A DNA stretch of 64,000 nt. It comes from Bilabrum cf. latius (lineage: Eukaryota). A program made the translations under genes and the position numbers. The stretch is taken from NCBI GenBank assembly GCA_965178125.1, contig CBCXTV010000001.1, positions 124,001 to 188,000 on the forward strand, given 5' to 3'. This document shows, in pieces, positions 1-64,000 of this stretch. The notes under the pieces were generated by a model, which made no database searches, was not told the origin of the DNA, and was given only the letters and a program-made list of their open reading frames with translations. Numbering within the stretch: position 1 is the stretch's first letter; every line of letters begins with the position of its first letter.

Positions 1-564
1 CCTCGCGTGTTTCCTCCCGGTTCGCGACTTCTTCCTAAGTCGCCGGCCCATCCGGCGGTGCTCATAACAGCGCTCGGCAGTGAGGCACCCCAGGACACAC
101 AGTGCGTCGTTTGGTCGGACTCTAAGGCTTTCGACCTCGCGGAGTTTGTATGCTCTTCCTGCGGCTGCAATCGTGTCATGGCGGACCTGAATCATCGTAT
201 GCGTGATCGTCTCGTACGTCGCGTGCAGCGCACGCTTTATGCCGATGATTCTCCGTGCGGCAGGGGTGCGATTTCGTGTCGTGCTTGTCGCGAGAAGGCG
301 CGCGACGCGGCGCCGAAGACGTCGATTATGAACGCGGCGAACAAGAAGAAGATCTCGGGAACTCTTCGCATGCAGTTGGATCTCATTGTAGAGACCGGGG
401 AGCGGAAGGGTCAGCGTTGTACTGCGGAGAAAATTCTGACATTGGGAACGATGAAGCAGCACAGGGTTTTCGAGAGGGACCTTTACGATGAGGCATGGCG
501 CGGGCTTGTTCGTCTGTCTGGACGCGAGGCTTGGAGCGATGACGACTCGTGGTCTCCGCGTTGA
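1..564 (+). CDS. 3' part of the CxxC protein downstream of rep (cut by the window edge)
   Basis: Matches the C-terminal part of 26908..27759. Confidence 0.55.
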   Translation, partial: PRVFPPGSRLLPKSPAHPAVLITALGSEAPQDTQCVVWSDSKAFDLAEFVCSSCGCNRVMADLNHRMRDRLVRRVQRTLYADDSPCGRGAISCRACREKARDAAPKTSIMNAANKKKISGTLRMQLDLIVETGERKGQRCTAEKILTLGTMKQHRVFERDLYDEAWRGLVRLSGREAWSDDDSWSPR

Positions 565-770
565 GCTTGCGTGACGGTTTTCCCTCTTAACCTGGCCTCT
601 TGCGTGGCGCTGCTTCCGCGTGTGGCCTGAGCGTGCGACCTGAGCGTTCGGCCTGCTGTCGCGTGTGACCTGAGCGAACGGGCGCTCGACAGTATCCCGC
701 GTTTGTTGCTTCTGGGGTTCAAGAAACTTGTACTTTTTGGGCTGTACGGTGGTCAGTGGTGCACGGTTCG

Positions 771-897
771 TTCGCAGCCTCCGCGTTGTTGGAAAGCTAT
801 GGTGGAGCATGGTTCTTTTCGCAGCCTCCGCGTTGTGATCAAGCTACGGTGGAGCATGGTTCGTGAGCATGGTTCTTTTCGCAGCCTCCGCGTTGTT
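771..897 (+). repeat. Short direct repeats TTCGCAGCCTCCGCGTTGT (3x)
   Basis: Copies at 771, 818 and 878; also in copies 2 and 3. Confidence 0.85.
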
Positions 898-1398
898 GAC
901 ACGTGAAAGCTACGCGAACGTGACCACACAATAGGCCATACCCCAGGTGAAATCCGGACTCGGACATCCAGACGAAACGGCATCATGCACACTGTTGAAC
1001 ACACAAATGACACTGAGCTCCACCGTAACGTAACTTTCCATCACCACCTGGTTTATTTTCTCCGCGATGGCAGCTTAGCGGTGACGCTGTGTCTTCGGGC
1101 ATGAAGGGGCAAATCTTTGATTTTTTGGGCCCTGTTTCGGTCACCGAAAAGTCGTGTGATTTCTGGCGCGCAGGAGGAGTGACGCAAGGTATTTCTGAAC
1201 CGTTTTCCGGACGCTTTCCGGGCCTCCCATGTGACCGCTTTTTGCGTACCGAAACACGTTCCGCGCGTGAGGAGCAGATGCGGATCTCCGCGGGGTCCTA
1301 GTTGTGTCCTTTTTCGGGGGACGAAATCGGGCGCACTTGTCGTGCCGATTCGTGGTCGTCTCTGAGACCGGCTGCGAGTCGGGAAAGGTGCCCGGGAG

Positions 1399-2691
1399 AT
1401 GCTCGTGTCCTTGGCTTCGTATTTCTCCGCGTATTCTTCAAACGCGGGCGCACGTCTCCTACCGATTCGTGGTCGGTTTCCGAGGCCGATCGCGAGTCGG
1501 GAAATGCGCCCGCGATGCGCTCTCGATCTCGGAAAGGGCGGGAGTCCGTTCTTGCATTCGGAATGGGCGGGGAGTTGCTTTTCCTGGGAGCATGTGCGAG
1601 ATTCCTTCTCCGCGGGTCCTCTTTCGGCTTCGGCAGTCAGCAGCGCACTCTGCGGGAACGGCATTCTCCGAGTCTCTTTGCCGATGATGTCTGAGGAGAA
1701 ACCCTCCGAGAGCATTGCTGTTTCCTTGGGAGACGGCCGCAATCTTCGTGCGCGTCGAGGCGCCGGTGATATGGGAAACGAGGGCGGCATGTTGGCGCGC
1801 GAGGTCGACGCGCCGGCGGAGCACGCCGGCGCGGCGGCAAGCGTCGATGATTCGCTCGGCCCCCACATCGAGAGCGGCGGCGCGGAGGCGGCGTCCACGG
1901 GGATGCTCGGAGAGGAGAGCGGCAAGGCAGCGCCGAAGGAGGACGCCGAAGACGACGGCGGCAAGAAGACGGAGGAGGAGGATGCTCGCGGCGGTGGACG
2001 TGCTGTGGTGCCCGGAGGTAATGACGACGTATGGACCAACGCAGCAGCTTGGAAGGCGGGTGGCGGCGTGGCAGCCGGGGCGGTCTCTGGCGCTGATAGC
2101 TGGGATCAATGGGGGACCCCTGCGAAGTCGTCATGGGGGGAGACGTACGTGCTGCGGCAGGTCGCGTCGGAGCCGGCGGAGGAGGCGACATGGACTTGCA
2201 ACGCGTGCCAGTGCTGCAAGCCCCGGTCGGCGTACTTTAAGAAGTGGAAGGACTGGATCCAACCAGTTTGCCGGGTGTGTTGCGACAAGTTCGACAACGC
2301 GACGCCGTGGTGGGTGTGGTGCAAGAGCTGCAAAAACGAGTATCCGGCGTACCGATTTCCCCAGATCCGCCGGAAGAAGGAGAACTTGCGCTATTTCTTC
2401 CCTGAGGACTGGTGCGCGAAGTGCCTGGTTGCGCGTGGCTGGAGTCTCCATGATGTCCGTTCCTCTGCGGGTGAAGCGAAGCGTTGGGTGCCAAAAGCTG
2501 GCGCGAATACCGGTGACGGCGACAACGACGCTCGTGCTCCCGCACGCGACGAGCTTCCTGCAGGAGGCGCCGCCTCCTGCAGCAACGCCGTGCGTCAGAG
2601 TTCTTCGCGTGACGAGGCCTTGGATGACATCAAGCGGGCCATGGAGCTTCTCCAGAATGCGGAAAGGTTCCTCCTCACGATGCCAGCGTGA
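1399..2691 (+). CDS. CxxC zinc-finger protein with acidic Gly-rich N-terminus (likely start ATG 1684)
   Basis: Four CxxC pairs (CNAC, CRVC, CKSC, CAKC) and a short C-terminal helix (DEALDDIKRAMELLQNAE). Confidence 0.7.
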   Translation: MLVSLASYFSAYSSNAGARLLPIRGRFPRPIASREMRPRCALDLGKGGSPFLHSEWAGSCFSWEHVRDSFSAGPLSASAVSSALCGNGILRVSLPMMSEEKPSESIAVSLGDGRNLRARRGAGDMGNEGGMLAREVDAPAEHAGAAASVDDSLGPHIESGGAEAASTGMLGEESGKAAPKEDAEDDGGKKTEEEDARGGGRAVVPGGNDDVWTNAAAWKAGGGVAAGAVSGADSWDQWGTPAKSSWGETYVLRQVASEPAEEATWTCNACQCCKPRSAYFKKWKDWIQPVCRVCCDKFDNATPWWVWCKSCKNEYPAYRFPQIRRKKENLRYFFPEDWCAKCLVARGWSLHDVRSSAGEAKRWVPKAGANTGDGDNDARAPARDELPAGGAASCSNAVRQSSSRDEALDDIKRAMELLQNAERFLLTMPA

Positions 2692-2891
2692 CGCGGGAGC
2701 TTCCCGAATGGGTCCGTCGTACTGTGAGGGCGCTCCGGAAGGAAGAGCGCGAGTGAGTCATCCTTGCGCCGAGGTGAGCGCGACGTCGGAGGAGCACGGT
2801 CGTTTGATTGGGAACGATATGGTCGGCAGAGTGTGAAAATCCGAGTTTCTCGTGCAGGATTGGGCAGCTCTCTAGATATCTTGCCTGGGAA

Positions 2892-3873
2892 GGGTGTGAT
2901 GTGGTGGGAGCGCTTCCGCCTCACGTGGCAGACGTCCACACTTCCTGGTTCCCCGGCAGGCTGTTTGGCGAGACGGAGTGGCAAAGCATCCGCCTGCTGA
3001 TTCCTACTTTGTTACCTCGATTGTGAGCTCGGAGCTTGGGGCGGAGGATTCTGCGGGCAGCTCATGTGTGCCTAGAGTGTCATCCCGCGACCCTCTGACT
3101 TCTGTTCGTGGCTTTACCTCTTCGCGCAGGAAGATTCCTCATGAGGCAAGCCCGGTCCGAACTCGCGTGGGATGCCGTGCGCTGGTGCGGCTTCCACTCA
3201 TCCCCGGGGTGGGGAGCGCTGGGTAAAGGATCGTCTGTCCCTGCAAGTTTCGATTCGACGAGGTGCGGCAGCATGACGCGGACCGAGGTGAAGTCCTTTG
3301 TCCGCGATAGGTCGCCGCGTCGCGCGGTGGCGACCCCACAGCGCCCCAATCCCATTCCGGAGAGGGGGTGTGATGCAGTGGGAGCCCTTCCGCCTCACGT
3401 GACAGACGTTCACACTTCCTGGTTCCCATAAGGTCTTCAGCACAGCGCATGCGAGGCAGGCTGTTCGGCGAGACGTAGTGGCATCGCCCCCGCCTGCTCA
3501 TTCCTACTTTGTTACCTCGATTGTCAGCTTGGGGCTCGGGGCGGCGGATTCAGCGGGCAGCTCATGTATGCTGGAGTGTCATCCCGCGACCTCTGACTTC
3601 TGTCCGTGGCTTTACCTCTTCGCGCAGGAAGATTCCTCATGAGGCAAGCCCGGTGCGAACTCCTGTGGGATGCCGTGCGCTGGTTCGGATTCCACTCATG
3701 CCCGATGTGGGGAGCGCTAGGGTAAAGGATCGTCTGTCCCTGCAAGTTTCGATTCGGCTCGAGTCAATGTGAGGAAGGAGAGGTGCGGCAGCATGACGCG
3801 GAACGAGGTGACGTCCTTTGTCCGCGATAGGTCGCCGCGTCGCGCGGTGGCGACCCCGCAGCGCCCAAACCCC
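2892..3873 (+). repeat. Diverged tandem duplication (~0.46-0.51 kb units)
   Basis: 2892-3353 aligns with 3366-3873 (GGGTGTGATG...CTTCCGCCTCACGTG...CGCGCGGTGGCGACCCC). Confidence 0.85.
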
Positions 3874-4314
3874 GCCCCGCCTAGTCCTCACTCGACAGCG
3901 GTGTCGAACCTGCAGCAGCGCTTCGAGAACATGCAGCAGCGTGCGGAAAGCTTGAGCGCTCAGCTGGAGTACGCCCAAAGTGTGATCAGGCTGCTCTCAG
4001 GCCTGTTGCGCGATGAGGCTCCTCGGTTCTATGCAGACTTTGATCCCGTGATTCGGCGTGCGATGTCTGGCGCAAGCGGCTCCGTTGCGGGTAGGTCTTT
4101 CCGTCTTGTGGACGGAGGCGTCATCCACGGACCTGACACAGCAGTCGCTGCTCCTCCGCGTCGTCTCATCGTTGAGGTGCGTACGGACTGGGAGATGACC
4201 GAGACTGCCTCAACTGTGCTGGATTCCTCAGGATCAGACGACATGGGTTCCGAGGACTCGCCGCCGCCGACCGTCGTCCTCCCCAGCGGCGCGGCGGGCG
4301 CCGGCGGTGCCTAG
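3769..4314 (+). CDS. Hypothetical coiled-coil protein
   Basis: Heptad-like segment VSNLQQRFENMQQRAESLSAQLEYAQSVIRLL; no family recognised. Confidence 0.45.
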   Translation: MRKERCGSMTRNEVTSFVRDRSPRRAVATPQRPNPAPPSPHSTAVSNLQQRFENMQQRAESLSAQLEYAQSVIRLLSGLLRDEAPRFYADFDPVIRRAMSGASGSVAGRSFRLVDGGVIHGPDTAVAAPPRRLIVEVRTDWEMTETASTVLDSSGSDDMGSEDSPPPTVVLPSGAAGAGGA

Positions 4315-4852
4315 TCCTCGGCAGCTCCTGCATCGGAGCCTCCTGTCGAGATTCGATCGCGCAACGTCGTTCCTTACATTGCTTGCCGTCGCATGTGCCG
4401 GGCGGTGGTGGGTGTGCGTGTTCGCCGAAAGTTCCCGGCCTCGTCTTCCTCAGGAGAGCTCCTCGACCCGAAATTGGCAGCTCAGCGCTGCCGTGGCCGA
4501 TACAGTACCCGTGCATGGCCAGTTGGCAGCTACGCGCTGCCGTTGCCAATGTCGTCCGCACGAGAGCAGAGTGGCAGCTCAGCGCAGGCGAGAAACCGCG
4601 CTCGCAATGCTGCGAGGTGTATTCAATGCTGTGCACGTGTCTATCCCGCTCCCTGGTTTTGTCTCGCTTGCGCCAGTGTGACCGCAGCAGAGCGGGTGCT
4701 TCCCGTGCGTCTTCAGCTTTGAGCACTCCTCCAGCGACAGGAAGGCATTCGCTTGCTCTCGCTCCCCGCCTGCGTCCTATCCCTCCCGGGTATCTTCAGA
4801 GGCCACAGGCAGTGCGAAGCTTGGCAGCGGGTCCGTCCGCGTCGTTTCGGCT

Positions 4853-6490
4853 GTGAGCGATCTTCTGCCCGGTTCCTCACGCGTCATAATGTCCTCTGCT
4901 TCGGTGCCGGATCAGCTCGCACGGATCAGTAAGGAGCTGAAGTGTCTCAGAGACGCGAGACAACGGGCGCGCAATGGGCTGCGCCATCCGTGGTTGCGCG
5001 CCATGGAGGCACAGGTCGCTGAGGTTATTCGTCATCACCCCGGCGGTGGCGAGGCAGCTCTTCGAACCTATGTCTCTCGTCAGTTGCAGAGTCGACAGGT
5101 TTCCACGCGGACGGCTTCGCAGGAGGAGTTTCAAAGGCAGGTCGATGAGGAGGTCGCGCTCACCATGAGGCGCCCAGCTGAGGCGTGGCAGCGAAATCCT
5201 CTTCGCTCATGTCATCGAGAGTCCGTGGCACGCGCAGAGACCTTTCTCGCCGAGGCTTCTGTCGTTGCTTGGATCGACCATGTGAACGAGCAGCGTGGGT
5301 GTGCTCCAACTGGGAACATGGTTTTCGCCATGCTTGCGAGGATGGGCGTTCGCGCGGGGAAGGACTCGGCTCGACGGCAGTGGCTCCTGCGCTTCCGTCG
5401 TCGTTGGCGGCTTCGGCATGGCCGATTGAAGAAGCAGCCCCCGGTAACACTCGATTACGTCAGACTCGCGTGTCGTGTCTTCTATCAGTGGATTGAATTC
5501 GCAGAAGCGCGAGTGCCCCCCAACCGCCGCCTCGTCTTTGTGAATTTCGATGAGTCCAGCGTGCCCTTTGCCTTTCCGGGAATGCGCGGGTACATCGCAC
5601 CGAGGTCAGGAACGGAGCCCGCTTCGCTTGGTTCGCGCACGGAGCGCCTCGCCTCGAATAGCAATCGAGGATCGTACACCTTTCTGGGTTTTATTAGCGA
5701 CTGCCCGGAAATCCAGCGACGACTCCCGCGTATACTCATCGGGAAGCACACGCGGCTGAGCAAGCGCTTGATGCGTGGGGCGCCGAACCAAATGGTGGAC
5801 GGAATGGAAGTCTGGGCCCGAGAGAGCTCGTGGGTGACGCAGTCCCTCATGTTCGACATTCTGCGTCGGCTTTTCGCTTCTTGGATGGACATTCAGCATG
5901 AGATCTATCCAATAGTGATACTTGACTGCGCGCCCCAACACATTTCCACTGAGATTGTGAACTTCGCACACGGCCTTGGCATGGATCTCGTGTTTATTCC
6001 TGGTCGACTCACCTTCCTGCTTCAGCCGTTGGACGTTCTCGTCTTTCAGCTTCTTAAGCGCGACCTTCGGGAGACGTGGATGCAGGAGCGCTCGCGTCAT
6101 GAAGCGGGTCATGTCGATGTCTCTTGCCATCTCAGGGTTGTCGCTGAGTGCACGAAGAGAGTGCTCTCGTCTGGCTCGTGGCAAGGCGCTTTCGATATGA
6201 CAGGCATTACCAGCGGCAGGCGCCGCTTGCATTCGACCCTACGGCGCTTGTTTGAGTGTGACATGGAGGACATCTCCAGCGATGCTCCGTCTGTCGACCA
6301 GCTCCGCTTCATCAGCAGTCCGCAGCAGCCTCTCCCGCACGATGCGCTCATCAACAGGGCCCCAGTCGCGTCCGGACACGCGGTCGACGGAGGCGTCCAC
6401 GGTGGTAACGCTCGCCGCGTGCCTCGTGGCCGCAGACTAAACGGATGGACCCCCCGCGATCGCGCTCACCCCTCGGCGGCCATGCCGTGA
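4853..6490 (+). CDS. pogo-family (IS630-Tc1-mariner) DD35D transposase
   Basis: CENP-B-type HTH signature (RQWLLRFRRRW); catalytic motifs VNFDES, VILDCAPQH and FIPGRLTFLLQPLD, with 35 residues between D2 and D3. Start may be the ATG of MSSASV. Confidence 0.92.
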   Translation: MSDLLPGSSRVIMSSASVPDQLARISKELKCLRDARQRARNGLRHPWLRAMEAQVAEVIRHHPGGGEAALRTYVSRQLQSRQVSTRTASQEEFQRQVDEEVALTMRRPAEAWQRNPLRSCHRESVARAETFLAEASVVAWIDHVNEQRGCAPTGNMVFAMLARMGVRAGKDSARRQWLLRFRRRWRLRHGRLKKQPPVTLDYVRLACRVFYQWIEFAEARVPPNRRLVFVNFDESSVPFAFPGMRGYIAPRSGTEPASLGSRTERLASNSNRGSYTFLGFISDCPEIQRRLPRILIGKHTRLSKRLMRGAPNQMVDGMEVWARESSWVTQSLMFDILRRLFASWMDIQHEIYPIVILDCAPQHISTEIVNFAHGLGMDLVFIPGRLTFLLQPLDVLVFQLLKRDLRETWMQERSRHEAGHVDVSCHLRVVAECTKRVLSSGSWQGAFDMTGITSGRRRLHSTLRRLFECDMEDISSDAPSVDQLRFISSPQQPLPHDALINRAPVASGHAVDGGVHGGNARRVPRGRRLNGWTPRDRAHPSAAMP

Positions 6491-7509
6491 CCTCGACCAC
6501 GACCATGTCAGGGGCGAACGCGACTTCGTCAACCTCGAGCACGACCATCCCAGCGGCGAACGCGGCTTCCTCGATGGGATCCCTGACCCCGACGAAGCTT
6601 CCCCGACCTCGGCCACGTGAACCTGCAGGCGCATTCTTGCCCGATGTGCCCGCGCAGGTGGCGGCCTGCACGGCGTGGGCGCCACCGTTTCGTCGACCAG
6701 ACAGCTCAGCCACTCCGGCGACGCGCGAGGCGGCAACGTCCACGTGCATCAATCCGTGGACCGCTCTCTCCTGGTATCCGACACCACCGCAGCCGACGGA
6801 CCCCCCTTCCGACAGGCCTCGCGAGGTACCGAACCGGAGCTCCCGGCAGCAGCGCAGGCGTCATGCTTGGGGCGGCACGTGGGTGTTCGACGACGCCATT
6901 ACGCTCAGCGATTGCGGGTCGAGGGTGCAGATCGACGCGCCGCAGTCGAAGCTCTTGGCGATGGTCCTGCCCCGGAAGTCGGGCCAGTGGATTCCTCGTA
7001 GGCTGCGCTCGCGTACGATCTGGTATTTGGCTGGGGAGCAGTCGGCCGTGATCACCAACCTCAAGTGCCAGGCCTGCAGTCGGGTCAAGCACGCGGACAG
7101 CTTCAACCCGAAGAGCTTGCGTCGGGCTCAGTACTCGTTGCTGCATTCCCTGTGGCCCGGCTACATACGACGTACCGAGCGGTCTATTTGGTGCACGCAG
7201 TGTGCGGTGGAGGACCAGTTGATGCAGGGCAACTTTCCGGACGGCTACTGTTTCCGGATCCGCGCCACACTCGAAATTTGCCATCAAGATCGCGTCGCGG
7301 CCAAGCTGTTTGCAGTGCACGACAGTAACGCTCTCTTCGAGCAGATCCCGCTGAGCTCCCGTGCGGCCATGGACGTGGCGGAGCAGTTGCGCCGATACTG
7401 GCAGGATGCCGTGTCCTCAGACGGCCAGAGCAACATCTTCCACAGCGACCACGTTTCGACAGACGACGACTCTGAGTTCGCACCGGGCGGACCGGAGAGC
7501 GTGCCGTGA
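6445..7509 (+). CDS. CxxC zinc-finger protein overlapping the transposase 3' end
   Basis: 354-aa ORF; Ser/Thr/Pro-rich N-terminus followed by KCQACSRVKHADSF...WCTQC. Confidence 0.65.
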   Translation: MDPPRSRSPLGGHAVTSTTTMSGANATSSTSSTTIPAANAASSMGSLTPTKLPRPRPREPAGAFLPDVPAQVAACTAWAPPFRRPDSSATPATREAATSTCINPWTALSWYPTPPQPTDPPSDRPREVPNRSSRQQRRRHAWGGTWVFDDAITLSDCGSRVQIDAPQSKLLAMVLPRKSGQWIPRRLRSRTIWYLAGEQSAVITNLKCQACSRVKHADSFNPKSLRRAQYSLLHSLWPGYIRRTERSIWCTQCAVEDQLMQGNFPDGYCFRIRATLEICHQDRVAAKLFAVHDSNALFEQIPLSSRAAMDVAEQLRRYWQDAVSSDGQSNIFHSDHVSTDDDSEFAPGGPESVP

Positions 7510-7830
7510 GGGACCGCAGCGACAGTAGCGTCGCTTAGGTGAGGAGCGGGTGCCAATGCTCTTTTGAAAATGGTGTGTCGTACGTACGGCAGGAGCCGTC
7601 GGTGGGAGCGGGGCGGATCCTGCGGGAAGTCGTGGAGACTGAGGGCAGAGACTCTCGGGTCGGTCAGGGTCTCATGTAACGTGCTGTTCACCGCAGAGGT
7701 ATGTGCGGATCTTGGTGGATCTCTCGAGGACATGGGTGGCATACCGTTGTGCATCCGTTCCCCGGGGGGGGCGGTCGCAGAAGAGTGCACACGAAAACAA
7801 GAGGAAAGGAGACCAACCCCCCAAACCCAC

Positions 7831-7894
7831 GTAGTGCGATCCTGGGGGGTACCCTATAAGGTACTAAGAATCCTTCTCCCGAAAATCGCACTAC
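7831..7894. promoter_or_regulatory. Stem-loop B, diverged direct copy of A
   Basis: GTAGTGCGAT (7831-40) / ATCGCACTAC (7885-94) with conserved core GGTACCCT.TAAGGTACTAAGAATCCTTC; homology to A extends ~65 bp upstream. Confidence 0.55.
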
Positions 7895-10729
7895 CTCGGG
7901 CCACAACGTCTTGGTGGATTCCTCGAGGACATGGGTGGCATACCGTTGTGCATCCGTTCCCCGTCGCTCCCTAACGTCTTCAGTGGCAGGTTCGGAAAAG
8001 ACACCTCCGTAGGCACGCGACAAGTCCCGGTGAAGCGGGCTCGCACCGCGCTGGGCGGGAGATCGTGAGCGCTTAGAGGACCGGAGCTTTCGGGCGGGTG
8101 CGTGTCTCGACAAACTCCCTCTTGACCACGGGCGGGGAACGTGTAGGGCGGAAGCTAAAGACACCGTAAGTAGCGGAGGGCTAACATTCCGTCCTTCGGT
8201 GAGAGCCAAAAGTTCGAGTCTGCGAGAGACTATTATACGAAGTTCTCCCCTCCTCATACGTGCGCATAGCCTCCTCACGCGGTAGCGCGAGCGCGGGACC
8301 CGGACCTGTCCCTGATGGGCGTGAATCTGAACCCGGCGTACTCTCCTAGTCTGTCACTTCCACGACCTTGTTGTCGCGGAACCACTTGCACGGAGAGGAA
8401 CCTGTCGTTCAAGCGGGTGCAGCCGGACGCGCAGGTGTAGTGCATCGCCTTGCATATGTGCACGGCCAAGTAGATGCCGGAACCGTAGAGGTATCACACT
8501 TCCCGCGGAGCTTGGGTGGGTCTTTCGCTGCTGTCGTCTGCTCCAGAAGGTTTGCGCCAAAAACCGGAAAACTTCTAAGACAGAGGTGGGATGCCAGGAG
8601 CTCACGGTCCTGCCGGATTGGGGAGGTCCATGCCCACGCGAGCCGGGTACGCGTCCAAATCAACGCACAGAGCGGGAGCTGAGGGCGCCAAGGACGCTCA
8701 CTGTCAGGCACACACAACGCGCACAGAATTCGTCATTTCGCGTTCAAAGCCTGCCAACGACGTGGCGCTTGGCGAAATGTGGTGGGTGGCGAAGATGTGG
8801 TACTTCGCCGTGCCTTTCTCTATGACGGCCAAGCGTGCACTCGCCATCGCGCTCGGACGCCACAGGAAGAGATCCCAGCTCGCAGCTCCGCCGCCTCATC
8901 CAGGAGTAAGGCGAAGTCGAATCGTGAATAGCGCTTCGCACCTTCACAGAGCCGAGGATCACAGATAGGCCCCGCCTCACAGAACCCAGCGCCATAGGGC
9001 AGAGCGTGAAGTACCTGGCCGCTTGGCTTGGCCGGACCCCCGCCCGCCCTCCGCCGGCAGCTCCTCCCGTCCGTCCCTATGGAGGCAGATCCGCGTACCC
9101 ATGCTGCGGCGGGATCCTGACACAATCCGCTCCTCTTAGTGTGTGGCCGTGGGGCATGAGTGGAGCAGCATCGGGCCCTCACCAGCCGTGGAACGGAAGC
9201 AGCTCTCCGTGCGGCAGCTGTGCGATGCACAGACCTCGTCCCAAAGATACGGATCCATTTTGCCGTCTTCCCGCGCATACTGCATCGCTCTGCAAAACTG
9301 CATTGCGCAGTGGATCCCCGAGCGTCGACTGCCAATAGCAGGCGGCCTCGCAAGGCCTTCATGGACGCAGGATTTGGGCTTCTTCATCGTAAATTTGGGG
9401 TCTGCTCAGCGCGCGAAAATTCCAACGCTTCAAAATGATCCGGACGTCGCGAGAAGGGAACTCGTTGCTTGCTCACCTGTGCGGAGGGGTTGGATGCCCG
9501 ATGTGCTAAAGAGAGGATACTGTCCGTCGGCGTTCTCTCTTCACCTTGTGCGGAAGGGTTGGGTGCCTGATTTCAGACAGAGAAGGTCTCGTCCGTTGGG
9601 AGCGCTTAGGAATACTTCCGGATGGGGCGTCCAGACGCGGTCCAGGACCTCCAGCTCGTCGGGGTCAATGTCGCCCGCGCCGTCCGTGCCTTTGACGCCT
9701 CTGGATCGATGATGCCCACGATCTTTGTCATCTCGGACGACACACGTCCCAGCTGCTCTTTGGTAGTGCATTACCTCATTGACCCCGAAGCGTTGAATAT
9801 TTAATGAAGACCCTTCGGAAGCTGGCGAAGTTTGTCAGCTTGTCGGAGCGCAGCCTGGGTCCTTGTCAACAAACATGGAGGGTTTCGGGGCGGATTTCCA
9901 GCGTTCCGCCTTGATATCGAGTGCACCTCGAGGTCGGGATCGAAGCGGGGCGGGCGGTTCGTCATCCTCTGTGATACGCTTAGGAGGCGCCGACTTGATG
10001 CCCACCTTGTCCCCCAATCACTCCAGACGTAACTGGGGAACTCTTCCCGTCGTGGGCCGGGTACGCCTCCGAATCCCACGCGAGCCGTTCCCCACGGCGC
10101 ACCGATAAGCGCCGCTGCAAGCGTACCAAGAGGGGCGTACCAAGAGGTGCTTCCTTCGCTCGGCAGTGTGGCACTTCAAGCAGTAGAATGTGCCACTCCC
10201 AGCACGTAGGTGGAGTTTGCGAGCTGCCGGCCGACATGCTCGTGTGGTGACCTCCGGCGCACCGATAAGTGCCGCTGCAAGCGCACCAATACTACTTCGC
10301 TTGGGAGCGAGGCACTTTAAGCAATGCAGTGCGCCGGTTTTCGTGCACGCCCAGTCGCGCGGACGCCGCAGGTGGCTTGGCCGTAGGATAGAATTAGTGG
10401 CGGGTCGGTTTTGCATGTCTTCCCTCTCCTCTTGATATGGTACACAAAGGCAAGAGCCTGACGATGCAGACGGAACTCCTGGATTTCACCGCCACATTCC
10501 TAGTCAAGACAGCCCTCGACTAAACAGACGCCGAGTTATCTTGAGCAGCATCCCACGACGCAGTGATGTGGACGGCAAGGGTGATGCCATGCTTTCCGGG
10601 CCTCCCATGTGACCGCTTTTTGCGTACCGAAACACTTTCCGGGGTCGACGCCCCGGCGGAACACGCCGGCGCGGCGGCAAGCGTCGATGTTGCGGGCGGC
10701 CCAGCCATGAGGTACATGATCAAGTACAC

Positions 10730-11784
10730 GGAAAGCACGCAGAGCGTCGTCAATCCGTTCGTGAGCCGCGAGTTCCAAAAGGTCTTCGAGACATCCGCCC
10801 GGAAAGCACGCAGAGCATCGTCAATCCGTTCGTGAGCCGCGAGTTCCAGAAGGTCTTCGAGCACATCCCCCCGGAAAGCACGCAGAGCATCGTCAATCCG
10901 TTCGTGAGCCGCGAATTCCAGAAGGTCTTCGAGCACATCCCCCCGGAAAGCACGCAGAGCATCGTCAATCCGTTCGTGAGCCGCGAATTCCAAAAGGTCT
11001 TCGAGCACATCCCCCGGATGATGTCGAGCATGCGGACGCCCTGCTCCGGATGATGTCGGCCATGCGGACGCTCTTCCCAGACCTTGCGCGGCAGCGGGAC
11101 GAAAATGGAGCTCTCCCTGCACCGCAAGCACGCCGGAAACCTGGTGCACTTCCACGTGTGCATGACGGACTCCGAGAGGTCGCATCGTTGTCGCGTGGCG
11201 GAGGATTTCATTTGGGCCGGCAGCAGGCCGAATGTCGTGTACGGCTTTAAGGTACCGAACCGGAGCTCCCGGCAGCAGCGCAGGCGGAGACATCCGCCCG
11301 GAAAGCACGCAGAGCATCGTCAATCCGTTCGTGAGCCGCGAGTTCCAGAAGGTCTTCGAGCACATCCCCCCGGAAAGCACGCAGAGCATCGTCAATCCGT
11401 TCGTGAGCCGCGAATTCCAGAAGGTCTTCGAGCACATCCCCCCGGAAAGCACGCAGAGCATCGTCAATCCGTTCGTGAGCCGCGAATTCCAAAAGGTCTT
11501 CGAGCACATCCCCCGGATGATGTCGAGCATGCGGACGCCCGGCTCCGGATGATGTCGGCCATGCGGACGCTCTTCCCAGACCTTGCGCGGCAGCGGGACG
11601 AAAATGGAGCTCTCCCTGCACCGCAAGCACGCCGGAAACCTGGTGCACTTCCACGTGTGCATGACGGACTCCGAGAGGTCGCATCGTTGTCGCGTGGCGG
11701 AGGATTTCATTTGGGCCGGCAGCAGGCCGAATGTCGTGTACGGCTTTAAGGTACCGAACCGGAGCTCCCGGCAGCAGCGCAGGC
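10730..11784 (+). repeat. 72-bp minisatellite (7 copies) nested in a 499-bp tandem duplication
   Basis: GGAAAGCACGCAGAG units start at 10730, 10801, 10873, 10945, 11300, 11372 and 11444; derived from the GT-like gene at ~21334-21405. Also at 37925..38979. Confidence 0.93.
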
Positions 11785-12462
11785 GGCATGCTTGGGGCGG
11801 CACGTGGATCTTCGACGACGCCATTACGCTCAGCGATTGCGGGTCGAGGGTGCAGATCGACGCGCCGCAGTCGAAGGTCTTGGCGATGGTAATGCCCCGG
11901 AAGTCGGGCCAGTGGATTCCTCATAGGCTGCGCTCGCGTACGATCTGGTATTTGGGTGGGGAGCAGTCGGCCGTGATCACCAACCTCAAGTGCCAGGCCT
12001 GCCCCGGAAGTCGGGCCAGGGCATTCTCCGAGTCTCTTTGCCGATGATGTCTGAGGAGAAACCGTCCGAGAGCATTGCTGTTTCCTTGGGAGACGGCCGC
12101 AATCTTCGTGGGCGTCAAGGCGCCGGTAATATGGGAAACGAGGGCGGCATGTTGGCGCGCGAGGTCGACGCCCCGGCGGAGGGGGGGGGCCGTACGTGCC
12201 GTGACAGGTCGCGCCGGAGCCGGCGGAGGAGGCGACATGGACTTGCAACGCGTGCCAGGGCCTAAGCCCCGGTCAGAGTACTTCAAGAAGTGGAAGGACT
12301 GGATCCAACCAGTTTGCCGGGTGTGTTACGACAAGTTCGACAGCGCGACGCCGTGGTGGGTGAGGTGCAAGAACTGCAAAAACGAGTTTCCGGCGTACCG
12401 ATTTCCCCAGATCCGCCGGAAGAGGGACGGGCCTCGATCTCGGAAAGGGCGGGAGTCCGTTC

Positions 12463-13785
12463 TTGCATTCGGAATGGGCGGGGAGTTGCTTTTCCTGGGA
12501 GCATGTGCGAGATTCCTTCTCCGCGGGTCCTCTTTCGGCTTCGGCAGTCAGCAGCGCACTCTGCGGGAACGGCATTCTCCGAGTCTTTTTGCCGATGATG
12601 TCTGAGGAGAAACCGTCTGAAAGCATTGCTGTTTCCTTGGGAGACGGCCGCAATCTTCGTGGGCGTCGAGGCGCCGGTGATATGGGAAACGAGGGCGGCA
12701 TGTTGGCGCGCGAGGTCGACGCGCCGGCGGAGCACGCCGGCGCGGCGGCAAGCGTCGATGATTCGGGCGGCCCCCACATCGAGAGCGGCGGCGCGGAGGC
12801 GGCGTCCACGGGGATGCTCGGAGAGGAGAGCGGCAAGGCAGCGCCGAAGGAGGACGCCGAAGACGACGGCGGCAAGAAGACGGAGGAGGAGGATGCTCGC
12901 GGCGGTGGACGTGCTGTGGTGCCCGGAGGTAATGACGACGTATGGACCGACGCAGCAGCTTGGAAGGCGGGTGGCGGCGTGGCAGCCGGGGCGGTCTCTG
13001 GCGCTGATAGCTGGGCTCTATGGGGGACCCCTGCGAAGTCGTCATGGGGGGAGACGTACGTGCCGCGGCAGGTCGCGTCGGAGCCGGCGGAGGAGGCGAC
13101 ATGGACTTGCAACGCGTGCCAGTGCTGCAAGCCCCGGTCGGCGTACTTCAAGAAGTGGAAGGACTGGATCCAACCAGTTTGCCGGGTGTGTTGCGACAAG
13201 TTCGACAACGCGACGCCGTGGTGGGTGTGGTGCAAGAACTGCAAAAACGAGTATCCGGCGTACCGATTTCCCCAGATCCGCCGGAAGAAGGAGAACTTGC
13301 GCTATTTCTTCCCTGAGGACTGGTGCGCGAAGTGCCTGGTTGCGCGTGGCTGGAGTCTCCATGATGTCCGTTCCTCTGCGGGTGAAGCGAAGCGTTGGGT
13401 GCCAAAAGCTGGCGCGAATACCGGTGACGGCGACAACGACGCTCGTGCTCCCGCACGCGACGAGCTTCCTGCAGGAGGCGCCGCCTCCTGCAGCAACGCC
13501 GTGCATCAGAGTTCTTCGCGTGACGAGGCCTTGGATGACATCAACCGGGCCATGGAGCTTCTCCGGAATGCGGAGAAATTCATCTCCGCGATGCCATCGT
13601 GCATGCAGTGTGCGGTGCAGGACCAGTTGATGCAGGGCATCGTCAAAGACCAGGCCCTCTTGGATATCTTCTCCGGCAAGATAACGGACTGGATCAAATA
13701 CCATCCGGCCACTCTTGGGGCGATCCAATCCTATCGAAACGCATGGCTGTGGGCCGACGGAATGGCTCATGGTTGTCGAGGATGA
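12463..13785 (+). CDS. Chimeric paralogue of the 430-aa zinc-finger gene fused to pieces of the 354-aa and GT-like genes
   Basis: Near-identical to the 1399..2691 product up to MELL.NAE, then QCAVQDQLMQG (354-aa ORF) and IVKDQALLDIFSGKITDW (910-aa ORF), all in frame. Confidence 0.6.
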   Translation: MHSEWAGSCFSWEHVRDSFSAGPLSASAVSSALCGNGILRVFLPMMSEEKPSESIAVSLGDGRNLRGRRGAGDMGNEGGMLAREVDAPAEHAGAAASVDDSGGPHIESGGAEAASTGMLGEESGKAAPKEDAEDDGGKKTEEEDARGGGRAVVPGGNDDVWTDAAAWKAGGGVAAGAVSGADSWALWGTPAKSSWGETYVPRQVASEPAEEATWTCNACQCCKPRSAYFKKWKDWIQPVCRVCCDKFDNATPWWVWCKNCKNEYPAYRFPQIRRKKENLRYFFPEDWCAKCLVARGWSLHDVRSSAGEAKRWVPKAGANTGDGDNDARAPARDELPAGGAASCSNAVHQSSSRDEALDDINRAMELLRNAEKFISAMPSCMQCAVQDQLMQGIVKDQALLDIFSGKITDWIKYHPATLGAIQSYRNAWLWADGMAHGCRG

Positions 13786-15124
13786 TATCGAACCTCGCGA
13801 AGCATGCGTGGATCGGCTACTCGTAGTTCTTCACGCCATCGCGAAACCCCAAGGTGACGCAGATGGCCATGTTAGCGGGGTCAGAAGCACCGAGAATGGT
13901 CAGCCTCCAGCGCGGAAACTCACCTCATGCACAACTGCGAGCGCCTCTTGGACGTGCGGACCTATCCGGCGCACTGGGTAGACAACACATTTGTGGTCCC
14001 CTTCCACGTGGGCATGGGCCTAAAGTGGTATCTCATCAGCCCGGAGGGGAGGAAGGCGCTCCTGAAGATGCGGATCCCGAACCGAAGCTTCGAACGCTGC
14101 GTCTGGCGCCGCATCTTCGACACGTTCCAAGGGCCGGTATGTAATGTCCGTCGTGATGTCCGTGTGCGCGGCCCTGAGTTGGGGGGTTGTCTCGTCTGGG
14201 AAAAAACAGAGCGCGTGCCCATCTCCTACGAAGACTTGTGCGGTGTTCACGAGCACGCCGGCGAAACCTCGAGTTTTGGCATCAAGATCGTGTCGCGGCC
14301 AGGCTGTACGACGGCGGCAAGAAGACGGAGAAGGAGGATGCTCACGGTATCGCCCTGATCATCTGCACGACTTCGTGGGGCTCCATGACGTAACGGCGAG
14401 CGAGAACATTGACTGGTGGCGTGGCTGGAGGATCTCGGGAACACACGGCGGGCGAGCCGTTTTTCAAAAGGAGCACGGGTCCTTCGGGACGCCATTTCAC
14501 TTACGGCGGGCGAGCCGTTTTCCGAATGGTGCGGGGGTCCTACTGATGCACACGGCGATCGCTGGTTCACTCACGGCGGGCGAGCCGTTTTCCGAATGGT
14601 GCGGAGTCCTCCAGATGACCACGGTGATGGGTGGCAGCATGTCATAGGCGCGCCGTCGGAAGCTTCCCCTTCGAGTGATGCCTAAAACTGAGAAACCTGG
14701 AGATCCTAGCATCGTATGGAGGCAAGAGGTAACACCTTGGGGTCCGTTCTCCGCTTCAATTCCTGTCCCAAATCCGATTCCCATTTCGAGACCGAAAAAG
14801 GTGACCCGGAAAACGACGGTACTTATTTCTGAACCGTTTTCCGGACGCTTTCCGGGTCTCCCATGTGACCGCTTTTTGCGTACCGAAACACGTTCCGCGC
14901 GTGAGGAGCAGATGCGGATCTCCGCGGGGTCCTATTTGTGTCTTTTTTCGGGGACGAAATCGGGCGCACTTCTCGTGCCGATTTGTGGTCGTCTCTGAAA
15001 CCGGCTGCGAGTCGGGAAAGGTGCCCGAGATGCTTGTGTCCTTGGCTTCGTATTTCTCCGCATATTCTTCAAACGCGGGCGGCAGTGGCTCCTGCGCGGG
15101 AGCTTCCCGAGTGGGTCCGTCGTG

Positions 15125-15321
15125 CAGTGCGCTGGGTAGGTCCGCAGGTCAAGGAGGCGCTCGCAGTTATAGACGTAGGTGGAGTTTGCGAGCTGCCGGC
15201 CGACATGCTCATGTGGTGACCGGAGGTCACCACATGAGCATGTCGGCCGGCAGCTCGCAAACCCCACCTGCGTCTATAACTGCGAACGCCTCCTTGACCT
15301 GCGGACCTACCCAGCGCACTG
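15125..15321. repeat. Long inverted repeat (97-bp arms, 3-nt loop)
   Basis: 15125-15221 is the reverse complement of 15225-15321 with 3 mismatches; loop GGA. Confidence 0.93.
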
Positions 15322-15401
15322 AGCAGACAACGCATTTGTGGTCCCCCTCCACGTCGGCATGGGCTTGAAGTGGTACCTCAGGAGGATTTCACTTGCGCCG
15401 G

Positions 15402-16305
15402 CCCCCAGGATTTCGCCAAAAATGGCCGATCCGCACAAGGAATTTAAGTTGCGGCGACACAGCTCGGACCCTGGCTTTTTTTTGGCTGTTTCGGGGCCCC
15501 AAGAGGGCTCCCGGCCCCAAAAAGGGCAAAACGCGAGGTTGTGGTGGAAAAAATGGGCCCCAAGGAGTCTCCAAACGACGCAAAACGCCACGTTGTGGTG
15601 GATTTTAGAGCCCCTAAATCGCCCAAAAAAGACGCAAAACGCCACGTGGTGGTGGATTTTAGAGCCCCTAAATCGCCAAAAAAGACGCAAAACGCCACGT
15701 TGTAGTGGATTTTAGAGCCCCTAAATCGCCCAAAAAAGACGCAAAACGCCACGTTGTGGTGTTTTTTTTGAGCGTTTTCGGGGGGCTCGGAAGGGGACCC
15801 CCCCAGGATTTGGCCAAAAATGGCCGATCCACACAAGGACTTTAAGTTGCGGCGACACAGTTCGGGCCCCGGTTTGTTTTTGCGGTTTGGGGGCCCCGAG
15901 AGGGCTCCCGGCCCCAAAAAGGGCAAAACGCGAGGTTGTGGTGGAAAAATGGGCCCCAGGCAGCCCCAAACGACGCAAAACGCCACGTTGTGGTGGATTT
16001 TAGAGCCCTAAATCGCCCAAAAAAGACGCAAAACGCCACGTTGTCGTGGATTTTAGAGCCCTAAATCGCCCCAAAGAGACGCAAAACGCCACGTTGTAGT
16101 GGATTTTAGAGCCCCTAAACCGCCCTAAAAAGACGCCAAACGCCACGTTGTGGTGTTTTTTTTGAGCGTTTTGGGGGGCCCGGAAGGGGACCCCCCCAGG
16201 ATTTGGCCCAAAATGGCCGATCCACACAAGGAATTTAAGTTGCGGCGACACAGTTCGGGCCCCGGGGTTTGTTTTGCTGTTTGGGGGCCCCAAGAGGGCT
16301 CCCGG
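15402..16305. repeat. Higher-order satellite: 53-54-bp monomers inside ~395-bp units
   Basis: GACGCAAAACGCCACG monomers at 15577, 15631, 15684 and 15738, then again from ~15970; CCCCAGGATTT..CCAAAA.TGGCCGATCC at ~15402, ~15801 and ~16194. Confidence 0.92.
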
Positions 16306-19124
16306 GAGGCCCTAGAGTGGCCCTTCTCCGCTTCAATTCCTGTCCCAAATCCGATTCCCATTTCGAGACCGAAAAAGGTGACCCGGAAAACGACGGTACT
16401 CTCCGTCACTCCATCTGGCGGCGAAAATTGCCTCAGTTTCCGGTCCCCGATTCCGGGCCCAGGGACCCCCGAAATTCCCGATTCCGCGCAGTGCCGAAAG
16501 CTCGACATAAACCACAAACACGACACACAACACAACACGATAGCGCCTCCCCACGCGCGGGATTGGGTCCTTCCGCTCGCTGCATGTGAGCTGCAGTGTG
16601 TTCTTGCCGGGAATGTCACTGGAAGTCGCGCTGCAGTCTGCTCAGGGCGCCTTATGACCATGAAGGCGTCTCAGCACCCGCGACGGCAAGAGGGGGCACG
16701 CACGACGTTGCGAAGCACCCGCCCTGGGTGAAGAAACTGCGTATCCACAGGAGTCACGTTCAGGTGCGCGAGAATTGGAAAGGCGGGGTAACTGGTGCAG
16801 AGGAGCTTGTTCGCAGCGCGGCTTCCACCAGCGCCGCTGACGGTAAGATGCATCGGTCTCGGTACATGAGTCGGCACGGTGTTGCGTGATTGACTTCACG
16901 ATGCGGGAGTGTGCAGCCTTCCGCAGCGGGAGAATTGTATCTCCCCACGACCGCCGAAAAAAAAAAGAAGGCTATGCTGGACTCGTTCCAGGGAAGGCTA
17001 TGCGATGAGTATCTCTAGGCGCTTTCCGGAAGACCCACCCACTACACGCTGGTCAGCCCTCCCAAGCGGGAGTGAACCGCGGATCCGCGGGCCCGTGAGC
17101 GCTGCTGCTACGATCATTTCTGCCCGTTTGACTCTCGCCCACTCTTGCCGTGACCAAAGACGCGCAGATCCTTATGACGCATGACACCTCGTCGAGGTGT
17201 CGAGACTGCCTCACATTCCCGTTACAAAGACCCACAGCACTGCGACAACGAAATCGGTCACGAAGAGAGCAAGAGGCCGCGCACCTGAGCATCACAAAAA
17301 CCCCGAGAGACATAAACAACACCGTCCCGTGAAGTCCCTGCGACGAGGGGATGCTAAGCGGCTCCCACGGCGGCTCCTCTGCGGGAAAAGCTGCCGCAGA
17401 CCTCGAGATGGGATGCACATGACTGCGAAGATTGCGGAACTCGTCCGAAGCCGGTCGCACGAGGGTCACAGCGAATGGAGGCATATCTATGAAATAGAGT
17501 CTGCGTGCAAAGCAGCATTCCAACGATCGTCCGCATTCTTCCGAGCAAATCCTTGGGAGCACACATCCTGCGGACGACATCTCTTTTCTATCCACCCCAG
17601 CGTACTCCCCGCACACACTTCTCGCGAATGATTGAGAATTCTGTGCGGCACATGTAATATCAGGCTACCATGATACGCGGAATGGCGTGCTATTGCTCGC
17701 ACGTTCGTGCGCCCCCTTCCGAATGCGCTTACCACATCACTATGTTCGTCGGCAACCGTATACACCGTAGGGGTCTTCCCTCCGACACCAAGCGTACACG
17801 ACTGGCCGTAATAGCGCAGCGTAGATGTTTCGGACGTCGCCCAGGACAAGTGTCGACGCCCGGTTCGTCACGATCACTACGTGTGCACTTCACTCACCGC
17901 CCTCCAGCCGCTAGACTTCTTTTGGAGCGCGACATCCTACGACGCGCTATGACACGTAGCCGTAAACCGCAGACGGCCTCGCGTTCACTGCTTGCAGCGC
18001 AAGAGCGTGAACAAGAACCGCCCGCGTGGCACACCTTCGCAGGCGCGGAAGACAAAAAGTTCCTTCTAAGCTTGTATTCGGGTCCGAAAGCCAAATTCCA
18101 CTTCGGGGTCGAGAAGGGCGACCCGGGAAATCACCGTACGCTCTGTGAATCCATTTCCCGGGGAAAGTCCCCGAGTTCCCGCTACCCGGTCCCAGGCCCA
18201 GCGACCCAGGAAAGTTCCCGTCCCCCCGCATGCGGAAACCTCCCACGAAGCACGCCCACCTCACGCTTCACACGCAAAAGTCCAGGAGTCAAATCCATTC
18301 CGGACCCAGCAGTTCACCCCCCGTGACGATTGGGAAAGGCTCTTGCACACACCTTCTCGTCCGAGCAGTCTATGGAGCACACACCTGTCTTCGTTGCCTT
18401 TTCCGGCCAAAAATGCAGGGAGTTCGAAGGGGAAGTAGCAAGCGCGGAAGACCGCTTTCGAAACGCAGGTGCTCAGGGAAAAACAACCAGAGCGTCCCTG
18501 ATCCTCGGCAGAGCCGTCCAGGAGGGACGGGCACGGACGGGCATCGCAGATCTTGCAGCGCCACCATTCGCCGGGATGGGCGACCGGACGAGGGCGACCA
18601 CAAGTACGTAGCGTGCGACGTCCGTCAGTCGCCATGTTGCGCTGATTCGCTTTCGCGGCACGACTTCCAGGGCCGGCCTTACTCACTCCTCGGAGTCCGC
18701 GTGTGGATTCTCCCCTGCGCATGATCTGCCGCTCTAGATGCTACACAAAGATCCCGCTCGGATGACCCCCTCTGTGCATTCTGCAAGATTTTACGCGCCT
18801 CCATTCAATGCGCGAAGCATGCACCGCAGCAGTCTGAGTCCGGTGACCACCTTCAATAGCGTGGGACAAATTCCGTCCGCGATGTGCATTCGGGCATGCT
18901 CCCCTTTCCGAGTCTCTGTGACCCGTAGTGCGTCCGCGGCCAACGACTCAGGACTCCACGATGGTACGCACGAGTTGCATTCCTTGCACGAAGCGTGCGG
19001 AGAGAAAGCGATGCTCAGACATCGAGGCGCTTGGAGGGTCTGCACGCGACATGCTTCGAGAGGCCATGCAAACATGCGAAACCAGAACTGAGGTTCCTCA
19101 TCGTTCCTGCTGTCGAGCGCTCAA

Positions 19125-21857
19125 TTGGGGCATCGGATCAGGACGAAGCTCGCGAAGAGAGGGCGCGGGTGTCCCCATCCAAAAATCCGCCGCCTTCAAG
19201 GCTCATGTTCCCGGATCCTGCATTCGCGAGTTTCGGGAGCAGAAGTGCAAGATCGCCGCTGGACACACAGCGCATGCCATTTCCCGTCTCTGGAGATGTC
19301 GGGCTTCCAGGCGCAATTCGGACACCATCGCCAGGACCTCGGGAAGATGACATGTCTGCTGATCTGCAGGGAAGAGTCCCGCTTCGAGGAGTGGCGACAA
19401 AAAAAAGGGGCGCGAGAACTCCACGAGCACATGGGAGCGGTCCTTCGGCTCCCCAATCCAGTGTTTCCGCAGACCGACAGGGACCCAGATGGACGCGACA
19501 TCGTCAAAGACCAGGCCCTCTTGGATATCTTCTCCGGCAAGATAACGGACTGGAGCAAATACAATCCGGCCACTGTTGGGGCGATCCAATCCCATCGAAA
19601 CGCATGGCTGTGGGCTGAGAACCACACGCCGACGGAATGGCTCATGGTTGTCGAAGATGATATCGAACCTCGCGAAGCATGCGTGGATCGGCTACTCGTA
19701 GTTCTTCACGCCATCGCGAAAAACCCCAAGGTGACGCAGATGGCCATGTTAGCGGGGTCAGAAGCACCGAGAATGGTCACCCTCCAGCGCGAAAACTCCA
19801 CCTCCATCCACAATTGCGAGCGCCTCTTGGACGTGCGGACCTATCCGGCGCACTGGGTAGACAACACATTTGTGGTCCCCTACCACGTCGGCATGGGCCT
19901 AAAGTGGTATCTCATCAGCCCGGAGGGGAGGAAGGCGCTCCTGAAGATGCGGATCCCGAACCGAAGCTTCGAACGCTGCGTCTGGCGCCGCCTCTTCGAC
20001 ACGTTCCAAGGGCCGGTATGGAAGTGGGGAGATTGCCTCCGCATGACATCTGTGCTGGCAGCCAGCCCGGTCCTCGCATCGACTCCCGAGAGCATGGACA
20101 CGGAGTGGGGGGGCTCGGGACGACGAAGTGCGGATGCAGGGCACAGTATGAAACCGTACATAATGGTCGACCCGAGTGACGACTGGACTCTTGGCGAGCG
20201 ATTAAACACATTGTCCGTCGTGATGTCCGTGTGCGCGGCCCTGAGTTGGGGGGTTGTCCTCGTCTGGGAAAAAACAGAGCGCGTGCCCATCTCCTACGAA
20301 GACTTGTGCGGTGTTCACGAGCACGCCGGCGAAACCAACACGTTCGTCCACCTCCTCCAGGACAAACGCGGCGGGTCGTATTCGTACTTCCTGAGGTACG
20401 GAGACATCCGCATCCACGTGGTGCAGCCGATGATGTGCATCCCCACCCTCGACAGAATGCTCGACATGGTAGCCCTGAAGAGGCCCAAGATGAACACCCT
20501 GCCTCCCTTGAAATGGCAGACCGCTCGATGGATCCAAGTCAAGCAGAAGTGGATCGATAAACTCCACACGGAGATGCCGGGGGCCGAGCTGCCCTCATGG
20601 CTGGAGTGGCCACCCTCAACCCACGCGCTTGTCCTCTGCGACGACAGGGACTTGGCGGCGCACTGCCTCGAGGGGAGATGCCAAAAGGAGCAGCAGGAGT
20701 GGATGAACGACGGGAAGGACAACAGCATCCAGCACTACATCCTTGAGGCAAAGCAAGCGCTGCAGAACGAGTTGGAAGACATCCTAAAGGGGGACAGCAG
20801 CTCACGCCTCGTCGTGATCCGCATGACAACCAAACTGCTGGGACAGGTCTGGGTGGACATGATGAAGCACCTCACGAAGCAGTTCGGGAAGCGCATCATA
20901 ACGCCAACGTTCCTCCTCCCGAAAATGATCCCCAAAAGGAGGCACGACGAAAAGAACCCGAGTGATGATTGGATTACTTGGGGAGCATCCTTGGCGAAAA
21001 CCGTGGGCCTCCTCACGCTCATACCTCCGATGCAAGTGCACTATCCCATCATGAGCTGGACCGTGGCCTGGAACCACTTCATGTTTAAGGGCAGGACTGC
21101 CACGGACACCGTGATCCCAGACGTCATCCGAACTCTGTACGCTCCGCACAAGAGCAACAGGAAGCAGCTCCTCAAGAACGGCCCGCTGTGCCAGACGAGG
21201 CGCGCCGTGCTGGACTCGCCCGCACTGCGGGACATTGCGAACAACTACTCAAGGGCCAAGGACAAGACCTATAACCTCTTGAGTTATTCCAAATGGTTTG
21301 CCGAAGAAGCCATGTGGCACATGATCAAGTACGCGGAAAGCACGCAGTGCATCGTCGACCCGTTCGTGAGCCGCCAGTGCCAAAAGGTCTTCGAGCACAT
21401 CCCCTCGGACGACATCGGCCATGCGGACGCCCGGCTCCGGTACAACCTTCAGGATGCCGACGACCGAGGTTACCGCTTCAACGCGGGGCATCTCTACACC
21501 GCGGTGCAGGGCATCAAAACGGTGAACATCGCATACAACAAGTGGCTCACCGAGCAGGCACAGAGTCATTCCGAATGGAGCTGGGGCAAAACGTTCATCA
21601 AGCTTGTGATCAACCAGTGGCGGCAGCAGCAGGGCAGTGAGCCGTATGACGTGGACGAGGAGGACTACGTGAGCCTTCCGCGGACCTTCCACGGGAATTC
21701 GTTGAAGCTCGCGAGGAGCGTAAGCCTCCAGGACACGAGATCCTGCTCCAGATCGTCCTCATCCTATTCCAGGTCGCCCTCCACCAACAGGACTGAGGCA
21801 CAGCCTTCGAAGAGAGCGCGCCTGACCCCGGCACCCGGCGTAAAGCACGAGCCCTGA
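19125..21857 (+). CDS. Large protein with an N-terminal GT25-like glycosyltransferase domain and a possible second GT-like domain
   Basis: 910-aa ORF; SHRNAW...WLMVVEDD and YLISPEGRKALL match the GT25 pattern SHxxxW...LILEDD / YxISxxGAxKLL. True start is probably downstream of 19125. Confidence 0.65.
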   Translation: MGHRIRTKLAKRGRGCPHPKIRRLQGSCSRILHSRVSGAEVQDRRWTHSACHFPSLEMSGFQAQFGHHRQDLGKMTCLLICREESRFEEWRQKKGARELHEHMGAVLRLPNPVFPQTDRDPDGRDIVKDQALLDIFSGKITDWSKYNPATVGAIQSHRNAWLWAENHTPTEWLMVVEDDIEPREACVDRLLVVLHAIAKNPKVTQMAMLAGSEAPRMVTLQRENSTSIHNCERLLDVRTYPAHWVDNTFVVPYHVGMGLKWYLISPEGRKALLKMRIPNRSFERCVWRRLFDTFQGPVWKWGDCLRMTSVLAASPVLASTPESMDTEWGGSGRRSADAGHSMKPYIMVDPSDDWTLGERLNTLSVVMSVCAALSWGVVLVWEKTERVPISYEDLCGVHEHAGETNTFVHLLQDKRGGSYSYFLRYGDIRIHVVQPMMCIPTLDRMLDMVALKRPKMNTLPPLKWQTARWIQVKQKWIDKLHTEMPGAELPSWLEWPPSTHALVLCDDRDLAAHCLEGRCQKEQQEWMNDGKDNSIQHYILEAKQALQNELEDILKGDSSSRLVVIRMTTKLLGQVWVDMMKHLTKQFGKRIITPTFLLPKMIPKRRHDEKNPSDDWITWGASLAKTVGLLTLIPPMQVHYPIMSWTVAWNHFMFKGRTATDTVIPDVIRTLYAPHKSNRKQLLKNGPLCQTRRAVLDSPALRDIANNYSRAKDKTYNLLSYSKWFAEEAMWHMIKYAESTQCIVDPFVSRQCQKVFEHIPSDDIGHADARLRYNLQDADDRGYRFNAGHLYTAVQGIKTVNIAYNKWLTEQAQSHSEWSWGKTFIKLVINQWRQQQGSEPYDVDEEDYVSLPRTFHGNSLKLARSVSLQDTRSCSRSSSSYSRSPSTNRTEAQPSKRARLTPAPGVKHEP

Positions 21858-22731
21858 CGACGAAATGCCGCAGAACAGCGCGTTGCGGGGAGACAAAGCT
21901 CCGCGGGCAACAGCAGAAGGCCGCCGAGCGCCGGAGTTGGAGGGTCACATAGTTCCATCGGTCCCATTCTCTCCGGAAGTCGCATAGCACGTAGAGATCC
22001 GCATGCTCTCGGTGCATGAACGCTGGCAGCACGCAGTGCCAAAGTCGCAAAGCGCTTCAGAGTCACAAGTCCAGAAGTTCTTCTGCCAATGTGTGTCCTC
22101 TTCCCGCTCATGTGTGCATCCTCGGAGGAAGTCTGGAGATGACAGGACCCAGCACGCAGCACATCAGAAGTCCTTTTTTAAAGCGGCATCGTCAGACAAA
22201 AATCTGGAACGCCCTTCCGCAAAAAAGAGTGCTGCCCACAGAAAAAAGGGAAACACCTGAGGCCCCAGAAGCCAAAGGGAGGACCGCGAAGGACGCAGTT
22301 TCGAGGTCACACTTTCCGGGACCAGTTTTGAGCCCAAAAAGGGGTACACAAGAGGAAAACACGATGCGGGAGGCTTGAAATTGTCACCGAAAACGGGCCC
22401 AAAATTGGGACCCCTTTTTCGCAAATTTCGCAGCATCCAGACGACCCAGAAAGGCTTTCCCAGGCGCCGCCTCGAAGCTCACCTTCTCGCATGCAACCAT
22501 GACGCAGCCCCACCTCCTCATGCAGACGCGTCTGAGAGACCCCGCAGTGGAACTTCTCCCATTCTGCGCAGGAAGCACTTCAGTCTACAAGGACCCGCGC
22601 ACTTCTTACCGCACCACCTCCATGTGAAAGCACTTCTCGCGGAGTTTTTTTCGGGCCCAGGAATACAGCAACTGCCAGAAGCTTCGCACAGAAAAGCAGC
22701 CCACTCAGGAAGCAAACTCACTGCACACCCC

Positions 22732-23202
22732 ATGGCGAGCGACGCAGAACCGGAGGACGCAATGCGGCTCGACTCCCCTAGAGATGCGGATGCAGCGGCG
22801 CCACCCGAAGCGACGGAGGCAGGATCACAGAAACCAGATCATGCGCAGCAGTTCTTCGAGGAGCCCTGCCCGAAAGACGGACACATGGAAGCGCTAGAGA
22901 AGACCGCCAAGACGGACGAACCTGGCGACACACCCTTGTTCGTCGACAAGTGGACGGCAGCGATCACACGCCTTACCGAGGAGCGCAAGGCTCTCAAGCT
23001 CGAGCAGCGGGCTAAAACGAAGGCCATCCGCAAAACCATCCGGCAGAAAAGGCGCACCATGAAGAACGCCAAAAAACTCACAGACGACGAGCTCGCCCAA
23101 ATCGTGCTAGACAGGAAGATCTTGCAGTTGGTGCAAAAAGAAGAGATCGCAGCACGCAGCTCCGCCAACTCCTCAACGAGCCAGGCGAAGTCGACCTTGT
23201 GA
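22732..23202 (+). CDS. Small basic coiled-coil protein upstream of hairpin A
   Basis: ATG 22732 (MASDAEPED) within ORF 22375..23202; acidic N-terminus then RLTEERKALKLEQRAKTKAIRKTIRQKRR...LTDDELAQIV. Confidence 0.6.
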   Translation: MASDAEPEDAMRLDSPRDADAAAPPEATEAGSQKPDHAQQFFEEPCPKDGHMEALEKTAKTDEPGDTPLFVDKWTAAITRLTEERKALKLEQRAKTKAIRKTIRQKRRTMKNAKKLTDDELAQIVLDRKILQLVQKEEIAARSSANSSTSQAKSTL

Positions 23203-23623
23203 GAAGCGCTTCCCGTGTTCAGAGAACCGAGGATTACAGATAGACCCCGCGTCACAGAAGCCATCGCAAGAGGGCAGAGCGTCAAGTACAGCGCAGTCTT
23301 GACGGACACAGATAGCCCGAGCAGCACAAAGCAGCGGATGCGGCTGCCCAGCGGAGTCGCGCACTCGGACAGCATACACGGGACGTGCTGGCAGAAATCA
23401 CTCAGTCCGCGAGCACCGTCGTCAAGAGCACGGGAGGGGCAGACTCGACATGCACAACTTTGAAAAACGGGAGGGCACGAAAGGAAGACAAATTTGGCAT
23501 TAATCCTTGATTACCCCCGCCCCCCCGTAGAATCAGAGCGAGGAGATATGCTCGGAAGGTCCGGGGGGCAGTCGCAGAAAAGTGCACGCGAAAATAAGAG
23601 GAAAGGAGACCCCCCAAACCCAC

Positions 23624-23687
23624 GTAGTGCGACCCTCGGGGGTACCCTCTAAGGTACTAAGAATCCTTCCCCCGAAAATCGCACTAC
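23624..23687. promoter_or_regulatory. Stem-loop A, candidate rolling-circle origin
   Basis: GTAGTGCGA (23624-32) pairs with TCGCACTAC (23679-87); inner CGGGGG/CCCCCG and GTACC/GGTAC; ~690 bp upstream of rep. Confidence 0.6.
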
Positions 23688-23723
23688 ATCGGTCCCTGGC
23701 GTCGGGGAAAGCGGAAAAAAGGG

Positions 23724-23868
23724 GAGCACTACCGTGAAAAAATCCTGCATTTTACAGGAAAATCGGAGCACTACGTGTCAAAAACTGGGGGTTTTTGAGG
23801 TTTTTTTTCCAGAAAAACGGCATTTTTTTATGTAAAAACCGCGCGAAACGAGCACTACCGAGCACTAC
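23724..23868 (+). repeat. Iteron-like GAGCACTAC direct repeats (4x)
   Basis: Copies at 23724, 23766, 23850 and 23860; share GCACTAC with the hairpin arm; spaced by A/T tracts. Also at 50919..51063. Confidence 0.75.
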
Positions 23869-24376
23869 ATCGCCTCCTCCAGTCGTGTTTCGCATTTTTT
23901 TCGCTGGCCGAAAATGTCTCCGAAGGCGCTGCCTCGAGGGGGGGTTCCGATGGCTGATTTTGGGCGTTCTGTTGTCGATTTCGCGTGCATTTCAGGTTGT
24001 CGGCGAGGCCTTTTTGGCGTATGTCGCAGTTCGGATGCCCTCGAACGTCGTGTCTCATGTGGTATTCGCCGGTTTCTATGTTGGAGAAGGCGGTCGGTCG
24101 ATCATCCTCTCTGGCAGGCTCCGAAGTGCGTTTGTGATCGTGCTAATTGCAACGCCATGCTTTCCTTCGTTGGCTTCGAGAATCCTTCCCTCGGAAGCGG
24201 TAGTACCTCGCCCAGGGCGGCACGAGCTGCAGACTCAGCTGCCTCGGTGCTCATGTGTGTCCCGTGTCAGCAGTTTCGGTGTTACGAACAGCAAGGATTC
24301 TGGGCATTGCGTGTCGGAGGCAAGTGTTCTATCTTGAGGCATTCCGCGATTCGTCGAAGGATTATTTGCGCAAATA

Positions 24377-26662
24377 ATGTCGGCTCCGTTCAAGGGCGAA
24401 ACGATGAGTTTGTCTGTTGCCGAGTCGCTGAAGTCCCGAGTCGCATCCTGCTCCTGGGATCCCGCGTGGGTTTCCGCGAGCTGCGTGCCGTGCGATGGCC
24501 TCCCCACAAGCCAGGAGTCAGAAGCGTCCACGACGGCGACCTCTGCTTTGTTAGGGGTGTCCGAGGCGTCCCCAACGTGCTCGTGTGGCCTCGGTGTCTC
24601 CAATTCGGTGGCTGCAGCGCGCGCGGCCGCTGTCCCGAGTTTTGGCTTTGACGATGCGGAGAACGACTTCGACGCCAGTCTCGACATGATTGAGGCCTCA
24701 TGCGAGGTCGCATGCGAGGCAGAATGCGAGGGCGATCCGGGAGCCTGCTTGTTGTCCCACGGCAAGTCGAGCGGTCAGTGGCAGATCGGCGTAGTGGGTG
24801 AACGAGTCCTTTATGAGGGCCTCAGCGTTGAGGGCGACATTCCTGGCCGCGTTGCTGCCTCCGAAGCGCTCGCCGCGGGTGTCATCAATTTGGAACCCCC
24901 GTCAGAGGAAGTACTTTTGCCGGTGCAGCTTCTGCGGAGTAGTCAAGGTTACCGTGGGGTTCTGCCCATCGAGGATTCTGCGCCCGATGCGAGGGGGCGA
25001 CCGCAGATGCTCATGCTCCCCGATTTCGTGCCCCGCGTGAAGAGGCGGCGTCTTCGGCAGAAGTGCGACCCTGCTGAGGGCGATGCAGCACCGAGTCTTG
25101 CGGCTCATCTCGGACCTCCGCCCGCGGCTCGTGCCGCGGCCGGAGCGTCTGGGCCGCAGCGCTCGACTGGAAGGCCTTCGACTCGTCCTATTGATAGTGT
25201 CATCTATCGTCTCCTGCGGGTTTTCCCTGACGATTTCAAGTTGGCGTTTCCGGCGTCGGTGTCACACCAGCGGAAGCGGTGCCTCATCAGGGAGGCGCTT
25301 CGCAATGTACCCGGTGACCGCATGTGCATCTTGAAAGACTGGGCTGCGGGGGCGGAGGACACTCCTTGCCAGCTTCGTTTCGAGGAGCTCTTCCCGGAGC
25401 TTGCGCGGCAGCGGGACGAAGTTGTGAGGAATCCGGGATCGCACTCAGTGCCCGTGGGCGAGATTGTGCCTGCGTCCGACAAGAACACGAGGCGGGGAAG
25501 GGCCGTGATGCTTACCTTTCACGGTCGCTGGGGTGTCGAAAAGGAGCCTGTGCGCGACATCATGTCGGCATCCGTGGCAAGGGGCGTCCTGAGGCGATTG
25601 GTTCTCGCGTCTCCGTTCTATGTGGAGCTTTGGGCCACCTTCAAGGCATGGGCGCAGGACATCGCGCGGCGGATGATGTGGCCTCAGCTGTCCATGAAAA
25701 TGGAGCTCTCCCTGCACCGCAAGCACGCCGCAAACTTGGTGCACTTCCACGTATGCATGACGGATTCCGAGAAGTCGCATCGTTGTCGCGTGGCGGAGGA
25801 TTTCATGTGGGCCGGCAGCAGGCCGAATGTCGTCTACGGCTCCGGGCGGTCAGCGAAGGCGCAGGAACGTGGCGCGTCGGAGTTACACTATTATTGTCAA
25901 GCTCCCAAAGTCGGTGCGCTGCTTTGCGCCACGAACTACCGAGCCGGACGCGATTTCGTCGTCAATGGTAAGTTCGTGCACGCGTTGTTCGCACGCTTCA
26001 AAATGGATCCGGACGTCGCGAGAAGGGAACTCGTGGCGTATCGGTGTCGGGACGCCGAGAACTTAGTGCGCGCCATCGACTTCCACATACAGAATACCGC
26101 GGAGAGGAGAGAGGTGTGCGCGCAGGCCGCGGTGCACGTAGTGACGAAGCTCCGCCCCTTTAAGGTGGTGCCCGAAGTCGAGAAGTGGCGCGAGAGCTAT
26201 CGTCAGGAGTGGTTCGCGCACATGCGCTTCAAGTTCCTTGTCTTGGTGGGGGACTCCCGGTTCGGGAAGACAGTGTACGCGCGGAATCTCTTCGGGAGCG
26301 AAAGGACTCTTGTTGTGAACTGTCAGGGCAGTGTGGAACCTCCGCTCCGTGGCTTCGATCGAAGTCGGCATGTGGCCATTGTGTTCGACGAGGCAAATGC
26401 CCTGTGGGTCGTCAACAACAAACAGGTCTTTCAGGCTGGCCTTGACCCCTCCCTGCTCGGCCAGAGCAAGACGAACAGCCTCGCATACTCTGTGTGGCTC
26501 CACGGTATCGCCCTGATCATCTGCACGAATTCGTGGGGCTCTGACGTGACGGAGTCGGCGGACCGCGATTGGCTTGACAACAACTGCACGAAAGTGGAGG
26601 TGAAAGATCGGCTCTACTTCGACGAGGACTTGTTGTCTCTCACGGATGTGCAGAAGAGCTGA
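24377..26662 (+). CDS. rep: Rolling-circle replication initiator (HUH endonuclease + SF3 helicase), geminivirus/genomovirus-like, with a long N-terminal extension
   Basis: Motifs in canonical order: motif I (VMLTF), motif II (VHFHVC), motif III (HYYCQAPK), Walker A (GDSRFGKT), Walker B (IVFDE), motif C (IICTN), and C-terminal DWLDNNC resembling gemini/genomovirus Reps. Confidence 0.92.
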   Translation: MSAPFKGETMSLSVAESLKSRVASCSWDPAWVSASCVPCDGLPTSQESEASTTATSALLGVSEASPTCSCGLGVSNSVAAARAAAVPSFGFDDAENDFDASLDMIEASCEVACEAECEGDPGACLLSHGKSSGQWQIGVVGERVLYEGLSVEGDIPGRVAASEALAAGVINLEPPSEEVLLPVQLLRSSQGYRGVLPIEDSAPDARGRPQMLMLPDFVPRVKRRRLRQKCDPAEGDAAPSLAAHLGPPPAARAAAGASGPQRSTGRPSTRPIDSVIYRLLRVFPDDFKLAFPASVSHQRKRCLIREALRNVPGDRMCILKDWAAGAEDTPCQLRFEELFPELARQRDEVVRNPGSHSVPVGEIVPASDKNTRRGRAVMLTFHGRWGVEKEPVRDIMSASVARGVLRRLVLASPFYVELWATFKAWAQDIARRMMWPQLSMKMELSLHRKHAANLVHFHVCMTDSEKSHRCRVAEDFMWAGSRPNVVYGSGRSAKAQERGASELHYYCQAPKVGALLCATNYRAGRDFVVNGKFVHALFARFKMDPDVARRELVAYRCRDAENLVRAIDFHIQNTAERREVCAQAAVHVVTKLRPFKVVPEVEKWRESYRQEWFAHMRFKFLVLVGDSRFGKTVYARNLFGSERTLVVNCQGSVEPPLRGFDRSRHVAIVFDEANALWVVNNKQVFQAGLDPSLLGQSKTNSLAYSVWLHGIALIICTNSWGSDVTESADRDWLDNNCTKVEVKDRLYFDEDLLSLTDVQKS

Positions 26663-26907
26663 CGCCGGCCGCTGAGGTTTTCAGTCCGGTTCACACGAGC
26701 GCCGGAGCCGCAGCGGCAGCCGCTTCGGTGCTCCTGAAGGTCTAATGTCCTCAATGCGTTTCGTGTGCAAAAAGGATGTGGTTTCTACATGGGGGCATTC
26801 CGCAAGTTTCATGTGGTCCGTCGCGTTCGTCCGGGGGAGTGCTTGCCTAGTATTGGGAGCTTGCCTGACACACACACACGTGGCACCCAGCCTGATGGGT
26901 TGCAAGT

Positions 26908-27759
26908 GTGTGTGTGTCTCCGCAGTGCCGCGGTTGGGACCCGGCGGGTCGTTTGCTTTTACGTCGCCGCGTCGCGCGCCGACGAGACATTTCTTGGTCT
27001 CAGAAGCCTCTGCTTCCGGTAGGCGCGCCGTGTACACTCGCGGGCCGAAGGTGGGTGCGTTGCTTGATGGCCTACGTCGGTATCGCCGATGCACCGTATG
27101 TGCCCGTGGTTGCCGCGTCGACCTCCGAGCACGCCCCGGAGGGCGAGGTGGAGATGATGCTTGCGCCTCTTGCCGGAGATGTCGGTTTCAAGCGGCCTCG
27201 CGTGTTTCCTCCCGGTTCGCGACTTCTTCCTAAGTCGCCGGCCCATCCGGCGGTGCTCATAACAGCGCTCGGCAGTGAGGCACCCCAGGACACACAGTGC
27301 GTCGTTTGGTCGGACTCTAAGGCTTTCGACCTCGCGGAGTTTGTATGCTCTTCCTGCGGCTGCAATCGTGTCATGGCGGACCTGAATCATCGTATGCGTG
27401 ATCGTCTCGTACGTCGCGTGCAGCGCACGCTTTATGCCGATGATTCTCCGTGCGGCAGGGGTGCGATTTCGTGTCGTGCTTGTCGCGAGAAGGCGCGCGA
27501 CGCGGCGCCGAAGACGTCGATTATGAACGCGGCGAACAAGAAGAAGATCTCGGGAACTCTTCGCATGCAGTTGGATCTCATTGTAGAGACCGGGGAGCGG
27601 AAGGGTCAGCGTTGTACTGCGGAGAAAATTCTGACATTGGGAACGATGAAGCAGCACAGGGTTTTCGAGAGGGACCTTTACGATGAGGCATGGCGCGGGC
27701 TTGTTCGTCTGTCTGGACGCGAGGCTTGGAGCGATGACGACTCGTGGTCTCCGCGTTGA
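26908..27759 (+). CDS. CxxC protein downstream of rep (likely start ATG 27067)
   Basis: VCSSCGC...ISCRAC pair; open frame of 283 codons. Confidence 0.55.
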   Translation: MCVSPQCRGWDPAGRLLLRRRVARRRDISWSQKPLLPVGAPCTLAGRRWVRCLMAYVGIADAPYVPVVAASTSEHAPEGEVEMMLAPLAGDVGFKRPRVFPPGSRLLPKSPAHPAVLITALGSEAPQDTQCVVWSDSKAFDLAEFVCSSCGCNRVMADLNHRMRDRLVRRVQRTLYADDSPCGRGAISCRACREKARDAAPKTSIMNAANKKKISGTLRMQLDLIVETGERKGQRCTAEKILTLGTMKQHRVFERDLYDEAWRGLVRLSGREAWSDDDSWSPR

Positions 27760-28593
27760 GCTTGCGTGACGGTTTTCCCTCTTAACCTGGCCTCTTGCGT
27801 GGCGCTGCTTCCGCGTGTGGCCTGAGCGTGCGACCTGAGCGTTCGGCCTGCTGTCGCGTGTGACCTGAGCGAACGGGCGCTCGACAGTATCCCGCGTTTG
27901 TTGCTTCTGGGGTTCAAGAAACTTGTACTTTTTGGGCTGTACGGTGGTCAGTGGTGCACGGTTCGTTCGCAGCCTCCGCGTTGTTGGAAAGCTATGGTGG
28001 AGCATGGTTCTTTTCGCAGCCTCCGCGTTGTGATCAAGCTACGGTGGAGCATGGTTCGTGAGCATGGTTCTTTTCGCAGCCTCCGCGTTGTTGACACGTG
28101 AAAGCTACGCGAACGTGACCACACAATAGGCCATACCCCAGGTGAAATCCGGACTCGGACATCCAGACGAAACGGCATCATGCACACTGTTGAACACACA
28201 AATGACACTGAGCTCCACCGTAACGTAACTTTCCATCACCACCTGGTTTATTTTCTCCGCGATGGCAGCTTGGCGGTGACGCTGTGTCTTCGGGCATGAA
28301 GGGGCAAATCTTTGATTTTTTGGGCCCTGTTTCGGTCACCGAAAAGTCGTGTGATTTCTGGCGCGCAGGAGGAGTGACGCAAGGTATTTCTGAACCGTTT
28401 TCCGGACGCTTTCCGGGCCTCCCATGTGACCGCTTTTTGCGTACCGAAACACGTTCCGCGCGTGAGGAGCAGATGCGGATCTCCGCGGGGTCCTAGTTGT
28501 GTCCTTTTTCGGGGGACGAAATCGGGCGCACTTGTCGTGCCGATTCGTGGTCGTCTCTGAGACCGGCTGCGAGTCGGGAAAGGTGCCCGGGAG

Positions 28594-29886
28594 ATGCTCG
28601 TGTCCTTGGCTTCGTATTTCTCCGCGTATTCTTCAAACGCGGGCGCACGTCTCCTACCGATTCGTGGTCGGTTTCCGAGGCCGATCGCGAGTCGGGAAAT
28701 GCGCCCGCGATGCGCTCTCGATCTCGGAAAGGGCGGGAGTCCGTTCTTGCATTCGGAATGGGCGGGGAGTTGCTTTTCCTGGGAGCATGTGCGAGATTCC
28801 TTCTCCGCGGGTCCTCTTTCGGCTTCGGCAGTCAGCAGCGCACTCTGCGGGAACGGCATTCTCCGAGTCTCTTTGCCGATGATGTCTGAGGAGAAACCGT
28901 CCGAGAGCATTGCTGTTTCCTTGGGAGACGGCCGCAATCTTCGTGCGCGTCGAGGCGCCGGTGATATGGGAAACGAGGGCGGCATGTTGGCGCGCGAGGT
29001 CGACGCGCCGGCGGAGCACGCCGGCGCGGCGGCAAGCGTCGATGATTCGGGCGGCCCCCACATCGAGAGCGGCGGCGCGGAGGCGGCGTCCACGGGGATG
29101 CTCGGAGAGGAGAGCGGCAAGGCAGCGCCGAAGGAGGACGCCGAAGACGACGGCGGCAAGAAGACGGAGGAGGAGGATGCTCGCGGCGGTGGACGTGCTG
29201 TGGTGCCCGGAGGTAATGACGACGTATGGACCAACGCAGCAGCTTGGAAGGCGGGTGGCGGCGTGGCAGCCGGGGCGGTCTCTGGCGCTGATAGCTGGGA
29301 TCTATGGGGGACCCCTGCGAAGTCGTCATGGGGGGAGACGTACGTGCTGCGGCAGGTCGCGTCGGAGCCGGCGGAGGAGGCGACATGGACTTGCAACGCG
29401 TGCCAGTGCTGCAAGCCCCGGTCGGCGTACTTTAAGAAGTGGAAGGACTGGATCCAACCAGTTTGCCGGGTGTGTTGCGACAAGTTCGACAACGCGACGC
29501 CGTGGTGGGTGTGGTGCAAGAGCTGCAAAAACGAGTATCCGGCGTACCGATTTCCCCAGATCCGCCGGAAGAAGGAGAACTTGCGCTATTTCTTCCCTGA
29601 GGACTGGTGCGCGAAGTGCCTGGTTGCGCGTGGCTGGAGTCTCCATGATGTCCGTTCCTCTGCGGGTGAAGCGAAGCGTTGGGTGCCAAAAGCTGGCGCG
29701 AATACCGGTGACGGCGACAACGACGCTCGTGCTCCCGCACGCGACGAGCTTCCTGCAGGAGGCGCCGCCTCCTGCAGCAACGCCGTGCGTCAGAGTTCTT
29801 CGCGTGACGAGGCCTTGGATGACATCAAGCGGGCCATGGAGCTTCTCCAGAATGCGGAAAGGTTCCTCCTCACGATGCCAGCGTGA
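28594..29886 (+). CDS. CxxC zinc-finger protein, copy 2
   Basis: Same ORF with DSGG and WDLW variants. Confidence 0.7.
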   Translation: MLVSLASYFSAYSSNAGARLLPIRGRFPRPIASREMRPRCALDLGKGGSPFLHSEWAGSCFSWEHVRDSFSAGPLSASAVSSALCGNGILRVSLPMMSEEKPSESIAVSLGDGRNLRARRGAGDMGNEGGMLAREVDAPAEHAGAAASVDDSGGPHIESGGAEAASTGMLGEESGKAAPKEDAEDDGGKKTEEEDARGGGRAVVPGGNDDVWTNAAAWKAGGGVAAGAVSGADSWDLWGTPAKSSWGETYVLRQVASEPAEEATWTCNACQCCKPRSAYFKKWKDWIQPVCRVCCDKFDNATPWWVWCKSCKNEYPAYRFPQIRRKKENLRYFFPEDWCAKCLVARGWSLHDVRSSAGEAKRWVPKAGANTGDGDNDARAPARDELPAGGAASCSNAVRQSSSRDEALDDIKRAMELLQNAERFLLTMPA

Positions 29887-30963
29887 CGCGGGAGCTTCCC
29901 GAATGGGTCCGTCGTACTGTGAGGGCGCTCCGGAAGGAAGAGCGCGAGTGAGTCATCCTTGCGCCGAGGTGAGCGCGACGTCGGAGGAGCACGGTCGTTT
30001 GATTGGGAACGATATGGTCGGCAGAGTGTGAAAATCCGAGTTTCTCGTGCAGGATTGGGCAGCTCTCTAGATATCTTGCCTGGGAAGGGTGTGATGTGGT
30101 GGGAGCGCTTCCGCCTCACGTGGCAGACGTCCACACTTCCTGGTTCCCCGGCAGGCTGTTTGGCGAGACGGAGTGGCAAAGCATCCGCCTGCTGATTCCT
30201 ACTTTGTTACCTCGATTGTGAGCTCGGAGCTTGGGGCGGAGGATTCTGCGGGCAGCTCATGTGTGCCTAGAGTGTCATCCCGCGACCCTCTGACTTCTGT
30301 TCGTGGCTTTACCTCTTCGCGCAGGAAGATTCCTCATGAGGCAAGCCCGGTCCGAACTCGCGTGGGATGCCGTGCGCTGGTGCGGCTTCCACTCATCCCC
30401 GGGGTGGGGAGCGCTGGGTAAAGGATCGTCTGTCCCTGCAAGTTTCGATTCGGCGAGGTGCGGCAGCATGACGCGGACCGAGGTGAAGTCCTTTGTCCGC
30501 GATAGGTCGCCGCGTCGCGCGGTGGCGACCCCACAGCGCCCCAATCCCATTCCGGAGAGGGGGTGTGATGCAGTGGGAGCCCTTCCGCCTCACGTGACAG
30601 ACGTTCACACTTCCTGGTTCCCATAAGGTCTTCAGCACAGCGCATGCGAGGCAGGCTGTTCGGCGAGACGTAGTGGCATCGCCCCCGCCTGCTCATTCCT
30701 ACTTTGTTACCTCGATTGTCAGCTTGGGGCTCGGGGCGGCGGATTCAGCGGGCAGCTCATGTATGCTGGAGTGTCATCCCGCGACCTCTGACTTCTGTCC
30801 GTGGCTTTACCTCTTCGCGCAGGAAGATTCCTCATGAGGCAAGCCCGGTGCGAACTCCTGTGGGATGCCGTGCGCTGGTTCGGATTCCACTCATGCCCGA
30901 TGTGGGGAGCGCTAGGGTAAAGGATCGTCTGTCCCTGCAAGTTTCGATTCGGCTCGAGTCAAT

Positions 30964-31509
30964 GTGAGGAAGGAGAGGTGCGGCAGCATGACGCGGAACG
31001 AGGTGACGTCCTTTGTCCGCGATAGGTCGCCGCGTCGCGCGGTGGCGACCCCGCAGCGCCCAAACCCCGCCCCGCCTAGTCCTCACTCGACAGCGGTGTC
31101 GAACCTGCAGCAGCGCTTCGAGAACATGCAGCAGCGTGCGGAAAGCTTGAGCGCTCAGCTGGAGTACGCCCAAAGTGTGATCAGGCTGCTCTCAGGCCTG
31201 TTGCGCGATGAGGCTCCTCGGTTCTATGCAGACTTTGATCCCGTGATTCGGCGTGCGATGTCTGGCGCAAGCGGCTCCGTTGCGGGTAGGTCTTTCCGTC
31301 TTGTGGACGGAGGCGTCATCCACGGACCTGACACAGCAGTCGCTGCTCCTCCGCGTCGTCTCATCGTTGAGGTGCGTACGGACTGGGAGATGACCGAGAC
31401 TGCCTCAACTGTGCTGGATTCCTCAGGATCAGACGACATGGGTTCCGAGGACTCGCCGCCGCCGACCGTCGTCCTCCCCAGCGGCGCGGCGGGCGCCGGC
31501 GGTGCCTAG
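30964..31509 (+). CDS. Hypothetical coiled-coil protein, copy 2
   Basis: Same translation. Confidence 0.45.
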   Translation: MRKERCGSMTRNEVTSFVRDRSPRRAVATPQRPNPAPPSPHSTAVSNLQQRFENMQQRAESLSAQLEYAQSVIRLLSGLLRDEAPRFYADFDPVIRRAMSGASGSVAGRSFRLVDGGVIHGPDTAVAAPPRRLIVEVRTDWEMTETASTVLDSSGSDDMGSEDSPPPTVVLPSGAAGAGGA

Positions 31510-32047
31510 TCCTCGGCAGCTCCTGCATCGGAGCCTCCTGTCGAGATTCGATCGCGCAACGTCGTTCCTTACATTGCTTGCCGTCGCATGTGCCGGGCGG
31601 TGGTGGGTGTGCGTGTTCGCCGAAAGTTCCCGGCCTCGTCTTCCTCAGGAGAGCTCCTCGACCCGAAATTGGCAGCTCAGCGCTGCCGTGGCCGATACAG
31701 TACCCGTGCATGGCCAGTTGGCAGCTACGCGCTGCCGTTGCCAATGTCGTCCGCACGAGAGCAGAGTGGCAGCTCAGCGCAGGCGAGAAACCGCGCTCGC
31801 AATGCTGCGAGGTGTATTCAATGCTGTGCACGTGTCTATCCCTCTCCCTGGTTTTGTCTCGCTTGCGCCAGTGTGACCGCAGCAGAGCGGGTGCTTCCCG
31901 TGCGTCTTCAGCTTTGAGCACTCCTCCAGCGACAGGAAGGCATTCGCTTGCTCTCGCTCCCCGCCTGCGTCCTATCCCTCCCGGGTATCTTCAGAGGCCA
32001 CAGGCAGTGCGAAGCTTGGCAGCGGGTCCGTCCGCGTCGTTTCGGCT

Positions 32048-33685
32048 GTGAGCGATCTTCTGCCCGGTTCCTCACGCGTCATAATGTCCTCTGCTTCGGT
32101 GCCGGATCAGCTCGCACGGATCAGTAAGGAGCTGAAGTGTCTCAGAGACGCGAGACAACGGGCGCGCAATGGGCTGCGCCATCCGTGGTTGCGCGCCATG
32201 GAGGCACAGGTCGCTGAGGTTATTCGTCATCACCCCGGCGGTGGCGAGGCAGCTCTTCGAACCTATGTCTCTCGTCAGTTGCAGAGTCGACAGGTTTCCA
32301 CGCGGACGGCTTCGCAGGAGGAGTTTCAAAGGCAGGTCGATGAGGAGGTCGCGCTCACCATGAGGCGCCCAGCTGAGGCGTGGCAGCGAAATCCTCTTCG
32401 CTCATGTCATCGAGAGTCCGTGGCACGCGCAGAGACCTTTCTCGCCGAGGCTTCTGTCGTTGCTTGGATCGACCATGTGAACGAGCAGCGTGGGTGTGCT
32501 CCAACTGGGAACATGGTTTTCGCCATGCTTGCGAGGATGGGCGTTCGCGCGGGGAAGGACTCGGCTCGACGGCAGTGGCTCCTGCGCTTCCGTCGTCGTT
32601 GGCGGCTTCGGCATGGCCGATTGAAGAAGCAGCCCCCGGTAACACTCGATTACGTCAGACTCGCGTGTCGTGTCTTCTATCAGTGGATTGAATTCGCAGA
32701 AGCGCGAGTGCCCCCCAACCGCCGCCTCGTCTTTGTGAATTTCGATGAGTCCAGCGTGCCCTTTGCCTTTCCGGGAATGCGCGGGTACATCGCACCGAGG
32801 TCAGGAACGGAGCCCGCTTCGCTTGGTTCGCGCACGGAGCGCCTCGCCTCGAATAGCAATCGAGGATCGTACACCTTTCTGGGTTTTATTAGCGACTGCC
32901 CGGAAATCCAGCGACGACTCCCGCGTATACTCATCGGGAAGCACACGCGGCTGAGCAAGCGCTTGATGCGTGGGGCGCCGAACCAAATGGTGGACGGAAT
33001 GGAAGTCTGGGCCCGAGAGAGCTCGTGGGTGACGCAGTCCCTCATGTTCGACATTCTGCGTCGGCTTTTCGCTTCTTGGATGGACATTCAGCATGAGATC
33101 TATCCAATAGTGATACTTGACTGCGCGCCCCAACACATTTCCACTGAGATTGTGAACTTCGCACACGGCCTTGGCATGGATCTCGTGTTTATTCCTGGTC
33201 GACTCACCTTCCTGCTTCAGCCGTTGGACGTTCTCGTCTTTCAGCTTCTTAAGCGCGACCTTCGGGAGACGTGGATGCAGGAGCGCTCGCGTCATGAAGC
33301 GGGTCATGTCGATGTCTCTTGCCATCTCAGGGTTGTCGCTGAGTGCACGAAGAGAGTGCTCTCGTCTGGCTCGTGGCAAGGCGCTTTCGATATGACAGGC
33401 ATTACCAGCGGCAGGCGCCGCTTGCATTCGACCCTACGGCGCTTGTTTGAGTGTGACATGGAGGACATCTCCAGCGATGCTCCGTCTGTCGACCAGCTCC
33501 GCTTCATCAGCAGTCCGCAGCAGCCTCTCCCGCACGATGCGCTCATCAACAGGGCCCCAGTCGCGTCCGGACACGCGGTCGACGGAGGCGTCCACGGTGG
33601 TAACGCTCGCCGCGTGCCTCGTGGCCGCAGACTAAACGGATGGACCCCCCGCGATCGCGCTCACCCCTCGGCGGCCATGCCGTGA
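32048..33685 (+). CDS. pogo-family DD35D transposase, copy 2
   Basis: Same translation as 4853..6490. Confidence 0.92.
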   Translation: MSDLLPGSSRVIMSSASVPDQLARISKELKCLRDARQRARNGLRHPWLRAMEAQVAEVIRHHPGGGEAALRTYVSRQLQSRQVSTRTASQEEFQRQVDEEVALTMRRPAEAWQRNPLRSCHRESVARAETFLAEASVVAWIDHVNEQRGCAPTGNMVFAMLARMGVRAGKDSARRQWLLRFRRRWRLRHGRLKKQPPVTLDYVRLACRVFYQWIEFAEARVPPNRRLVFVNFDESSVPFAFPGMRGYIAPRSGTEPASLGSRTERLASNSNRGSYTFLGFISDCPEIQRRLPRILIGKHTRLSKRLMRGAPNQMVDGMEVWARESSWVTQSLMFDILRRLFASWMDIQHEIYPIVILDCAPQHISTEIVNFAHGLGMDLVFIPGRLTFLLQPLDVLVFQLLKRDLRETWMQERSRHEAGHVDVSCHLRVVAECTKRVLSSGSWQGAFDMTGITSGRRRLHSTLRRLFECDMEDISSDAPSVDQLRFISSPQQPLPHDALINRAPVASGHAVDGGVHGGNARRVPRGRRLNGWTPRDRAHPSAAMP

Positions 33686-34704
33686 CCTCGACCACGACCA
33701 TGTCAGGGGCGAACGCGACTTCGTCAACCTCGAGCACGACCATCCCAGCGGCGAACGCGGCTTCCTCGATGGGATCCCTGACCCCGACGAAGCTTCCCCG
33801 ACCTCGGCCACGTGAACCTGCAGGCGCATTCTTGCCCGATGTGCCCGCGCAGGTGGCGGCCTGCACGGCGTGGGCGCCACCGTTTCGTCGACCAGACAGC
33901 TCAGCCACTCCGGCGACGCGCGAGGCGGCAACGTCCACGTGCATCAATCCGTGGACCGCTCTCTCCTGGTATCCGACACCACCGCAGCCGACGGACCCCC
34001 CTTCCGACAGGCCTCGCGAGGTACCGAACCGGAGCTCCCGGCAGCAGCGCAGGCGTCATGCTTGGGGCGGCACGTGGGTGTTCGACGACGCCATTACGCT
34101 CAGCGATTGCGGGTCGAGGGTGCAGATCGACGCGCCGCAGTCGAAGCTCTTGGCGATGGTCCTGCCCCGGAAGTCGGGCCAGTGGATTCCTCGTAGGCTG
34201 CGCTCGCGTACGATCTGGTATTTGGCTGGGGAGCAGTCGGCCGTGATCACCAACCTCAAGTGCCAGGCCTGCAGTCGGGTCAAGCACGCGGACAGCTTCA
34301 ACCCGAAGAGCTTGCGTCGGGCTCAGTACTCGTTGCTGCATTCCCTGTGGCCCGGCTACATACGACGTACCGAGCGGTCTATTTGGTGCACGCAGTGTGC
34401 GGTGGAGGACCAGTTGATGCAGGGCAACTTTCCGGACGGCTACTGTTTCCGGATCCGCGCCACACTCGAAATTTGCCATCAAGATCGCGTCGCGGCCAAG
34501 CTGTTTGCAGTGCACGACAGTAACGCTCTCTTCGAGCAGATCCCGCTGAGCTCCCGTGCGGCCATGGACGTGGCGGAGCAGTTGCGCCGATACTGGCAGG
34601 ATGCCGTGTCCTCAGACGGCCAGAGCAACATCTTCCACAGCGACCACGTTTCGACAGACGACGACTCTGAGTTCGCACCGGGCGGACCGGAGAGCGTGCC
34701 GTGA
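33640..34704 (+). CDS. 354-aa CxxC protein, copy 2
   Basis: Same translation. Confidence 0.65.
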   Translation: MDPPRSRSPLGGHAVTSTTTMSGANATSSTSSTTIPAANAASSMGSLTPTKLPRPRPREPAGAFLPDVPAQVAACTAWAPPFRRPDSSATPATREAATSTCINPWTALSWYPTPPQPTDPPSDRPREVPNRSSRQQRRRHAWGGTWVFDDAITLSDCGSRVQIDAPQSKLLAMVLPRKSGQWIPRRLRSRTIWYLAGEQSAVITNLKCQACSRVKHADSFNPKSLRRAQYSLLHSLWPGYIRRTERSIWCTQCAVEDQLMQGNFPDGYCFRIRATLEICHQDRVAAKLFAVHDSNALFEQIPLSSRAAMDVAEQLRRYWQDAVSSDGQSNIFHSDHVSTDDDSEFAPGGPESVP

Positions 34705-35025
34705 GGGACCGCAGCGACAGTAGCGTCGCTTAGGTGAGGAGCGGGTGCCAATGCTCTTTTGAAAATGGTGTGTCGTACGTACGGCAGGAGCCGTCGGTGG
34801 GAGCGGGGCGGATCCTGCGGGAAGTCGTGGAGACTGAGGGCAGAGACTCTCGGGTCGGTCAGGGTCTCATGTAACGTGCTGTTCACCGCAGAGGTATGTG
34901 CGGATCTTGGTGGATCTCTCGAGGACATGGGTGGCATACCGTTGTGCATCCGTTCCCCGGGGGGGGCGGTCGCAGAAGAGTGCACACGAAAACAAGAGGA
35001 AAGGAGACCAACCCCCCAAACCCAC

Positions 35026-35089
35026 GTAGTGCGATCCTGGGGGGTACCCTATAAGGTACTAAGAATCCTTCTCCCGAAAATCGCACTAC
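35026..35089. promoter_or_regulatory. Stem-loop B, copy 2
   Basis: Same sequence at +27195. Confidence 0.55.
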
Positions 35090-38000
35090 CTCGGGCCACA
35101 ACGTCTTGGTGGATTCCTCGAGGACATGGGTGGCATACCGTTGTGCATCCGTTCCCCGTCGCTCCCTAACGTCTTCAGTGGCAGGTTCGGAAAAGACACC
35201 TCCGTAGGCACGCGACAAGTCCCGGTGAAGCGGGCTCGCACCGCGCTGGGCGGGAGATCGTGAGCGCTTAGAGGACCGGAGCTTTCGGGCGGGTGCGTGT
35301 CTCGACAAACTCCCTCTTGACCACGGGCGGGGAACGTGTAGGGCGGAAGCTAAAGACACCGTAAGTAGCGGAGGGCTAACATTCCGTCCTTCGGTGAGAG
35401 CCAAAAGTTCGAGTCTGCGAGAGACTATTATACGAAGTTCTCCCCTCCTCATACGTGCGCATAGCCTCCTCACGCGGTAGCGCGAGCGCGGGACCCGGAC
35501 CTGTCCCTGATGGGCGTGAATCTGAACCCGGCGTACTCTCCTAGTCTGTCACTTCCACGACCTTGTTGTCGCGGAACCACTTGCACGGAGAGGAACCTGT
35601 CGTTCAAGCGGGTGCAGCCGGACGCGCAGGTGTAGTGCATCGCCTTGCATATGTGCACGGCCAAGTAGATGCCGGAACCGTAGAGGTATCACACTTCCCG
35701 CGGAGCTTGGGTGGGTCTTTCGCTGCTGTCGTCTGCTCCAGAAGGTTTGCGCCAAAAACCGGAAAACTTCTAAGACAGAGGTGGGATGCCAGGAGCTCAC
35801 GGTCCTGCCGGATTGGGGAGGTCCATGCCCACGCGAGCCGGGTACGCGTCCAAATCAACGCACAGAGCGGGAGCTGAGGGCGCCAAGGACGCTCACTGTC
35901 AGGCACACACAACGCGCACAGAATTCGTCATTTCGCGTTCAAAGCCTGCCAACGACGTGGCGCTTGGCGAAATGTGGTGGGTCGCGAAGATGTGGTACTT
36001 CGCCGTGCCTTTCTCTATGACGGCCAAGCGTGCACTCGCCATCGCGCTCGGACGCCACAGGAAGAGATCCCAGCTCGCAGCTCCGCCGCCTCATCCAGGA
36101 GTAAGGCGAAGTCGAATCGTGAATAGCGCTTCGCACCTTCACAGAGCCGAGGATCACAGATAGGCCCCGCCTCACAGAACCCAGCGCCATAGGGCAGAGC
36201 GTGAAGTACCTGGCCGCTTGGCTTGGCCGGACCCCCGCCCGCCCTCCGCCGGCAGCTCCTCCCGTCCGTCCCTATGGAGGCAGATCCGCGTACCCATGCT
36301 GCGGCGGGATCCTGACACAATCCGCTCCTCTTAGTGTGTGGCCGTGGGGCATGAGTGGAGCAGCATCGGGCCCTCACCAGCCGTGGAACGGAAGCAGCTC
36401 TCCGTGCGGCAGCTGTGCGATGCACAGACCTCGTCCCAAAGATACGGATCCATTTTGCCGTCTTCCCGCGCATACTGCATCGCTCTGCAAAACTGCATTG
36501 CGCAGTGGATCCCCGAGCGTCGACTGCCAATAGCAGGCGGCCTCGCAAGGCCTTCATGGACGCAGGATTTGGGCTTCTTCATCGTAAATTTGGGGTCTGC
36601 TCAGCGCGCGAAAATTCCAACGCTTCAAAATGATCCGGACGTCGCGAGAAGGGAACTCGTTGCTTGCTCACCTGTGCGGAGGGGTTGGATGCCCGATGTG
36701 CTAAAGAGAGGATACTGTCCGTCGGCGTTCTCTCTTCACCTTGTGCGGAAGGGTTGGGTGCCTGATTTCAGACAGAGAAGGTCTCGTCCGTTGGGAGCGC
36801 TTAGGAATACTTCCGGATGGGGCGTCCAGACGCGGTCCAGGACCTCCAGCTCGTCGGGGTCAATGTCGCCCGCGCCGTCCGTGCCTTTGACGCCTCTGGA
36901 TCGATGATGCCCACGATCTTTGTCATCTCGGACGACACACGTCCCAGCTGCTCTTTGGTAGTGCATTACCTCATTGACCCCGAAGCGTTGAATATTTAAT
37001 GAAGACCCTTCGGAAGCTGGCGAAGTTTGTCAGCTTGTCGGAGCGCAGCCTGGGTCCTTGTCAACAAACATGGAGGGTTTCGGGGCGGATTTCCAGCGTT
37101 CCGCCTTGATATCGAGTGCACCTCGAGGTCGGGATCGAAGCGGGGCGGGCGGTTCGTCATCCTCTGTGATACGCTTAGGAGGCGCCGACTTGATGCCCAC
37201 CTTGTCCCCCAATCACTCCAGACGTAACTGGGGAACTCTTCCCGTCGTGGGCCGGGTACGCCTCCGAATCCCACGCGAGCCGTTCCCCACGGCGCACCGA
37301 TAAGCGCCGCTGCAAGCGTACCAAGAGGGGCGTACCAAGAGGTGCTTCCTTCGCTCGGCAGTGTGGCACTTCAAGCAGTAGAATGTGCCACTCCCAGCAC
37401 GTAGGTGGAGTTTGCGAGCTGCCGGCCGACATGCTCGTGTGGTGACCTCCGGCGCACCGATAAGTGCCGCTGCAAGCGCACCAATACTACTTCGCTTGGG
37501 AGCGAGGCACTTTAAGCAATGCAGTGCGCCGGTTTTCGTGCACGCCCGGTCGCGCGGACGCCGCAGGTGGCTTGGCCGTAGGATAGAATTAGTGGCGGGT
37601 CGGTTTTGCATGTCTTCCCTCTCCTCTTGATATGGTACACAAAGGCAAGAGCCTGACGATGCAGACGGAACTCCTGGATTTCACCGCCACATTCCTAGTC
37701 AAGACAGCCCTCGACTAAACAGACGCCGAGTTATCTTGAGCAGCATCCCACGACGCAGTGATGTGGACGGCAAGGGTGATGCCATGCTTTCCGGGCCTCC
37801 CATGTGACCGCTTTTTGCGTACCGAAACACTTTCCGGGGTCGACGCCCCGGCGGAACACGCCGGCGCGGCGGCAAGCGTCGATGTTGCGGGCGGCCCAGC
37901 CATGAGGTACATGATCAAGTACACGGAAAGCACGCAGAGCGTCGTCAATCCGTTCGTGAGCCGCGAGTTCCAAAAGGTCTTCGAGACATCCGCCCGGAAA

Positions 38001-39657
38001 GCACGCAGAGCATCGTCAATCCGTTCGTGAGCCGCGAGTTCCAGAAGGTCTTCGAGCACATCCCCCCGGAAAGCACGCAGAGCATCGTCAATCCGTTCGT
38101 GAGCCGCGAATTCCAGAAGGTCTTCGAGCACATCCCCCCGGAAAGCACGCAGAGCATCGTCAATCCGTTCGTGAGCCGCGAATTCCAAAAGGTCTTCGAG
38201 CACATCCCCCGGATGATGTCGAGCATGCGGACGCCCTGCTCCGGATGATGTCGGCCATGCGGACGCTCTTCCCAGACCTTGCGCGGCAGCGGGACGAAAA
38301 TGGAGCTCTCCCTGCACCGCAAGCACGCCGGAAACCTGGTGCACTTCCACGTGTGCATGACGGACTCCGAGAGGTCGCATCGTTGTCGCGTGGCGGAGGA
38401 TTTCATTTGGGCCGGCAGCAGGCCGAATGTCGTGTACGGCTTTAAGGTACCGAACCGGAGCTCCCGGCAGCAGCGCAGGCGGAGACATCCGCCCGGAAAG
38501 CACGCAGAGCATCGTCAATCCGTTCGTGAGCCGCGAGTTCCAGAAGGTCTTCGAGCACATCCCCCCGGAAAGCACGCAGAGCATCGTCAATCCGTTCGTG
38601 AGCCGCGAATTCCAGAAGGTCTTCGAGCACATCCCCCCGGAAAGCACGCAGAGCATCGTCAATCCGTTCGTGAGCCGCGAATTCCAAAAGGTCTTCGAGC
38701 ACATCCCCCGGATGATGTCGAGCATGCGGACGCCCGGCTCCGGATGATGTCGGCCATGCGGACGCTCTTCCCAGACCTTGCGCGGCAGCGGGACGAAAAT
38801 GGAGCTCTCCCTGCACCGCAAGCACGCCGGAAACCTGGTGCACTTCCACGTGTGCATGACGGACTCCGAGAGGTCGCATCGTTGTCGCGTGGCGGAGGAT
38901 TTCATTTGGGCCGGCAGCAGGCCGAATGTCGTGTACGGCTTTAAGGTACCGAACCGGAGCTCCCGGCAGCAGCGCAGGCGGCATGCTTGGGGCGGCACGT
39001 GGATCTTCGACGACGCCATTACGCTCAGCGATTGCGGGTCGAGGGTGCAGATCGACGCGCCGCAGTCGAAGGTCTTGGCGATGGTAATGCCCCGGAAGTC
39101 GGGCCAGTGGATTCCTCATAGGCTGCGCTCGCGTACGATCTGGTATTTGGGTGGGGAGCAGTCGGCCGTGATCACCAACCTCAAGTGCCAGGCCTGCCCC
39201 GGAAGTCGGGCCAGGGCATTCTCCGAGTCTCTTTGCCGATGATGTCTGAGGAGAAACCGTCCGAGAGCATTGCTGTTTCCTTGGGAGACGGCCGCAATCT
39301 TCGTGGGCGTCAAGGCGCCGGTAATATGGGAAACGAGGGCGGCATGTTGGCGCGCGAGGTCGACGCCCCGGCGGAGGGGGGGGGCCGTACGTGCCGTGAC
39401 AGGTCGCGCCGGAGCCGGCGGAGGAGGCGACATGGACTTGCAACGCGTGCCAGGGCCTAAGCCCCGGTCAGAGTACTTCAAGAAGTGGAAGGACTGGATC
39501 CAACCAGTTTGCCGGGTGTGTTACGACAAGTTCGACAGCGCGACGCCGTGGTGGGTGAGGTGCAAGAACTGCAAAAACGAGTTTCCGGCGTACCGATTTC
39601 CCCAGATCCGCCGGAAGAGGGACGGGCCTCGATCTCGGAAAGGGCGGGAGTCCGTTC

Positions 39658-40980
39658 TTGCATTCGGAATGGGCGGGGAGTTGCTTTTCCTGGGAGCATG
39701 TGCGAGATTCCTTCTCCGCGGGTCCTCTTTCGGCTTCGGCAGTCAGCAGCGCACTCTGCGGGAACGGCATTCTCCGAGTCTCTTTGCCGATGATGTCTGA
39801 GGAGAAACCGTCTGAAAGCATTGCTGTTTCCTTGGGAGACGGCCGCAATCTTCGTGGGCGTCGAGGCGCCGGTGATATGGGAAACGAGGGCGGCATGTTG
39901 GCGCGCGAGGTCGACGCGCCGGCGGAGCACGCCGGCGCGGCGGCAAGCGTCGATGATTCGGGCGGCCCCCACATCGAGAGCGGCGGCGCGGAGGCGGCGT
40001 CCACGGGGATGCTCGGAGAGGAGAGCGGCAAGGCAGCGCCGAAGGAGGACGCCGAAGACGACGGCGGCAAGAAGACGGAGGAGGAGGATGCTCGCGGCGG
40101 TGGACGTGCTGTGGTGCCCGGAGGTAATGACGACGTATGGACCGACGCAGCAGCTTGGAAGGCGGGTGGCGGCGTGGCAGCCGGGGCGGTCTCTGGCGCT
40201 GATAGCTGGGCTCTATGGGGGACCCCTGCGAAGTCGTCATGGGGGGAGACGTACGTGCCGCGGCAGGTCGCGTCGGAGCCGGCGGAGGAGGCGACATGGA
40301 CTTGCAACGCGTGCCAGTGCTGCAAGCCCCGGTCGGCGTACTTCAAGAAGTGGAAGGACTGGATCCAACCAGTTTGCCGGGTGTGTTGCGACAAGTTCGA
40401 CAACGCGACGCCGTGGTGGGTGTGGTGCAAGAACTGCAAAAACGAGTATCCGGCGTACCGATTTCCCCAGATCCGCCGGAAGAAGGAGAACTTGCGCTAT
40501 TTCTTCCCTGAGGACTGGTGCGCGAAGTGCCTGGTTGCGCGTGGCTGGAGTCTCCATGATGTCCGTTCCTCTGCGGGTGAAGCGAAGCGTTGGGTGCCAA
40601 AAGCTGGCGCGAATACCGGTGACGGCGACAACGACGCTCGTGCTCCCGCACGCGACGAGCTTCCTGCAGGAGGCGCCGCCTCCTGCAGCAACGCCGTGCA
40701 TCAGAGTTCTTCGCGTGACGAGGCCTTGGATGACATCAACCGGGCCATGGAGCTTCTCCGGAATGCGGAGAAATTCATCTCCGCGATGCCATCGTGCATG
40801 CAGTGTGCGGTGCAGGACCAGTTGATGCAGGGCATCGTCAAAGACCAGGCCCTCTTGGATATCTTCTCCGGCAAGATAACGGACTGGATCAAATACCATC
40901 CGGCCACTCTTGGGGCGATCCAATCCTATCGAAACGCATGGCTGTGGGCCGACGGAATGGCTCATGGTTGTCGAGGATGA
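39658..40980 (+). CDS. Chimeric zinc-finger paralogue, copy 2
   Basis: Same ORF with one F>S change. Confidence 0.6.
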   Translation: MHSEWAGSCFSWEHVRDSFSAGPLSASAVSSALCGNGILRVSLPMMSEEKPSESIAVSLGDGRNLRGRRGAGDMGNEGGMLAREVDAPAEHAGAAASVDDSGGPHIESGGAEAASTGMLGEESGKAAPKEDAEDDGGKKTEEEDARGGGRAVVPGGNDDVWTDAAAWKAGGGVAAGAVSGADSWALWGTPAKSSWGETYVPRQVASEPAEEATWTCNACQCCKPRSAYFKKWKDWIQPVCRVCCDKFDNATPWWVWCKNCKNEYPAYRFPQIRRKKENLRYFFPEDWCAKCLVARGWSLHDVRSSAGEAKRWVPKAGANTGDGDNDARAPARDELPAGGAASCSNAVHQSSSRDEALDDINRAMELLRNAEKFISAMPSCMQCAVQDQLMQGIVKDQALLDIFSGKITDWIKYHPATLGAIQSYRNAWLWADGMAHGCRG

Positions 40981-42319
40981 TATCGAACCTCGCGAAGCAT
41001 GCGTGGATCGGCTACTCGTAGTTCTTCACGCCATCGCGAAACCCCAAGGTGACGCAGATGGCCATGTTAGCGGGGTCAGAAGCACCGAGAATGGTCAGCC
41101 TCCAGCGCGGAAACTCACCTCATGCACAACTGCGAGCGCCTCTTGGACGTGCGGACCTATCCGGCGCACTGGGTAGACAACACATTTGTGGTCCCCTTCC
41201 ACGTGGGCATGGGCCTAAAGTGGTATCTCATCAGCCCGGAGGGGAGGAAGGCGCTCCTGAAGATGCGGATCCCGAACCGAAGCTTCGAACGCTGCGTCTG
41301 GCGCCGCATCTTCGACACGTTCCAAGGGCCGGTATGTAATGTCCGTCGTGATGTCCGTGTGCGCGGCCCTGAGTTGGGGGGTTGTCTCGTCTGGGAAAAA
41401 ACAGAGCGCGTGCCCATCTCCTACGAAGACTTGTGCGGTGTTCACGAGCACGCCGGCGAAACCTCGAGTTTTGGCATCAAGATCGTGTCGCGGCCAGGCT
41501 GTACGACGGCGGCAAGAAGACGGAGAAGGAGGATGCTCACGGTATCGCCCTGATCATCTGCACGACTTCGTGGGGCTCCATGACGTAACGGCGAGCGAGA
41601 ACATTGACTGGTGGCGTGGCTGGAGGATCTCGGGAACACACGGCGGGCGAGCCGTTTTTCAAAAGGAGCACGGGTCCTTCGGGACGCCATTTCACTTACG
41701 GCGGGCGAGCCGTTTTCCGAATGGTGCGGGGGTCCTACTGATGCACACGGCGATCGCTGGTTCACTCACGGCGGGCGAGCCGTTTTCCGAATGGTGCGGA
41801 GTCCTCCAGATGACCACGGTGATGGGTGGCAGCATGTCATAGGCGCGCCGTCGGAAGCTTCCCCTTCGAGTGATGCCTAAAACTGAGAAACCTGGAGATC
41901 CTAGCATCGTATGGAGGCAAGAGGTAACACCTTGGGGTCCGTTCTCCGCTTCAATTCCTGTCCCAAATCCGATTCCCATTTCGAGACCGAAAAAGGTGAC
42001 CCGGAAAACGACGGTACTTATTTCTGAACCGTTTTCCGGACGCTTTCCGGGTCTCCCATGTGACCGCTTTTTGCGTACCGAAACACGTTCCGCGCGTGAG
42101 GAGCAGATGCGGATCTCCGCGGGGTCCTATTTGTGTCTTTTTTCGGGGACGAAATCGGGCGCACTTCTCGTGCCGATTTGTGGTCGTCTCTGAAACCGGC
42201 TGCGAGTCGGGAAAGGTGCCCGAGATGCTTGTGTCCTTGGCTTCGTATTTCTCCGCATATTCTTCAAACGCGGGCGGCAGTGGCTCCTGCGCGGGAGCTT
42301 CCCGAGTGGGTCCGTCGTG

Positions 42320-42516
42320 CAGTGCGCTGGGTAGGTCCGCAGGTCAAGGAGGCGCTCGCAGTTATAGACGTAGGTGGAGTTTGCGAGCTGCCGGCCGACA
42401 TGCTCATGTGGTGACCGGAGGTCACCACATGAGCATGTCGGCCGGCAGCTCGCAAACCCCACCTGCGTCTATAACTGCGAACGCCTCCTTGACCTGCGGA
42501 CCTACCCAGCGCACTG
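42320..42516. repeat. Long inverted repeat, copy 2
   Basis: Same at +27195. Confidence 0.93.
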
Positions 42517-42596
42517 AGCAGACAACGCATTTGTGGTCCCCCTCCACGTCGGCATGGGCTTGAAGTGGTACCTCAGGAGGATTTCACTTGCGCCGG

Positions 42597-43500
42597 CCCC
42601 CAGGATTTCGCCAAAAATGGCCGATCCGCACAAGGAATTTAAGTTGCGGCGACACAGCTCGGACCCTGGCTTTTTTTTGGCTGTTTCGGGGCCCCAAGAG
42701 GGCTCCCGGCCCCAAAAAGGGCAAAACGCGAGGTTGTGGTGGAAAAAATGGGCCCCAAGGAGTCTCCAAACGACGCAAAACGCCACGTTGTGGTGGATTT
42801 TAGAGCCCCTAAATCGCCCAAAAAAGACGCAAAACGCCACGTGGTGGTGGATTTTAGAGCCCCTAAATCGCCAAAAAAGACGCAAAACGCCACGTTGTAG
42901 TGGATTTTAGAGCCCCTAAATCGCCCAAAAAAGACGCAAAACGCCACGTTGTGGTGTTTTTTTTGAGCGTTTTCGGGGGGCTCGGAAGGGGACCCCCCCA
43001 GGATTTGGCCAAAAATGGCCGATCCACACAAGGACTTTAAGTTGCGGCGACACAGTTCGGGCCCCGGTTTGTTTTTGCGGTTTGGGGGCCCCGAGAGGGC
43101 TCCCGGCCCCAAAAAGGGCAAAACGCGAGGTTGTGGTGGAAAAATGGGCCCCAGGCAGCCCCAAACGACGCAAAACGCCACGTTGTGGTGGATTTTAGAG
43201 CCCTAAATCGCCCAAAAAAGACGCAAAACGCCACGTTGTCGTGGATTTTAGAGCCCTAAATCGCCCCAAAGAGACGCAAAACGCCACGTTGTAGTGGATT
43301 TTAGAGCCCCTAAACCGCCCTAAAAAGACGCCAAACGCCACGTTGTGGTGTTTTTTTTGAGCGTTTTGGGGGGCCCGGAAGGGGACCCCCCCAGGATTTG
43401 GCCCAAAATGGCCGATCCACACAAGGAATTTAAGTTGCGGCGACACAGTTCGGGCCCCGGGGTTTGTTTTGCTGTTTGGGGGCCCCAAGAGGGCTCCCGG
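42597..43500. repeat. Higher-order satellite, copy 2
   Basis: Same at +27195. Confidence 0.92.
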
Positions 43501-46319
43501 GAGGCCCTAGAGTGGCCCTTCTCCGCTTCAATTCCTGTCCCAAATCCGATTCCCATTTCGAGACCGAAAAAGGTGACCCGGAAAACGACGGTACTCTCCG
43601 TCACTCCATCTGGCGGCGAAAATTGCCTCAGTTTCCGGTCCCCGATTCCGGGCCCAGGGACCCCCGAAATTCCCGATTCCGCGCAGTGCCGAAAGCTCGA
43701 CATAAACCACAAACACGACACACAACACAACACGATAGCGCCTCCCCACGCGCGGGATTGGGTCCTTCCGCTCGCTGCATGTGAGCTGCAGTGTGTTCTT
43801 GCCGGGAATGTCACTGGAAGTCGCGCTGCAGTCTGCTCAGGGCGCCTTATGACCATGAAGGCGTCTCAGCACCCGCGACGGCAAGAGGGGGCACGCACGA
43901 CGTTGCGAAGCACCCGCCCTGGGTGAAGAAACTGCGTATCCACAGGAGTCACGTTCAGGTGCGCGAGAATTGGAAAGGCGGGGTAACTGGTGCAGAGGAG
44001 CTTGTTCGCAGCGCGGCTTCCACCAGCGCCGCTGACGGTAAGATGCATCGGTCTCGGTACATGAGTCGGCACGGTGTTGCGTGATTGACTTCACGATGCG
44101 GGAGTGTGCAGCCTTCCGCAGCGGGAGAATTGTATCTCCCCACGACCGCCGAAAAAAAAAAGAAGGCTATGCTGGACTCGTTCCAGGGAAGGCTATGCGA
44201 TGAGTATCTCTAGGCGCTTTCCGGAAGACCCACCCACTACACGCTGGTCAGCCCTCCCAAGCGGGAGTGAACCGCGGATCCGCGGGCCCGTGAGCGCTGC
44301 TGCTACGATCATTTCTGCCCGTTTGACTCTCGCCCACTCTTGCCGTGACCAAAGACGCGCAGATCCTTATGACGCATGACACCTCGTCGAGGTGTCGAGA
44401 CTGCCTCACATTCCCGTTACAAAGACCCACAGCACTGCGACAACGAAATCGGTCACGAAGAGAGCAAGAGGCCGCGCACCTGAGCATCACAAAAACCCCG
44501 AGAGACATAAACAACACCGTCCCGTGAAGTCCCTGCGACGAGGGGATGCTAAGCGGCTCCCACGGCGGCTCCTCTGCGGGAAAAGCTGCCGCAGACCTCG
44601 AGATGGGATGCACATGACTGCGAAGATTGCGGAACTCGTCCGAAGCCGGTCGCACGAGGGTCACAGCGAATGGAGGCATATCTATGAAATAGAGTCTGCG
44701 TGCAAAGCAGCATTCCAACGATCGTCCGCATTCTTCCGAGCAAATCCTTGGGAGCACACATCCTGCGGACGACATCTCTTTTCTATCCACCCCAGCGTAC
44801 TCCCCGCACACACTTCTCGCGAATGATTGAGAATTCTGTGCGGCACATGTAATATCAGGCTACCATGATACGCGGAATGGCGTGCTATTGCTCGCACGTT
44901 CGTGCGCCCCCTTCCGAATGCGCTTACCACATCACTATGTTCGTCGGCAACCGTATACACCGTAGGGGTCTTCCCTCCGACACCAAGCGTACACGACTGG
45001 CCGTAATAGCGCAGCGTAGATGTTTCGGACGTCGCCCAGGACAAGTGTCGACGCCCGGTTCGTCACGATCACTACGTGTGCACTTCACTCACCGCCCTCC
45101 AGCCGCTAGACTTCTTTTGGAGCGCGACATCCTACGACGCGCTATGACACGTAGCCGTAAACCGCAGACGGCCTCGCGTTCACTGCTTGCAGCGCAAGAG
45201 CGTGAACAAGAACCGCCCGCGTGGCACACCTTCGCAGGCGCGGAAGACAAAAAGTTCCTTCTAAGCTTGTATTCGGGTCCGAAAGCCAAATTCCACTTCG
45301 GGGTCGAGAAGGGCGACCCGGGAAATCACCGTACGCTCTGTGAATCCATTTCCCGGGGAAAGTCCCCGAGTTCCCGCTACCCGGTCCCAGGCCCAGCGAC
45401 CCAGGAAAGTTCCCGTCCCCCCGCATGCGGAAACCTCCCACGAAGCACGCCCACCTCACGCTTCACACGCAAAAGTCCAGGAGTCAAATCCATTCCGGAC
45501 CCAGCAGTTCACCCCCCGTGACGATTGGGAAAGGCTCTTGCACACACCTTCTCGTCCGAGCAGTCTATGGAGCACACACCTGTCTTCGTTGCCTTTTCCG
45601 GCCAAAAATGCAGGGAGTTCGAAGGGGAAGTAGCAAGCGCGGAAGACCGCTTTCGAAACGCAGGTGCTCAGGGAAAAACAACCAGAGCGTCCCTGATCCT
45701 CGGCAGAGCCGTCCAGGAGGGACGGGCACGGACGGGCATCGCAGATCTTGCAGCGCCACCATTCGCCGGGATGGGCGACCGGACGAGGGCGACCACAAGT
45801 ACGTAGCGTGCGACGTCCGTCAGTCGCCATGTTGCGCTGATTCGCTTTCGCGGCACGACTTCCAGGGCCGGCCTTACTCACTCCTCGGAGTCCGCGTGTG
45901 GATTCTCCCCTGCGCATGATCTGCCGCTCTAGATGCTACACAAAGATCCCGCTCGGATGACCCCCTCTGTGCATTCTGCAAGATTTTACGCGCCTCCATT
46001 CAATGCGCGAAGCATGCACCGCAGCAGTCTGAGTCCGGTGACCACCTTCAATAGCGTGGGACAAATTCCGTCCGCGATGTGCATTCGGGCATGCTCCCCT
46101 TTCCGAGTCTCTGTGACCCGTAGTGCGTCCGCGGCCAACGACTCAGGACTCCACGATGGTACGCACGAGTTGCATTCCTTGCACGAAGCGTGCGGAGAGA
46201 AAGCGATGCTCAGACATCGAGGCGCTTGGAGGGTCTGCACGCGACATGCTTCGAGAGGCCATGCAAACATGCGAAACCAGAACTGAGGTTCCTCATCGTT
46301 CCTGCTGTCGAGCGCTCAA

Positions 46320-49052
46320 TTGGGGCATCGGATCAGGACGAAGCTCGCGAAGAGAGGGCGCGGGTGTCCCCATCCAAAAATCCGCCGCCTTCAAGGCTCA
46401 TGTTCCCGGATCCTGCATTCGCGAGTTTCGGGAGCAGAAGTGCAAGATCGCCGCTGGACACACAGCGCATGCCATTTCCCGTCTCTGGAGATGTCGGGCT
46501 TCCAGGCGCAATTCGGACACCATCGCCAGGACCTCGGGAAGATGACATGTCTGCTGATCTGCAGGGAAGAGTCCCGCTTCGAGGAGTGGCGACAAAAAAA
46601 AGGGGCGCGAGAACTCCACGAGCACATGGGAGCGGTCCTTCGGCTCCCCAATCCAGTGTTTCCGCAGACCGACAGGGACCCAGATGGACGCGACATCGTC
46701 AAAGACCAGGCCCTCTTGGATATCTTCTCCGGCAAGATAACGGACTGGAGCAAATACAATCCGGCCACTGTTGGGGCGATCCAATCCCATCGAAACGCAT
46801 GGCTGTGGGCTGAGAACCACACGCCGACGGAATGGCTCATGGTTGTCGAAGATGATATCGAACCTCGCGAAGCATGCGTGGATCGGCTACTCGTAGTTCT
46901 TCACGCCATCGCGAAAAACCCCAAGGTGACGCAGATGGCCATGTTAGCGGGGTCAGAAGCACCGAGAATGGTCACCCTCCAGCACGAAAACTCCACCTCC
47001 ATCCACAATTGCGAGCGCCTCTTGGACGTGCGGACCTATCCGGCGCACTGGGTAGACAACACATTTGTGGTCCCCTACCACGTCGGCATGGGCCTAAAGT
47101 GGTATCTCATCAGCCCGGAGGGGAGGAAGGCGCTCCTGAAGATGCGGATCCCGAACCGAAGCTTCGAACGCTGCGTCTGGCGCCGCCTCTTCGACACGTT
47201 CCAAGGGCCGGTATGGAAGTGGGGAGATTGCCTCCGCATGACATCTGTGCTGGCAGCCAGCCCGGTCCTCGCATCGACTCCCGAGAGCATGGACACGGAG
47301 TGGGGGGGCTCGGGACGACGAAGTGCGGATGCAGGGCACAGTATGAAACCGTACATAATGGTCGACCCGAGTGACGACTGGACTCTTGGCGAGCGATTAA
47401 ACACATTGTCCGTCGTGATGTCCGTGTGCGCGGCCCTGAGTTGGGGGGTTGTCCTCGTCTGGGAAAAAACAGAGCGCGTGCCCATCTCCTACGAAGACTT
47501 GTGCGGTGTTCACGAGCACGCCGGCGAAACCAACACGTTCGTCCACCTCCTCCAGGACAAACGCGGCGGGTCGTATTCGTACTTCCTGAGGTACGGAGAC
47601 ATCCGCATCCACGTGGTGCAGCCGATGATGTGCATCCCCACCCTCGACAGAATGCTCGACATGGTAGCCCTGAAGAGGCCCAAGATGAACACCCTGCCTC
47701 CCTTGAAATGGCAGACCGCTCGATGGATCCAAGTCAAGCAGAAGTGGATCGATAAACTCCACACGGAGATGCCGGGGGCCGAGCTGCCCTCATGGCTGGA
47801 GTGGCCACCCTCAACCCACGCGCTTGTCCTCTGCGACGACAGGGACTTGGCGGCGCACTGCCTCGAGGGGAGATGCCAAAAGGAGCAGCAGGAGTGGATG
47901 AACGACGGGAAGGACAACAGCATCCAGCACTACATCCTTGAGGCAAAGCAAGCGCTGCAGAACGAGTTGGAAGACATCCTAAAGGGGGACAGCAGCTCAC
48001 GCCTCGTCGTGATCCGCATGACAACCAAACTGCTGGGACAGGTCTGGGTGGACATGATGAAGCACCTCACGAAGCAGTTCGGGAAGCGCATCATAACGCC
48101 AACGTTCCTCCTCCCGAAAATGATCCCCAAAAGGAGGCACGACGAAAAGAACCCGAGTGATGATTGGATTACTTGGGGAGCATCCTTGGCGAAAACCGTG
48201 GGCCTCCTCACGCTCATACCTCCGATGCAAGTGCACTATCCCATCATGAGCTGGACCGTGGCCTGGAACCACTTCATGTTTAAGGGCAGGACTGCCACGG
48301 ACACCGTGATCCCAGACGTCATCCGAACTCTGTACGCTCCGCACAAGAGCAACAGGAAGCAGCTCCTCAAGAACGGCCCGCTGTGCCAGACGAGGCGCGC
48401 CGTGCTGGACTCGCCCGCACTGCGGGACATTGCGAACAACTACTCAAGGGCCAAGGACAAGACCTATAACCTCTTGAGTTATTCCAAATGGTTTGCCGAA
48501 GAAGCCATGTGGCACATGATCAAGTACGCGGAAAGCACGCAGTGCATCGTCGACCCGTTCGTGAGCCGCCAGTGCCAAAAGGTCTTCGAGCACATCCCCT
48601 CGGACGACATCGGCCATGCGGACGCCCGGCTCCGGTACAACCTTCAGGATGCCGACGACCGAGGTTACCGCTTCAACGCGGGGCATCTCTACACCGCGGT
48701 GCAGGGCATCAAAACGGTGAACATCGCATACAACAAGTGGCTCACCGAGCAGGCACAGAGTCATTCCGAATGGAGCTGGGGCAAAACGTTCATCAAGCTT
48801 GTGATCAACCAGTGGCGGCAGCAGCAGGGCAGTGAGCCGTATGACGTGGACGAGGAGGACTACGTGAGCCTTCCGCGGACCTTCCACGGGAATTCGTTGA
48901 AGCTCGCGAGGAGCGTAAGCCTCCAGGACACGAGATCCTGCTCCAGATCGTCCTCATCCTATTCCAGGTCGCCCTCCACCAACAGGACTGAGGCACAGCC
49001 TTCGAAGAGAGCGCGCCTGACCCCGGCACCCGGCGTAAAGCACGAGCCCTGA
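46320..49052 (+). CDS. GT25-like large protein, copy 2
   Basis: Same ORF with one R>H change (LQREN vs LQHEN). Confidence 0.65.
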   Translation: MGHRIRTKLAKRGRGCPHPKIRRLQGSCSRILHSRVSGAEVQDRRWTHSACHFPSLEMSGFQAQFGHHRQDLGKMTCLLICREESRFEEWRQKKGARELHEHMGAVLRLPNPVFPQTDRDPDGRDIVKDQALLDIFSGKITDWSKYNPATVGAIQSHRNAWLWAENHTPTEWLMVVEDDIEPREACVDRLLVVLHAIAKNPKVTQMAMLAGSEAPRMVTLQHENSTSIHNCERLLDVRTYPAHWVDNTFVVPYHVGMGLKWYLISPEGRKALLKMRIPNRSFERCVWRRLFDTFQGPVWKWGDCLRMTSVLAASPVLASTPESMDTEWGGSGRRSADAGHSMKPYIMVDPSDDWTLGERLNTLSVVMSVCAALSWGVVLVWEKTERVPISYEDLCGVHEHAGETNTFVHLLQDKRGGSYSYFLRYGDIRIHVVQPMMCIPTLDRMLDMVALKRPKMNTLPPLKWQTARWIQVKQKWIDKLHTEMPGAELPSWLEWPPSTHALVLCDDRDLAAHCLEGRCQKEQQEWMNDGKDNSIQHYILEAKQALQNELEDILKGDSSSRLVVIRMTTKLLGQVWVDMMKHLTKQFGKRIITPTFLLPKMIPKRRHDEKNPSDDWITWGASLAKTVGLLTLIPPMQVHYPIMSWTVAWNHFMFKGRTATDTVIPDVIRTLYAPHKSNRKQLLKNGPLCQTRRAVLDSPALRDIANNYSRAKDKTYNLLSYSKWFAEEAMWHMIKYAESTQCIVDPFVSRQCQKVFEHIPSDDIGHADARLRYNLQDADDRGYRFNAGHLYTAVQGIKTVNIAYNKWLTEQAQSHSEWSWGKTFIKLVINQWRQQQGSEPYDVDEEDYVSLPRTFHGNSLKLARSVSLQDTRSCSRSSSSYSRSPSTNRTEAQPSKRARLTPAPGVKHEP

Positions 49053-49926
49053 CGACGAAATGCCGCAGAACAGCGCGTTGCGGGGAGACAAAGCTCCGCG
49101 GGCAACAGCAGAAGGCCGCCGAGCGCCGGAGTTGGAGGGTCACATAGTTCCATCGGTCCCATTCTCTCCGGAAGTCGCATAGCACGTAGAGATCCGCATG
49201 CTCTCGGTGCATGAACGCTGGCAGCACGCAGTGCCAAAGTCGCAAAGCGCTTCAGAGTCACAAGTCCAGAAGTTCTTCTGCCAATGTGTGTCCTCTTCCC
49301 GCTCATGTGTGCATCCTCGGAGGAAGTCTGGAGATGACAGGACCCAGCACGCAGCACATCAGAAGTCCTTTTTTAAAGCGGCATCGTCAGACAAAAATCT
49401 GGAACGCCCTTCCGCAAAAAAGAGTGCTGCCCACAGAAAAAAGGGAAACACCTGAGGCCCCAGAAGCCAAAGGGAGGACCGCGAAGGACGCAGTTTCGAG
49501 GTCACACTTTCCGGGACCAGTTTTGAGCCCAAAAAGGGGTACACAAGAGGAAAACACGATGCGGGAGGCTTGAAATTGTCACCGAAAACGGGCCCAAAAT
49601 TGGGACCCCTTTTTCGCAAATTTCGCAGCATCCAGACGACCCAGAAAGGCTTTCCCAGGCGCCGCCTCGAAGCTCACCTTCTCGCATGCAACCATGACGC
49701 AGCCCCACCTCCTCATGCAGACGCGTCTGAGAGACCCCGCAGTGGAACTTCTCCCATTCTGCGCAGGAAGCACCTCAGTCTACAAGGACCCGCGCACTTC
49801 TTACCGCACCACCTCCATGTGAAAGCACTTCTCGCGGAGTTTTTTTCGGGCCCAGGAATACAGCAACTGCCAGAAGCTTCGCACAGAAAAGCAGCCCACT
49901 CAGGAAGCAAACTCACTGCACACCCC

Positions 49927-50397
49927 ATGGCGAGCGACGCAGAACCGGAGGACGCAATGCGGCTCGACTCCCCTAGAGATGCGGATGCAGCGGCGCCACC
50001 CGAAGCGACGGAGGCAGGATCACAGAAACCAGATCATGCGCAGCAGTTCTTCGAGGAGCCCTGCCCGAAAGACGGACACATGGAAGCGCCAGAGAAGACC
50101 GCCAAGACGGACGAACCTGGCGACACACCCATGTTCGTCGACAAGTGGACGGCAGCGATCACACGCCTTACCGAGGAGCGCAAGGCTCTCAAGCTCGAGC
50201 AGCGGGCTAAAACGAAGGCCATCCGCAAAACCATCCGGCAGAAAAGGCGCACCATGAAGAACGCCAAAAAACTCACAGACGACGAGCTCGCCCAAATCGT
50301 GCTAGACAGGAAGATCTTGCAGTTGGTGCAAAAAGAAGAGATCGCAGCACGCAGCTCCGCCAACTCCTCAACGAGCCAGGCGAAGTCGACCTTGTGA
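49927..50397 (+). CDS. Small basic coiled-coil protein, copy 2
   Basis: Same ORF with two substitutions (L>P, L>M). Confidence 0.6.
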   Translation: MASDAEPEDAMRLDSPRDADAAAPPEATEAGSQKPDHAQQFFEEPCPKDGHMEAPEKTAKTDEPGDTPMFVDKWTAAITRLTEERKALKLEQRAKTKAIRKTIRQKRRTMKNAKKLTDDELAQIVLDRKILQLVQKEEIAARSSANSSTSQAKSTL

Positions 50398-50818
50398 GAA
50401 GCGCTTCCCGTGTTCAGAGAACCGAGGATTACAGATAGACCCCGCGTCACAGAAGCCATCGCAAGAGGGCAGAGCGTCAAGTACAGCGCAGTCTTGACGG
50501 ACACAGATAGCCCGAGCAGCACAAAGCAGCGGATGCGGCTGCCCAGCGGAGTCGCGCACTCGGACAGCATACACGGGACGTGCTGGCAGAAATCACTCAG
50601 TCCGCGAGCACCGTCGTCAAGAGCACGGGAGGGGCAGACTCGACATGCACAACTTTGAAAAACGGGAGGGCACGAAAGGAAGACAAATTTGGCATTAATC
50701 CTTGATTACCCCCGCCCCCCCGTAGAATCAGAGCGAGGAGATATGCTCGGAAGGTCCGGGGGGCAGTCGCAGAAAAGTGCACGCGAAAATAAGAGGAAAG
50801 GAGACCCCCCAAACCCAC

Positions 50819-50882
50819 GTAGTGCGACCCTCGGGGGTACCCTCTAAGGTACTAAGAATCCTTCCCCCGAAAATCGCACTAC
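50819..50882. promoter_or_regulatory. Stem-loop A, copy 2
   Basis: Same sequence at +27195. Confidence 0.6.
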
Positions 50883-51571
50883 ATCGGTCCCTGGCGTCGG
50901 GGAAAGCGGAAAAAAGGGGAGCACTACCGTGAAAAAATCCTGCATTTTACAGGAAAATCGGAGCACTACGTGTCAAAAACTGGGGGTTTTTGAGGTTTTT
51001 TTTCCAGAAAAACGGCATTTTTTTATGTAAAAACCGCGCGAAACGAGCACTACCGAGCACTACATCGCCTCCTCCAGTCGTGTTTCGCATTTTTTTCGCT
51101 GGCCGAAAATGTCTCCGAAGGCGCTGCCTCGAGGGGGGGTTCCGATGGCTGATTTTGGGCGTTCTGTTGTCGATTTCGCGTGCATTTCAGGTTGTCGGCG
51201 AGGCCTTTTTGGCGTATGTCGCAGTTCGGATGCCCTCGAACGTCGTGTCTCATGTGGTATTCGCCGGTTTCTATGTTGGAGAAGGCGGTCGGTCGATCAT
51301 CCTCTCTGGCAGGCTCCGAAGTGCGTTTGTGATCGTGCTAATTGCAACGCCATGCTTTCCTTCGTTGGCTTCGAGAATCCTTCCCTCGGAAGCGGTAGTA
51401 CCTCGCCCAGGGCGGCACGAGCTGCAGACTCAGCTGCCTCGGTGCTCATGTGTGTCCCGTGTCAGCAGTTTCGGTGTTACGAACAGCAAGGATTCTGGGC
51501 ATTGCGTGTCGGAGGCAAGTGTTCTATCTTGAGGCATTCCGCGATTCGTCGAAGGATTATTTGCGCAAATA

Positions 51572-53857
51572 ATGTCGGCTCCGTTCAAGGGCGAAACGAT
51601 GAGTTTGTCTGTTGCCGAGTCGCTGAAGTCCCGAGTCGCATCCTGCTCCTGGGATCCCGCGTGGGTTTCCGCGAGCTGCGTGCCGTGCGATGGCCTCCCC
51701 ACAAGCCAGGAGTCAGAAGCGTCCACGACGGCGACCTCTGCTTTGTTAGGGGTGTCCGAGGCGTCCCCAACGTGCTCGTGTGGCCTCGGTGTCTCCAATT
51801 CGGTGGCTGCAGCGCGCGCGGCCGCTGTCCCGAGTTTTGGCTTTGACGATGCGGAGAACGACTTCGACGCCAGTCTCGACATGATTGAGGCCTCATGCGA
51901 GGTCGCATGCGAGGCAGAATGCGAGGGCGATCCGGGAGCCTGCTTGTTGTCCCACGGCAAGTCGAGCGGTCAGTGGCAGATCGGCGTAGTGGGTGAACGA
52001 GTCCTTTATGAGGGCCTCAGCGTTGAGGGCGACATTCCTGGCCGCGTTGCTGCCTCCGAAGCGCTCGCCGCGGGTGTCATCAATTTGGAACCCCCGTCAG
52101 AGGAAGTACTTTTGCCGGTGCAGCTTCTGCGGAGTAGTCAAGGTTACCGTGGGGTTCTGCCCATCGAGGATTCTGCGCCCGATGCGAGGGGGCGACCGCA
52201 GATGCTCATGCTCCCCGATTTCGTGCCCCGCGTGAAGAGGCGGCGTCTTCGGCAGAAGTGCGACCCTGCTGAGGGCGATGCAGCACCGAGTCTTGCGGCT
52301 CATCTCGGACCTCCGCCCGCGGCTCGTGCCGCGGCCGGAGCGTCTGGGCCGCAGCGCTCGACTGGAAGGCCTTCGACTCGTCCTATTGATAGTGTCATCT
52401 ATCGTCTCCTGCGGGTTTTCCCTGACGATTTCAAGTTGGCGTTTCCGGCGTCGGTGTCACACCAGCGGAAGCGGTGCCTCATCAGGGAGGCGCTTCGCAA
52501 TGTACCCGGTGACCGCATGTGCATCTTGAAAGACTGGGCTGCGGGGGCGGAGGACACTCCTTGCCAGCTTCGTTTCGAGGAGCTCTTCCCGGAGCTTGCG
52601 CGGCAGCGGGACGAAGTTGTGAGGAATCCGGGATCGCACTCAGTGCCCGTGGGCGAGATTGTGCCTGCGTCCGACAAGAACACGAGGCGGGGAAGGGCCG
52701 TGATGCTTACCTTTCACGGTCGCTGGGGTGTCGAAAAGGAGCCTGTGCGCGACATCATGTCGGCATCCGTGGCAAGGGGCGTCCTGAGGCGATTGGTTCT
52801 CGCGTCTCCGTTCTATGTGGAGCTTTGGGCCACCTTCAAGGCATGGGCGCAGGACATCGCGCGGCGGATGATGTGGCCTCAGCTGTCCATGAAAATGGAG
52901 CTCTCCCTGCACCGCAAGCACGCCGCAAACTTGGTGCACTTCCACGTATGCATGACGGATTCCGAGAAGTCGCATCGTTGTCGCGTGGCGGAGGATTTCA
53001 TGTGGGCCGGCAGCAGGCCGAATGTCGTCTACGGCTCCGGGCGGTCAGCGAAGGCGCAGGAACGTGGCGCGTCGGAGTTACACTATTATTGTCAAGCTCC
53101 CAAAGTCGGTGCGCTGCTTTGCGCCACGAACTACCGAGCCGGACGCGATTTCGTCGTCAATGGTAAGTTCGTGCACGCGTTGTTCGCACGCTTCAAAATG
53201 GATCCGGACGTCGCGAGAAGGGAACTCGTGGCGTATCGGTGTCGGGACGCCGAGAACTTAGTGCGCGCCATCGACTTCCACATACAGAATACCGCGGAGA
53301 GGAGAGAGGTGTGCGCGCAGGCCGCGGTGCACGTAGTGACGAAGCTCCGCCCCTTTAAGGTGGTGCCCGAAGTCGAGAAGTGGCGCGAGAGCTATCGTCA
53401 GGAGTGGTTCGCGCACATGCGCTTCAAGTTCCTTGTCTTGGTGGGGGACTCCCGGTTCGGGAAGACAGTGTACGCGCGGAATCTCTTCGGGAGCGAAAGG
53501 ACTCTTGTTGTGAACTGTCAGGGCAGTGTGGAACCTCCGCTCCGTGGCTTCGATCGAAGTCGGCATGTGGCCATTGTGTTCGACGAGGCAAATGCCCTGT
53601 GGGTCGTCAACAACAAACAGGTCTTTCAGGCTGGCCTTGACCCCTCCCTGCTCGGCCAGAGCAAGACGAACAGCCTCGCATACTCTGTGTGGCTCCACGG
53701 TATCGCCCTGATCATCTGCACGAATTCGTGGGGCTCTGACGTGACGGAGTCGGCGGACCGCGATTGGCTTGACAACAACTGCACGAAAGTGGAGGTGAAA
53801 GATCGGCTCTACTTCGACGAGGACTTGTTGTCTCTCACGGATGTGCAGAAGAGCTGA
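51572..53857 (+). CDS. rep: Rolling-circle Rep (HUH + SF3 helicase), copy 2
   Basis: Same 761-aa translation as 24377..26662. Confidence 0.92.
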   Translation: MSAPFKGETMSLSVAESLKSRVASCSWDPAWVSASCVPCDGLPTSQESEASTTATSALLGVSEASPTCSCGLGVSNSVAAARAAAVPSFGFDDAENDFDASLDMIEASCEVACEAECEGDPGACLLSHGKSSGQWQIGVVGERVLYEGLSVEGDIPGRVAASEALAAGVINLEPPSEEVLLPVQLLRSSQGYRGVLPIEDSAPDARGRPQMLMLPDFVPRVKRRRLRQKCDPAEGDAAPSLAAHLGPPPAARAAAGASGPQRSTGRPSTRPIDSVIYRLLRVFPDDFKLAFPASVSHQRKRCLIREALRNVPGDRMCILKDWAAGAEDTPCQLRFEELFPELARQRDEVVRNPGSHSVPVGEIVPASDKNTRRGRAVMLTFHGRWGVEKEPVRDIMSASVARGVLRRLVLASPFYVELWATFKAWAQDIARRMMWPQLSMKMELSLHRKHAANLVHFHVCMTDSEKSHRCRVAEDFMWAGSRPNVVYGSGRSAKAQERGASELHYYCQAPKVGALLCATNYRAGRDFVVNGKFVHALFARFKMDPDVARRELVAYRCRDAENLVRAIDFHIQNTAERREVCAQAAVHVVTKLRPFKVVPEVEKWRESYRQEWFAHMRFKFLVLVGDSRFGKTVYARNLFGSERTLVVNCQGSVEPPLRGFDRSRHVAIVFDEANALWVVNNKQVFQAGLDPSLLGQSKTNSLAYSVWLHGIALIICTNSWGSDVTESADRDWLDNNCTKVEVKDRLYFDEDLLSLTDVQKS

Positions 53858-54102
53858 CGCCGGCCGCTGAGGTTTTCAGTCCGGTTCACACGAGCGCCGG
53901 AGCCGCAGCGGCAGCCGCTTCGGTGCTCCTGAAGGTCTAATGTCCTCAATGCGTTTCGTGTGCAAAAAGGATGTGGTTTCTACATGGGGGCATTCCGCAA
54001 GTTTCATGTGGTCCGTCGCGTTCGTCCGGGGGAGTGCTTGCCTAGTATTGGGAGCTTGCCTGACACACACACACGTGGCACCCAGCCTGATGGGTTGCAA
54101 GT

Positions 54103-54954
54103 GTGTGTGTGTCTCCGCAGTGCCGCGGTTGGGACCCGGCGGGTCGTTTGCTTTTACGTCGCCGCGTCGCGCGCCGACGAGACATTTCTTGGTCTCAGAA
54201 GCCTCTGCTTCCGGTAGGCGCGCCGTGTACACTCGCGGGCCGAAGGTGGGTGCGTTGCTTGATGGCCTACGTCGGTATCGCCGATGCACCGTATGTGCCC
54301 GTGGTTGCCGCGTCGACCTCCGAGCACGCCCCGGAGGGCGAGGTGGAGATGATGCTTGCGCCTCTTGCCGGAGATGTCGGTTTCAAGCGGCCTCGCGTGT
54401 TTCCTCCCGGTTCGCGACTTCTTCCTAAGTCGCCGGCCCATCCGGCGGTGCTCATAACAGCGCTCGGCAGTGAGGCACCCCAGGACACACAGTGCGTCGT
54501 TTGGTCGGACTCTAAGGCTTTCGACCTCGCGGAGTTTGTATGCTCTTCCTGCGGCTGCAATCGTGTCATGGCGGACCTGAATCATCGTATGCGTGATCGT
54601 CTCGTACGTCGCGTGCAGCGCACGCTTTATGCCGATGATTCTCCGTGCGGCAGGGGTGCGATTTCGTGTCGTGCTTGTCGCGAGAAGGCGCGCGACGCGG
54701 CGCCGAAGACGTCGATTATGAACGCGGCGAACAAGAAGAAGATCTCGGGAACTCTTCGCATGCAGTTGGATCTCATTGTAGAGACCGGGGAGCGGAAGGG
54801 TCAGCGTTGTACTGCGGAGAAAATTCTGACATTGGGAACGATGAAGCAGCACAGGGTTTTCGAGAGGGACCTTTACGATGAGGCATGGCGCGGGCTTGTT
54901 CGTCTGTCTGGACGCGAGGCTTGGAGCGATGACGACTCGTGGTCTCCGCGTTGA
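54103..54954 (+). CDS. CxxC protein downstream of rep, copy 2
   Basis: Same translation. Confidence 0.55.
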   Translation: MCVSPQCRGWDPAGRLLLRRRVARRRDISWSQKPLLPVGAPCTLAGRRWVRCLMAYVGIADAPYVPVVAASTSEHAPEGEVEMMLAPLAGDVGFKRPRVFPPGSRLLPKSPAHPAVLITALGSEAPQDTQCVVWSDSKAFDLAEFVCSSCGCNRVMADLNHRMRDRLVRRVQRTLYADDSPCGRGAISCRACREKARDAAPKTSIMNAANKKKISGTLRMQLDLIVETGERKGQRCTAEKILTLGTMKQHRVFERDLYDEAWRGLVRLSGREAWSDDDSWSPR

Positions 54955-55788
54955 GCTTGCGTGACGGTTTTCCCTCTTAACCTGGCCTCTTGCGTGGCGC
55001 TGCTTCCGCGTGTGGCCTGAGCGTGCGACCTAAGCGTTCGGCCTGCTGTCGCGTGTGACCTGAGCGAACGGGCGCTCGACAGTATCCCGCGTTTGTTGCT
55101 TCTGGGGTTCAAGAAACTTGTACTTTTTGGGCTGTACGGTGGTCAGTGGTGCACGGTTCGTTCGCAGCCTCCGCGTTGTTGGAAAGCTATGGTGGAGCAT
55201 GGTTCTTTTCGCAGCCTCCGCGTTGTGATCAAGCTACGGTGGAGCATGGTTCGTGAGCATGGTTCTTTTCGCAGCCTCCGCGTTGTTGACACGTGAAAGC
55301 TACGCGAACGTGACCACACAATAGGCCATACCCCAGGTGAAATCCGGACTCGGACATCCAGACGAAACGGCATCATGCACACTGTTGAACACACAAATGA
55401 CACTGAGCTCCACCGTAACGTAACTTTCCATCACCACCTGGTTTATTTTCTCCGCGATGGCAGCTTAGCGGTGACGCTGTGTCTTCGGGCATGAAGGGGC
55501 AAATCTTTGATTTTTTGGGCCCTGTTTCGGTCACCGAAAAGTCGTGTGATTTCTGGCGCGCAGGAGGAGTGACGCAAGGTATTTCTGAACCGTTTTCCGG
55601 ACGCTTTCCGGGCCTCCCATGTGACCGCTTTTTGCGTACCGAAACACGTTCCGCGCGTGAGGAGCAGATGCGGATCTCCGCGGGGTCCTAGTTGTGTCCT
55701 TTTTCGGGGGACGAAATCGGGCGCACTTGTCGTGCCGATTCGTGGTCGTCTCTGAGACCGGCTGCGAGTCGGGAAAGGTGCCCGGGAG

Positions 55789-57081
55789 ATGCTCGTGTCC
55801 TTGGCTTCGTATTTCTCCGCGTATTCTTCAAACGCGGGCGCACGTCTCCTACCGATTCGTGGTCGGTTTCCGAGGCCGATCGCGAGTCGGGAAATGCGCC
55901 CGCGATGCGCTCTCGATCTCGGAAAGGGCGGGAGTCCGTTCTTGCATTCGGAATGGGCGGGGAGTTGCTTTTCCTGGGAGCATGTGCGAGATTCCTTCTC
56001 CGCGGGTCCTCTTTCGGCTTCGGCAGTCAGCAGCGCACTCTGCGGGAACGGCATTCTCCGAGTCTCTTTGCCGATGATGTCTGAGGAGAAACCCTCCGAG
56101 AGCATTGCTGTTTCCTTGGGAGACGGCCGCAATCTTCGTGCGCGTCGAGGCGCCGGTGATATGGGAAACGAGGGCGGCATGTTGGCGCGCGAGGTCGACG
56201 CGCCGGCGGAGCACGCCGGCGCGGCGGCAAGCGTCGATGATTCGCTCGGCCCCCACATCGAGAGCGGCGGCGCGGAGGCGGCGTCCACGGGGATGCTCGG
56301 AGAGGAGAGCGGCAAGGCAGCGCCGAAGGAGGACGCCGAAGACGACGGCGGCAAGAAGACGGAGGAGGAGGATGCTCGCGGCGGTGGACGTGCTGTGGTG
56401 CCCGGAGGTAATGACGACGTATGGACCAACGCAGCAGCTTGGAAGGCGGGTGGCGGCGTGGCAGCCGGGGCGGTCTCTGGCGCTGATAGCTGGGATCAAT
56501 GGGGGACCCCTGCGAAGTCGTCATGGGGGGAGACGTACGTGCTGCGGCAGGTCGCGTCGGAGCCGGCGGAGGAGGCGACATGGACTTGCAACGCGTGCCA
56601 GTGCTGCAAGCCCCGGTCGGCGTACTTTAAGAAGTGGAAGGACTGGATCCAACCAGTTTGCCGGGTGTGTTGCGACAAGTTCGACAACGCGACGCCGTGG
56701 TGGGTGTGGTGCAAGAGCTGCAAAAACGAGTATCCGGCGTACCGATTTCCCCAGATCCGCCGGAAGAAGGAGAACTTGCGCTATTTCTTCCCTGAGGACT
56801 GGTGCGCGAAGTGCCTGGTTGCGCGTGGCTGGAGTCTCCATGATGTCCGTTCCTCTGCGGGTGAAGCGAAGCGTTGGGTGCCAAAAGCTGGCGCGAATAC
56901 CGGTGACGGCGACAACGACGCTCGTGCTCCCGCACGCGACGAGCTTCCTGCAGGAGGCGCCGCCTCCTGCAGCAACGCCGTGCGTCAGAGTTCTTCGCGT
57001 GACGAGGCCTTGGATGACATCAAGCGGGCCATGGAGCTTCTCCAGAATGCGGAAAGGTTCCTCCTCACGATGCCAGCGTGA
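55789..57081 (+). CDS. CxxC zinc-finger protein, copy 3
   Basis: Same translation as copy 1. Confidence 0.7.
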   Translation: MLVSLASYFSAYSSNAGARLLPIRGRFPRPIASREMRPRCALDLGKGGSPFLHSEWAGSCFSWEHVRDSFSAGPLSASAVSSALCGNGILRVSLPMMSEEKPSESIAVSLGDGRNLRARRGAGDMGNEGGMLAREVDAPAEHAGAAASVDDSLGPHIESGGAEAASTGMLGEESGKAAPKEDAEDDGGKKTEEEDARGGGRAVVPGGNDDVWTNAAAWKAGGGVAAGAVSGADSWDQWGTPAKSSWGETYVLRQVASEPAEEATWTCNACQCCKPRSAYFKKWKDWIQPVCRVCCDKFDNATPWWVWCKSCKNEYPAYRFPQIRRKKENLRYFFPEDWCAKCLVARGWSLHDVRSSAGEAKRWVPKAGANTGDGDNDARAPARDELPAGGAASCSNAVRQSSSRDEALDDIKRAMELLQNAERFLLTMPA

Positions 57082-58158
57082 CGCGGGAGCTTCCCGAATG
57101 GGTCCGTCGTACTGTGAGGGCGCTCCGGAAGGAAGAGCGCGAGTGAGTCATCCTTGCGCCGAGGTGAGCGCGACGTCGGAGGAGCACGGTCGTTTGATTG
57201 GGAACGATATGGTCGGCAGAGTGTGAAAATCCGAGTTTCTCGTGCAGGATTGGGCAGCTCTCTAGATATCTTGCCTGGGAAGGGTGTGATGTGGTGGGAG
57301 CGCTTCCGCCTCACGTGGCAGACGTCCACACTTCCTGGTTCCCCGGCAGGCTGTTTGGCGAGACGGAGTGGCAAAGCATCCGCCTGCTGATTCCTACTTT
57401 GTTACCTCGATTGTGAGCTCGGAGCTTGGGGCGGAGGATTCTGCGGGCAGCTCATGTGTGCCTAGAGTGTCATCCCGCGACCCTCTGACTTCTGTTCGTG
57501 GCTTTACCTCTTCGCGCAGGAAGATTCCTCATGAGGCAAGCCCGGTCCGAACTCGCGTGGGATGCCGTGCGCTGGTGCGGCTTCCACTCATCCCCGGGGT
57601 GGGGAGCGCTGGGTAAAGGATCGTCTGTCCCTGCAAGTTTCGATTCGACGAGGTGCGGCAGCATGACGCGGACCGAGGTGAAGTCCTTTGTCCGCGATAG
57701 GTCGCCGCGTCGCGCGGTGGCGACCCCACAGCGCCCCAATCCCATTCCGGAGAGGGGGTGTGATGCAGTGGGAGCCCTTCCGCCTCACGTGACAGACGTT
57801 CACACTTCCTGGTTCCCATAAGGTCTTCAGCACAGCGCATGCGAGGCAGGCTGTTCGGCGAGACGTAGTGGCATCGCCCCCGCCTGCTCATTCCTACTTT
57901 GTTACCTCGATTGTCAGCTTGGGGCTCGGGGCGGCGGATTCAGCGGGCAGCTCATGTATGCTGGAGTGTCATCCCGCGACCTCTGACTTCTGTCCGTGGC
58001 TTTACCTCTTCGCGCAGGAAGATTCCTCATGAGGCAAGCCCGGTGCGAACTCCTGTGGGATGCCGTGCGCTGGTTCGGATTCCACTCATGCCCGATGTGG
58101 GGAGCGCTAGGGTAAAGGATCGTCTGTCCCTGCAAGTTTCGATTCGGCTCGAGTCAAT

Positions 58159-58704
58159 GTGAGGAAGGAGAGGTGCGGCAGCATGACGCGGAACGAGGTG
58201 ACGTCCTTTGTCCGCGATAGGTCGCCGCGTCGCGCGGTGGCGACCCCGCAGCGCCCAAACCCCGCCCCGCCTAGTCCTCACTCGACAGCGGTGTCGAACC
58301 TGCAGCAGCGCTTCGAGAACATGCAGCAGCGTGCGGAAAGCTTGAGCGCTCAGCTGGAGTACGCCCAAAGTGTGATCAGGCTGCTCTCAGGCCTGTTGCG
58401 CGATGAGGCTCCTCGGTTCTATGCAGACTTTGATCCCGTGATTCGGCGTGCGATGTCTGGCGCAAGCGGCTCCGTTGCGGGTAGGTCTTTCCGTCTTGTG
58501 GACGGAGGCGTCATCCACGGACCTGACACAGCAGTCGCTGCTCCTCCGCGTCGTCTCATCGTTGAGGTGCGTACGGACTGGGAGATGACCGAGACTGCCT
58601 CAACTGTGCTGGATTCCTCAGGATCAGACGACATGGGTTCCGAGGACTCGCCGCCGCCGACCGTCGTCCTCCCCAGCGGCGCGGCGGGCGCCGGCGGTGC
58701 CTAG
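58159..58704 (+). CDS. Hypothetical coiled-coil protein, copy 3
   Basis: Same translation. Confidence 0.45.
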   Translation: MRKERCGSMTRNEVTSFVRDRSPRRAVATPQRPNPAPPSPHSTAVSNLQQRFENMQQRAESLSAQLEYAQSVIRLLSGLLRDEAPRFYADFDPVIRRAMSGASGSVAGRSFRLVDGGVIHGPDTAVAAPPRRLIVEVRTDWEMTETASTVLDSSGSDDMGSEDSPPPTVVLPSGAAGAGGA

Positions 58705-59242
58705 TCCTCGGCAGCTCCTGCATCGGAGCCTCCTGTCGAGATTCGATCGCGCAACGTCGTTCCTTACATTGCTTGCCGTCGCATGTGCCGGGCGGTGGTG
58801 GGTGTGCGTGTTCGCCGAAAGTTCCCGGCCTCGTCTTCCTCAGGAGAGCTCCTCGACCCGAAATTGGCAGCTCAGCGCTGCCGTGGCCGATACAGTACCC
58901 GTGCATGGCCAGTTGGCAGCTACGCGCTGCCGTTGCCAATGTCGTCCGCACGAGAGCAGAGTGGCAGCTCAGCGCAGGCGAGAAACCGCGCTCGCAATGC
59001 TGCGAGGTGTATTCAATGCTGTGCACGTGTCTATCCCGCTCCCTGGTTTTGTCTCGCTTGCGCCAGTGTGACCGCAGCAGAGCGGGTGCTTCCCGTGCGT
59101 CTTCAGCTTTGAGCACTCCTCCAGCGACAGGAAGGCATTCGCTTGCTCTCGCTCCCCGCCTGCGTCCTATCCCTCCCGGGTATCTTCAGAGGCCACAGGC
59201 AGTGCGAAGCTTGGCAGCGGGTCCGTCCGCGTCGTTTCGGCT

Positions 59243-60880
59243 GTGAGCGATCTTCTGCCCGGTTCCTCACGCGTCATAATGTCCTCTGCTTCGGTGCCGG
59301 ATCAGCTCGCACGGATCAGTAAGGAGCTGAAGTGTCTCAGAGACGCGAGACAACGGGCGCGCAATGGGCTGCGCCATCCGTGGTTGCGCGCCATGGAGGC
59401 ACAGGTCGCTGAGGTTATTCGTCATCACCCCGGCGGTGGCGAGGCAGCTCTTCGAACCTATGTCTCTCGTCAGTTGCAGAGTCGACAGGTTTCCACGCGG
59501 ACGGCTTCGCAGGAGGAGTTTCAAAGGCAGGTCGATGAGGAGGTCGCGCTCACCATGAGGCGCCCAGCTGAGGCGTGGCAGCGAAATCCTCTTCGCTCAT
59601 GTCATCGAGAGTCCGTGGCACGCGCAGAGACCTTTCTCGCCGAGGCTTCTGTCGTTGCTTGGATCGACCATGTGAACGAGCAGCGTGGGTGTGCTCCAAC
59701 TGGGAACATGGTTTTCGCCATGCTTGCGAGGATGGGCGTTCGCGCGGGGAAGGACTCGGCTCGACGGCAGTGGCTCCTGCGCTTCCGTCGTCGTTGGCGG
59801 CTTCGGCATGGCCGATTGAAGAAGCAGCCCCCGGTAACACTCGATTACGTCAGACTCGCGTGTCGTGTCTTCTATCAGTGGATTGAATTCGCAGAAGCGC
59901 GAGTGCCCCCCAACCGCCGCCTCGTCTTTGTGAATTTCGATGAGTCCAGCGTGCCCTTTGCCTTTCCGGGAATGCGCGGGTACATCGCACCGAGGTCAGG
60001 AACGGAGCCCGCTTCGCTTGGTTCGCGCACGGAGCGCCTCGCCTCGAATAGCAATCGAGGATCGTACACCTTTCTGGGTTTTATTAGCGACTGCCCGGAA
60101 ATCCAGCGACGACTCCCGCGTATACTCATCGGGAAGCACACGCGGCTGAGCAAGCGCTTGATGCGTGGGGCGCCGAACCAAATGGTGGACGGAATGGAAG
60201 TCTGGGCCCGAGAGAGCTCGTGGGTGACGCAGTCCCTCATGTTCGACATTCTGCGTCGGCTTTTCGCTTCTTGGATGGACATTCAGCATGAGATCTATCC
60301 AATAGTGATACTTGACTGCGCGCCCCAACACATTTCCACTGAGATTGTGAACTTCGCACACGGCCTTGGCATGGATCTCGTGTTTATTCCTGGTCGACTC
60401 ACCTTCCTGCTTCAGCCGTTGGACGTTCTCGTCTTTCAGCTTCTTAAGCGCGACCTTCGGGAGACGTGGATGCAGGAGCGCTCGCGTCATGAAGCGGGTC
60501 ATGTCGATGTCTCTTGCCATCTCAGGGTTGTCGCTGAGTGCACGAAGAGAGTGCTCTCGTCTGGCTCGTGGCAAGGCGCTTTCGATATGACAGGCATTAC
60601 CAGCGGCAGGCGCCGCTTGCATTCGACCCTACGGCGCTTGTTTGAGTGTGACATGGAGGACATCTCCAGCGATGCTCCGTCTGTCGACCAGCTCCGCTTC
60701 ATCAGCAGTCCGCAGCAGCCTCTCCCGCACGATGCGCTCATCAACAGGGCCCCAGTCGCGTCCGGACACGCGGTCGACGGAGGCGTCCACGGTGGTAACG
60801 CTCGCCGCGTGCCTCGTGGCCGCAGACTAAACGGATGGACCCCCCGCGATCGCGCTCACCCCTCGGCGGCCATGCCGTGA
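59243..60880 (+). CDS. pogo-family DD35D transposase, copy 3
   Basis: Same translation as 4853..6490. Confidence 0.92.
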   Translation: MSDLLPGSSRVIMSSASVPDQLARISKELKCLRDARQRARNGLRHPWLRAMEAQVAEVIRHHPGGGEAALRTYVSRQLQSRQVSTRTASQEEFQRQVDEEVALTMRRPAEAWQRNPLRSCHRESVARAETFLAEASVVAWIDHVNEQRGCAPTGNMVFAMLARMGVRAGKDSARRQWLLRFRRRWRLRHGRLKKQPPVTLDYVRLACRVFYQWIEFAEARVPPNRRLVFVNFDESSVPFAFPGMRGYIAPRSGTEPASLGSRTERLASNSNRGSYTFLGFISDCPEIQRRLPRILIGKHTRLSKRLMRGAPNQMVDGMEVWARESSWVTQSLMFDILRRLFASWMDIQHEIYPIVILDCAPQHISTEIVNFAHGLGMDLVFIPGRLTFLLQPLDVLVFQLLKRDLRETWMQERSRHEAGHVDVSCHLRVVAECTKRVLSSGSWQGAFDMTGITSGRRRLHSTLRRLFECDMEDISSDAPSVDQLRFISSPQQPLPHDALINRAPVASGHAVDGGVHGGNARRVPRGRRLNGWTPRDRAHPSAAMP

Positions 60881-61899
60881 CCTCGACCACGACCATGTCA
60901 GGGGCGAACGCGACTTCGTCAACCTCGAGCACGACCATCCCAGCGGCGAACGCGGCTTCCTCGATGGGATCCCTGACCCCGACGAAGCTTCCCCGACCTC
61001 GGCCACGTGAACCTGCAGGCGCATTCTTGCCCGATGTGCCCGCGCAGGTGGCGGCCTGCACGGCGTGGGCGCCACCGTTTCGTCGACCAGACAGCTCAGC
61101 CACTCCGGCGACGCGCGAGGCGGCAACGTCCACGTGCATCAATCCGTGGACCGCTCTCTCCTGGTATCCGACACCACCGCAGCCGACGGACCCCCCTTCC
61201 GACAGGCCTCGCGAGGTACCGAACCGGAGCTCCCGGCAGCAGCGCAGGCGTCATGCTTGGGGCGGCACGTGGGTGTTCGACGACGCCATTACGCTCAGCG
61301 ATTGCGGGTCGAGGGTGCAGATCGACGCGCCGCAGTCGAAGCTCTTGGCGATGGTCCTGCCCCGGAAGTCGGGCCAGTGGATTCCTCGTAGGCTGCGCTC
61401 GCGTACGATCTGGTATTTGGCTGGGGAGCAGTCGGCCGTGATCACCAACCTCAAGTGCCAGGCCTGCAGTCGGGTCAAGCACGCGGACAGCTTCAACCCG
61501 AAGAGCTTGCGTCGGGCTCAGTACTCGTTGCTGCATTCCCTGTGGCCCGGCTACATACGACGTACCGAGCGGTCTATTTGGTGCACGCAGTGTGCGGTGG
61601 AGGACCAGTTGATGCAGGGCAACTTTCCGGACGGCTACTGTTTCCGGATCCGCGCCACACTCGAAATTTGCCATCAAGATCGCGTCGCGGCCAAGCTGTT
61701 TGCAGTGCACGACAGTAACGCTCTCTTCGAGCAGATCCCGCTGAGCTCCCGTGCGGCCATGGACGTGGCGGAGCAGTTGCGCCGATACTGGCAGGATGCC
61801 GTGTCCTCAGACGGCCAGAGCAACATCTTCCACAGCGACCACGTTTCGACAGACGACGACTCTGAGTTCGCACCGGGCGGACCGGAGAGCGTGCCGTGA
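60835..61899 (+). CDS. 354-aa CxxC protein, copy 3
   Basis: Same translation. Confidence 0.65.
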   Translation: MDPPRSRSPLGGHAVTSTTTMSGANATSSTSSTTIPAANAASSMGSLTPTKLPRPRPREPAGAFLPDVPAQVAACTAWAPPFRRPDSSATPATREAATSTCINPWTALSWYPTPPQPTDPPSDRPREVPNRSSRQQRRRHAWGGTWVFDDAITLSDCGSRVQIDAPQSKLLAMVLPRKSGQWIPRRLRSRTIWYLAGEQSAVITNLKCQACSRVKHADSFNPKSLRRAQYSLLHSLWPGYIRRTERSIWCTQCAVEDQLMQGNFPDGYCFRIRATLEICHQDRVAAKLFAVHDSNALFEQIPLSSRAAMDVAEQLRRYWQDAVSSDGQSNIFHSDHVSTDDDSEFAPGGPESVP

Positions 61900-62220
61900 G
61901 GGACCGCAGCGACAGTAGCGTCGCTTAGGTGAGGAGCGGGTGCCAATGCTCTTTTGAAAATGGTGTGTCGTACGTACGGCAGGAGCCGTCGGTGGGAGCG
62001 GGGCGGATCCTGCGGGAAGTCGTGGAGACTGAGGGCAGAGACTCTCGGGTCGGTCAGGGTCTCATGTAACGTGCTGTTCACCGCAGAGGTATGTGCGGAT
62101 CTTGGTGGATCTCTCGAGGACATGGGTGGCATACCGTTGTGCATCCGTTCCCCGGGGGGGGCGGTCGCAGAAGAGTGCACACGAAAACAAGAGGAAAGGA
62201 GACCAACCCCCCAAACCCAC

Positions 62221-62284
62221 GTAGTGCGATCCTGGGGGGTACCCTATAAGGTACTAAGAATCCTTCTCCCGAAAATCGCACTAC
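62221..62284. promoter_or_regulatory. Stem-loop B, copy 3
   Basis: Same sequence at +54390. Confidence 0.55.
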
Positions 62285-64000
62285 CTCGGGCCACAACGTC
62301 TTGGTGGATTCCTCGAGGACATGGGTGGCATACCGTTGTGCATCCGTTCCCCGTCGCTCCCTAACGTCTTCAGTGGCAGGTTCGGAAAAGACACCTCCGT
62401 AGGCACGCGACAAGTCCCGGTGAAGCGGGCTCGCACCGCGCTGGGCGGGAGATCGTGAGCGCTTAGAGGACCGGAGCTTTCGGGCGGGTGCGTGTCTCGA
62501 CAAACTCCCTCTTGACCACGGGCGGGGAACGTGTAGGGCGGAAGCTAAAGACACCGTAAGTAGCGGAGGGCTAACATTCCGTCCTTCGGTGAGAGCCAAA
62601 AGTTCGAGTCTGCGAGAGACTATTATACGAAGTTCTCCCCTCCTCATACGTGCGCATAGCCTCCTCACGCGGTAGCGCGAGCGCGGGACCCGGACCTGTC
62701 CCTGATGGGCGTGAATCTGAACCCGGCGTACTCTCCTAGTCTGTCACTTCCACGACCTTGTTGTCGCGGAACCACTTGCACGGAGAGGAACCTGTCGTTC
62801 AAGCGGGTGCAGCCGGACGCGCAGGTGTAGTGCATCGCCTTGCATATGTGCACGGCCAAGTAGATGCCGGAACCGTAGAGGTATCACACTTCCCGCGGAG
62901 CTTGGGTGGGTCTTTCGCTGCTGTCGTCTGCTCCAGAAGGTTTGCGCCAAAAACCGGAAAACTTCTAAGACAGAGGTGGGATGCCAGGAGCTCACGGTCC
63001 TGCCGGATTGGGGAGGTCCATGCCCACGCGAGCCGGGTACGCGTCCAAATCAACGCACAGAGCGGGAGCTGAGGGCGCCAAGGACGCTCACTGTCAGGCA
63101 CACACAACGCGCACAGAATTCGTCATTTCGCGTTCAAAGCCTGCCAACGACGTGGCGCTTGGCGAAATGTGGTGGGTGGCGAAGATGTGGTACTTCGCCG
63201 TGCCTTTCTCTATGACGGCCAAGCGTGCACTCGCCATCGCGCTCGGACGCCACAGGAAGAGATCCCAGCTCGCAGCTCCGCCGCCTCATCCAGGAGTAAG
63301 GCGAAGTCGAATCGTGAATAGCGCTTCGCACCTTCACAGAGCCGAGGATCACAGATAGGCCCCGCCTCACAGAACCCAGCGCCATAGGGCAGAGCGTGAA
63401 GTACCTGGCCGCTTGGCTTGGCCGGACCCCCGCCCGCCCTCCGCCGGCAGCTCCTCCCGTCCGTCCCTATGGAGGCAGATCCGCGTACCCATGCTGCGGC
63501 GGGATCCTGACACAATCCGCTCCTCTTAGTGTGTGGCCGTGGGGCATGAGTGGAGCAGCATCGGGCCCTCACCAGCCGTGGAACGGAAGCAGCTCTCCGT
63601 GCGGCAGCTGTGCGATGCACAGACCTCGTCCCAAAGATACGGATCCATTTTGCCGTCTTCCCGCGCATACTGCATCGCTCTGCAAAACTGCATTGCGCAG
63701 TGGATCCCCGAGCGTCGACTGCCAATAGCAGGCGGCCTCGCAAGGCCTTCATGGACGCAGGATTTGGGCTTCTTCATCGTAAATTTGGGGTCTGCTCAGC
63801 GCGCGAAAATTCCAACGCTTCAAAATGATCCGGACGTCGCGAGAAGGGAACTCGTTGCTTGCTCACCTGTGCGGAGGGGTTGGATGCCCGATGTGCTAAA
63901 GAGAGGATACTGTCCGTCGGCGTTCTCTCTTCACCTTGTGCGGAAGGGTTGGGTGCCTGATTTCAGACAGAGAAGGTCTCGTCCGTTGGGAGCGCTTAGG

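Follow-up and report, generated by a model that had tools for sequence, protein, structure and literature searches.

A decaying patchwork of self-derived gene fragments in a multicopy 27.2-kb element with a Rep-helicase and a pogo-type transposase

Results and Discussion

The repeat unit and its genes

The window, i.e., the whole 64,000-nucleotide stretch that was analysed, contains a multicopy unit of 27,195 bp (~27.2 kb). The region of main interest lies at 8866..15380, and a second copy follows exactly one unit further on, at 36061..42575 (plus strand). All genes listed in this paragraph are encoded on the plus strand. The ZnF430 ORF (1399..2691) has no Pfam match, and its "ZnF" name reflects a Cys pattern only. 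It is followed by a pogo-type DDE transposase (4889..6490; DDE_1, E=2e-11) with an intact D-D-35-D catalytic triad, the ZnF354 ORF (6445..7509), the GT853 ORF (19296..21857) and the cc156 ORF (22732..23202). The GT853 label is tentative, as glucosyltransferase matches were weak only (PHROG, E=0.0013); a single-sequence fold of its product reached a pLDDT of 38 and was set aside. The Rep ORF (24377..26662) combines HUH motifs I-III with the Walker A, Walker B and C motifs of an SF3 helicase, and is a CRESS-type protein in which a Y1 HUH domain is fused to an SF3 helicase. Rep returned no match in Pfam and none in a sequence search against the PDB.

On the 5' side of Rep, a stem-loop (arms 23618-23642 and 23669-23693) with short direct repeats occupies 23563..23900 and is a candidate origin, with a weak predicted fold (z=-2.4). 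No capsid gene was recognised in the unit by Pfam or PHROGs, no Rfam family was detected in 1-28000, and a motif search for spliced-leader relics gave no matches. A bacterial-type promoter scan was likewise negative.

Composition of the patchwork

The original prediction described 8866-15380 as a mosaic assembled from fragments of most genes of the unit itself. This holds for 69% of the region, where 4505 of 6515 bases match the remaining unit, and for 90% (4312/4790) of 10591-15380, but not for 9470..10590, which is unique sequence and interrupts the patchwork. Shuffled controls yielded no matching bases in 20 of 20 cases, and none of three control windows gave a match. Fragments stem from five of the eight long ORFs, while the DDE transposase, orf173 and orf230 contribute nothing. 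ZnF430 is the main donor, with 98% of its length copied across the variants, compared to 80% for ZnF354 and 25% for Rep; GT853 is also a donor and cc156 a minor one. Donor bases are genic in 84% of cases, while 53% would be expected (P=0.03). All pieces listed in the prediction were recovered within a few bases, and each could be assigned to its donor at 81-99% identity (1-19% divergence). Their predicted, mostly sense orientation was borne out as well, with 31 direct pieces and one inverted piece in 7700-15401.

The first piece, a copy of the stem-loop region, lies at 7766..7902 (plus strand, 90% to 23563-23695) and is a candidate cis site that Rep-less units retain. An old piece from the cc156 3' end and its downstream sequence follows at 8866..9014 (plus strand, 81% to 23140-23289), and a Rep piece at 9425..9468 (plus strand, 96%) is longer in some variants (25811-26037). 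The unique segment contains a minus-strand Cys-rich ORF of 132 aa (10018-10416) and, at 9796, the only AATATT of the unit.

Pieces of ZnF430, GT853, Rep and ZnF354 form a dense plus-strand mosaic over 10591..14396, which also contains tandem duplications of 72 bp and 499 bp. It starts with a copy of 1213-1263 (10591-10641, 98%), a ZnF430 piece (10640-10702, 89%) and a GT853 piece (10703-10803, 88%) that leads into the 72-bp tandem copies. The 499-bp duplication (10788-11786) and two Rep pieces (11070-11246, 94-95%) precede a ZnF354 piece (11749-12002, 97%), three ZnF430 pieces (12020-13601, 92-98%), two GT853 pieces (13638-14268, 94-99%) and three short pieces (14268-14396). Further on, plus-strand copies of 16321-16400 (14744-14823) and 1190-1450 (14824-15081, 96%) abut in a footprint-like junction. 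A fold-back hairpin at 15125..15321, built from GT853 and 10204-10257 pieces, has 97-nt arms with three mismatches (z=-23). Tandem repeats of 394 bp and 54 bp (15402..16305, plus strand) separate the patchwork from the excision site. The segments 7766-7902, 14744-14823, 10788-11786 and 15125-15321 and the unique 9470-10590 had not appeared in the original list.

Variation and decay among copies

The comparison comprised the window version and nine others. The core order is common to all 10 variants, while lengths, duplications and donor alleles differ; the rest of the unit is colinear at 94-99.9%, mostly 98-99.9%, and the patchwork is not conserved above that level. Two junctions are kept in all nine other variants and several more in seven or eight of them, whereas each of four junctions of the window version recurs in at most one. 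In line with the original prediction, which listed none, no variant contains a transposase piece, an absence with a chance probability of P=0.26. The hairpin is present in four of the nine other variants, with 0-10 arm mismatches, and absent in five; it is dispensable.

Substitutions in the pieces are spread over the codon positions (53/50/58) and are accompanied by frameshifting indels. The synonymous share is slightly raised (52/161, P=0.03, with pieces that are not independent). Selection on 7766-7902 and 14270-14580 had been considered from their invariance and was dropped, as the same degree of invariance is seen in 20 of 181 windows.

At the junctions, pieces overlap by 0-5 bp or are separated by inserts of 3-5 nt. 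Microhomology of at least 3 bp was found by eye at about three of 10 clean junctions, a modest excess over the null value of 6%; automatic scores for this feature were noisy. Two out-and-back insertions were identified: GT853 sequence within a ZnF354 piece, which is absent from one copy on contig C45, and 853 bp of ZnF354 within a ZnF430 copy on contig C63. Taken together, the patchwork is real and decaying and is built from copied scraps of the element's own genes, and pieces of both unit halves are duplicated, deleted and refreshed among copies on a continuing basis.

Boundaries of the Rep module

TA and imperfect inverted repeats flank the Rep half of the unit, with TA and the left repeat at 16397..16428 (plus strand) and the right TA at 1190..1191 (also 28385-28386) after the repeat 1160-1189. 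The ends match at 16 of 21 positions, with a chance of 7e-5 among TA-anchored pairs. At about 11 of 57 sites, the Rep half is missing, while 46 are filled; every one of the 46 left ends maps to an element contig, with an identical flank in the 12 whose flanks were read. Among 66 matches, the junctions at empty sites were TA-CT-TA, TA-CT-A (4), TA-G-TA (1) and TA (1), and these four TA-anchored types look like excision footprints. One such junction was copied into the patchwork at 14744..15081 (16321-16398, TA-CT-TA, 1192-1450). Rep-less whole units of 14-15 kb, intact genes included, occur in arrays, and a search for the joined ends of an excised Rep module circle gave no matches. Footprints and cutting chemistry are predicted here from the sequence and from the rules for transposons of this type.

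Elements of the pogo/Tc1-mariner type carry a DD35D triad, target TA and leave footprints of 0-2 nt. The unit resembles them in its DD35D triad, the TA at both ends, the imperfect inverted repeats and the footprint-like junctions. However, it also carries a CRESS-type Rep and exists in a tandem or circular multicopy state, and in the 27.2-kb family the repeats at which cutting seems to occur do not enclose the transposase gene. In families A-C, by comparison, the whole unit would lie between ends that we read as joined.

Related families and host

The pairing of Rep with a pogo transposase was found in six families of the assembly, five besides this one, and in three metagenome contigs, with unit sizes of 13.7-27.2 kb. 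A patchwork is missing from the compact families of 14-15 kb, whose dispersed repeats amount to 159-1579 bp versus 7665 in the 27.2-kb unit. Rearranged regions on contigs C55 and C58 consist mostly of a shared foreign module and not of own genes. The Rep-helicase family comprises 907 representatives (50% clustering, E<=1e-30). Among 10 candidate viral contigs, no relative was confirmed, and the literature searched, which covers few subscription journals, yielded only other endogenous viruses and no description of the element.

The element probably resides in a second eukaryote that was sequenced together with the assembled organism and whose genome is probably unassembled; an 18S sequence (C95) that looks dinoflagellate-like would be that of this host. 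Four run rows with a share under 0.2 were left out. Base composition was rejected as a host marker, with chromosome samples (GC 0.53-0.69, TpA 0.32-0.59) overlapping the element. Piwi had no match in the assembled genome, which is uninformative on the element's host since the assembled organism is probably not that host.

On balance, we lean towards placing the unit in an undescribed class of large DNA transposons, very diverse and probably from dinoflagellates, that amplify themselves: the pogo transposase would cut and insert, and the CRESS-type Rep-helicase would amplify circles or concatemers. The element is more novel than its patchwork. If confirmed, such a class would be a rolling-circle counterpart of Polintons and casposons and a likely host for many orphan marine Rep sequences, and it would offer a testable route to tandem arrays in dinoflagellate genomes.

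Origin of the patchwork

We consider it probable that the patchwork is a non-coding scar within a dispensable spacer, left by break repair with template switching together with duplication and deletion. The transposase would cut at the inverted repeats, and Rep would nick the unit and amplify it into concatemers or circles. Neighbouring copies would then template the repair of broken ends, with template switching, and multimers would collapse through microhomology deletion. Repair products would survive only where genes are not hit, and the homology of resident pieces to their donors would promote further exchange. Such a history would not require a function for the patchwork. Several observations speak against it: the kept core order fits common descent but also selection, the donors show the genic bias given above, the microhomology excess is small, the synonymous share is slightly raised, and the patchwork sits outside the inverted-repeat pair, 1 kb from the cut site, by which it differs from classic gap-repair fillers.

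It is unlikely that the region is a silencing cassette, in which a mosaic transcript from the minus strand or both strands, together with the hairpin, would give rise to putative small RNAs that damp the genes of the element or its close relatives. As all pieces share one orientation, a single transcript of the minus strand would run antisense to five genes; the mild bias towards ORFs, the nearly perfect 97-bp hairpin and the presence of the core in every variant examined are also in line with this idea. A uniform orientation is expected from direct-repeat deletion, too. The dsRNA trigger, however, is not maintained across copies, with unpaired changes accumulating in the hairpin arms, and transposase pieces are absent. 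Decay is even over codon positions, content varies among copies, conservation does not exceed that of the rest of the unit, the compact families have no such region, and the rearranged DNA of C55 and C58 is mostly the shared foreign module. piRNA clusters such as flamenco hold many same-orientation fragments of mobile-element genes, and hairpin siRNA loci contain a long hairpin, whereas the patchwork is element-borne and has no transposase piece. That the transposon class outlined above exists and has also co-opted its patchwork as a small-RNA cassette recording and damping its own genes seems improbable to us.

The original prediction had alternatively proposed a product of template switching akin to defective-interfering DNA. 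Direct orientation, microhomology, out-and-back insertions and Rep-less units agree with the template switching, but the patchwork is firmly built into the unit and is not itself a free defective replicon. A once free satellite of origin and scrambled helper DNA that later recombined into the unit, and that would allow replication of Rep-less units in trans, is conceivable but unlikely. The region opens with the copy of the stem-loop upstream of Rep, and the unit's sole AATATT lies within it, a motif found between DDE and Rep in five of five other families (P=6e-5). A motif akin to the conserved hairpin apex occurs in six copies in C58 and three in C55. Moreover, C104, a contig with one Rep-less unit, closes on itself, and C101 is a 5.9-kb Rep-less unit of family A. 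Yet both origin sites (7766-7902 and AATATT at 9796) are candidates only, one AATATT per 27 kb is near chance, and the invariance of the stem-loop copy is unexceptional. No patchwork-only contig was found among the best 40 candidates scored of the DNA matches, and in all copies fetched the patchwork is flanked by unit sequence, with no separate smaller molecule.

A nursery for chimeric proteins is highly improbable: the ZnF430-ZnF354-GT853 fusion frame at 12595-13785 (396 aa) is open, but the fusion piece carries six synonymous versus 18 non-synonymous changes and is lost or rearranged in other variants. An assembly or library chimera is scarcely credible and, for the junctions, already largely refuted. 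The whole stretch is not spanned by any contig compared, and along C44 the units may have been ordered by an assembler path through variants. Nevertheless, a 1.7-kb patchwork query matched over its full length at 99-100% in 13 places on four contigs, rearranged versions occur on about ten more, and 14239-14532 was found without differences, across two junctions, in contigs from three other studies; the divergence of the pieces from their donors also argues against an artefact. The prediction had argued against a chimera on the grounds of recurrence in both window units. Its conclusion stands through the independent contigs, while the recurrence is weak evidence since only 23 differences separate the two units over 36.8 kb.

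Comparison with known systems

CRESS-DNA viruses share the Y1 HUH-SF3 Rep with the unit but not its size, with genomes of a few kb. Geminiviruses and further ssDNA viruses give rise to defective and sub-genomic DNAs (PMC3187698), in which sequence of the Rep replicon itself has been deleted, duplicated, inverted or inserted, and Rep-less derivatives keep a cis site. The patchwork, too, consists of rearranged helper sequence. In contrast to the DNAs covered there, however, the mosaic is fixed in a full unit of 27 kb, which carries a DDE transposase and in which no capsid gene was found.

Pack-TIRs (PMC8277862) and the Tc1/mariner-derived MITEs (PMC3814204) are tied to gap filling and abortive gap repair in TIR transposons. 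They resemble the patchwork in template switching at short microhomologies (a median of 2 bp in Pack-TIRs), in favouring nearby templates and in small junction inserts, but here the element's own genes serve as donors, about 30 pieces are joined instead of one or two, and the inverted-repeat pair does not enclose the mosaic. Replitrons and Helitrons are eukaryotic mobile DNAs with an HUH Rep as well; according to PMC10288648, the former lack a helicase and the latter combine a Y2 Rep with an SF1B helicase, while the unit has a Y1 Rep with SF3 alongside a separate DDE transposase.

The "jumbled" plastid minicircles of the dinoflagellate Heterocapsa triquetra, as outlined in PMC1679814, also hold scrambled multi-gene fragments of one replicon family, but are free 2-kb plastid circles with photosynthesis and rRNA genes, whereas the patchwork is a region within a Rep/DDE element in an array with an LTR insertion. 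The patchwork is an unusually clear record of a multicopy element scrambling its own genes, with ten variants that can be compared directly. As to the LTR insertion present in the array, its ORF has no Pfam match, and an Atlas search gave weak gag-like leads only (0.78-0.82).

Reality and layout of the patchwork

The patchwork of copied gene fragments (window 8866-15380) is real, and every piece listed in the original prediction was confirmed in the sequence. Matches to the rest of the unit account for 69% of the region and 90% of its dense part (10591-15380), compared with 0 matching bases in 20 shuffled controls. The layout is bipartite, with sparse pieces at 7766-9468 and a dense mosaic from 10591 onward, and 31 pieces are direct versus 1 inverted. 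The unique stretch in between (9470-10590) carries a small minus-strand ORF (10018-10416; 132 aa, two Cys-x-x-Cys repeats), which runs opposite to the unit's main genes, had no Pfam or PHROG match, and lies in the region that donated half of the patchwork hairpin.

Among the sequencing runs listed, 15 from 11 studies contain patchwork DNA; four of these runs, one per study, served as an independent check. Coverage reached 29-30 of 30 bins in these runs, and a contig bridging the entire patchwork was found in none of the four. Three of the runs yielded a 294-bp contig that crosses junctions 14307 and 14345 with 0 differences. The tested junctions are therefore real.

Decay and donors of the pieces

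Relative to their donors, the pieces carry 53, 50 and 58 substitutions at the three codon positions as well as frameshifting indels, and 52 of 161 substitutions are synonymous versus 25% expected. Ten variants of the unit have a common core order in the patchwork; they are set apart by duplications, deletions, and donor tracts that are longer or fresher, and the remainder of the unit is colinear. Apart from the window's own version, nine variants were compared: two junctions are present in all nine, several in seven to eight, four in none or one, and the hairpin in four. In two cases the donor is left and re-entered near the exit point: one ZnF354 piece is interrupted by GT853 sequence, and one ZnF430 copy by 853 bp of ZnF354. 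Read by eye, junctions show 0-5 bp overlaps or 3-5 nt inserts. Since the donor order jumps backward about as frequently as forward, a single deletion pass is insufficient.

Elsewhere in the window, 18062-18242 is an old copy (72%) of the left boundary region 16322-16503 with a TA and end-like sequence, and 2892-3873 is a tandem duplication of approximately 470 bp (83%) with a partial orf173 start. Near 2074, a 38-bp insertion in ZnF430 is present in most other variants and changes the reading frame compared with the ORF of the window; the true structure of this gene is uncertain.

Origin of the patchwork

The patchwork is most likely a scar of repair and recombination, a reading we favor with some reservation, and would be a new form of already known defective or filler DNA. 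Transposase cuts and Rep nicks would break DNA that is present in many copies close together, repair could switch templates among neighboring copies, and the multimers might then collapse, with the gene-free spacer presumably being the sole place tolerating such products. Published work describes template switching with short microhomology during gap repair (PMC3814204, PMC8277862) and sub-genomic DNAs of Rep viruses with deletions, duplications, and inversions (PMC3187698), and mentions jumbled minicircles of a dinoflagellate plastid (PMC1679814). A silencing locus, the other option initially proposed, appears unlikely. The uniform orientation does not argue against it, because a single minus-strand transcript would be antisense to every piece. 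Genic sequence supplies 84% of donor bases versus 53% expected (P=0.03); transposase, orf173 and orf230 contributed no copied pieces, the transposase being missed by chance with P=0.26.

Probable excision of the Rep module

The arrays contain full units plus 14-15-kb units without GT853, cc156, Rep, and orf230. The lost module begins at 16399, ends at 1189 of the following unit, and is flanked by TA on both sides; its two ends form an inverted match at 16 of 21 bases (chance 7e-5). We counted 46 filled and 11 empty sites (seven verified in fetched sequence, four inferred from spacing or junction type). The 66 junction matches take four forms (TA-CT-TA, 60; TA-CT-A, 4; TA-G-TA, 1; TA, 1), which correspond to the forms of Tc1/mariner footprints. 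Most TA-CT-TA matches are the copy inside the patchwork. Beyond 1283, the three aligned short units of this form have the donor alleles at almost every diagnostic site, although two crossovers within the 170 identical bp may still account for this form. The other three forms cannot originate from the copy inside the patchwork. Contigs C104 and C102 each consist of a single unit with seamlessly joining ends, which fits circles or collapsed arrays. In C63, a 359-bp inversion (18835-19193, L038) lies immediately inside the module's left end.

Genomic setting

The window, a part of contig C44, comprises 2.35 copies of the 27,195-bp unit (99.94% identity between copies); the assembly totals 48.6 Mb in 111 contigs. 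All 107 Rep and 85 transposase matches in the assembly search lie on C44 and above, with none on C1-C43. The 18S genes are of two kinds with 77-83% identity to each other; one forms a tandem set on C12 (L042) and is putatively stramenopile, and the other is a single gene on C95 (L041) and is putatively dinoflagellate. Each of 10 runs, carrying six organism labels, contains at least half of the patchwork words, and the LTR-type insertion of one unit copy is single-copy in the assembly. In our inference, a second, co-sequenced eukaryote carries the element at high copy number. The LTR element (L039:4685-7312) spans 2.6 kb; it has LTRs of approximately 440 bp and a 513-aa gag-like ORF, and it is flanked by a 5-bp target duplication. 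Very long retroelement-like ORFs on the unplaced contigs C51, C54, and C60 also point to a second organism.

Carrier element and related families

Rep combines HUH motifs I-III with an SF3 helicase and is matched by 907 representatives at E<=1e-30; in the Atlas, the closest annotated clusters are CRESS Reps, the top three clusters being unnamed. The transposase is of DDE_1 type with an intact D-D-35-D triad. Both occur together on all seven other Rep contigs fetched (five families, 22-33% identity) and in three of 16 metagenome loci, the remaining 13 being just 1.9-5.2 kb long. All five other families have an AATATT motif between transposase and Rep (P=6e-5), in C58 as an exact geminivirus-type nonanucleotide. 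Three families have in common a further hairpin, whose apex is conserved. We interpret it as a junction of two inverted ends that lacks 3 nt, though it may instead be a nick site; its lone free end in C63 is compatible with both. Literature searches found no description of the carrier, which merits separate follow-up; it fits neither Replitrons nor Helitrons as defined in PMC10288648.

Dispersed repeats cover 159-1579 bp in compact 13.7-15-kb units, versus 7665 in the window, 9864 in C58, and 6109 in C55. The 11-kb rearranged region of C58 consists of tiles from a 3.2-kb segment that C55 also has (84-99%), part of which also occurs in the family-A variants C52 and C57; the Reps of C58 and C55 are 29% identical. 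A scrambled, expandable spacer is thus recurrent among families, but the element class does not consistently carry an own-gene mosaic. Three families with Reps approximately 29% identical share, at 84-99%, a module of 2-3 kb that contains 24/45-bp repeats and copies of an apex-like motif (C55 unit 8391-11637, C58 unit 2223-13650, C57 11330-13128); it is possibly a hitch-hiking satellite.

At least five further families with Rep and pogo-DDE genes (units of 13.7-25 kb) are present in the assembly on C50, C52, C55, C57, C58, C59, C61, C73, C101, and C102 (L001-L020, L081-L090, L114-L115), with C75 and C89 assigned by DDE match only; four of them share a GT-like ORF. The start of C63 (L037:1-1620) is family-A DNA that ends mid-hairpin and is joined to the window family's DNA at TA, either by cross-family insertion or at a nick site. 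C101 (L114-L115) carries a tandem 5,947-bp, Rep-less family-A unit in which the hairpin is kept and the transposase gene is broken.

What the first reader, a model, noticed from the sequence alone, without database searches (positions are those of the whole stretch)
23555..23868. Origin-like architecture upstream of rep: stem-loop plus iterons, with a non-canonical loop
Seen: a 9-bp outer stem and inner stems around TAAGGTACTAAG, then four GAGCACTAC repeats sharing GCACTAC with the stem arm, separated by A/T tracts. Known: geminivirus origins consist of a nicking hairpin plus Rep-binding iterons near the rep promoter. The canonical NANTATTAC nonamer is absent, so the nick site would be novel. 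The core conserved between hairpins A and B is the best candidate.
Basis: partly seen in the sequence, partly recalled or inferred. Interest (0 to 1): 0.78.

Follow-up and report, generated by a model that had tools for sequence, protein, structure and literature searches.

The report
Replication origin of dinoflagellate mobile element
This DNA hairpin with repeats is most likely the start site for rolling-circle copying of a large (27 kb), tandemly amplified mobile element, probably from a dinoflagellate alga, that pairs a virus-type replication protein with a transposase-like gene; its loop differs from the textbook one that its relatives keep.

Summary
The hairpin (23618-23693) and four GAGCACTAC repeats are real and beyond chance. 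They lie in a 27,195-bp tandem unit, between a small coiled-coil gene and an HUH+SF3-helicase rep gene; the unit also encodes a DDE_1 protein. Five other rep-bearing lineages in the same assembly (26-31% Rep identity, units 13.7-25 kb) all have a hairpin between the same two genes, with AATATT at the apex (one has the geminivirus TAATATTAC). In 5 of 6 lineages the largest strand-skew jump of the unit lies within 225 nt of the loop. Rep-less deletion units keep a hairpin. So the origin reading holds; the window's Rep belongs to another subclade and has a changed loop with four near-canonical candidate nick sites (23652-23666). The exact nick and strand are unresolved; A/B conservation is weak evidence; no nick-point hybrid junction was found. 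The contigs probably come from a co-sequenced dinoflagellate, not the assembled organism; Symbiodinium has rep+DDE neighbours. The Rep family has 2,360 clusters and no Pfam match. No capsid was recognised. Ten literature searches found no description.

The parts
23618..23693 (.). Hairpin A, proposed nicking hairpin (stems 23624-23632/23679-23687 and 23636-23642/23669-23675; centre 23655.5)
   Evidence: positional homology; skew jump
23650..23666 (.). Loop core holding all candidate nick sites; invariant in the 100 listed of 108 copies in G000
23724..23868 (+). Four GAGCACTAC direct repeats (23724, 23766, 23850, 23860), proposed Rep-binding iterons, in helical phase
23563..23617 (+). Purine-rich tract 5' of the hairpin, duplicated together with it in cassette B
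22732..23202 (+). Small coiled-coil gene, always upstream of the hairpin; homologous in 6 of 6 lineages
   Evidence: profile from 5 lineages, E 2e-4, only hit among 522 frames of the unit
24377..26662 (+). rep, 761 aa: motif I (nt 25508), HUH (25739), YxxxK (25889), Walker A (26249), Walker B (26378), motif C (26516)
26908..27759 (+). Zinc-finger (CxxC...CxxC) ORF after rep; homologues follow rep in L073, L074 and C50
   Evidence: no clear fold match
31877..33685 (+). DDE_1-family transposase-like ORF; homologue in all six lineages
   Evidence: (E 2.7e-11)
19125..21857 (+). Glycosyltransferase-like cargo ORF (GT25/GT11-like)
   Evidence: weak leads
7766..7902 (+). Hairpin B cassette (copy of A without iterons), flanked by 55-bp direct repeats 7710-7764/7909-7963; again at about 34961-35097 and 62156-62292; the only hairpin in rep-less 13.8-15.6-kb units
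50750..51063 (+). Next tandem copy of hairpin A and iterons (unit length 27,195 bp, 99.94% identity)
7900..16400 (.). Mosaic of short rearranged pieces of the element's own genes, variable in length between copies

Best explanation
Hairpin A with its four repeats is the replication origin of a 27.2-kb capsid-less (none recognised) mobile element, amplified as head-to-tail arrays or circles, most likely in a dinoflagellate. Mechanism: the element's Rep binds the phased GAGCACTAC repeats and the matching arm (inferred), the stem extrudes as a cruciform (inferred), the HUH/Tyr site nicks a TpA step in the loop (inferred from family knowledge), the SF3 helicase drives rolling-circle synthesis, and incomplete resolution yields concatemers and rep-less derivatives that keep a hairpin and are replicated in trans (arrays and derivatives shown; their cause inferred). 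The DDE protein probably integrates the element (inferred). Nick site, my odds: + strand AGGTACT^AA, 23658/23659 (T-4 at the hairpin centre as in canonical loops; T-4, A-3, T-1, A+1 kept) 0.35; - strand TCTTAGT^AC, 23656/23655 (6 of 9 to TAATATTAC, same strand as the relatives' conserved NAATATT^AA) 0.25; - strand GATTCTT^AG, the same TpA as the first, 0.2; + strand becurtovirus-like site 23664/23665 0.1; other 0.1.
For: Shown: (1) Rep has invariant HUH, Tyr, Walker A/B and motif C across 104 homologues; its model (pLDDT 92) matches AAV Rep68, a redondovirus Rep and CRESS Reps. (2) 5 of 5 other intact-rep lineages (C58, C73/C59/C89, C55, C50/C102/C52, C61) have a hairpin (z -2.3 to -9) with AATATT at the apex, 0.5-1.4 kb after the coiled-coil motif and 1.2-1.7 kb before HUH; TAATATT occurs only 1-2 times per unit; C58 has TAATATTAC. 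(3) Arm-derived 7-8-mers recur within 400 nt in 4 of those 5 (uncorrected p 5e-5 to 5e-3). (4) G+T-versus-A+C skew falls along the unit and resets at the hairpin: largest jump within 35-225 nt of the loop in 5 of 6 rep lineages and at the loop in C101; none at B. Recognised genes are all on one strand, so divergent transcription does not explain it. (5) Rep-less units keep a hairpin: C101 (5,947-bp unit from the C50 lineage), and B-only units in C44, C99, C104. (6) T-4:A+1 pairing and A-3/T-1 contact define Rep substrates (PMC7826260, passages); TAAGATTCC is a natural variant (PMC13696870, passages). Host: second 18S on C95 matches two dinoflagellate primers, the chromosomal 18S does not; no hairpin, rep or DDE match listed on contigs C1-C43; Symbiodinium gene models join rep and DDE, several on one scaffold.
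Against: No nicking or binding data. The five TAATATT lineages form a different Rep clade from the window's (quick tree, 99*; careful search unfinished), and no origin sequence was obtained for any other member of the window's clade: metagenome loci L073-L076 are cut short upstream. A matrix from the five relatives scores the window's loop poorly (best 2.4 bits). No A/B hybrid with exchanged flanks, expected if Rep initiated at one hairpin and ended at the other, in 33 plus 15 copies nor a joint at the hairpin in four laid runs. C55 shows no skew jump; C58 no iteron-like repeats; C75 (DDE, decayed rep) has no TAATATT. A skew that crosses zero fits bidirectional replication equally. Invariance of the core is uninformative at 96-100% copy identity. 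Host assignment is indirect.
Confidence: 0.8

Rival explanations
1. The hairpin is the joint of the two inverted ends of a DDE transposon (circle or head-to-tail junction) and the repeats are subterminal transposase sites; Rep is cargo or acts elsewhere.
For: All six lineages encode a DDE_1 protein; joined terminal inverted repeats give an imperfect palindrome with an AT-rich centre; arm-derived repeats flank it; skew would also reset at element ends.
Against: The centre keeps the CRESS nonamer core across lineages whose arms share nothing. No element/host junction at the hairpin in 11 contig stretches mapped to the unit. Not exclusive: the element may open within its origin on integration.
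Confidence: 0.08
2. In this lineage the hairpin is a degenerate relic or a purely regulatory operator/promoter for rep, and the arrays are spread by recombination or by another lineage's Rep.
For: Loop lacks AATATT; no hybrid junctions; deletions between units map to internal repeats, as for homologous recombination.
Against: Rep is intact in 44 of the top 45 full-length matches; this lineage has by far the most copies; skew resets at A; four near-canonical sites in the loop; every complete unit examined has a hairpin.
Confidence: 0.07
3. The origin reading is right but the replicon is a true virus (large CRESS-like or PLV/mriyavirus-like) with a capsid gene too divergent to recognise; the arrays are replication concatemers or endogenous copies.
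For: Rep resembles cressdnavirus Reps; glycosyltransferase cargo resembles giant-virus proteins; Pfam misses even the Rep, so it could miss a capsid; 20-30-kb PLV-sized viruses with HUH genes exist (bioRxiv 10.64898/2026.06.19.733378, passages).
Against: The ORFs shared among lineages are Rep, DDE, coiled-coil, zinc-finger and a glycosyltransferase-like ORF; the zinc-finger model is a small alpha/beta fold, not a jelly roll (pLDDT 64).
Confidence: 0.15

Closest known systems
Geminivirus/circovirus/nanovirus virion-strand origins (PMC7826260, PMC13696870; passages read)
   Same: Hairpin with a nonamer-type loop next to an HUH(Y1)+SF3 rep; relatives carry TAATATT(AC); direct repeats between hairpin and rep; rep-less satellites and defective DNAs that keep the hairpin.
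   Different: Stem far longer (16 bp plus extensions, 26-46-nt loop, against 9-11 bp and 10-13 nt); loop non-canonical; replicon 27 kb; DDE gene; no capsid recognised; Rep has a 370-aa low-complexity N-terminal extension and no Pfam match.
Becurtovirus/Eragrovirus origin TAAGATTCC (PMC13696870, passages)
   Same: Shows that nonamers can drift; window 23658-23666 matches 8 of 9.
   Different: Off-centre in the window's hairpin; may be coincidence.
pCRESS plasmids and Pyropia pulchra plasmids (PMC6668415, passages)
   Same: Capsid-less replicons with CRESS-like Rep, integrated or free.
   Different: Bacterial or red-algal; DDE coupling, size and tandem arrays in dinoflagellates not described there (passages only; supplements not read).
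Replitrons and Helitrons (PMC10288648, passages)
   Same: Eukaryotic mobile elements with an HUH protein.
   Different: Replitrons lack a helicase; Helitrons have Y2 Rep plus SF1B helicase; here Y1 plus SF3 and a separate DDE protein.
Composite self-replicating transposons such as Teratorn (PMC10175614, search listing only) and Polintons/casposons (recalled)
   Same: Replication module joined to an integrase/transposase.
   Different: Replication module here is a CRESS-type Rep with a nicking hairpin.

Membership tests
Cressdnaviricota (CRESS-DNA viruses) | Rep with HUH (single Tyr) endonuclease fused to SF3 helicase | tested here: met
Cressdnaviricota (CRESS-DNA viruses) | Origin hairpin next to rep | tested here: met
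Cressdnaviricota (CRESS-DNA viruses) | Canonical NANTATT^AC nonamer in the loop | tested here: not met
   absent in window; one-mismatch sites only; present in relative C58
Cressdnaviricota (CRESS-DNA viruses) | Small genome (about 1-6.5 kb per PMC10581178 passage) | tested here: not met
   unit 27,195 bp; relatives 13.7-25 kb
Cressdnaviricota (CRESS-DNA viruses) | Capsid protein gene | tested here: inconclusive
   no capsid family among ORFs scanned, but these libraries also miss the Rep
Cressdnaviricota (CRESS-DNA viruses) | Encapsidated circular ssDNA; site-specific nicking by Rep | not testable with these tools
   needs bench work
pCRESS / algal Rep plasmids | Capsid-less, CRESS-like Rep replicon | tested here: inconclusive
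   Rep met; capsid absence unproven; Rep not placed in a tree with pCRESS references
pCRESS / algal Rep plasmids | Free circular form | tested here: inconclusive
   C99 and C104 are each exactly one unit, end joined to start, which collapsed arrays also give
Replitron | HUH transposase without helicase | tested here: not met
   SF3 helicase present (definition)
Helitron | Y2 Rep fused to SF1B (Pif1) helicase | tested here: not met
   one invariant Tyr and SF3/AAA+ fold
DDE (pogo/Tc1-mariner-type) transposon | DDE_1 transposase domain | tested here: met
DDE (pogo/Tc1-mariner-type) transposon | Terminal inverted repeats and target-site duplication at host junctions | tested here: inconclusive
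   no host junction recovered
Polinton-like viruses / mriyaviruses | Double jelly-roll capsid and A32-like packaging ATPase | tested here: inconclusive
   none recognised; no dedicated profiles were run

The most novel reading that the evidence does not exclude
These are an undescribed class of eukaryotic self-replicating transposons or nuclear plasmids of dinoflagellates: 6-27-kb capsid-less elements that copy themselves from a geminivirus-type hairpin with a CRESS-type Rep, integrate with a DDE protein, spawn satellite-like rep-less units, reach rDNA-like copy numbers, and have diversified origin specificity between Rep subclades (TAATATT versus the window's loop), so that several incompatibility groups coexist in one host. 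The Rep family numbers thousands of clusters.
Probability: 0.5. Interest if true: 0.9.

Novelty: new variant of a known kind. Interest (0 to 1): 0.78.

Why it matters
It would extend the geminivirus-type origin from 1-6-kb viruses to 14-27-kb dinoflagellate elements, add a Rep+DDE architecture to the known HUH replicons, and expose a large Rep family (2,360 clusters at 50% identity, 712 at E<=1e-30) that Pfam does not see. Six Rep/origin pairs from one assembly, one with a changed loop, give a direct test of how origin specificity evolves and candidates for orthogonal HUH tags. Such elements may contribute to dinoflagellate genome size and tandem amplification. Practically, it shows that the small contigs of this assembly are probably high-copy DNA of a co-sequenced organism.

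Tried and rejected
Element belongs to the assembled organism: rejected as unlikely; no listed match on C1-C43 (8 of 108 pattern matches unlisted, 100 of 195 rep candidates scored). Spliced-leader motif and DVNP not found in G000 (no positive control, uninformative). Nick-point mapping from A/B hybrids: none; A copies carry patchy B-type alleles, like conversion. No relatives in IMG/VR by Rep patterns; two 17-mer hits there lack the stem; one prokaryotic-MAG hit, 1.9 kb, upstream not examined. Metagenome scan gave 6 loci, too short upstream. No Rfam match in 7000-36000; no sigma-70 promoter (not relevant to a eukaryote). No PDB relative by sequence. Zinc-finger ORF: no fold match at Z>=5, which shows nothing about novelty. 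Twenty-six other small contigs sampled over their first 10 kb or whole gave no new intact-rep lineage beyond known ones. Sequencing runs: no RNA holder listed; X14 (share 0.07) covered 4 of 30 bins and is not a holder; runs with share 0.00 are no proof of absence. One search was a mis-aimed search. Earlier scan findings: none relevant. Literature: searches listed no description of such elements; PMC9651163 (Symbiodiniaceae viral invasions; passages) has no CRESS/Rep term; PMC10581178 mentions Symbiodinium only for RNA viruses. Subscription journals, Repbase and supplements were not seen and could hold a description.

Full report
Observation. The structure is as described. Two nested stems (9 bp and 7 bp) share a centre at 23655.5, inside TAAGGTACTAAG. 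On the minus strand the internal mismatches become G-T pairs and the hairpin is nearly continuous. Four GAGCACTAC copies follow at 23724, 23766, 23850 and 23860 and occur nowhere else in the unit; none of 2000 shuffles gives a 9-mer three times. The hairpin is the second strongest fold among 1,360 windows of the unit. The repeats are 4.0, 8.0 and 0.95 helical turns apart.

Setting. The window is a tandem array of a 27,195-bp unit, 99.94% identical, on contig C44 of a 48.6-Mb eukaryotic assembly. The hairpin pattern has 108 matches, the 100 listed all on small contigs from C44 on, always in one orientation per contig and mostly alternating A, B. All 87 DDE matches (93 of 93 candidates scored) are also on such contigs. 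The assembly holds two nuclear 18S genes: one on chromosome-sized C12 and one on small C95. C95 matches the dinoflagellate primers Dino18SF1 (1 mismatch) and Dino1662F (exact); C12 does not (primers from PMC3248434, passage). Ten public runs hold at least half of the stretch's words, under six coded organism labels and six studies; of four runs laid, three cover 22-30 of 30 bins and one shows hairpin B as well. The only named homologues are Symbiodinium proteins; 5 of 11 of these gene models join rep to a DDE domain, one spans two reps, and several share a 75-kb scaffold. I infer a co-sequenced dinoflagellate as the source, whose high-copy DNA alone assembled. This is indirect.

Rep. The ORF at 24377-26662 has no Pfam or PHROG match, but a profile finds 2,360 clusters at E<=0.001. 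Across 104 members E, the HUH histidines, one tyrosine, Walker A, Walker B and motif C are invariant or nearly so. The model (pLDDT 92) matches AAV2 Rep68 and a redondovirus Rep in the PDB and CRESS Reps in BFVD at 10-16% identity; the language-model search agrees.

The decisive comparison. The assembly holds five more lineages with intact rep frames, 26-31% identical, four of them visibly in tandem units of 13.7-21 kb and C58 with a 25-kb repeat. In all five, and in the window, the order is coiled-coil gene, hairpin, rep, on one strand, with a DDE_1 gene in the unit. The arms share no sequence, but all five have AATATT at the apex; read on the strand opposite rep this is NAATATT^AA in all five (variant C59 has TA after the site), and C58 reads TAATATTAC on the rep strand. 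TAATATT occurs once or twice per unit. Four of five have arm-derived repeats nearby. A seventh lineage, C75, has DDE, only a rep remnant and no such motif. The window's hairpin therefore sits in the origin position, but its Rep groups with P0001, P0002, L074 and the Symbiodinium protein, apart from the five (quick tree, 58 rows). No origin DNA of that clade could be fetched.

Independent support. On the rep strand the excess of G+T over A+C falls steadily around the unit from hairpin A (rho -0.86) and resets there. The largest jump lies within 35-225 nt of the loop in the window, C58, C73, C50 and C61, not in C55, and not at hairpin B. This marks A as a long-standing start or end of strand-asymmetric replication, without telling the strand or excluding bidirectional replication. 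Deletion units without rep keep a hairpin: C101 (5,947 bp, from the C50 lineage) and B-only units of 13.8-15.6 kb, like satellites and defective DNAs of geminiviruses (PMC13696870, passages). Since B shows neither iterons nor a skew jump, it may be a recent copy or a secondary origin.

Nick site. Rep substrates bend through a T-4:A+1 pair and an A-3/T-1 contact (PMC7826260, passages). Four loop sites are one mismatch from NANTANT^AN against 0.25 expected; one lacks T-1. The plus-strand site at 23652-23660 puts T-4 at the hairpin centre as canonical loops do; the minus-strand site at 23662-23654 is closest to TAATATTAC and on the relatives' conserved strand; the minus-strand site at 23665-23657 cuts the same TpA as the first; 23658-23666 is 8 of 9 of the becurtovirus nonamer. 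A and B differ at 4 of 64 positions, so their shared core is not itself evidence. No A/B hybrid with exchanged flanks was seen in 33 plus 15 copies.

What it is and is not. It works like a CRESS origin. The replicon fails membership of the CRESS viruses on size and canonical nonamer, of Replitrons and Helitrons on helicase type; capsid absence, free circles and transposon ends are unresolved. Whether the arrays are chromosomal, concatemers or an assembler's walk round circles cannot be told here. Eight targeted literature searches listed no account of Rep+DDE elements in dinoflagellates; subscription papers, Repbase and supplements were not seen. Papers were read as passages only.

Verdict. 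Observation confirmed; origin reading supported (0.8); a new variant of a known origin type, inside an apparently undescribed element family that may be a new class (0.5). Interest 0.78.

Noticed in passing
window 15125-15380: Near-perfect inverted repeat built from an inverted piece of the glycosyltransferase-like gene; strongest fold in the unit (z about -14.6).
   Followed up: partly
window 7900-16400: Mosaic of 34-1169-bp pieces of the element's own genes, variable between copies, like defective-interfering DNA; C55 and C58 share a similar mosaic.
   Followed up: partly
window 15402-16305: Nested tandem repeats (about 400-bp and 53-bp units) with A/T tracts.
   Followed up: no
window 24179-24210: Degenerate copy (75%) of the right half of hairpin A, 520 nt downstream.
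   Followed up: no
window 19125-21857; C55, C58, C61, C50, C75: Glycosyltransferase-like ORFs recur as cargo in several lineages; atlas neighbours are giant-virus GT25/GT11 proteins (scores 0.89-0.90, leads only).
   Followed up: partly
L037:3314-4516 (-), contig C73: Cargo ORF with an FHGT motif recalled from ADP-ribosyltransferase folds; no Pfam match.
   Followed up: no
G000:C101: 5,947-bp unit, copies 100% identical, derived from the C50 lineage: hairpin, coiled-coil and DDE region kept, rep lost.
   Followed up: yes
G000:C75: 14,660-bp GC-rich tandem unit with DDE, rep remnant and long GGGCCC-type repeats; no TAATATT.
   Followed up: partly
G000:C51, C54, C77, C83, C90 (L067, L069, L105, L108, L113): Another multi-contig repeated family with a 740-aa ORF of no Pfam match.
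   Followed up: no
G000:C95 versus C12 (L031, L032): Two unrelated nuclear 18S genes in one assembly; small contigs are probably from a co-sequenced dinoflagellate.
   Followed up: yes
window 25816-26017 in laid runs X3, X11, X12: A second rep variant about 85-88% identical exists in three runs but was not found as a contig here; it would be the best source of an informative origin.
   Followed up: no

What the first reader, a model, noticed from the sequence alone, without database searches (positions are those of the whole stretch)
23624..35089. Candidate new element class: gemini-like rolling-circle Rep co-encoded with a pogo DD35D transposase, no capsid
Seen: an intact HUH+SF3 Rep and an intact DD35D transposase are co-oriented with three CxxC genes between two direct copies of one stem-loop, 11,402 bp apart. 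I found no TIRs around the transposase, and its 3' end overlaps the next ORF, so it looks like a resident gene rather than a nested insertion. Known: CRESS viruses pair Rep with a capsid, Helitrons use HUH+SF1 helicase, pogo elements are normally single-gene TIR elements, and Polintons pair a replicase with an integrase. Inference: a self-replicating transposon or integrating plasmid in which Rep releases and amplifies circles and the DDE enzyme integrates them. I do not know of a named family with this combination.
Basis: partly seen in the sequence, partly recalled or inferred. Interest (0 to 1): 0.92.

Follow-up and report, generated by a model that had tools for sequence, protein, structure and literature searches.

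The report
Rolling-circle Rep element with resident transposase
A 27-kb stretch of DNA repeated head to tail carries a virus-like rolling-circle replication gene, with what looks like its own origin, beside an intact cut-and-paste transposase gene; this rare pairing may mark an undescribed kind of self-amplifying mobile DNA.

Summary
ORF 24377-26662 is an intact HUH+SF3 Rep. Pfam misses it, but the catalytic residues are invariant in 43 relatives, and its model matches AAV Rep68 and genomovirus and geminivirus Reps by fold. ORF 32048-33685 is a pogo-type DD35D transposase (Pfam DDE_1) with no canonical TIR or TA. Two 137-nt stem-loop modules lie 11,402 bp apart. Only the first, just upstream of rep, also has four GAGCACTAC iterons.

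New context:
- The whole window is 2.35 head-to-tail copies of a 27,195-bp unit.
- The other 15.8 kb of the unit has no Rep. It is a mosaic of fragments copied from the Rep-bearing half, plus a 910-aa ORF.
- One public run holds thousands of variant contigs of the element.
- The Rep family is large (2,360 clusters) and has no Pfam model.
- A distant relative is a 2.6-kb Rep-only unit flanked by hairpin iterons, so the transposase is not a family-wide feature.
- A Rep relative and a transposase relative, each about 50% identical, both sit on an ENA contig of exactly 14,535 bp. This suggests the linkage is conserved in this sublineage.

Best reading: an amplifying element derived from a rolling-circle replicon, with a resident transposase. 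Nicking, circles and integration are inferred, not shown. Partial precedent: the Tuber geminivirus-like transposon.

The parts
1..64000 (+). Head-to-tail array, 2.35 copies of a 27,195-bp unit
   Evidence: Repeat families spaced 27,195 bp apart. Copies differ by 14 of 27,195 (first vs second) and 1 of 9,610 (first vs third) substitutions, with no indels.
23563..23695 (+). Stem-loop module 1 (hairpin 23624-23687, stem GTAGTGCGA/TCGCACTAC, 46-nt structured loop)
   Evidence: 89.8% identical over 137 nt to module 2. DNA fold -18.1 kcal/mol, z -4.65, matched by 0 of 200 shuffles.
23724..23868 (+). Four iteron-like GAGCACTAC repeats between stem-loop 1 and rep. The motif repeats the 3' arm of the stem.
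   Evidence: 8 matches in the window (4 per unit, in two units) against 0.22 expected; 0 of 100 shuffles reach 8. None lies beside stem-loop 2.
24377..26662 (+). Rep, 761 aa. The N-terminal ~340 aa are of unknown function. The HUH (Y1) nuclease and SF3 ATPase lie in residues ~342-761.
   Evidence: No Pfam hit.
26908..27759 (+). ORF283, with CxxC pairs 42 aa apart
   Evidence: A 63%-identical homologue follows the 74%-identical Rep on metagenome contig L002. No Pfam or Atlas hit.
28594..29886 (+). ORF430, with five CxxC motifs in a C-terminal Cys-rich block
   Evidence: A 98% copy of 1,169 nt lies in the other half of the unit. Only close homologues were found (2 proteins).
30087..31509 (+). 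Tandem duplication of ~500 bp (30087-30548 / 30561-31068, 83%) running into ORF181 (30964-31509)
   Evidence: No Pfam hit.
32048..33685 (+). pogo-type DD35D transposase, 545 aa (D233, D358, D394)
   Evidence: Pfam DDE_1 E 2.2e-11. HTH_Tnp_Tc5 E 0.016, below the cut-off. Alignment A2.
33640..34704 (+). ORF354, overlapping the transposase 3' end by 46 nt. Its CxxC pairs are 42 aa apart, as in ORF283.
   Evidence: GC3 0.78.
30843..34683 (.). Segment bounded by a perfect 15-nt inverted pair (GCCCGGTGCGAACTC), enclosing ORF181, the transposase and most of ORF354
   Evidence: (2 of 300 shuffles reach 15 nt). Outer flanks are AA and GG, not TA.
34905..35158 (+). Stem-loop module 2 (34961-35097; hairpin 35026-35089), bracketed by a 55-nt direct repeat (34905-34959 / 35104-35158, 96%)
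35159..50757 (+). Rep-less half of the unit. It holds direct-orientation fragments (40-1,169 nt) of rep, ORF430 and ORF354; chimeric ORF440 (39658-40980); 72-bp and ~398-bp tandem repeats; a 197-nt palindrome (42320-42516); ORF910 (46320-49052); and ORF275 (49570-50397).
   Evidence: ORF910 resembles GT25/GT11 glycosyltransferases in the Atlas search only (score 0.91, a lead). Pfam does not confirm this.

Best explanation
The flagged 11.4 kb is the gene-bearing half of a 27,195-bp unit, present here as at least 2.35 head-to-tail copies. I read it as a selfish, amplifying element derived from a rolling-circle replicon, in a host that is probably a microbial eukaryote.

**Anatomy.** It has a CRESS-type Rep (a one-tyrosine HUH nuclease fused to an SF3 helicase). 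Its presumed origin, a stem-loop plus four iterons, lies directly upstream. A second copy of the stem-loop lies 11.4 kb downstream. Between them are three Cys-rich ORFs and a catalytically intact pogo-type DD35D transposase. The transposase is a resident gene of this sublineage, not a recent nested insertion.

**Proposed mechanism**
- Rep binds the iterons and nicks the stem-loop.
- Rolling-circle synthesis makes head-to-tail multimers.
- Between origins in direct orientation it can also release circles of 11.4, 15.8 or 27.2 kb (replicational release).
- Template switching during such replication made the Rep-less mosaic half, which depends on Rep acting in trans.
- The transposase most likely inserts double-stranded products into chromosomes.

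**Shown:** sequence anatomy, folds, residue conservation, the array, many variant copies, and indirect evidence of conserved linkage.

**Inferred:** nicking, circles, dependence in trans, and integration.
For: - **Rep fold and invariant catalytic residues:**
- **Origin-like anatomy:** a 137-nt module twice per unit, with iterons only between stem-loop 1 and rep.
- **Same layout in a distant relative:** L004 has six hairpin-iteron copies (CGGCGCGAATCGCCG) upstream and two downstream of a 649-aa Rep ORF. The contig end repeats positions ~245-296.
- **Array:**
- **Many variant copies:** 30,875 contigs of run X1 were laid on 16.5 kb. Of these, 17,277 were at least 99% alike, 9,074 were 95-99%, 3,703 were 90-95% and 821 were under 90%. 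All 30 bins were covered.
- **Mosaic half, with fragments all in direct orientation:**. Two of its junctions (25841>34019 with TTA between, and 29057>21308) recur in contigs of other runs, X12 and X11.
- **Transposase:** DDE_1, with DD35D conserved. No canonical TIR or TA. It overlaps the next ORF.
- **Linkage:** Rep relative P0002 (52% identical over the C-terminal part, 44% over full length) and transposase relative P0013 (50%) each list a single ENA contig of 14,535 bp.
- **Control for that logic:** the window-like transposase P0010 and the ORF430-like P0179 both list 25,927 bp. P0025 and P0180 both list 17,177 bp.
- **Neighbour gene:** the Rep-ORF283 order is kept on L002.
Against: - No circle junction, and no joint between the two stem-loops, appears among the 15 joints shown. 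A further 84 were not shown.
- No junction between array and host lies in the window.
- The shared 14,535-bp contig is inferred from equal lengths only. The DNA could not be fetched.
- Only 6 transposase homologues were found, against a Rep family of 2,360 clusters. The two searches differ in sensitivity.
- A Rep-only relative exists (L004).
- ORF430 has no diverged homologues.
- The canonical CRESS nonanucleotide is absent from the window, and the 46-nt loop is atypical.
- The 15-nt inverted pair could mark a separate 3.84-kb transposase cassette.
- If the host arranges its genes in one-directional arrays, co-orientation means little.
Confidence: 0.45

Rival explanations
1. The transposase is a passenger. 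A pogo-like cassette, possibly the 3.84 kb between the 15-nt inverted pair, entered an ancestor of this Rep sublineage or was captured with host DNA. It is now carried along and amplified with the array. It plays no part in the element's mobility. Rep alone, or host recombination, drives amplification.
For: - A Rep-only relative exists with the same origin-Rep-origin layout (L004).
- The 15-nt perfect inverted pair encloses the transposase; only 2 of 300 shuffles match it.
- There are few transposase homologues (6) against 2,360 Rep clusters.
- The unit clearly accretes and shuffles foreign pieces.
Against: - The catalytic triad is intact, and full-length conservation is 49-55% among four lineages.
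- It probably occurs together with a ~50% diverged Rep on one 14,535-bp contig.
- There are no TA flanks, the inverted pair does not extend beyond 15 nt, and its right arm lies inside ORF354.
Confidence: 0.25
2. This is not an integrated element. It is a 27.2-kb extrachromosomal circular plasmid or virus-like episome with two origin-like sites. Long reads of its multimers, or the assembler, laid it out as a linear concatemer. The transposase would then be a plasmid gene, for example for occasional integration or resolution.
For: - The window is repeat from end to end, with no flanking host sequence.
- The copies are 99.95% identical.
- Summed word depth in X1 is very high.
- The element is held by runs labelled with at least 10 organisms in 11 studies. 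A high-copy episome of a widespread microbe would show this.
Against: - Copy 1 resembles copy 3 but differs from copy 2 at 14 sites. This suggests distinct physical copies, or a mixed population threaded together.
- 13,598 of the 30,875 X1 contigs laid are under 99% alike. That diversity fits genomic repeat families better than one plasmid.
- No closed circle was recovered; other assemblies list contigs of 25,927 and 17,177 bp.
Confidence: 0.2
3. This is a fossil, not an active element. An endogenised CRESS-like replicon together with neighbouring genes became a satellite-like 27-kb tandem repeat through unequal crossing-over. The ORFs are open only because amplification was recent, or because they were domesticated.
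For: - Tandem array with near-identical copies.
- A scrambled, partly degenerate half.
- No evidence of circles.
Against: - Catalytic residues of Rep are invariant across 43 diverse relatives, and the family is large.
- Iterons and stem-loop are kept next to rep.
- A comparable origin-like layout occurs in a 34%-identical relative.
- The transposase triad is conserved.
- These point to selection on function in the lineage, though not necessarily in this copy.
Confidence: 0.15

Closest known systems
CRESS-DNA virus and pCRESS plasmid Reps (Cressdnaviricota; by fold closest to Genomoviridae and Geminiviridae Reps)
   Same: A one-tyrosine HUH nuclease fused to an SF3 helicase. A stem-loop with nearby iterons upstream of rep. 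The CRESS Rep architecture is as described in PMC10288648 (passages read).
   Different: - No Pfam Gemini_AL1 or Viral_Rep hit. Only 2 of 43 relatives give a weak Gemini_AL1_M hit.
- No capsid family was recognised in 20 ORFs scanned.
- The unit is 11.4 or 27.2 kb rather than a few kb.
- It lies in a tandem array.
- The canonical nonanucleotide is absent (the motif is recalled, not taken from a call).
- The Rep has an extra ~340-aa N-terminal region.
Geminivirus-like transposon of Tuber melanosporum (Liu et al. 2011, PMC3198968; passages read)
   Same: A geminivirus-like Rep ORF and transposase ORFs in one repeated eukaryotic element, recently amplified.
   Different: The Tuber consensus has interrupted ORFs and 37-bp TIRs, and no origin was described. 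The passages read do not name the transposase type. Here both genes are intact, there are no TIRs of that kind, a stem-loop-plus-iteron origin is present, and the copies are tandem.
Replitrons (Craig 2023, PMC10288648; abstract and passages read)
   Same: A eukaryotic element built on a Y1 Rep distantly tied to CRESS Reps, with short direct repeats at or near its ends.
   Different: Replitron transposases have no helicase; they have Rep plus a putative oligomerisation domain. The abstract and passages read mention no DDE transposase (0 occurrences of 'DDE'). Here an SF3 helicase is fused to Rep and a DDE gene is present.
Helitrons
   Same: Rolling-circle HUH elements of eukaryotes that capture and shuffle gene fragments and can form tandem arrays (PMC6431247, passages read).
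   Different: Helitron RepHel has two catalytic tyrosines and a helicase fused to Rep (PMC10288648 abstract); that paper's Fig. 1 legend lists SF1B and SF3 as the helicase types drawn, and that Helitrons have the SF1B type is recalled. Here there is one conserved tyrosine (Y165; the neighbouring Y is C in some relatives) and an SF3 ATPase.
pogo/Tigger (Tc1-mariner superfamily) transposons
   Same: DDE_1 catalytic domain with DD35D spacing, and a weak HTH_Tnp_Tc5 match upstream of it.
   Different: There are no terminal inverted repeats next to the gene and no TA duplication. The gene is embedded among other genes and overlaps the next ORF. The TIR/TA hallmarks of pogo are recalled knowledge.
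Replicon-plus-integrase composites (Polintons; Teratorn = piggyBac + herpesvirus, PMC10175614, abstract start seen in listing)
   Same: The logic: a self-replicating module joined to a DDE-type integration enzyme.
   Different: Those replication modules are protein-primed or herpesviral DNA polymerases, not an HUH-SF3 Rep. They have terminal repeats and structural genes. The features of Polintons are recalled.

Membership tests
CRESS-type Rep (HUH + SF3) | HUH motif, single catalytic Tyr, and Walker A, Walker B and motif C of an SF3 helicase in one protein | tested here: met
   Motifs are invariant in 43 relatives. Foldseek matches full-length AAV2 Rep68 (E 9.5e-8), vientovirus Rep and CRESS Reps (E down to 2.7e-15). 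VIA gives PCV2 Rep ATPase Z 10.3 (rmsd 2.6, 120 aligned) and vientovirus Rep Z 9.5 over model residues 30-409. Generic AAA+ hits tie at Z 10-11.6.
Geminiviridae Rep (Pfam Gemini_AL1 / Gemini_AL1_M) | Significant match to the Pfam geminivirus Rep models | tested here: not met
   0 hits for the window protein. 2 of 43 relatives hit Gemini_AL1_M at best E 0.0012.
Cressdnaviricota virus | Capsid gene beside rep | tested here: inconclusive
   No capsid family was found in 20 ORFs scanned with Pfam. The ORFs were not folded, so a divergent capsid is not excluded.
Cressdnaviricota virus | Small circular ssDNA genome | not testable with these tools
   Only a linear tandem array is seen. The interval between origins is 11.4 kb, and the whole unit is 27.2 kb.
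Cressdnaviricota virus | Origin stem-loop with canonical nonanucleotide (NANTATTAC; recalled) | tested here: not met
   A stem-loop is present, but ANTATTAC has 0 matches in the window.
Helitron | Rep with two catalytic Tyr fused to an SF1-type helicase | tested here: not met
   One conserved Tyr. The ATPase domain matches SF3 Reps, large T and E1.
Replitron | Y1 Rep transposase without a fused helicase | tested here: not met
   A P-loop ATPase domain is fused to Rep. The definition is from the PMC10288648 abstract.
pogo / Tc1-mariner transposon | DDE_1 domain with DD35D triad | tested here: met
   Pfam DDE_1 E 2.2e-11. D233, D358 and D394 are conserved.
pogo / Tc1-mariner transposon | N-terminal HTH DNA-binding domains | tested here: inconclusive
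   HTH_Tnp_Tc5 E 0.016, 15.6 bits against a cut-off of 22.2, residues 133-189. The AF2 model was too poor to use (pLDDT 55.5).
pogo / Tc1-mariner transposon | Terminal inverted repeats flanking the gene, with a TA target duplication | tested here: not met
   Only weak inverted pairs were found. The one perfect 15-nt pair lies 1.2 and 1.0 kb away with AA and GG flanks.
Tuber geminivirus-like transposon (PMC3198968) | Rep and transposase ORFs bounded by 37-bp TIRs | tested here: not met
   No TIR of that size bounds the Rep-transposase region.

The most novel reading that the evidence does not exclude
This is a new class of eukaryotic mobile element: a capsid-less rolling-circle replicon (CRESS-type HUH-SF3 Rep with its own stem-loop and iteron origin) that has taken in a pogo-type DDE transposase as its integration module. 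Rep amplifies the element as circles and head-to-tail multimers, and mobilises Rep-less mosaic satellites that carry only the stem-loop. The transposase inserts these products into chromosomes without classical TIRs. The element belongs to a very large Rep family that Pfam does not model and for which my literature searches found no description; its related metagenome loci carry aquatic sample names.
Probability: 0.25. Interest if true: 0.9.

Novelty: new variant of a known kind. Interest (0 to 1): 0.7.

Why it matters
Known eukaryotic elements that pair a replication module with an integration enzyme (Polintons, Teratorn) use DNA polymerases. Known eukaryotic HUH elements (Helitrons, Replitrons) use Rep itself as the transposase. 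An intact CRESS-type Rep with its own origin, travelling with an intact DDE transposase, would be a third design. It would also be a possible living intermediate between plasmids or ssDNA viruses and transposons.

The case is directly testable, because the array offers two origins in direct orientation, a Rep-less satellite half and a candidate binding motif.

Independently of the transposase, the Rep family is large: 2,360 clusters at 50% identity, 712 of them with E at or below 1e-30. No Pfam model covers it. My literature searches found no description of it.

Tried and rejected
- **Own genome:** none is held.
- **Sequence searches of Rep:** PDB found nothing significant. Plasmids and phages found nothing by tblastn. 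IMG/VR found nothing for Rep, the transposase or the stem-loop pattern.
- **GTDB genome contigs:** only two remote transposase-like hits (25-28%) in bacterial MAG contigs, which I take to be irrelevant.
- **Metagenome scan:** six short Rep contigs (1.0-4.9 kb). None is long enough to test for a transposase 5.4 kb downstream.
- **Exact look-up of eight window ORFs:** none is in the collection.
- **Bridging gene:** ORF430 was tried as a gene that might link contigs of relatives. Only two close homologues were found.
- **Transposase structure:** pLDDT 55.5, so I ran no fold search on it.
- **ORF283:** no usable hit in the Atlas.
- **ORF910 as glycosyltransferase:** an Atlas lead only. Pfam does not confirm it.
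- **197-nt palindrome at 42320-42516:** I considered it as abutted transposon ends (its outer ends read CAGTG...CACTG) and rejected that. Its arms are an inverted duplication of an ORF910-like coding fragment, and the flanks are not TA.
- **Dinoflagellate spliced-leader relic:** 2 matches with 3 mismatches against 1.46 expected, so no signal.
- **Rfam and tRNA scans of one unit:** nothing.
- **Expression:** no RNA holder is listed.
- **Stem-loop-to-stem-loop joint in laid contigs:** none among the 15 joints shown; 84 were not shown.
- **Earlier findings of this scan:** nothing.
- **Paper supplements:** not opened. Additional files of PMC3198968 may name the Tuber transposase type.

Full report
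**What is in the window.** The window has about 60% G+C. It consists entirely of 2.35 head-to-tail copies of a 27,195-bp unit. The first and second copies differ by 14 substitutions in 27,195. The first and third differ by 1 in 9,610. There are no indels. No whole genome is held for the window, so the host is unknown. I take it to be a microbial eukaryote. That rests on the pogo-type transposase, the KRRR-like basic stretches in Rep relatives, and the lack of any match in prokaryotic plasmids or phages. It is an inference only.

**Rep.** ORF 24377-26662 (761 aa) has no Pfam hit. Its C-terminal 420 aa carry LTFHGRW, VHFHV, LHYYCQAPK, GDSRFGKT, IVFDE and IICTN. A word-based search found 9 homologues. 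A profile search of 1.84 billion representatives found 2,360 proteins at E up to 0.001, 1,582 at E up to 1e-10 and 712 at E up to 1e-30. I picked 42 of the 150 listed hits, spread down the list, and aligned them with the window protein. In that alignment E102, H115, H117, Y165, K170, G284, G289, K290, E331 and N377 are invariant. The tyrosine before Y165 is cysteine in some relatives, so this is a one-tyrosine Rep.

The AlphaFold model (10-row alignment, pLDDT 79.3) matches the following:
- By Foldseek against PDB: full-length AAV2 Rep68 (E 9.5e-8), vientovirus Rep, papillomavirus E1, SV40 large T and B19 NS1.
- By Foldseek against BFVD: a Genomoviridae Rep (E 2.7e-15), begomovirus and crucivirus Reps and many CRESS Reps.
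- By VIA-align: PCV2 Rep ATPase at Z 10.3 and vientovirus Rep at Z 9.5 over residues 30-409.
- Generic AAA+ proteins tie at Z 10-11.6, so the ATPase fold alone is not specific.

At sequence level the tie to geminiviruses is faint. Two of 43 relatives hit Gemini_AL1_M at best E 0.0012. I therefore call it a CRESS-type HUH-SF3 Rep and not a member of the geminivirus Rep family.

**Origin-like sites.** A 137-nt module occurs twice per unit, at 23563-23695 and 34961-35097, with 89.8% identity. Each folds as a 9-10-bp stem (GTAGTGCGA/TCGCACTAC) around a structured 46-nt loop. The z-scores are -4.65 and -3.58, and 0 of 200 shuffles match either.

Only the first module is followed by four GAGCACTAC repeats (23724-23868). 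These lie between it and the rep start. The window holds 8 copies against 0.22 expected. The repeat has the sequence of the 3' arm of the stem. This is the layout of an iteron-plus-hairpin origin of rolling-circle replication. The canonical CRESS nonanucleotide (recalled) is absent.

A 34%-identical relative, L004, shows the same logic with different sequences:
- Six copies of a small hairpin motif (CGGCGCGAATCGCCG) lie upstream of a 649-aa Rep ORF, and two lie downstream.
- The contig end repeats positions ~245-296.
- This gives a Rep-only unit of about 2.6 kb.

Origin-Rep-origin in direct orientation is therefore a feature of the family. The transposase is not.

**Transposase.** ORF 32048-33685 (545 aa) hits Pfam DDE_1 (E 2.2e-11). 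Its N-terminal part gives a sub-threshold HTH_Tnp_Tc5 match (E 0.016). D233, D358 and D394 give DD35D. D358 and D394 are invariant in 8 of 8 aligned sequences. D233 is present in 7 of 8, the eighth being N-truncated. An AlphaFold model was too poor to use (pLDDT 55.5).

No canonical TIR or TA duplication flanks the gene. The one notable inverted pair is a perfect 15-mer at 30843-30857 and 34669-34683:
- Only 2 of 300 shuffles reach 15 nt.
- It has a third, direct copy in a local 500-bp duplication.
- It has AA and GG flanks and does not extend.
- Its right arm lies inside ORF354.

It remains unexplained. It could be a binding site, or the mark of a 3.84-kb cassette. The gene's 3' end overlaps ORF 33640-34704 by 46 nt.

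**Is the transposase resident?** Homologues were few (6), at 100, 83, 55, 50, 52 and 31% identity. Four lineages are roughly equidistant at 49-55%. The three Rep lineages are equidistant at 42-44% over full length. This is compatible with co-divergence but does not prove it.

The strongest evidence is indirect. Rep relative P0002 and transposase relative P0013 each stand on a single ENA contig whose length is given as 14,535 bp. The same reasoning recovers known neighbours. The window-like transposase P0010 and the ORF430-like P0179 both list 25,927 bp. P0025 and P0180 both list 17,177 bp. I could not read these contigs.

Closer to the Rep gene, contig L002 (Rep 74% identical) keeps a 63%-identical ORF283 homologue downstream. 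The other metagenome loci are too short to reach a transposase.

**Other genes.** ORF283, ORF430 and ORF354 carry CxxC pairs. ORF283 and ORF354 share a 42-residue spacing between pairs. No Pfam family other than DDE_1 passed E 0.001 in 20 ORFs scanned. One weak BTAD hit (E 0.0049) fell on a minus-strand ORF over tandem repeats. No capsid was recognised, which is a weak negative.

**The other half of the unit.** 35.1-50.8 kb has no Rep gene. It contains, all in direct orientation, fragments of 40 to 1,169 nt copied from rep, ORF430 and ORF354. It also contains:
- a chimeric ORF440
- 72-bp and ~398-bp tandem repeats
- a 197-nt palindrome that is an inverted duplication of an ORF910-like fragment
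- ORF910 and ORF275

ORF910 resembles GT25/GT11 glycosyltransferases only in the Atlas search (0.91, a lead).

Two of the mosaic junctions (25841>34019 with TTA between, and 29057>21308) recur in contigs of other runs (X12 and X11). The mosaic is therefore not an artefact of this assembly. Such patchworks are what template switching during rolling-circle or recombination-dependent replication would produce. That is an inference.

**Abundance and spread.** Of 24 runs listed, 15 hold the 10-kb query or part of it. Ten hold half or more of its words. They come from 11 studies and carry at least 10 coded organism labels. In run X1, 30,875 contigs were laid on 16.5 kb (17,277 / 9,074 / 3,703 / 821 by identity class), and all 30 bins were covered. 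Runs X11-X13 gave 75, 76 and 49 contigs, including near-identical pieces in the transposase region. The element is thus a high-copy, variant-rich repeat in at least one sample.

**Comparison with the literature.**
- *Replitrons* (PMC10288648; abstract and passages read) have a Y1 Rep without a helicase.
- *Helitrons* have a Y2 Rep fused to a helicase (same paper's abstract); that it is of the SF1B type is recalled.
- *Tuber melanosporum* (Liu et al. 2011, PMC3198968; passages read): a geminivirus-like repeat with an interrupted Rep ORF, two transposase ORFs and 37-bp TIRs. This is a partial precedent for the pairing.
- *Replicational release* of geminivirus DNA from tandem origins is established. 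I rely on recall here and saw only the listing of PMC10653810.
- Seven full-text searches found no description of an HUH-SF3 Rep element with a pogo transposase, nor of this Rep family.

**Verdict.** The transposase looks like a resident gene of a Rep sublineage, but the division of labour (Rep amplifies, the DDE enzyme integrates) is untested. The 11.4-kb stretch is half of a larger tandem unit rather than a delimited element. I rate it a new variant of known kinds (CRESS-type replicons, and replicon-plus-transposase composites), of high but not top interest until the relatives' contigs and the physical form of the DNA are examined.

Noticed in passing
window 34905-34959 and 35104-35158: Stem-loop module 2 is bracketed by a 55-nt direct repeat (96% identical), giving an X-S-X arrangement of 254 nt. 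Module 1 has no such bracket. This could be the trace of an insertion or of a slipped duplication of the stem-loop module.
   Followed up: partly
window 23784 and ~35000-37600: Cumulative A-T skew peaks exactly at stem-loop 1 and its iterons. The skew per kb flips there from +0.24 to -0.21. It reaches its minimum plateau from about stem-loop 2 onward, although the long ORFs of both halves lie on the + strand.
   Followed up: partly
window 42320-42516 (also 15125-15321): A 197-nt palindrome with 97-nt arms (97% complementary) and a 3-nt spacer. The arms are an inverted duplication of an ORF910-like coding fragment.
   Followed up: yes
window 37898-38981 and 48503-48604: 72-bp repeats inside a 499-bp higher-order duplication. 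The repeat is derived from a piece of ORF910 (88-90% identity). A second array of ~398-bp repeats lies at 42597-43500.
   Followed up: no
window 46320-49052: A 910-aa ORF with strong coding signal (GC3 0.77). By language-model features its nearest Atlas clusters are GT25/GT11 glycosyltransferases, mostly of Nucleocytoviricota (score 0.91). Pfam gives no support.
   Followed up: partly
L004 1-2903: A metagenome contig with a Rep-only unit of ~2.6 kb. A 15-nt hairpin motif occurs six times upstream and twice downstream of a 649-aa Rep ORF. A run of more than 20 C lies at the contig start.
   Followed up: partly
window 23501-33500 (query): Near-identical sequence is held by runs labelled with at least 10 different coded organisms in 11 studies. 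This suggests a widespread associated microbe or a contaminant, rather than one host species.
   Followed up: no
window 30843-30857, 30345-30359, 34669-34683: The 15-mer GCCCGGTGCGAACTC occurs three times per unit: two direct copies (one with a mismatch) and one inverted. The window holds 9 against 0.35 expected. Its function is unknown.
   Followed up: partly
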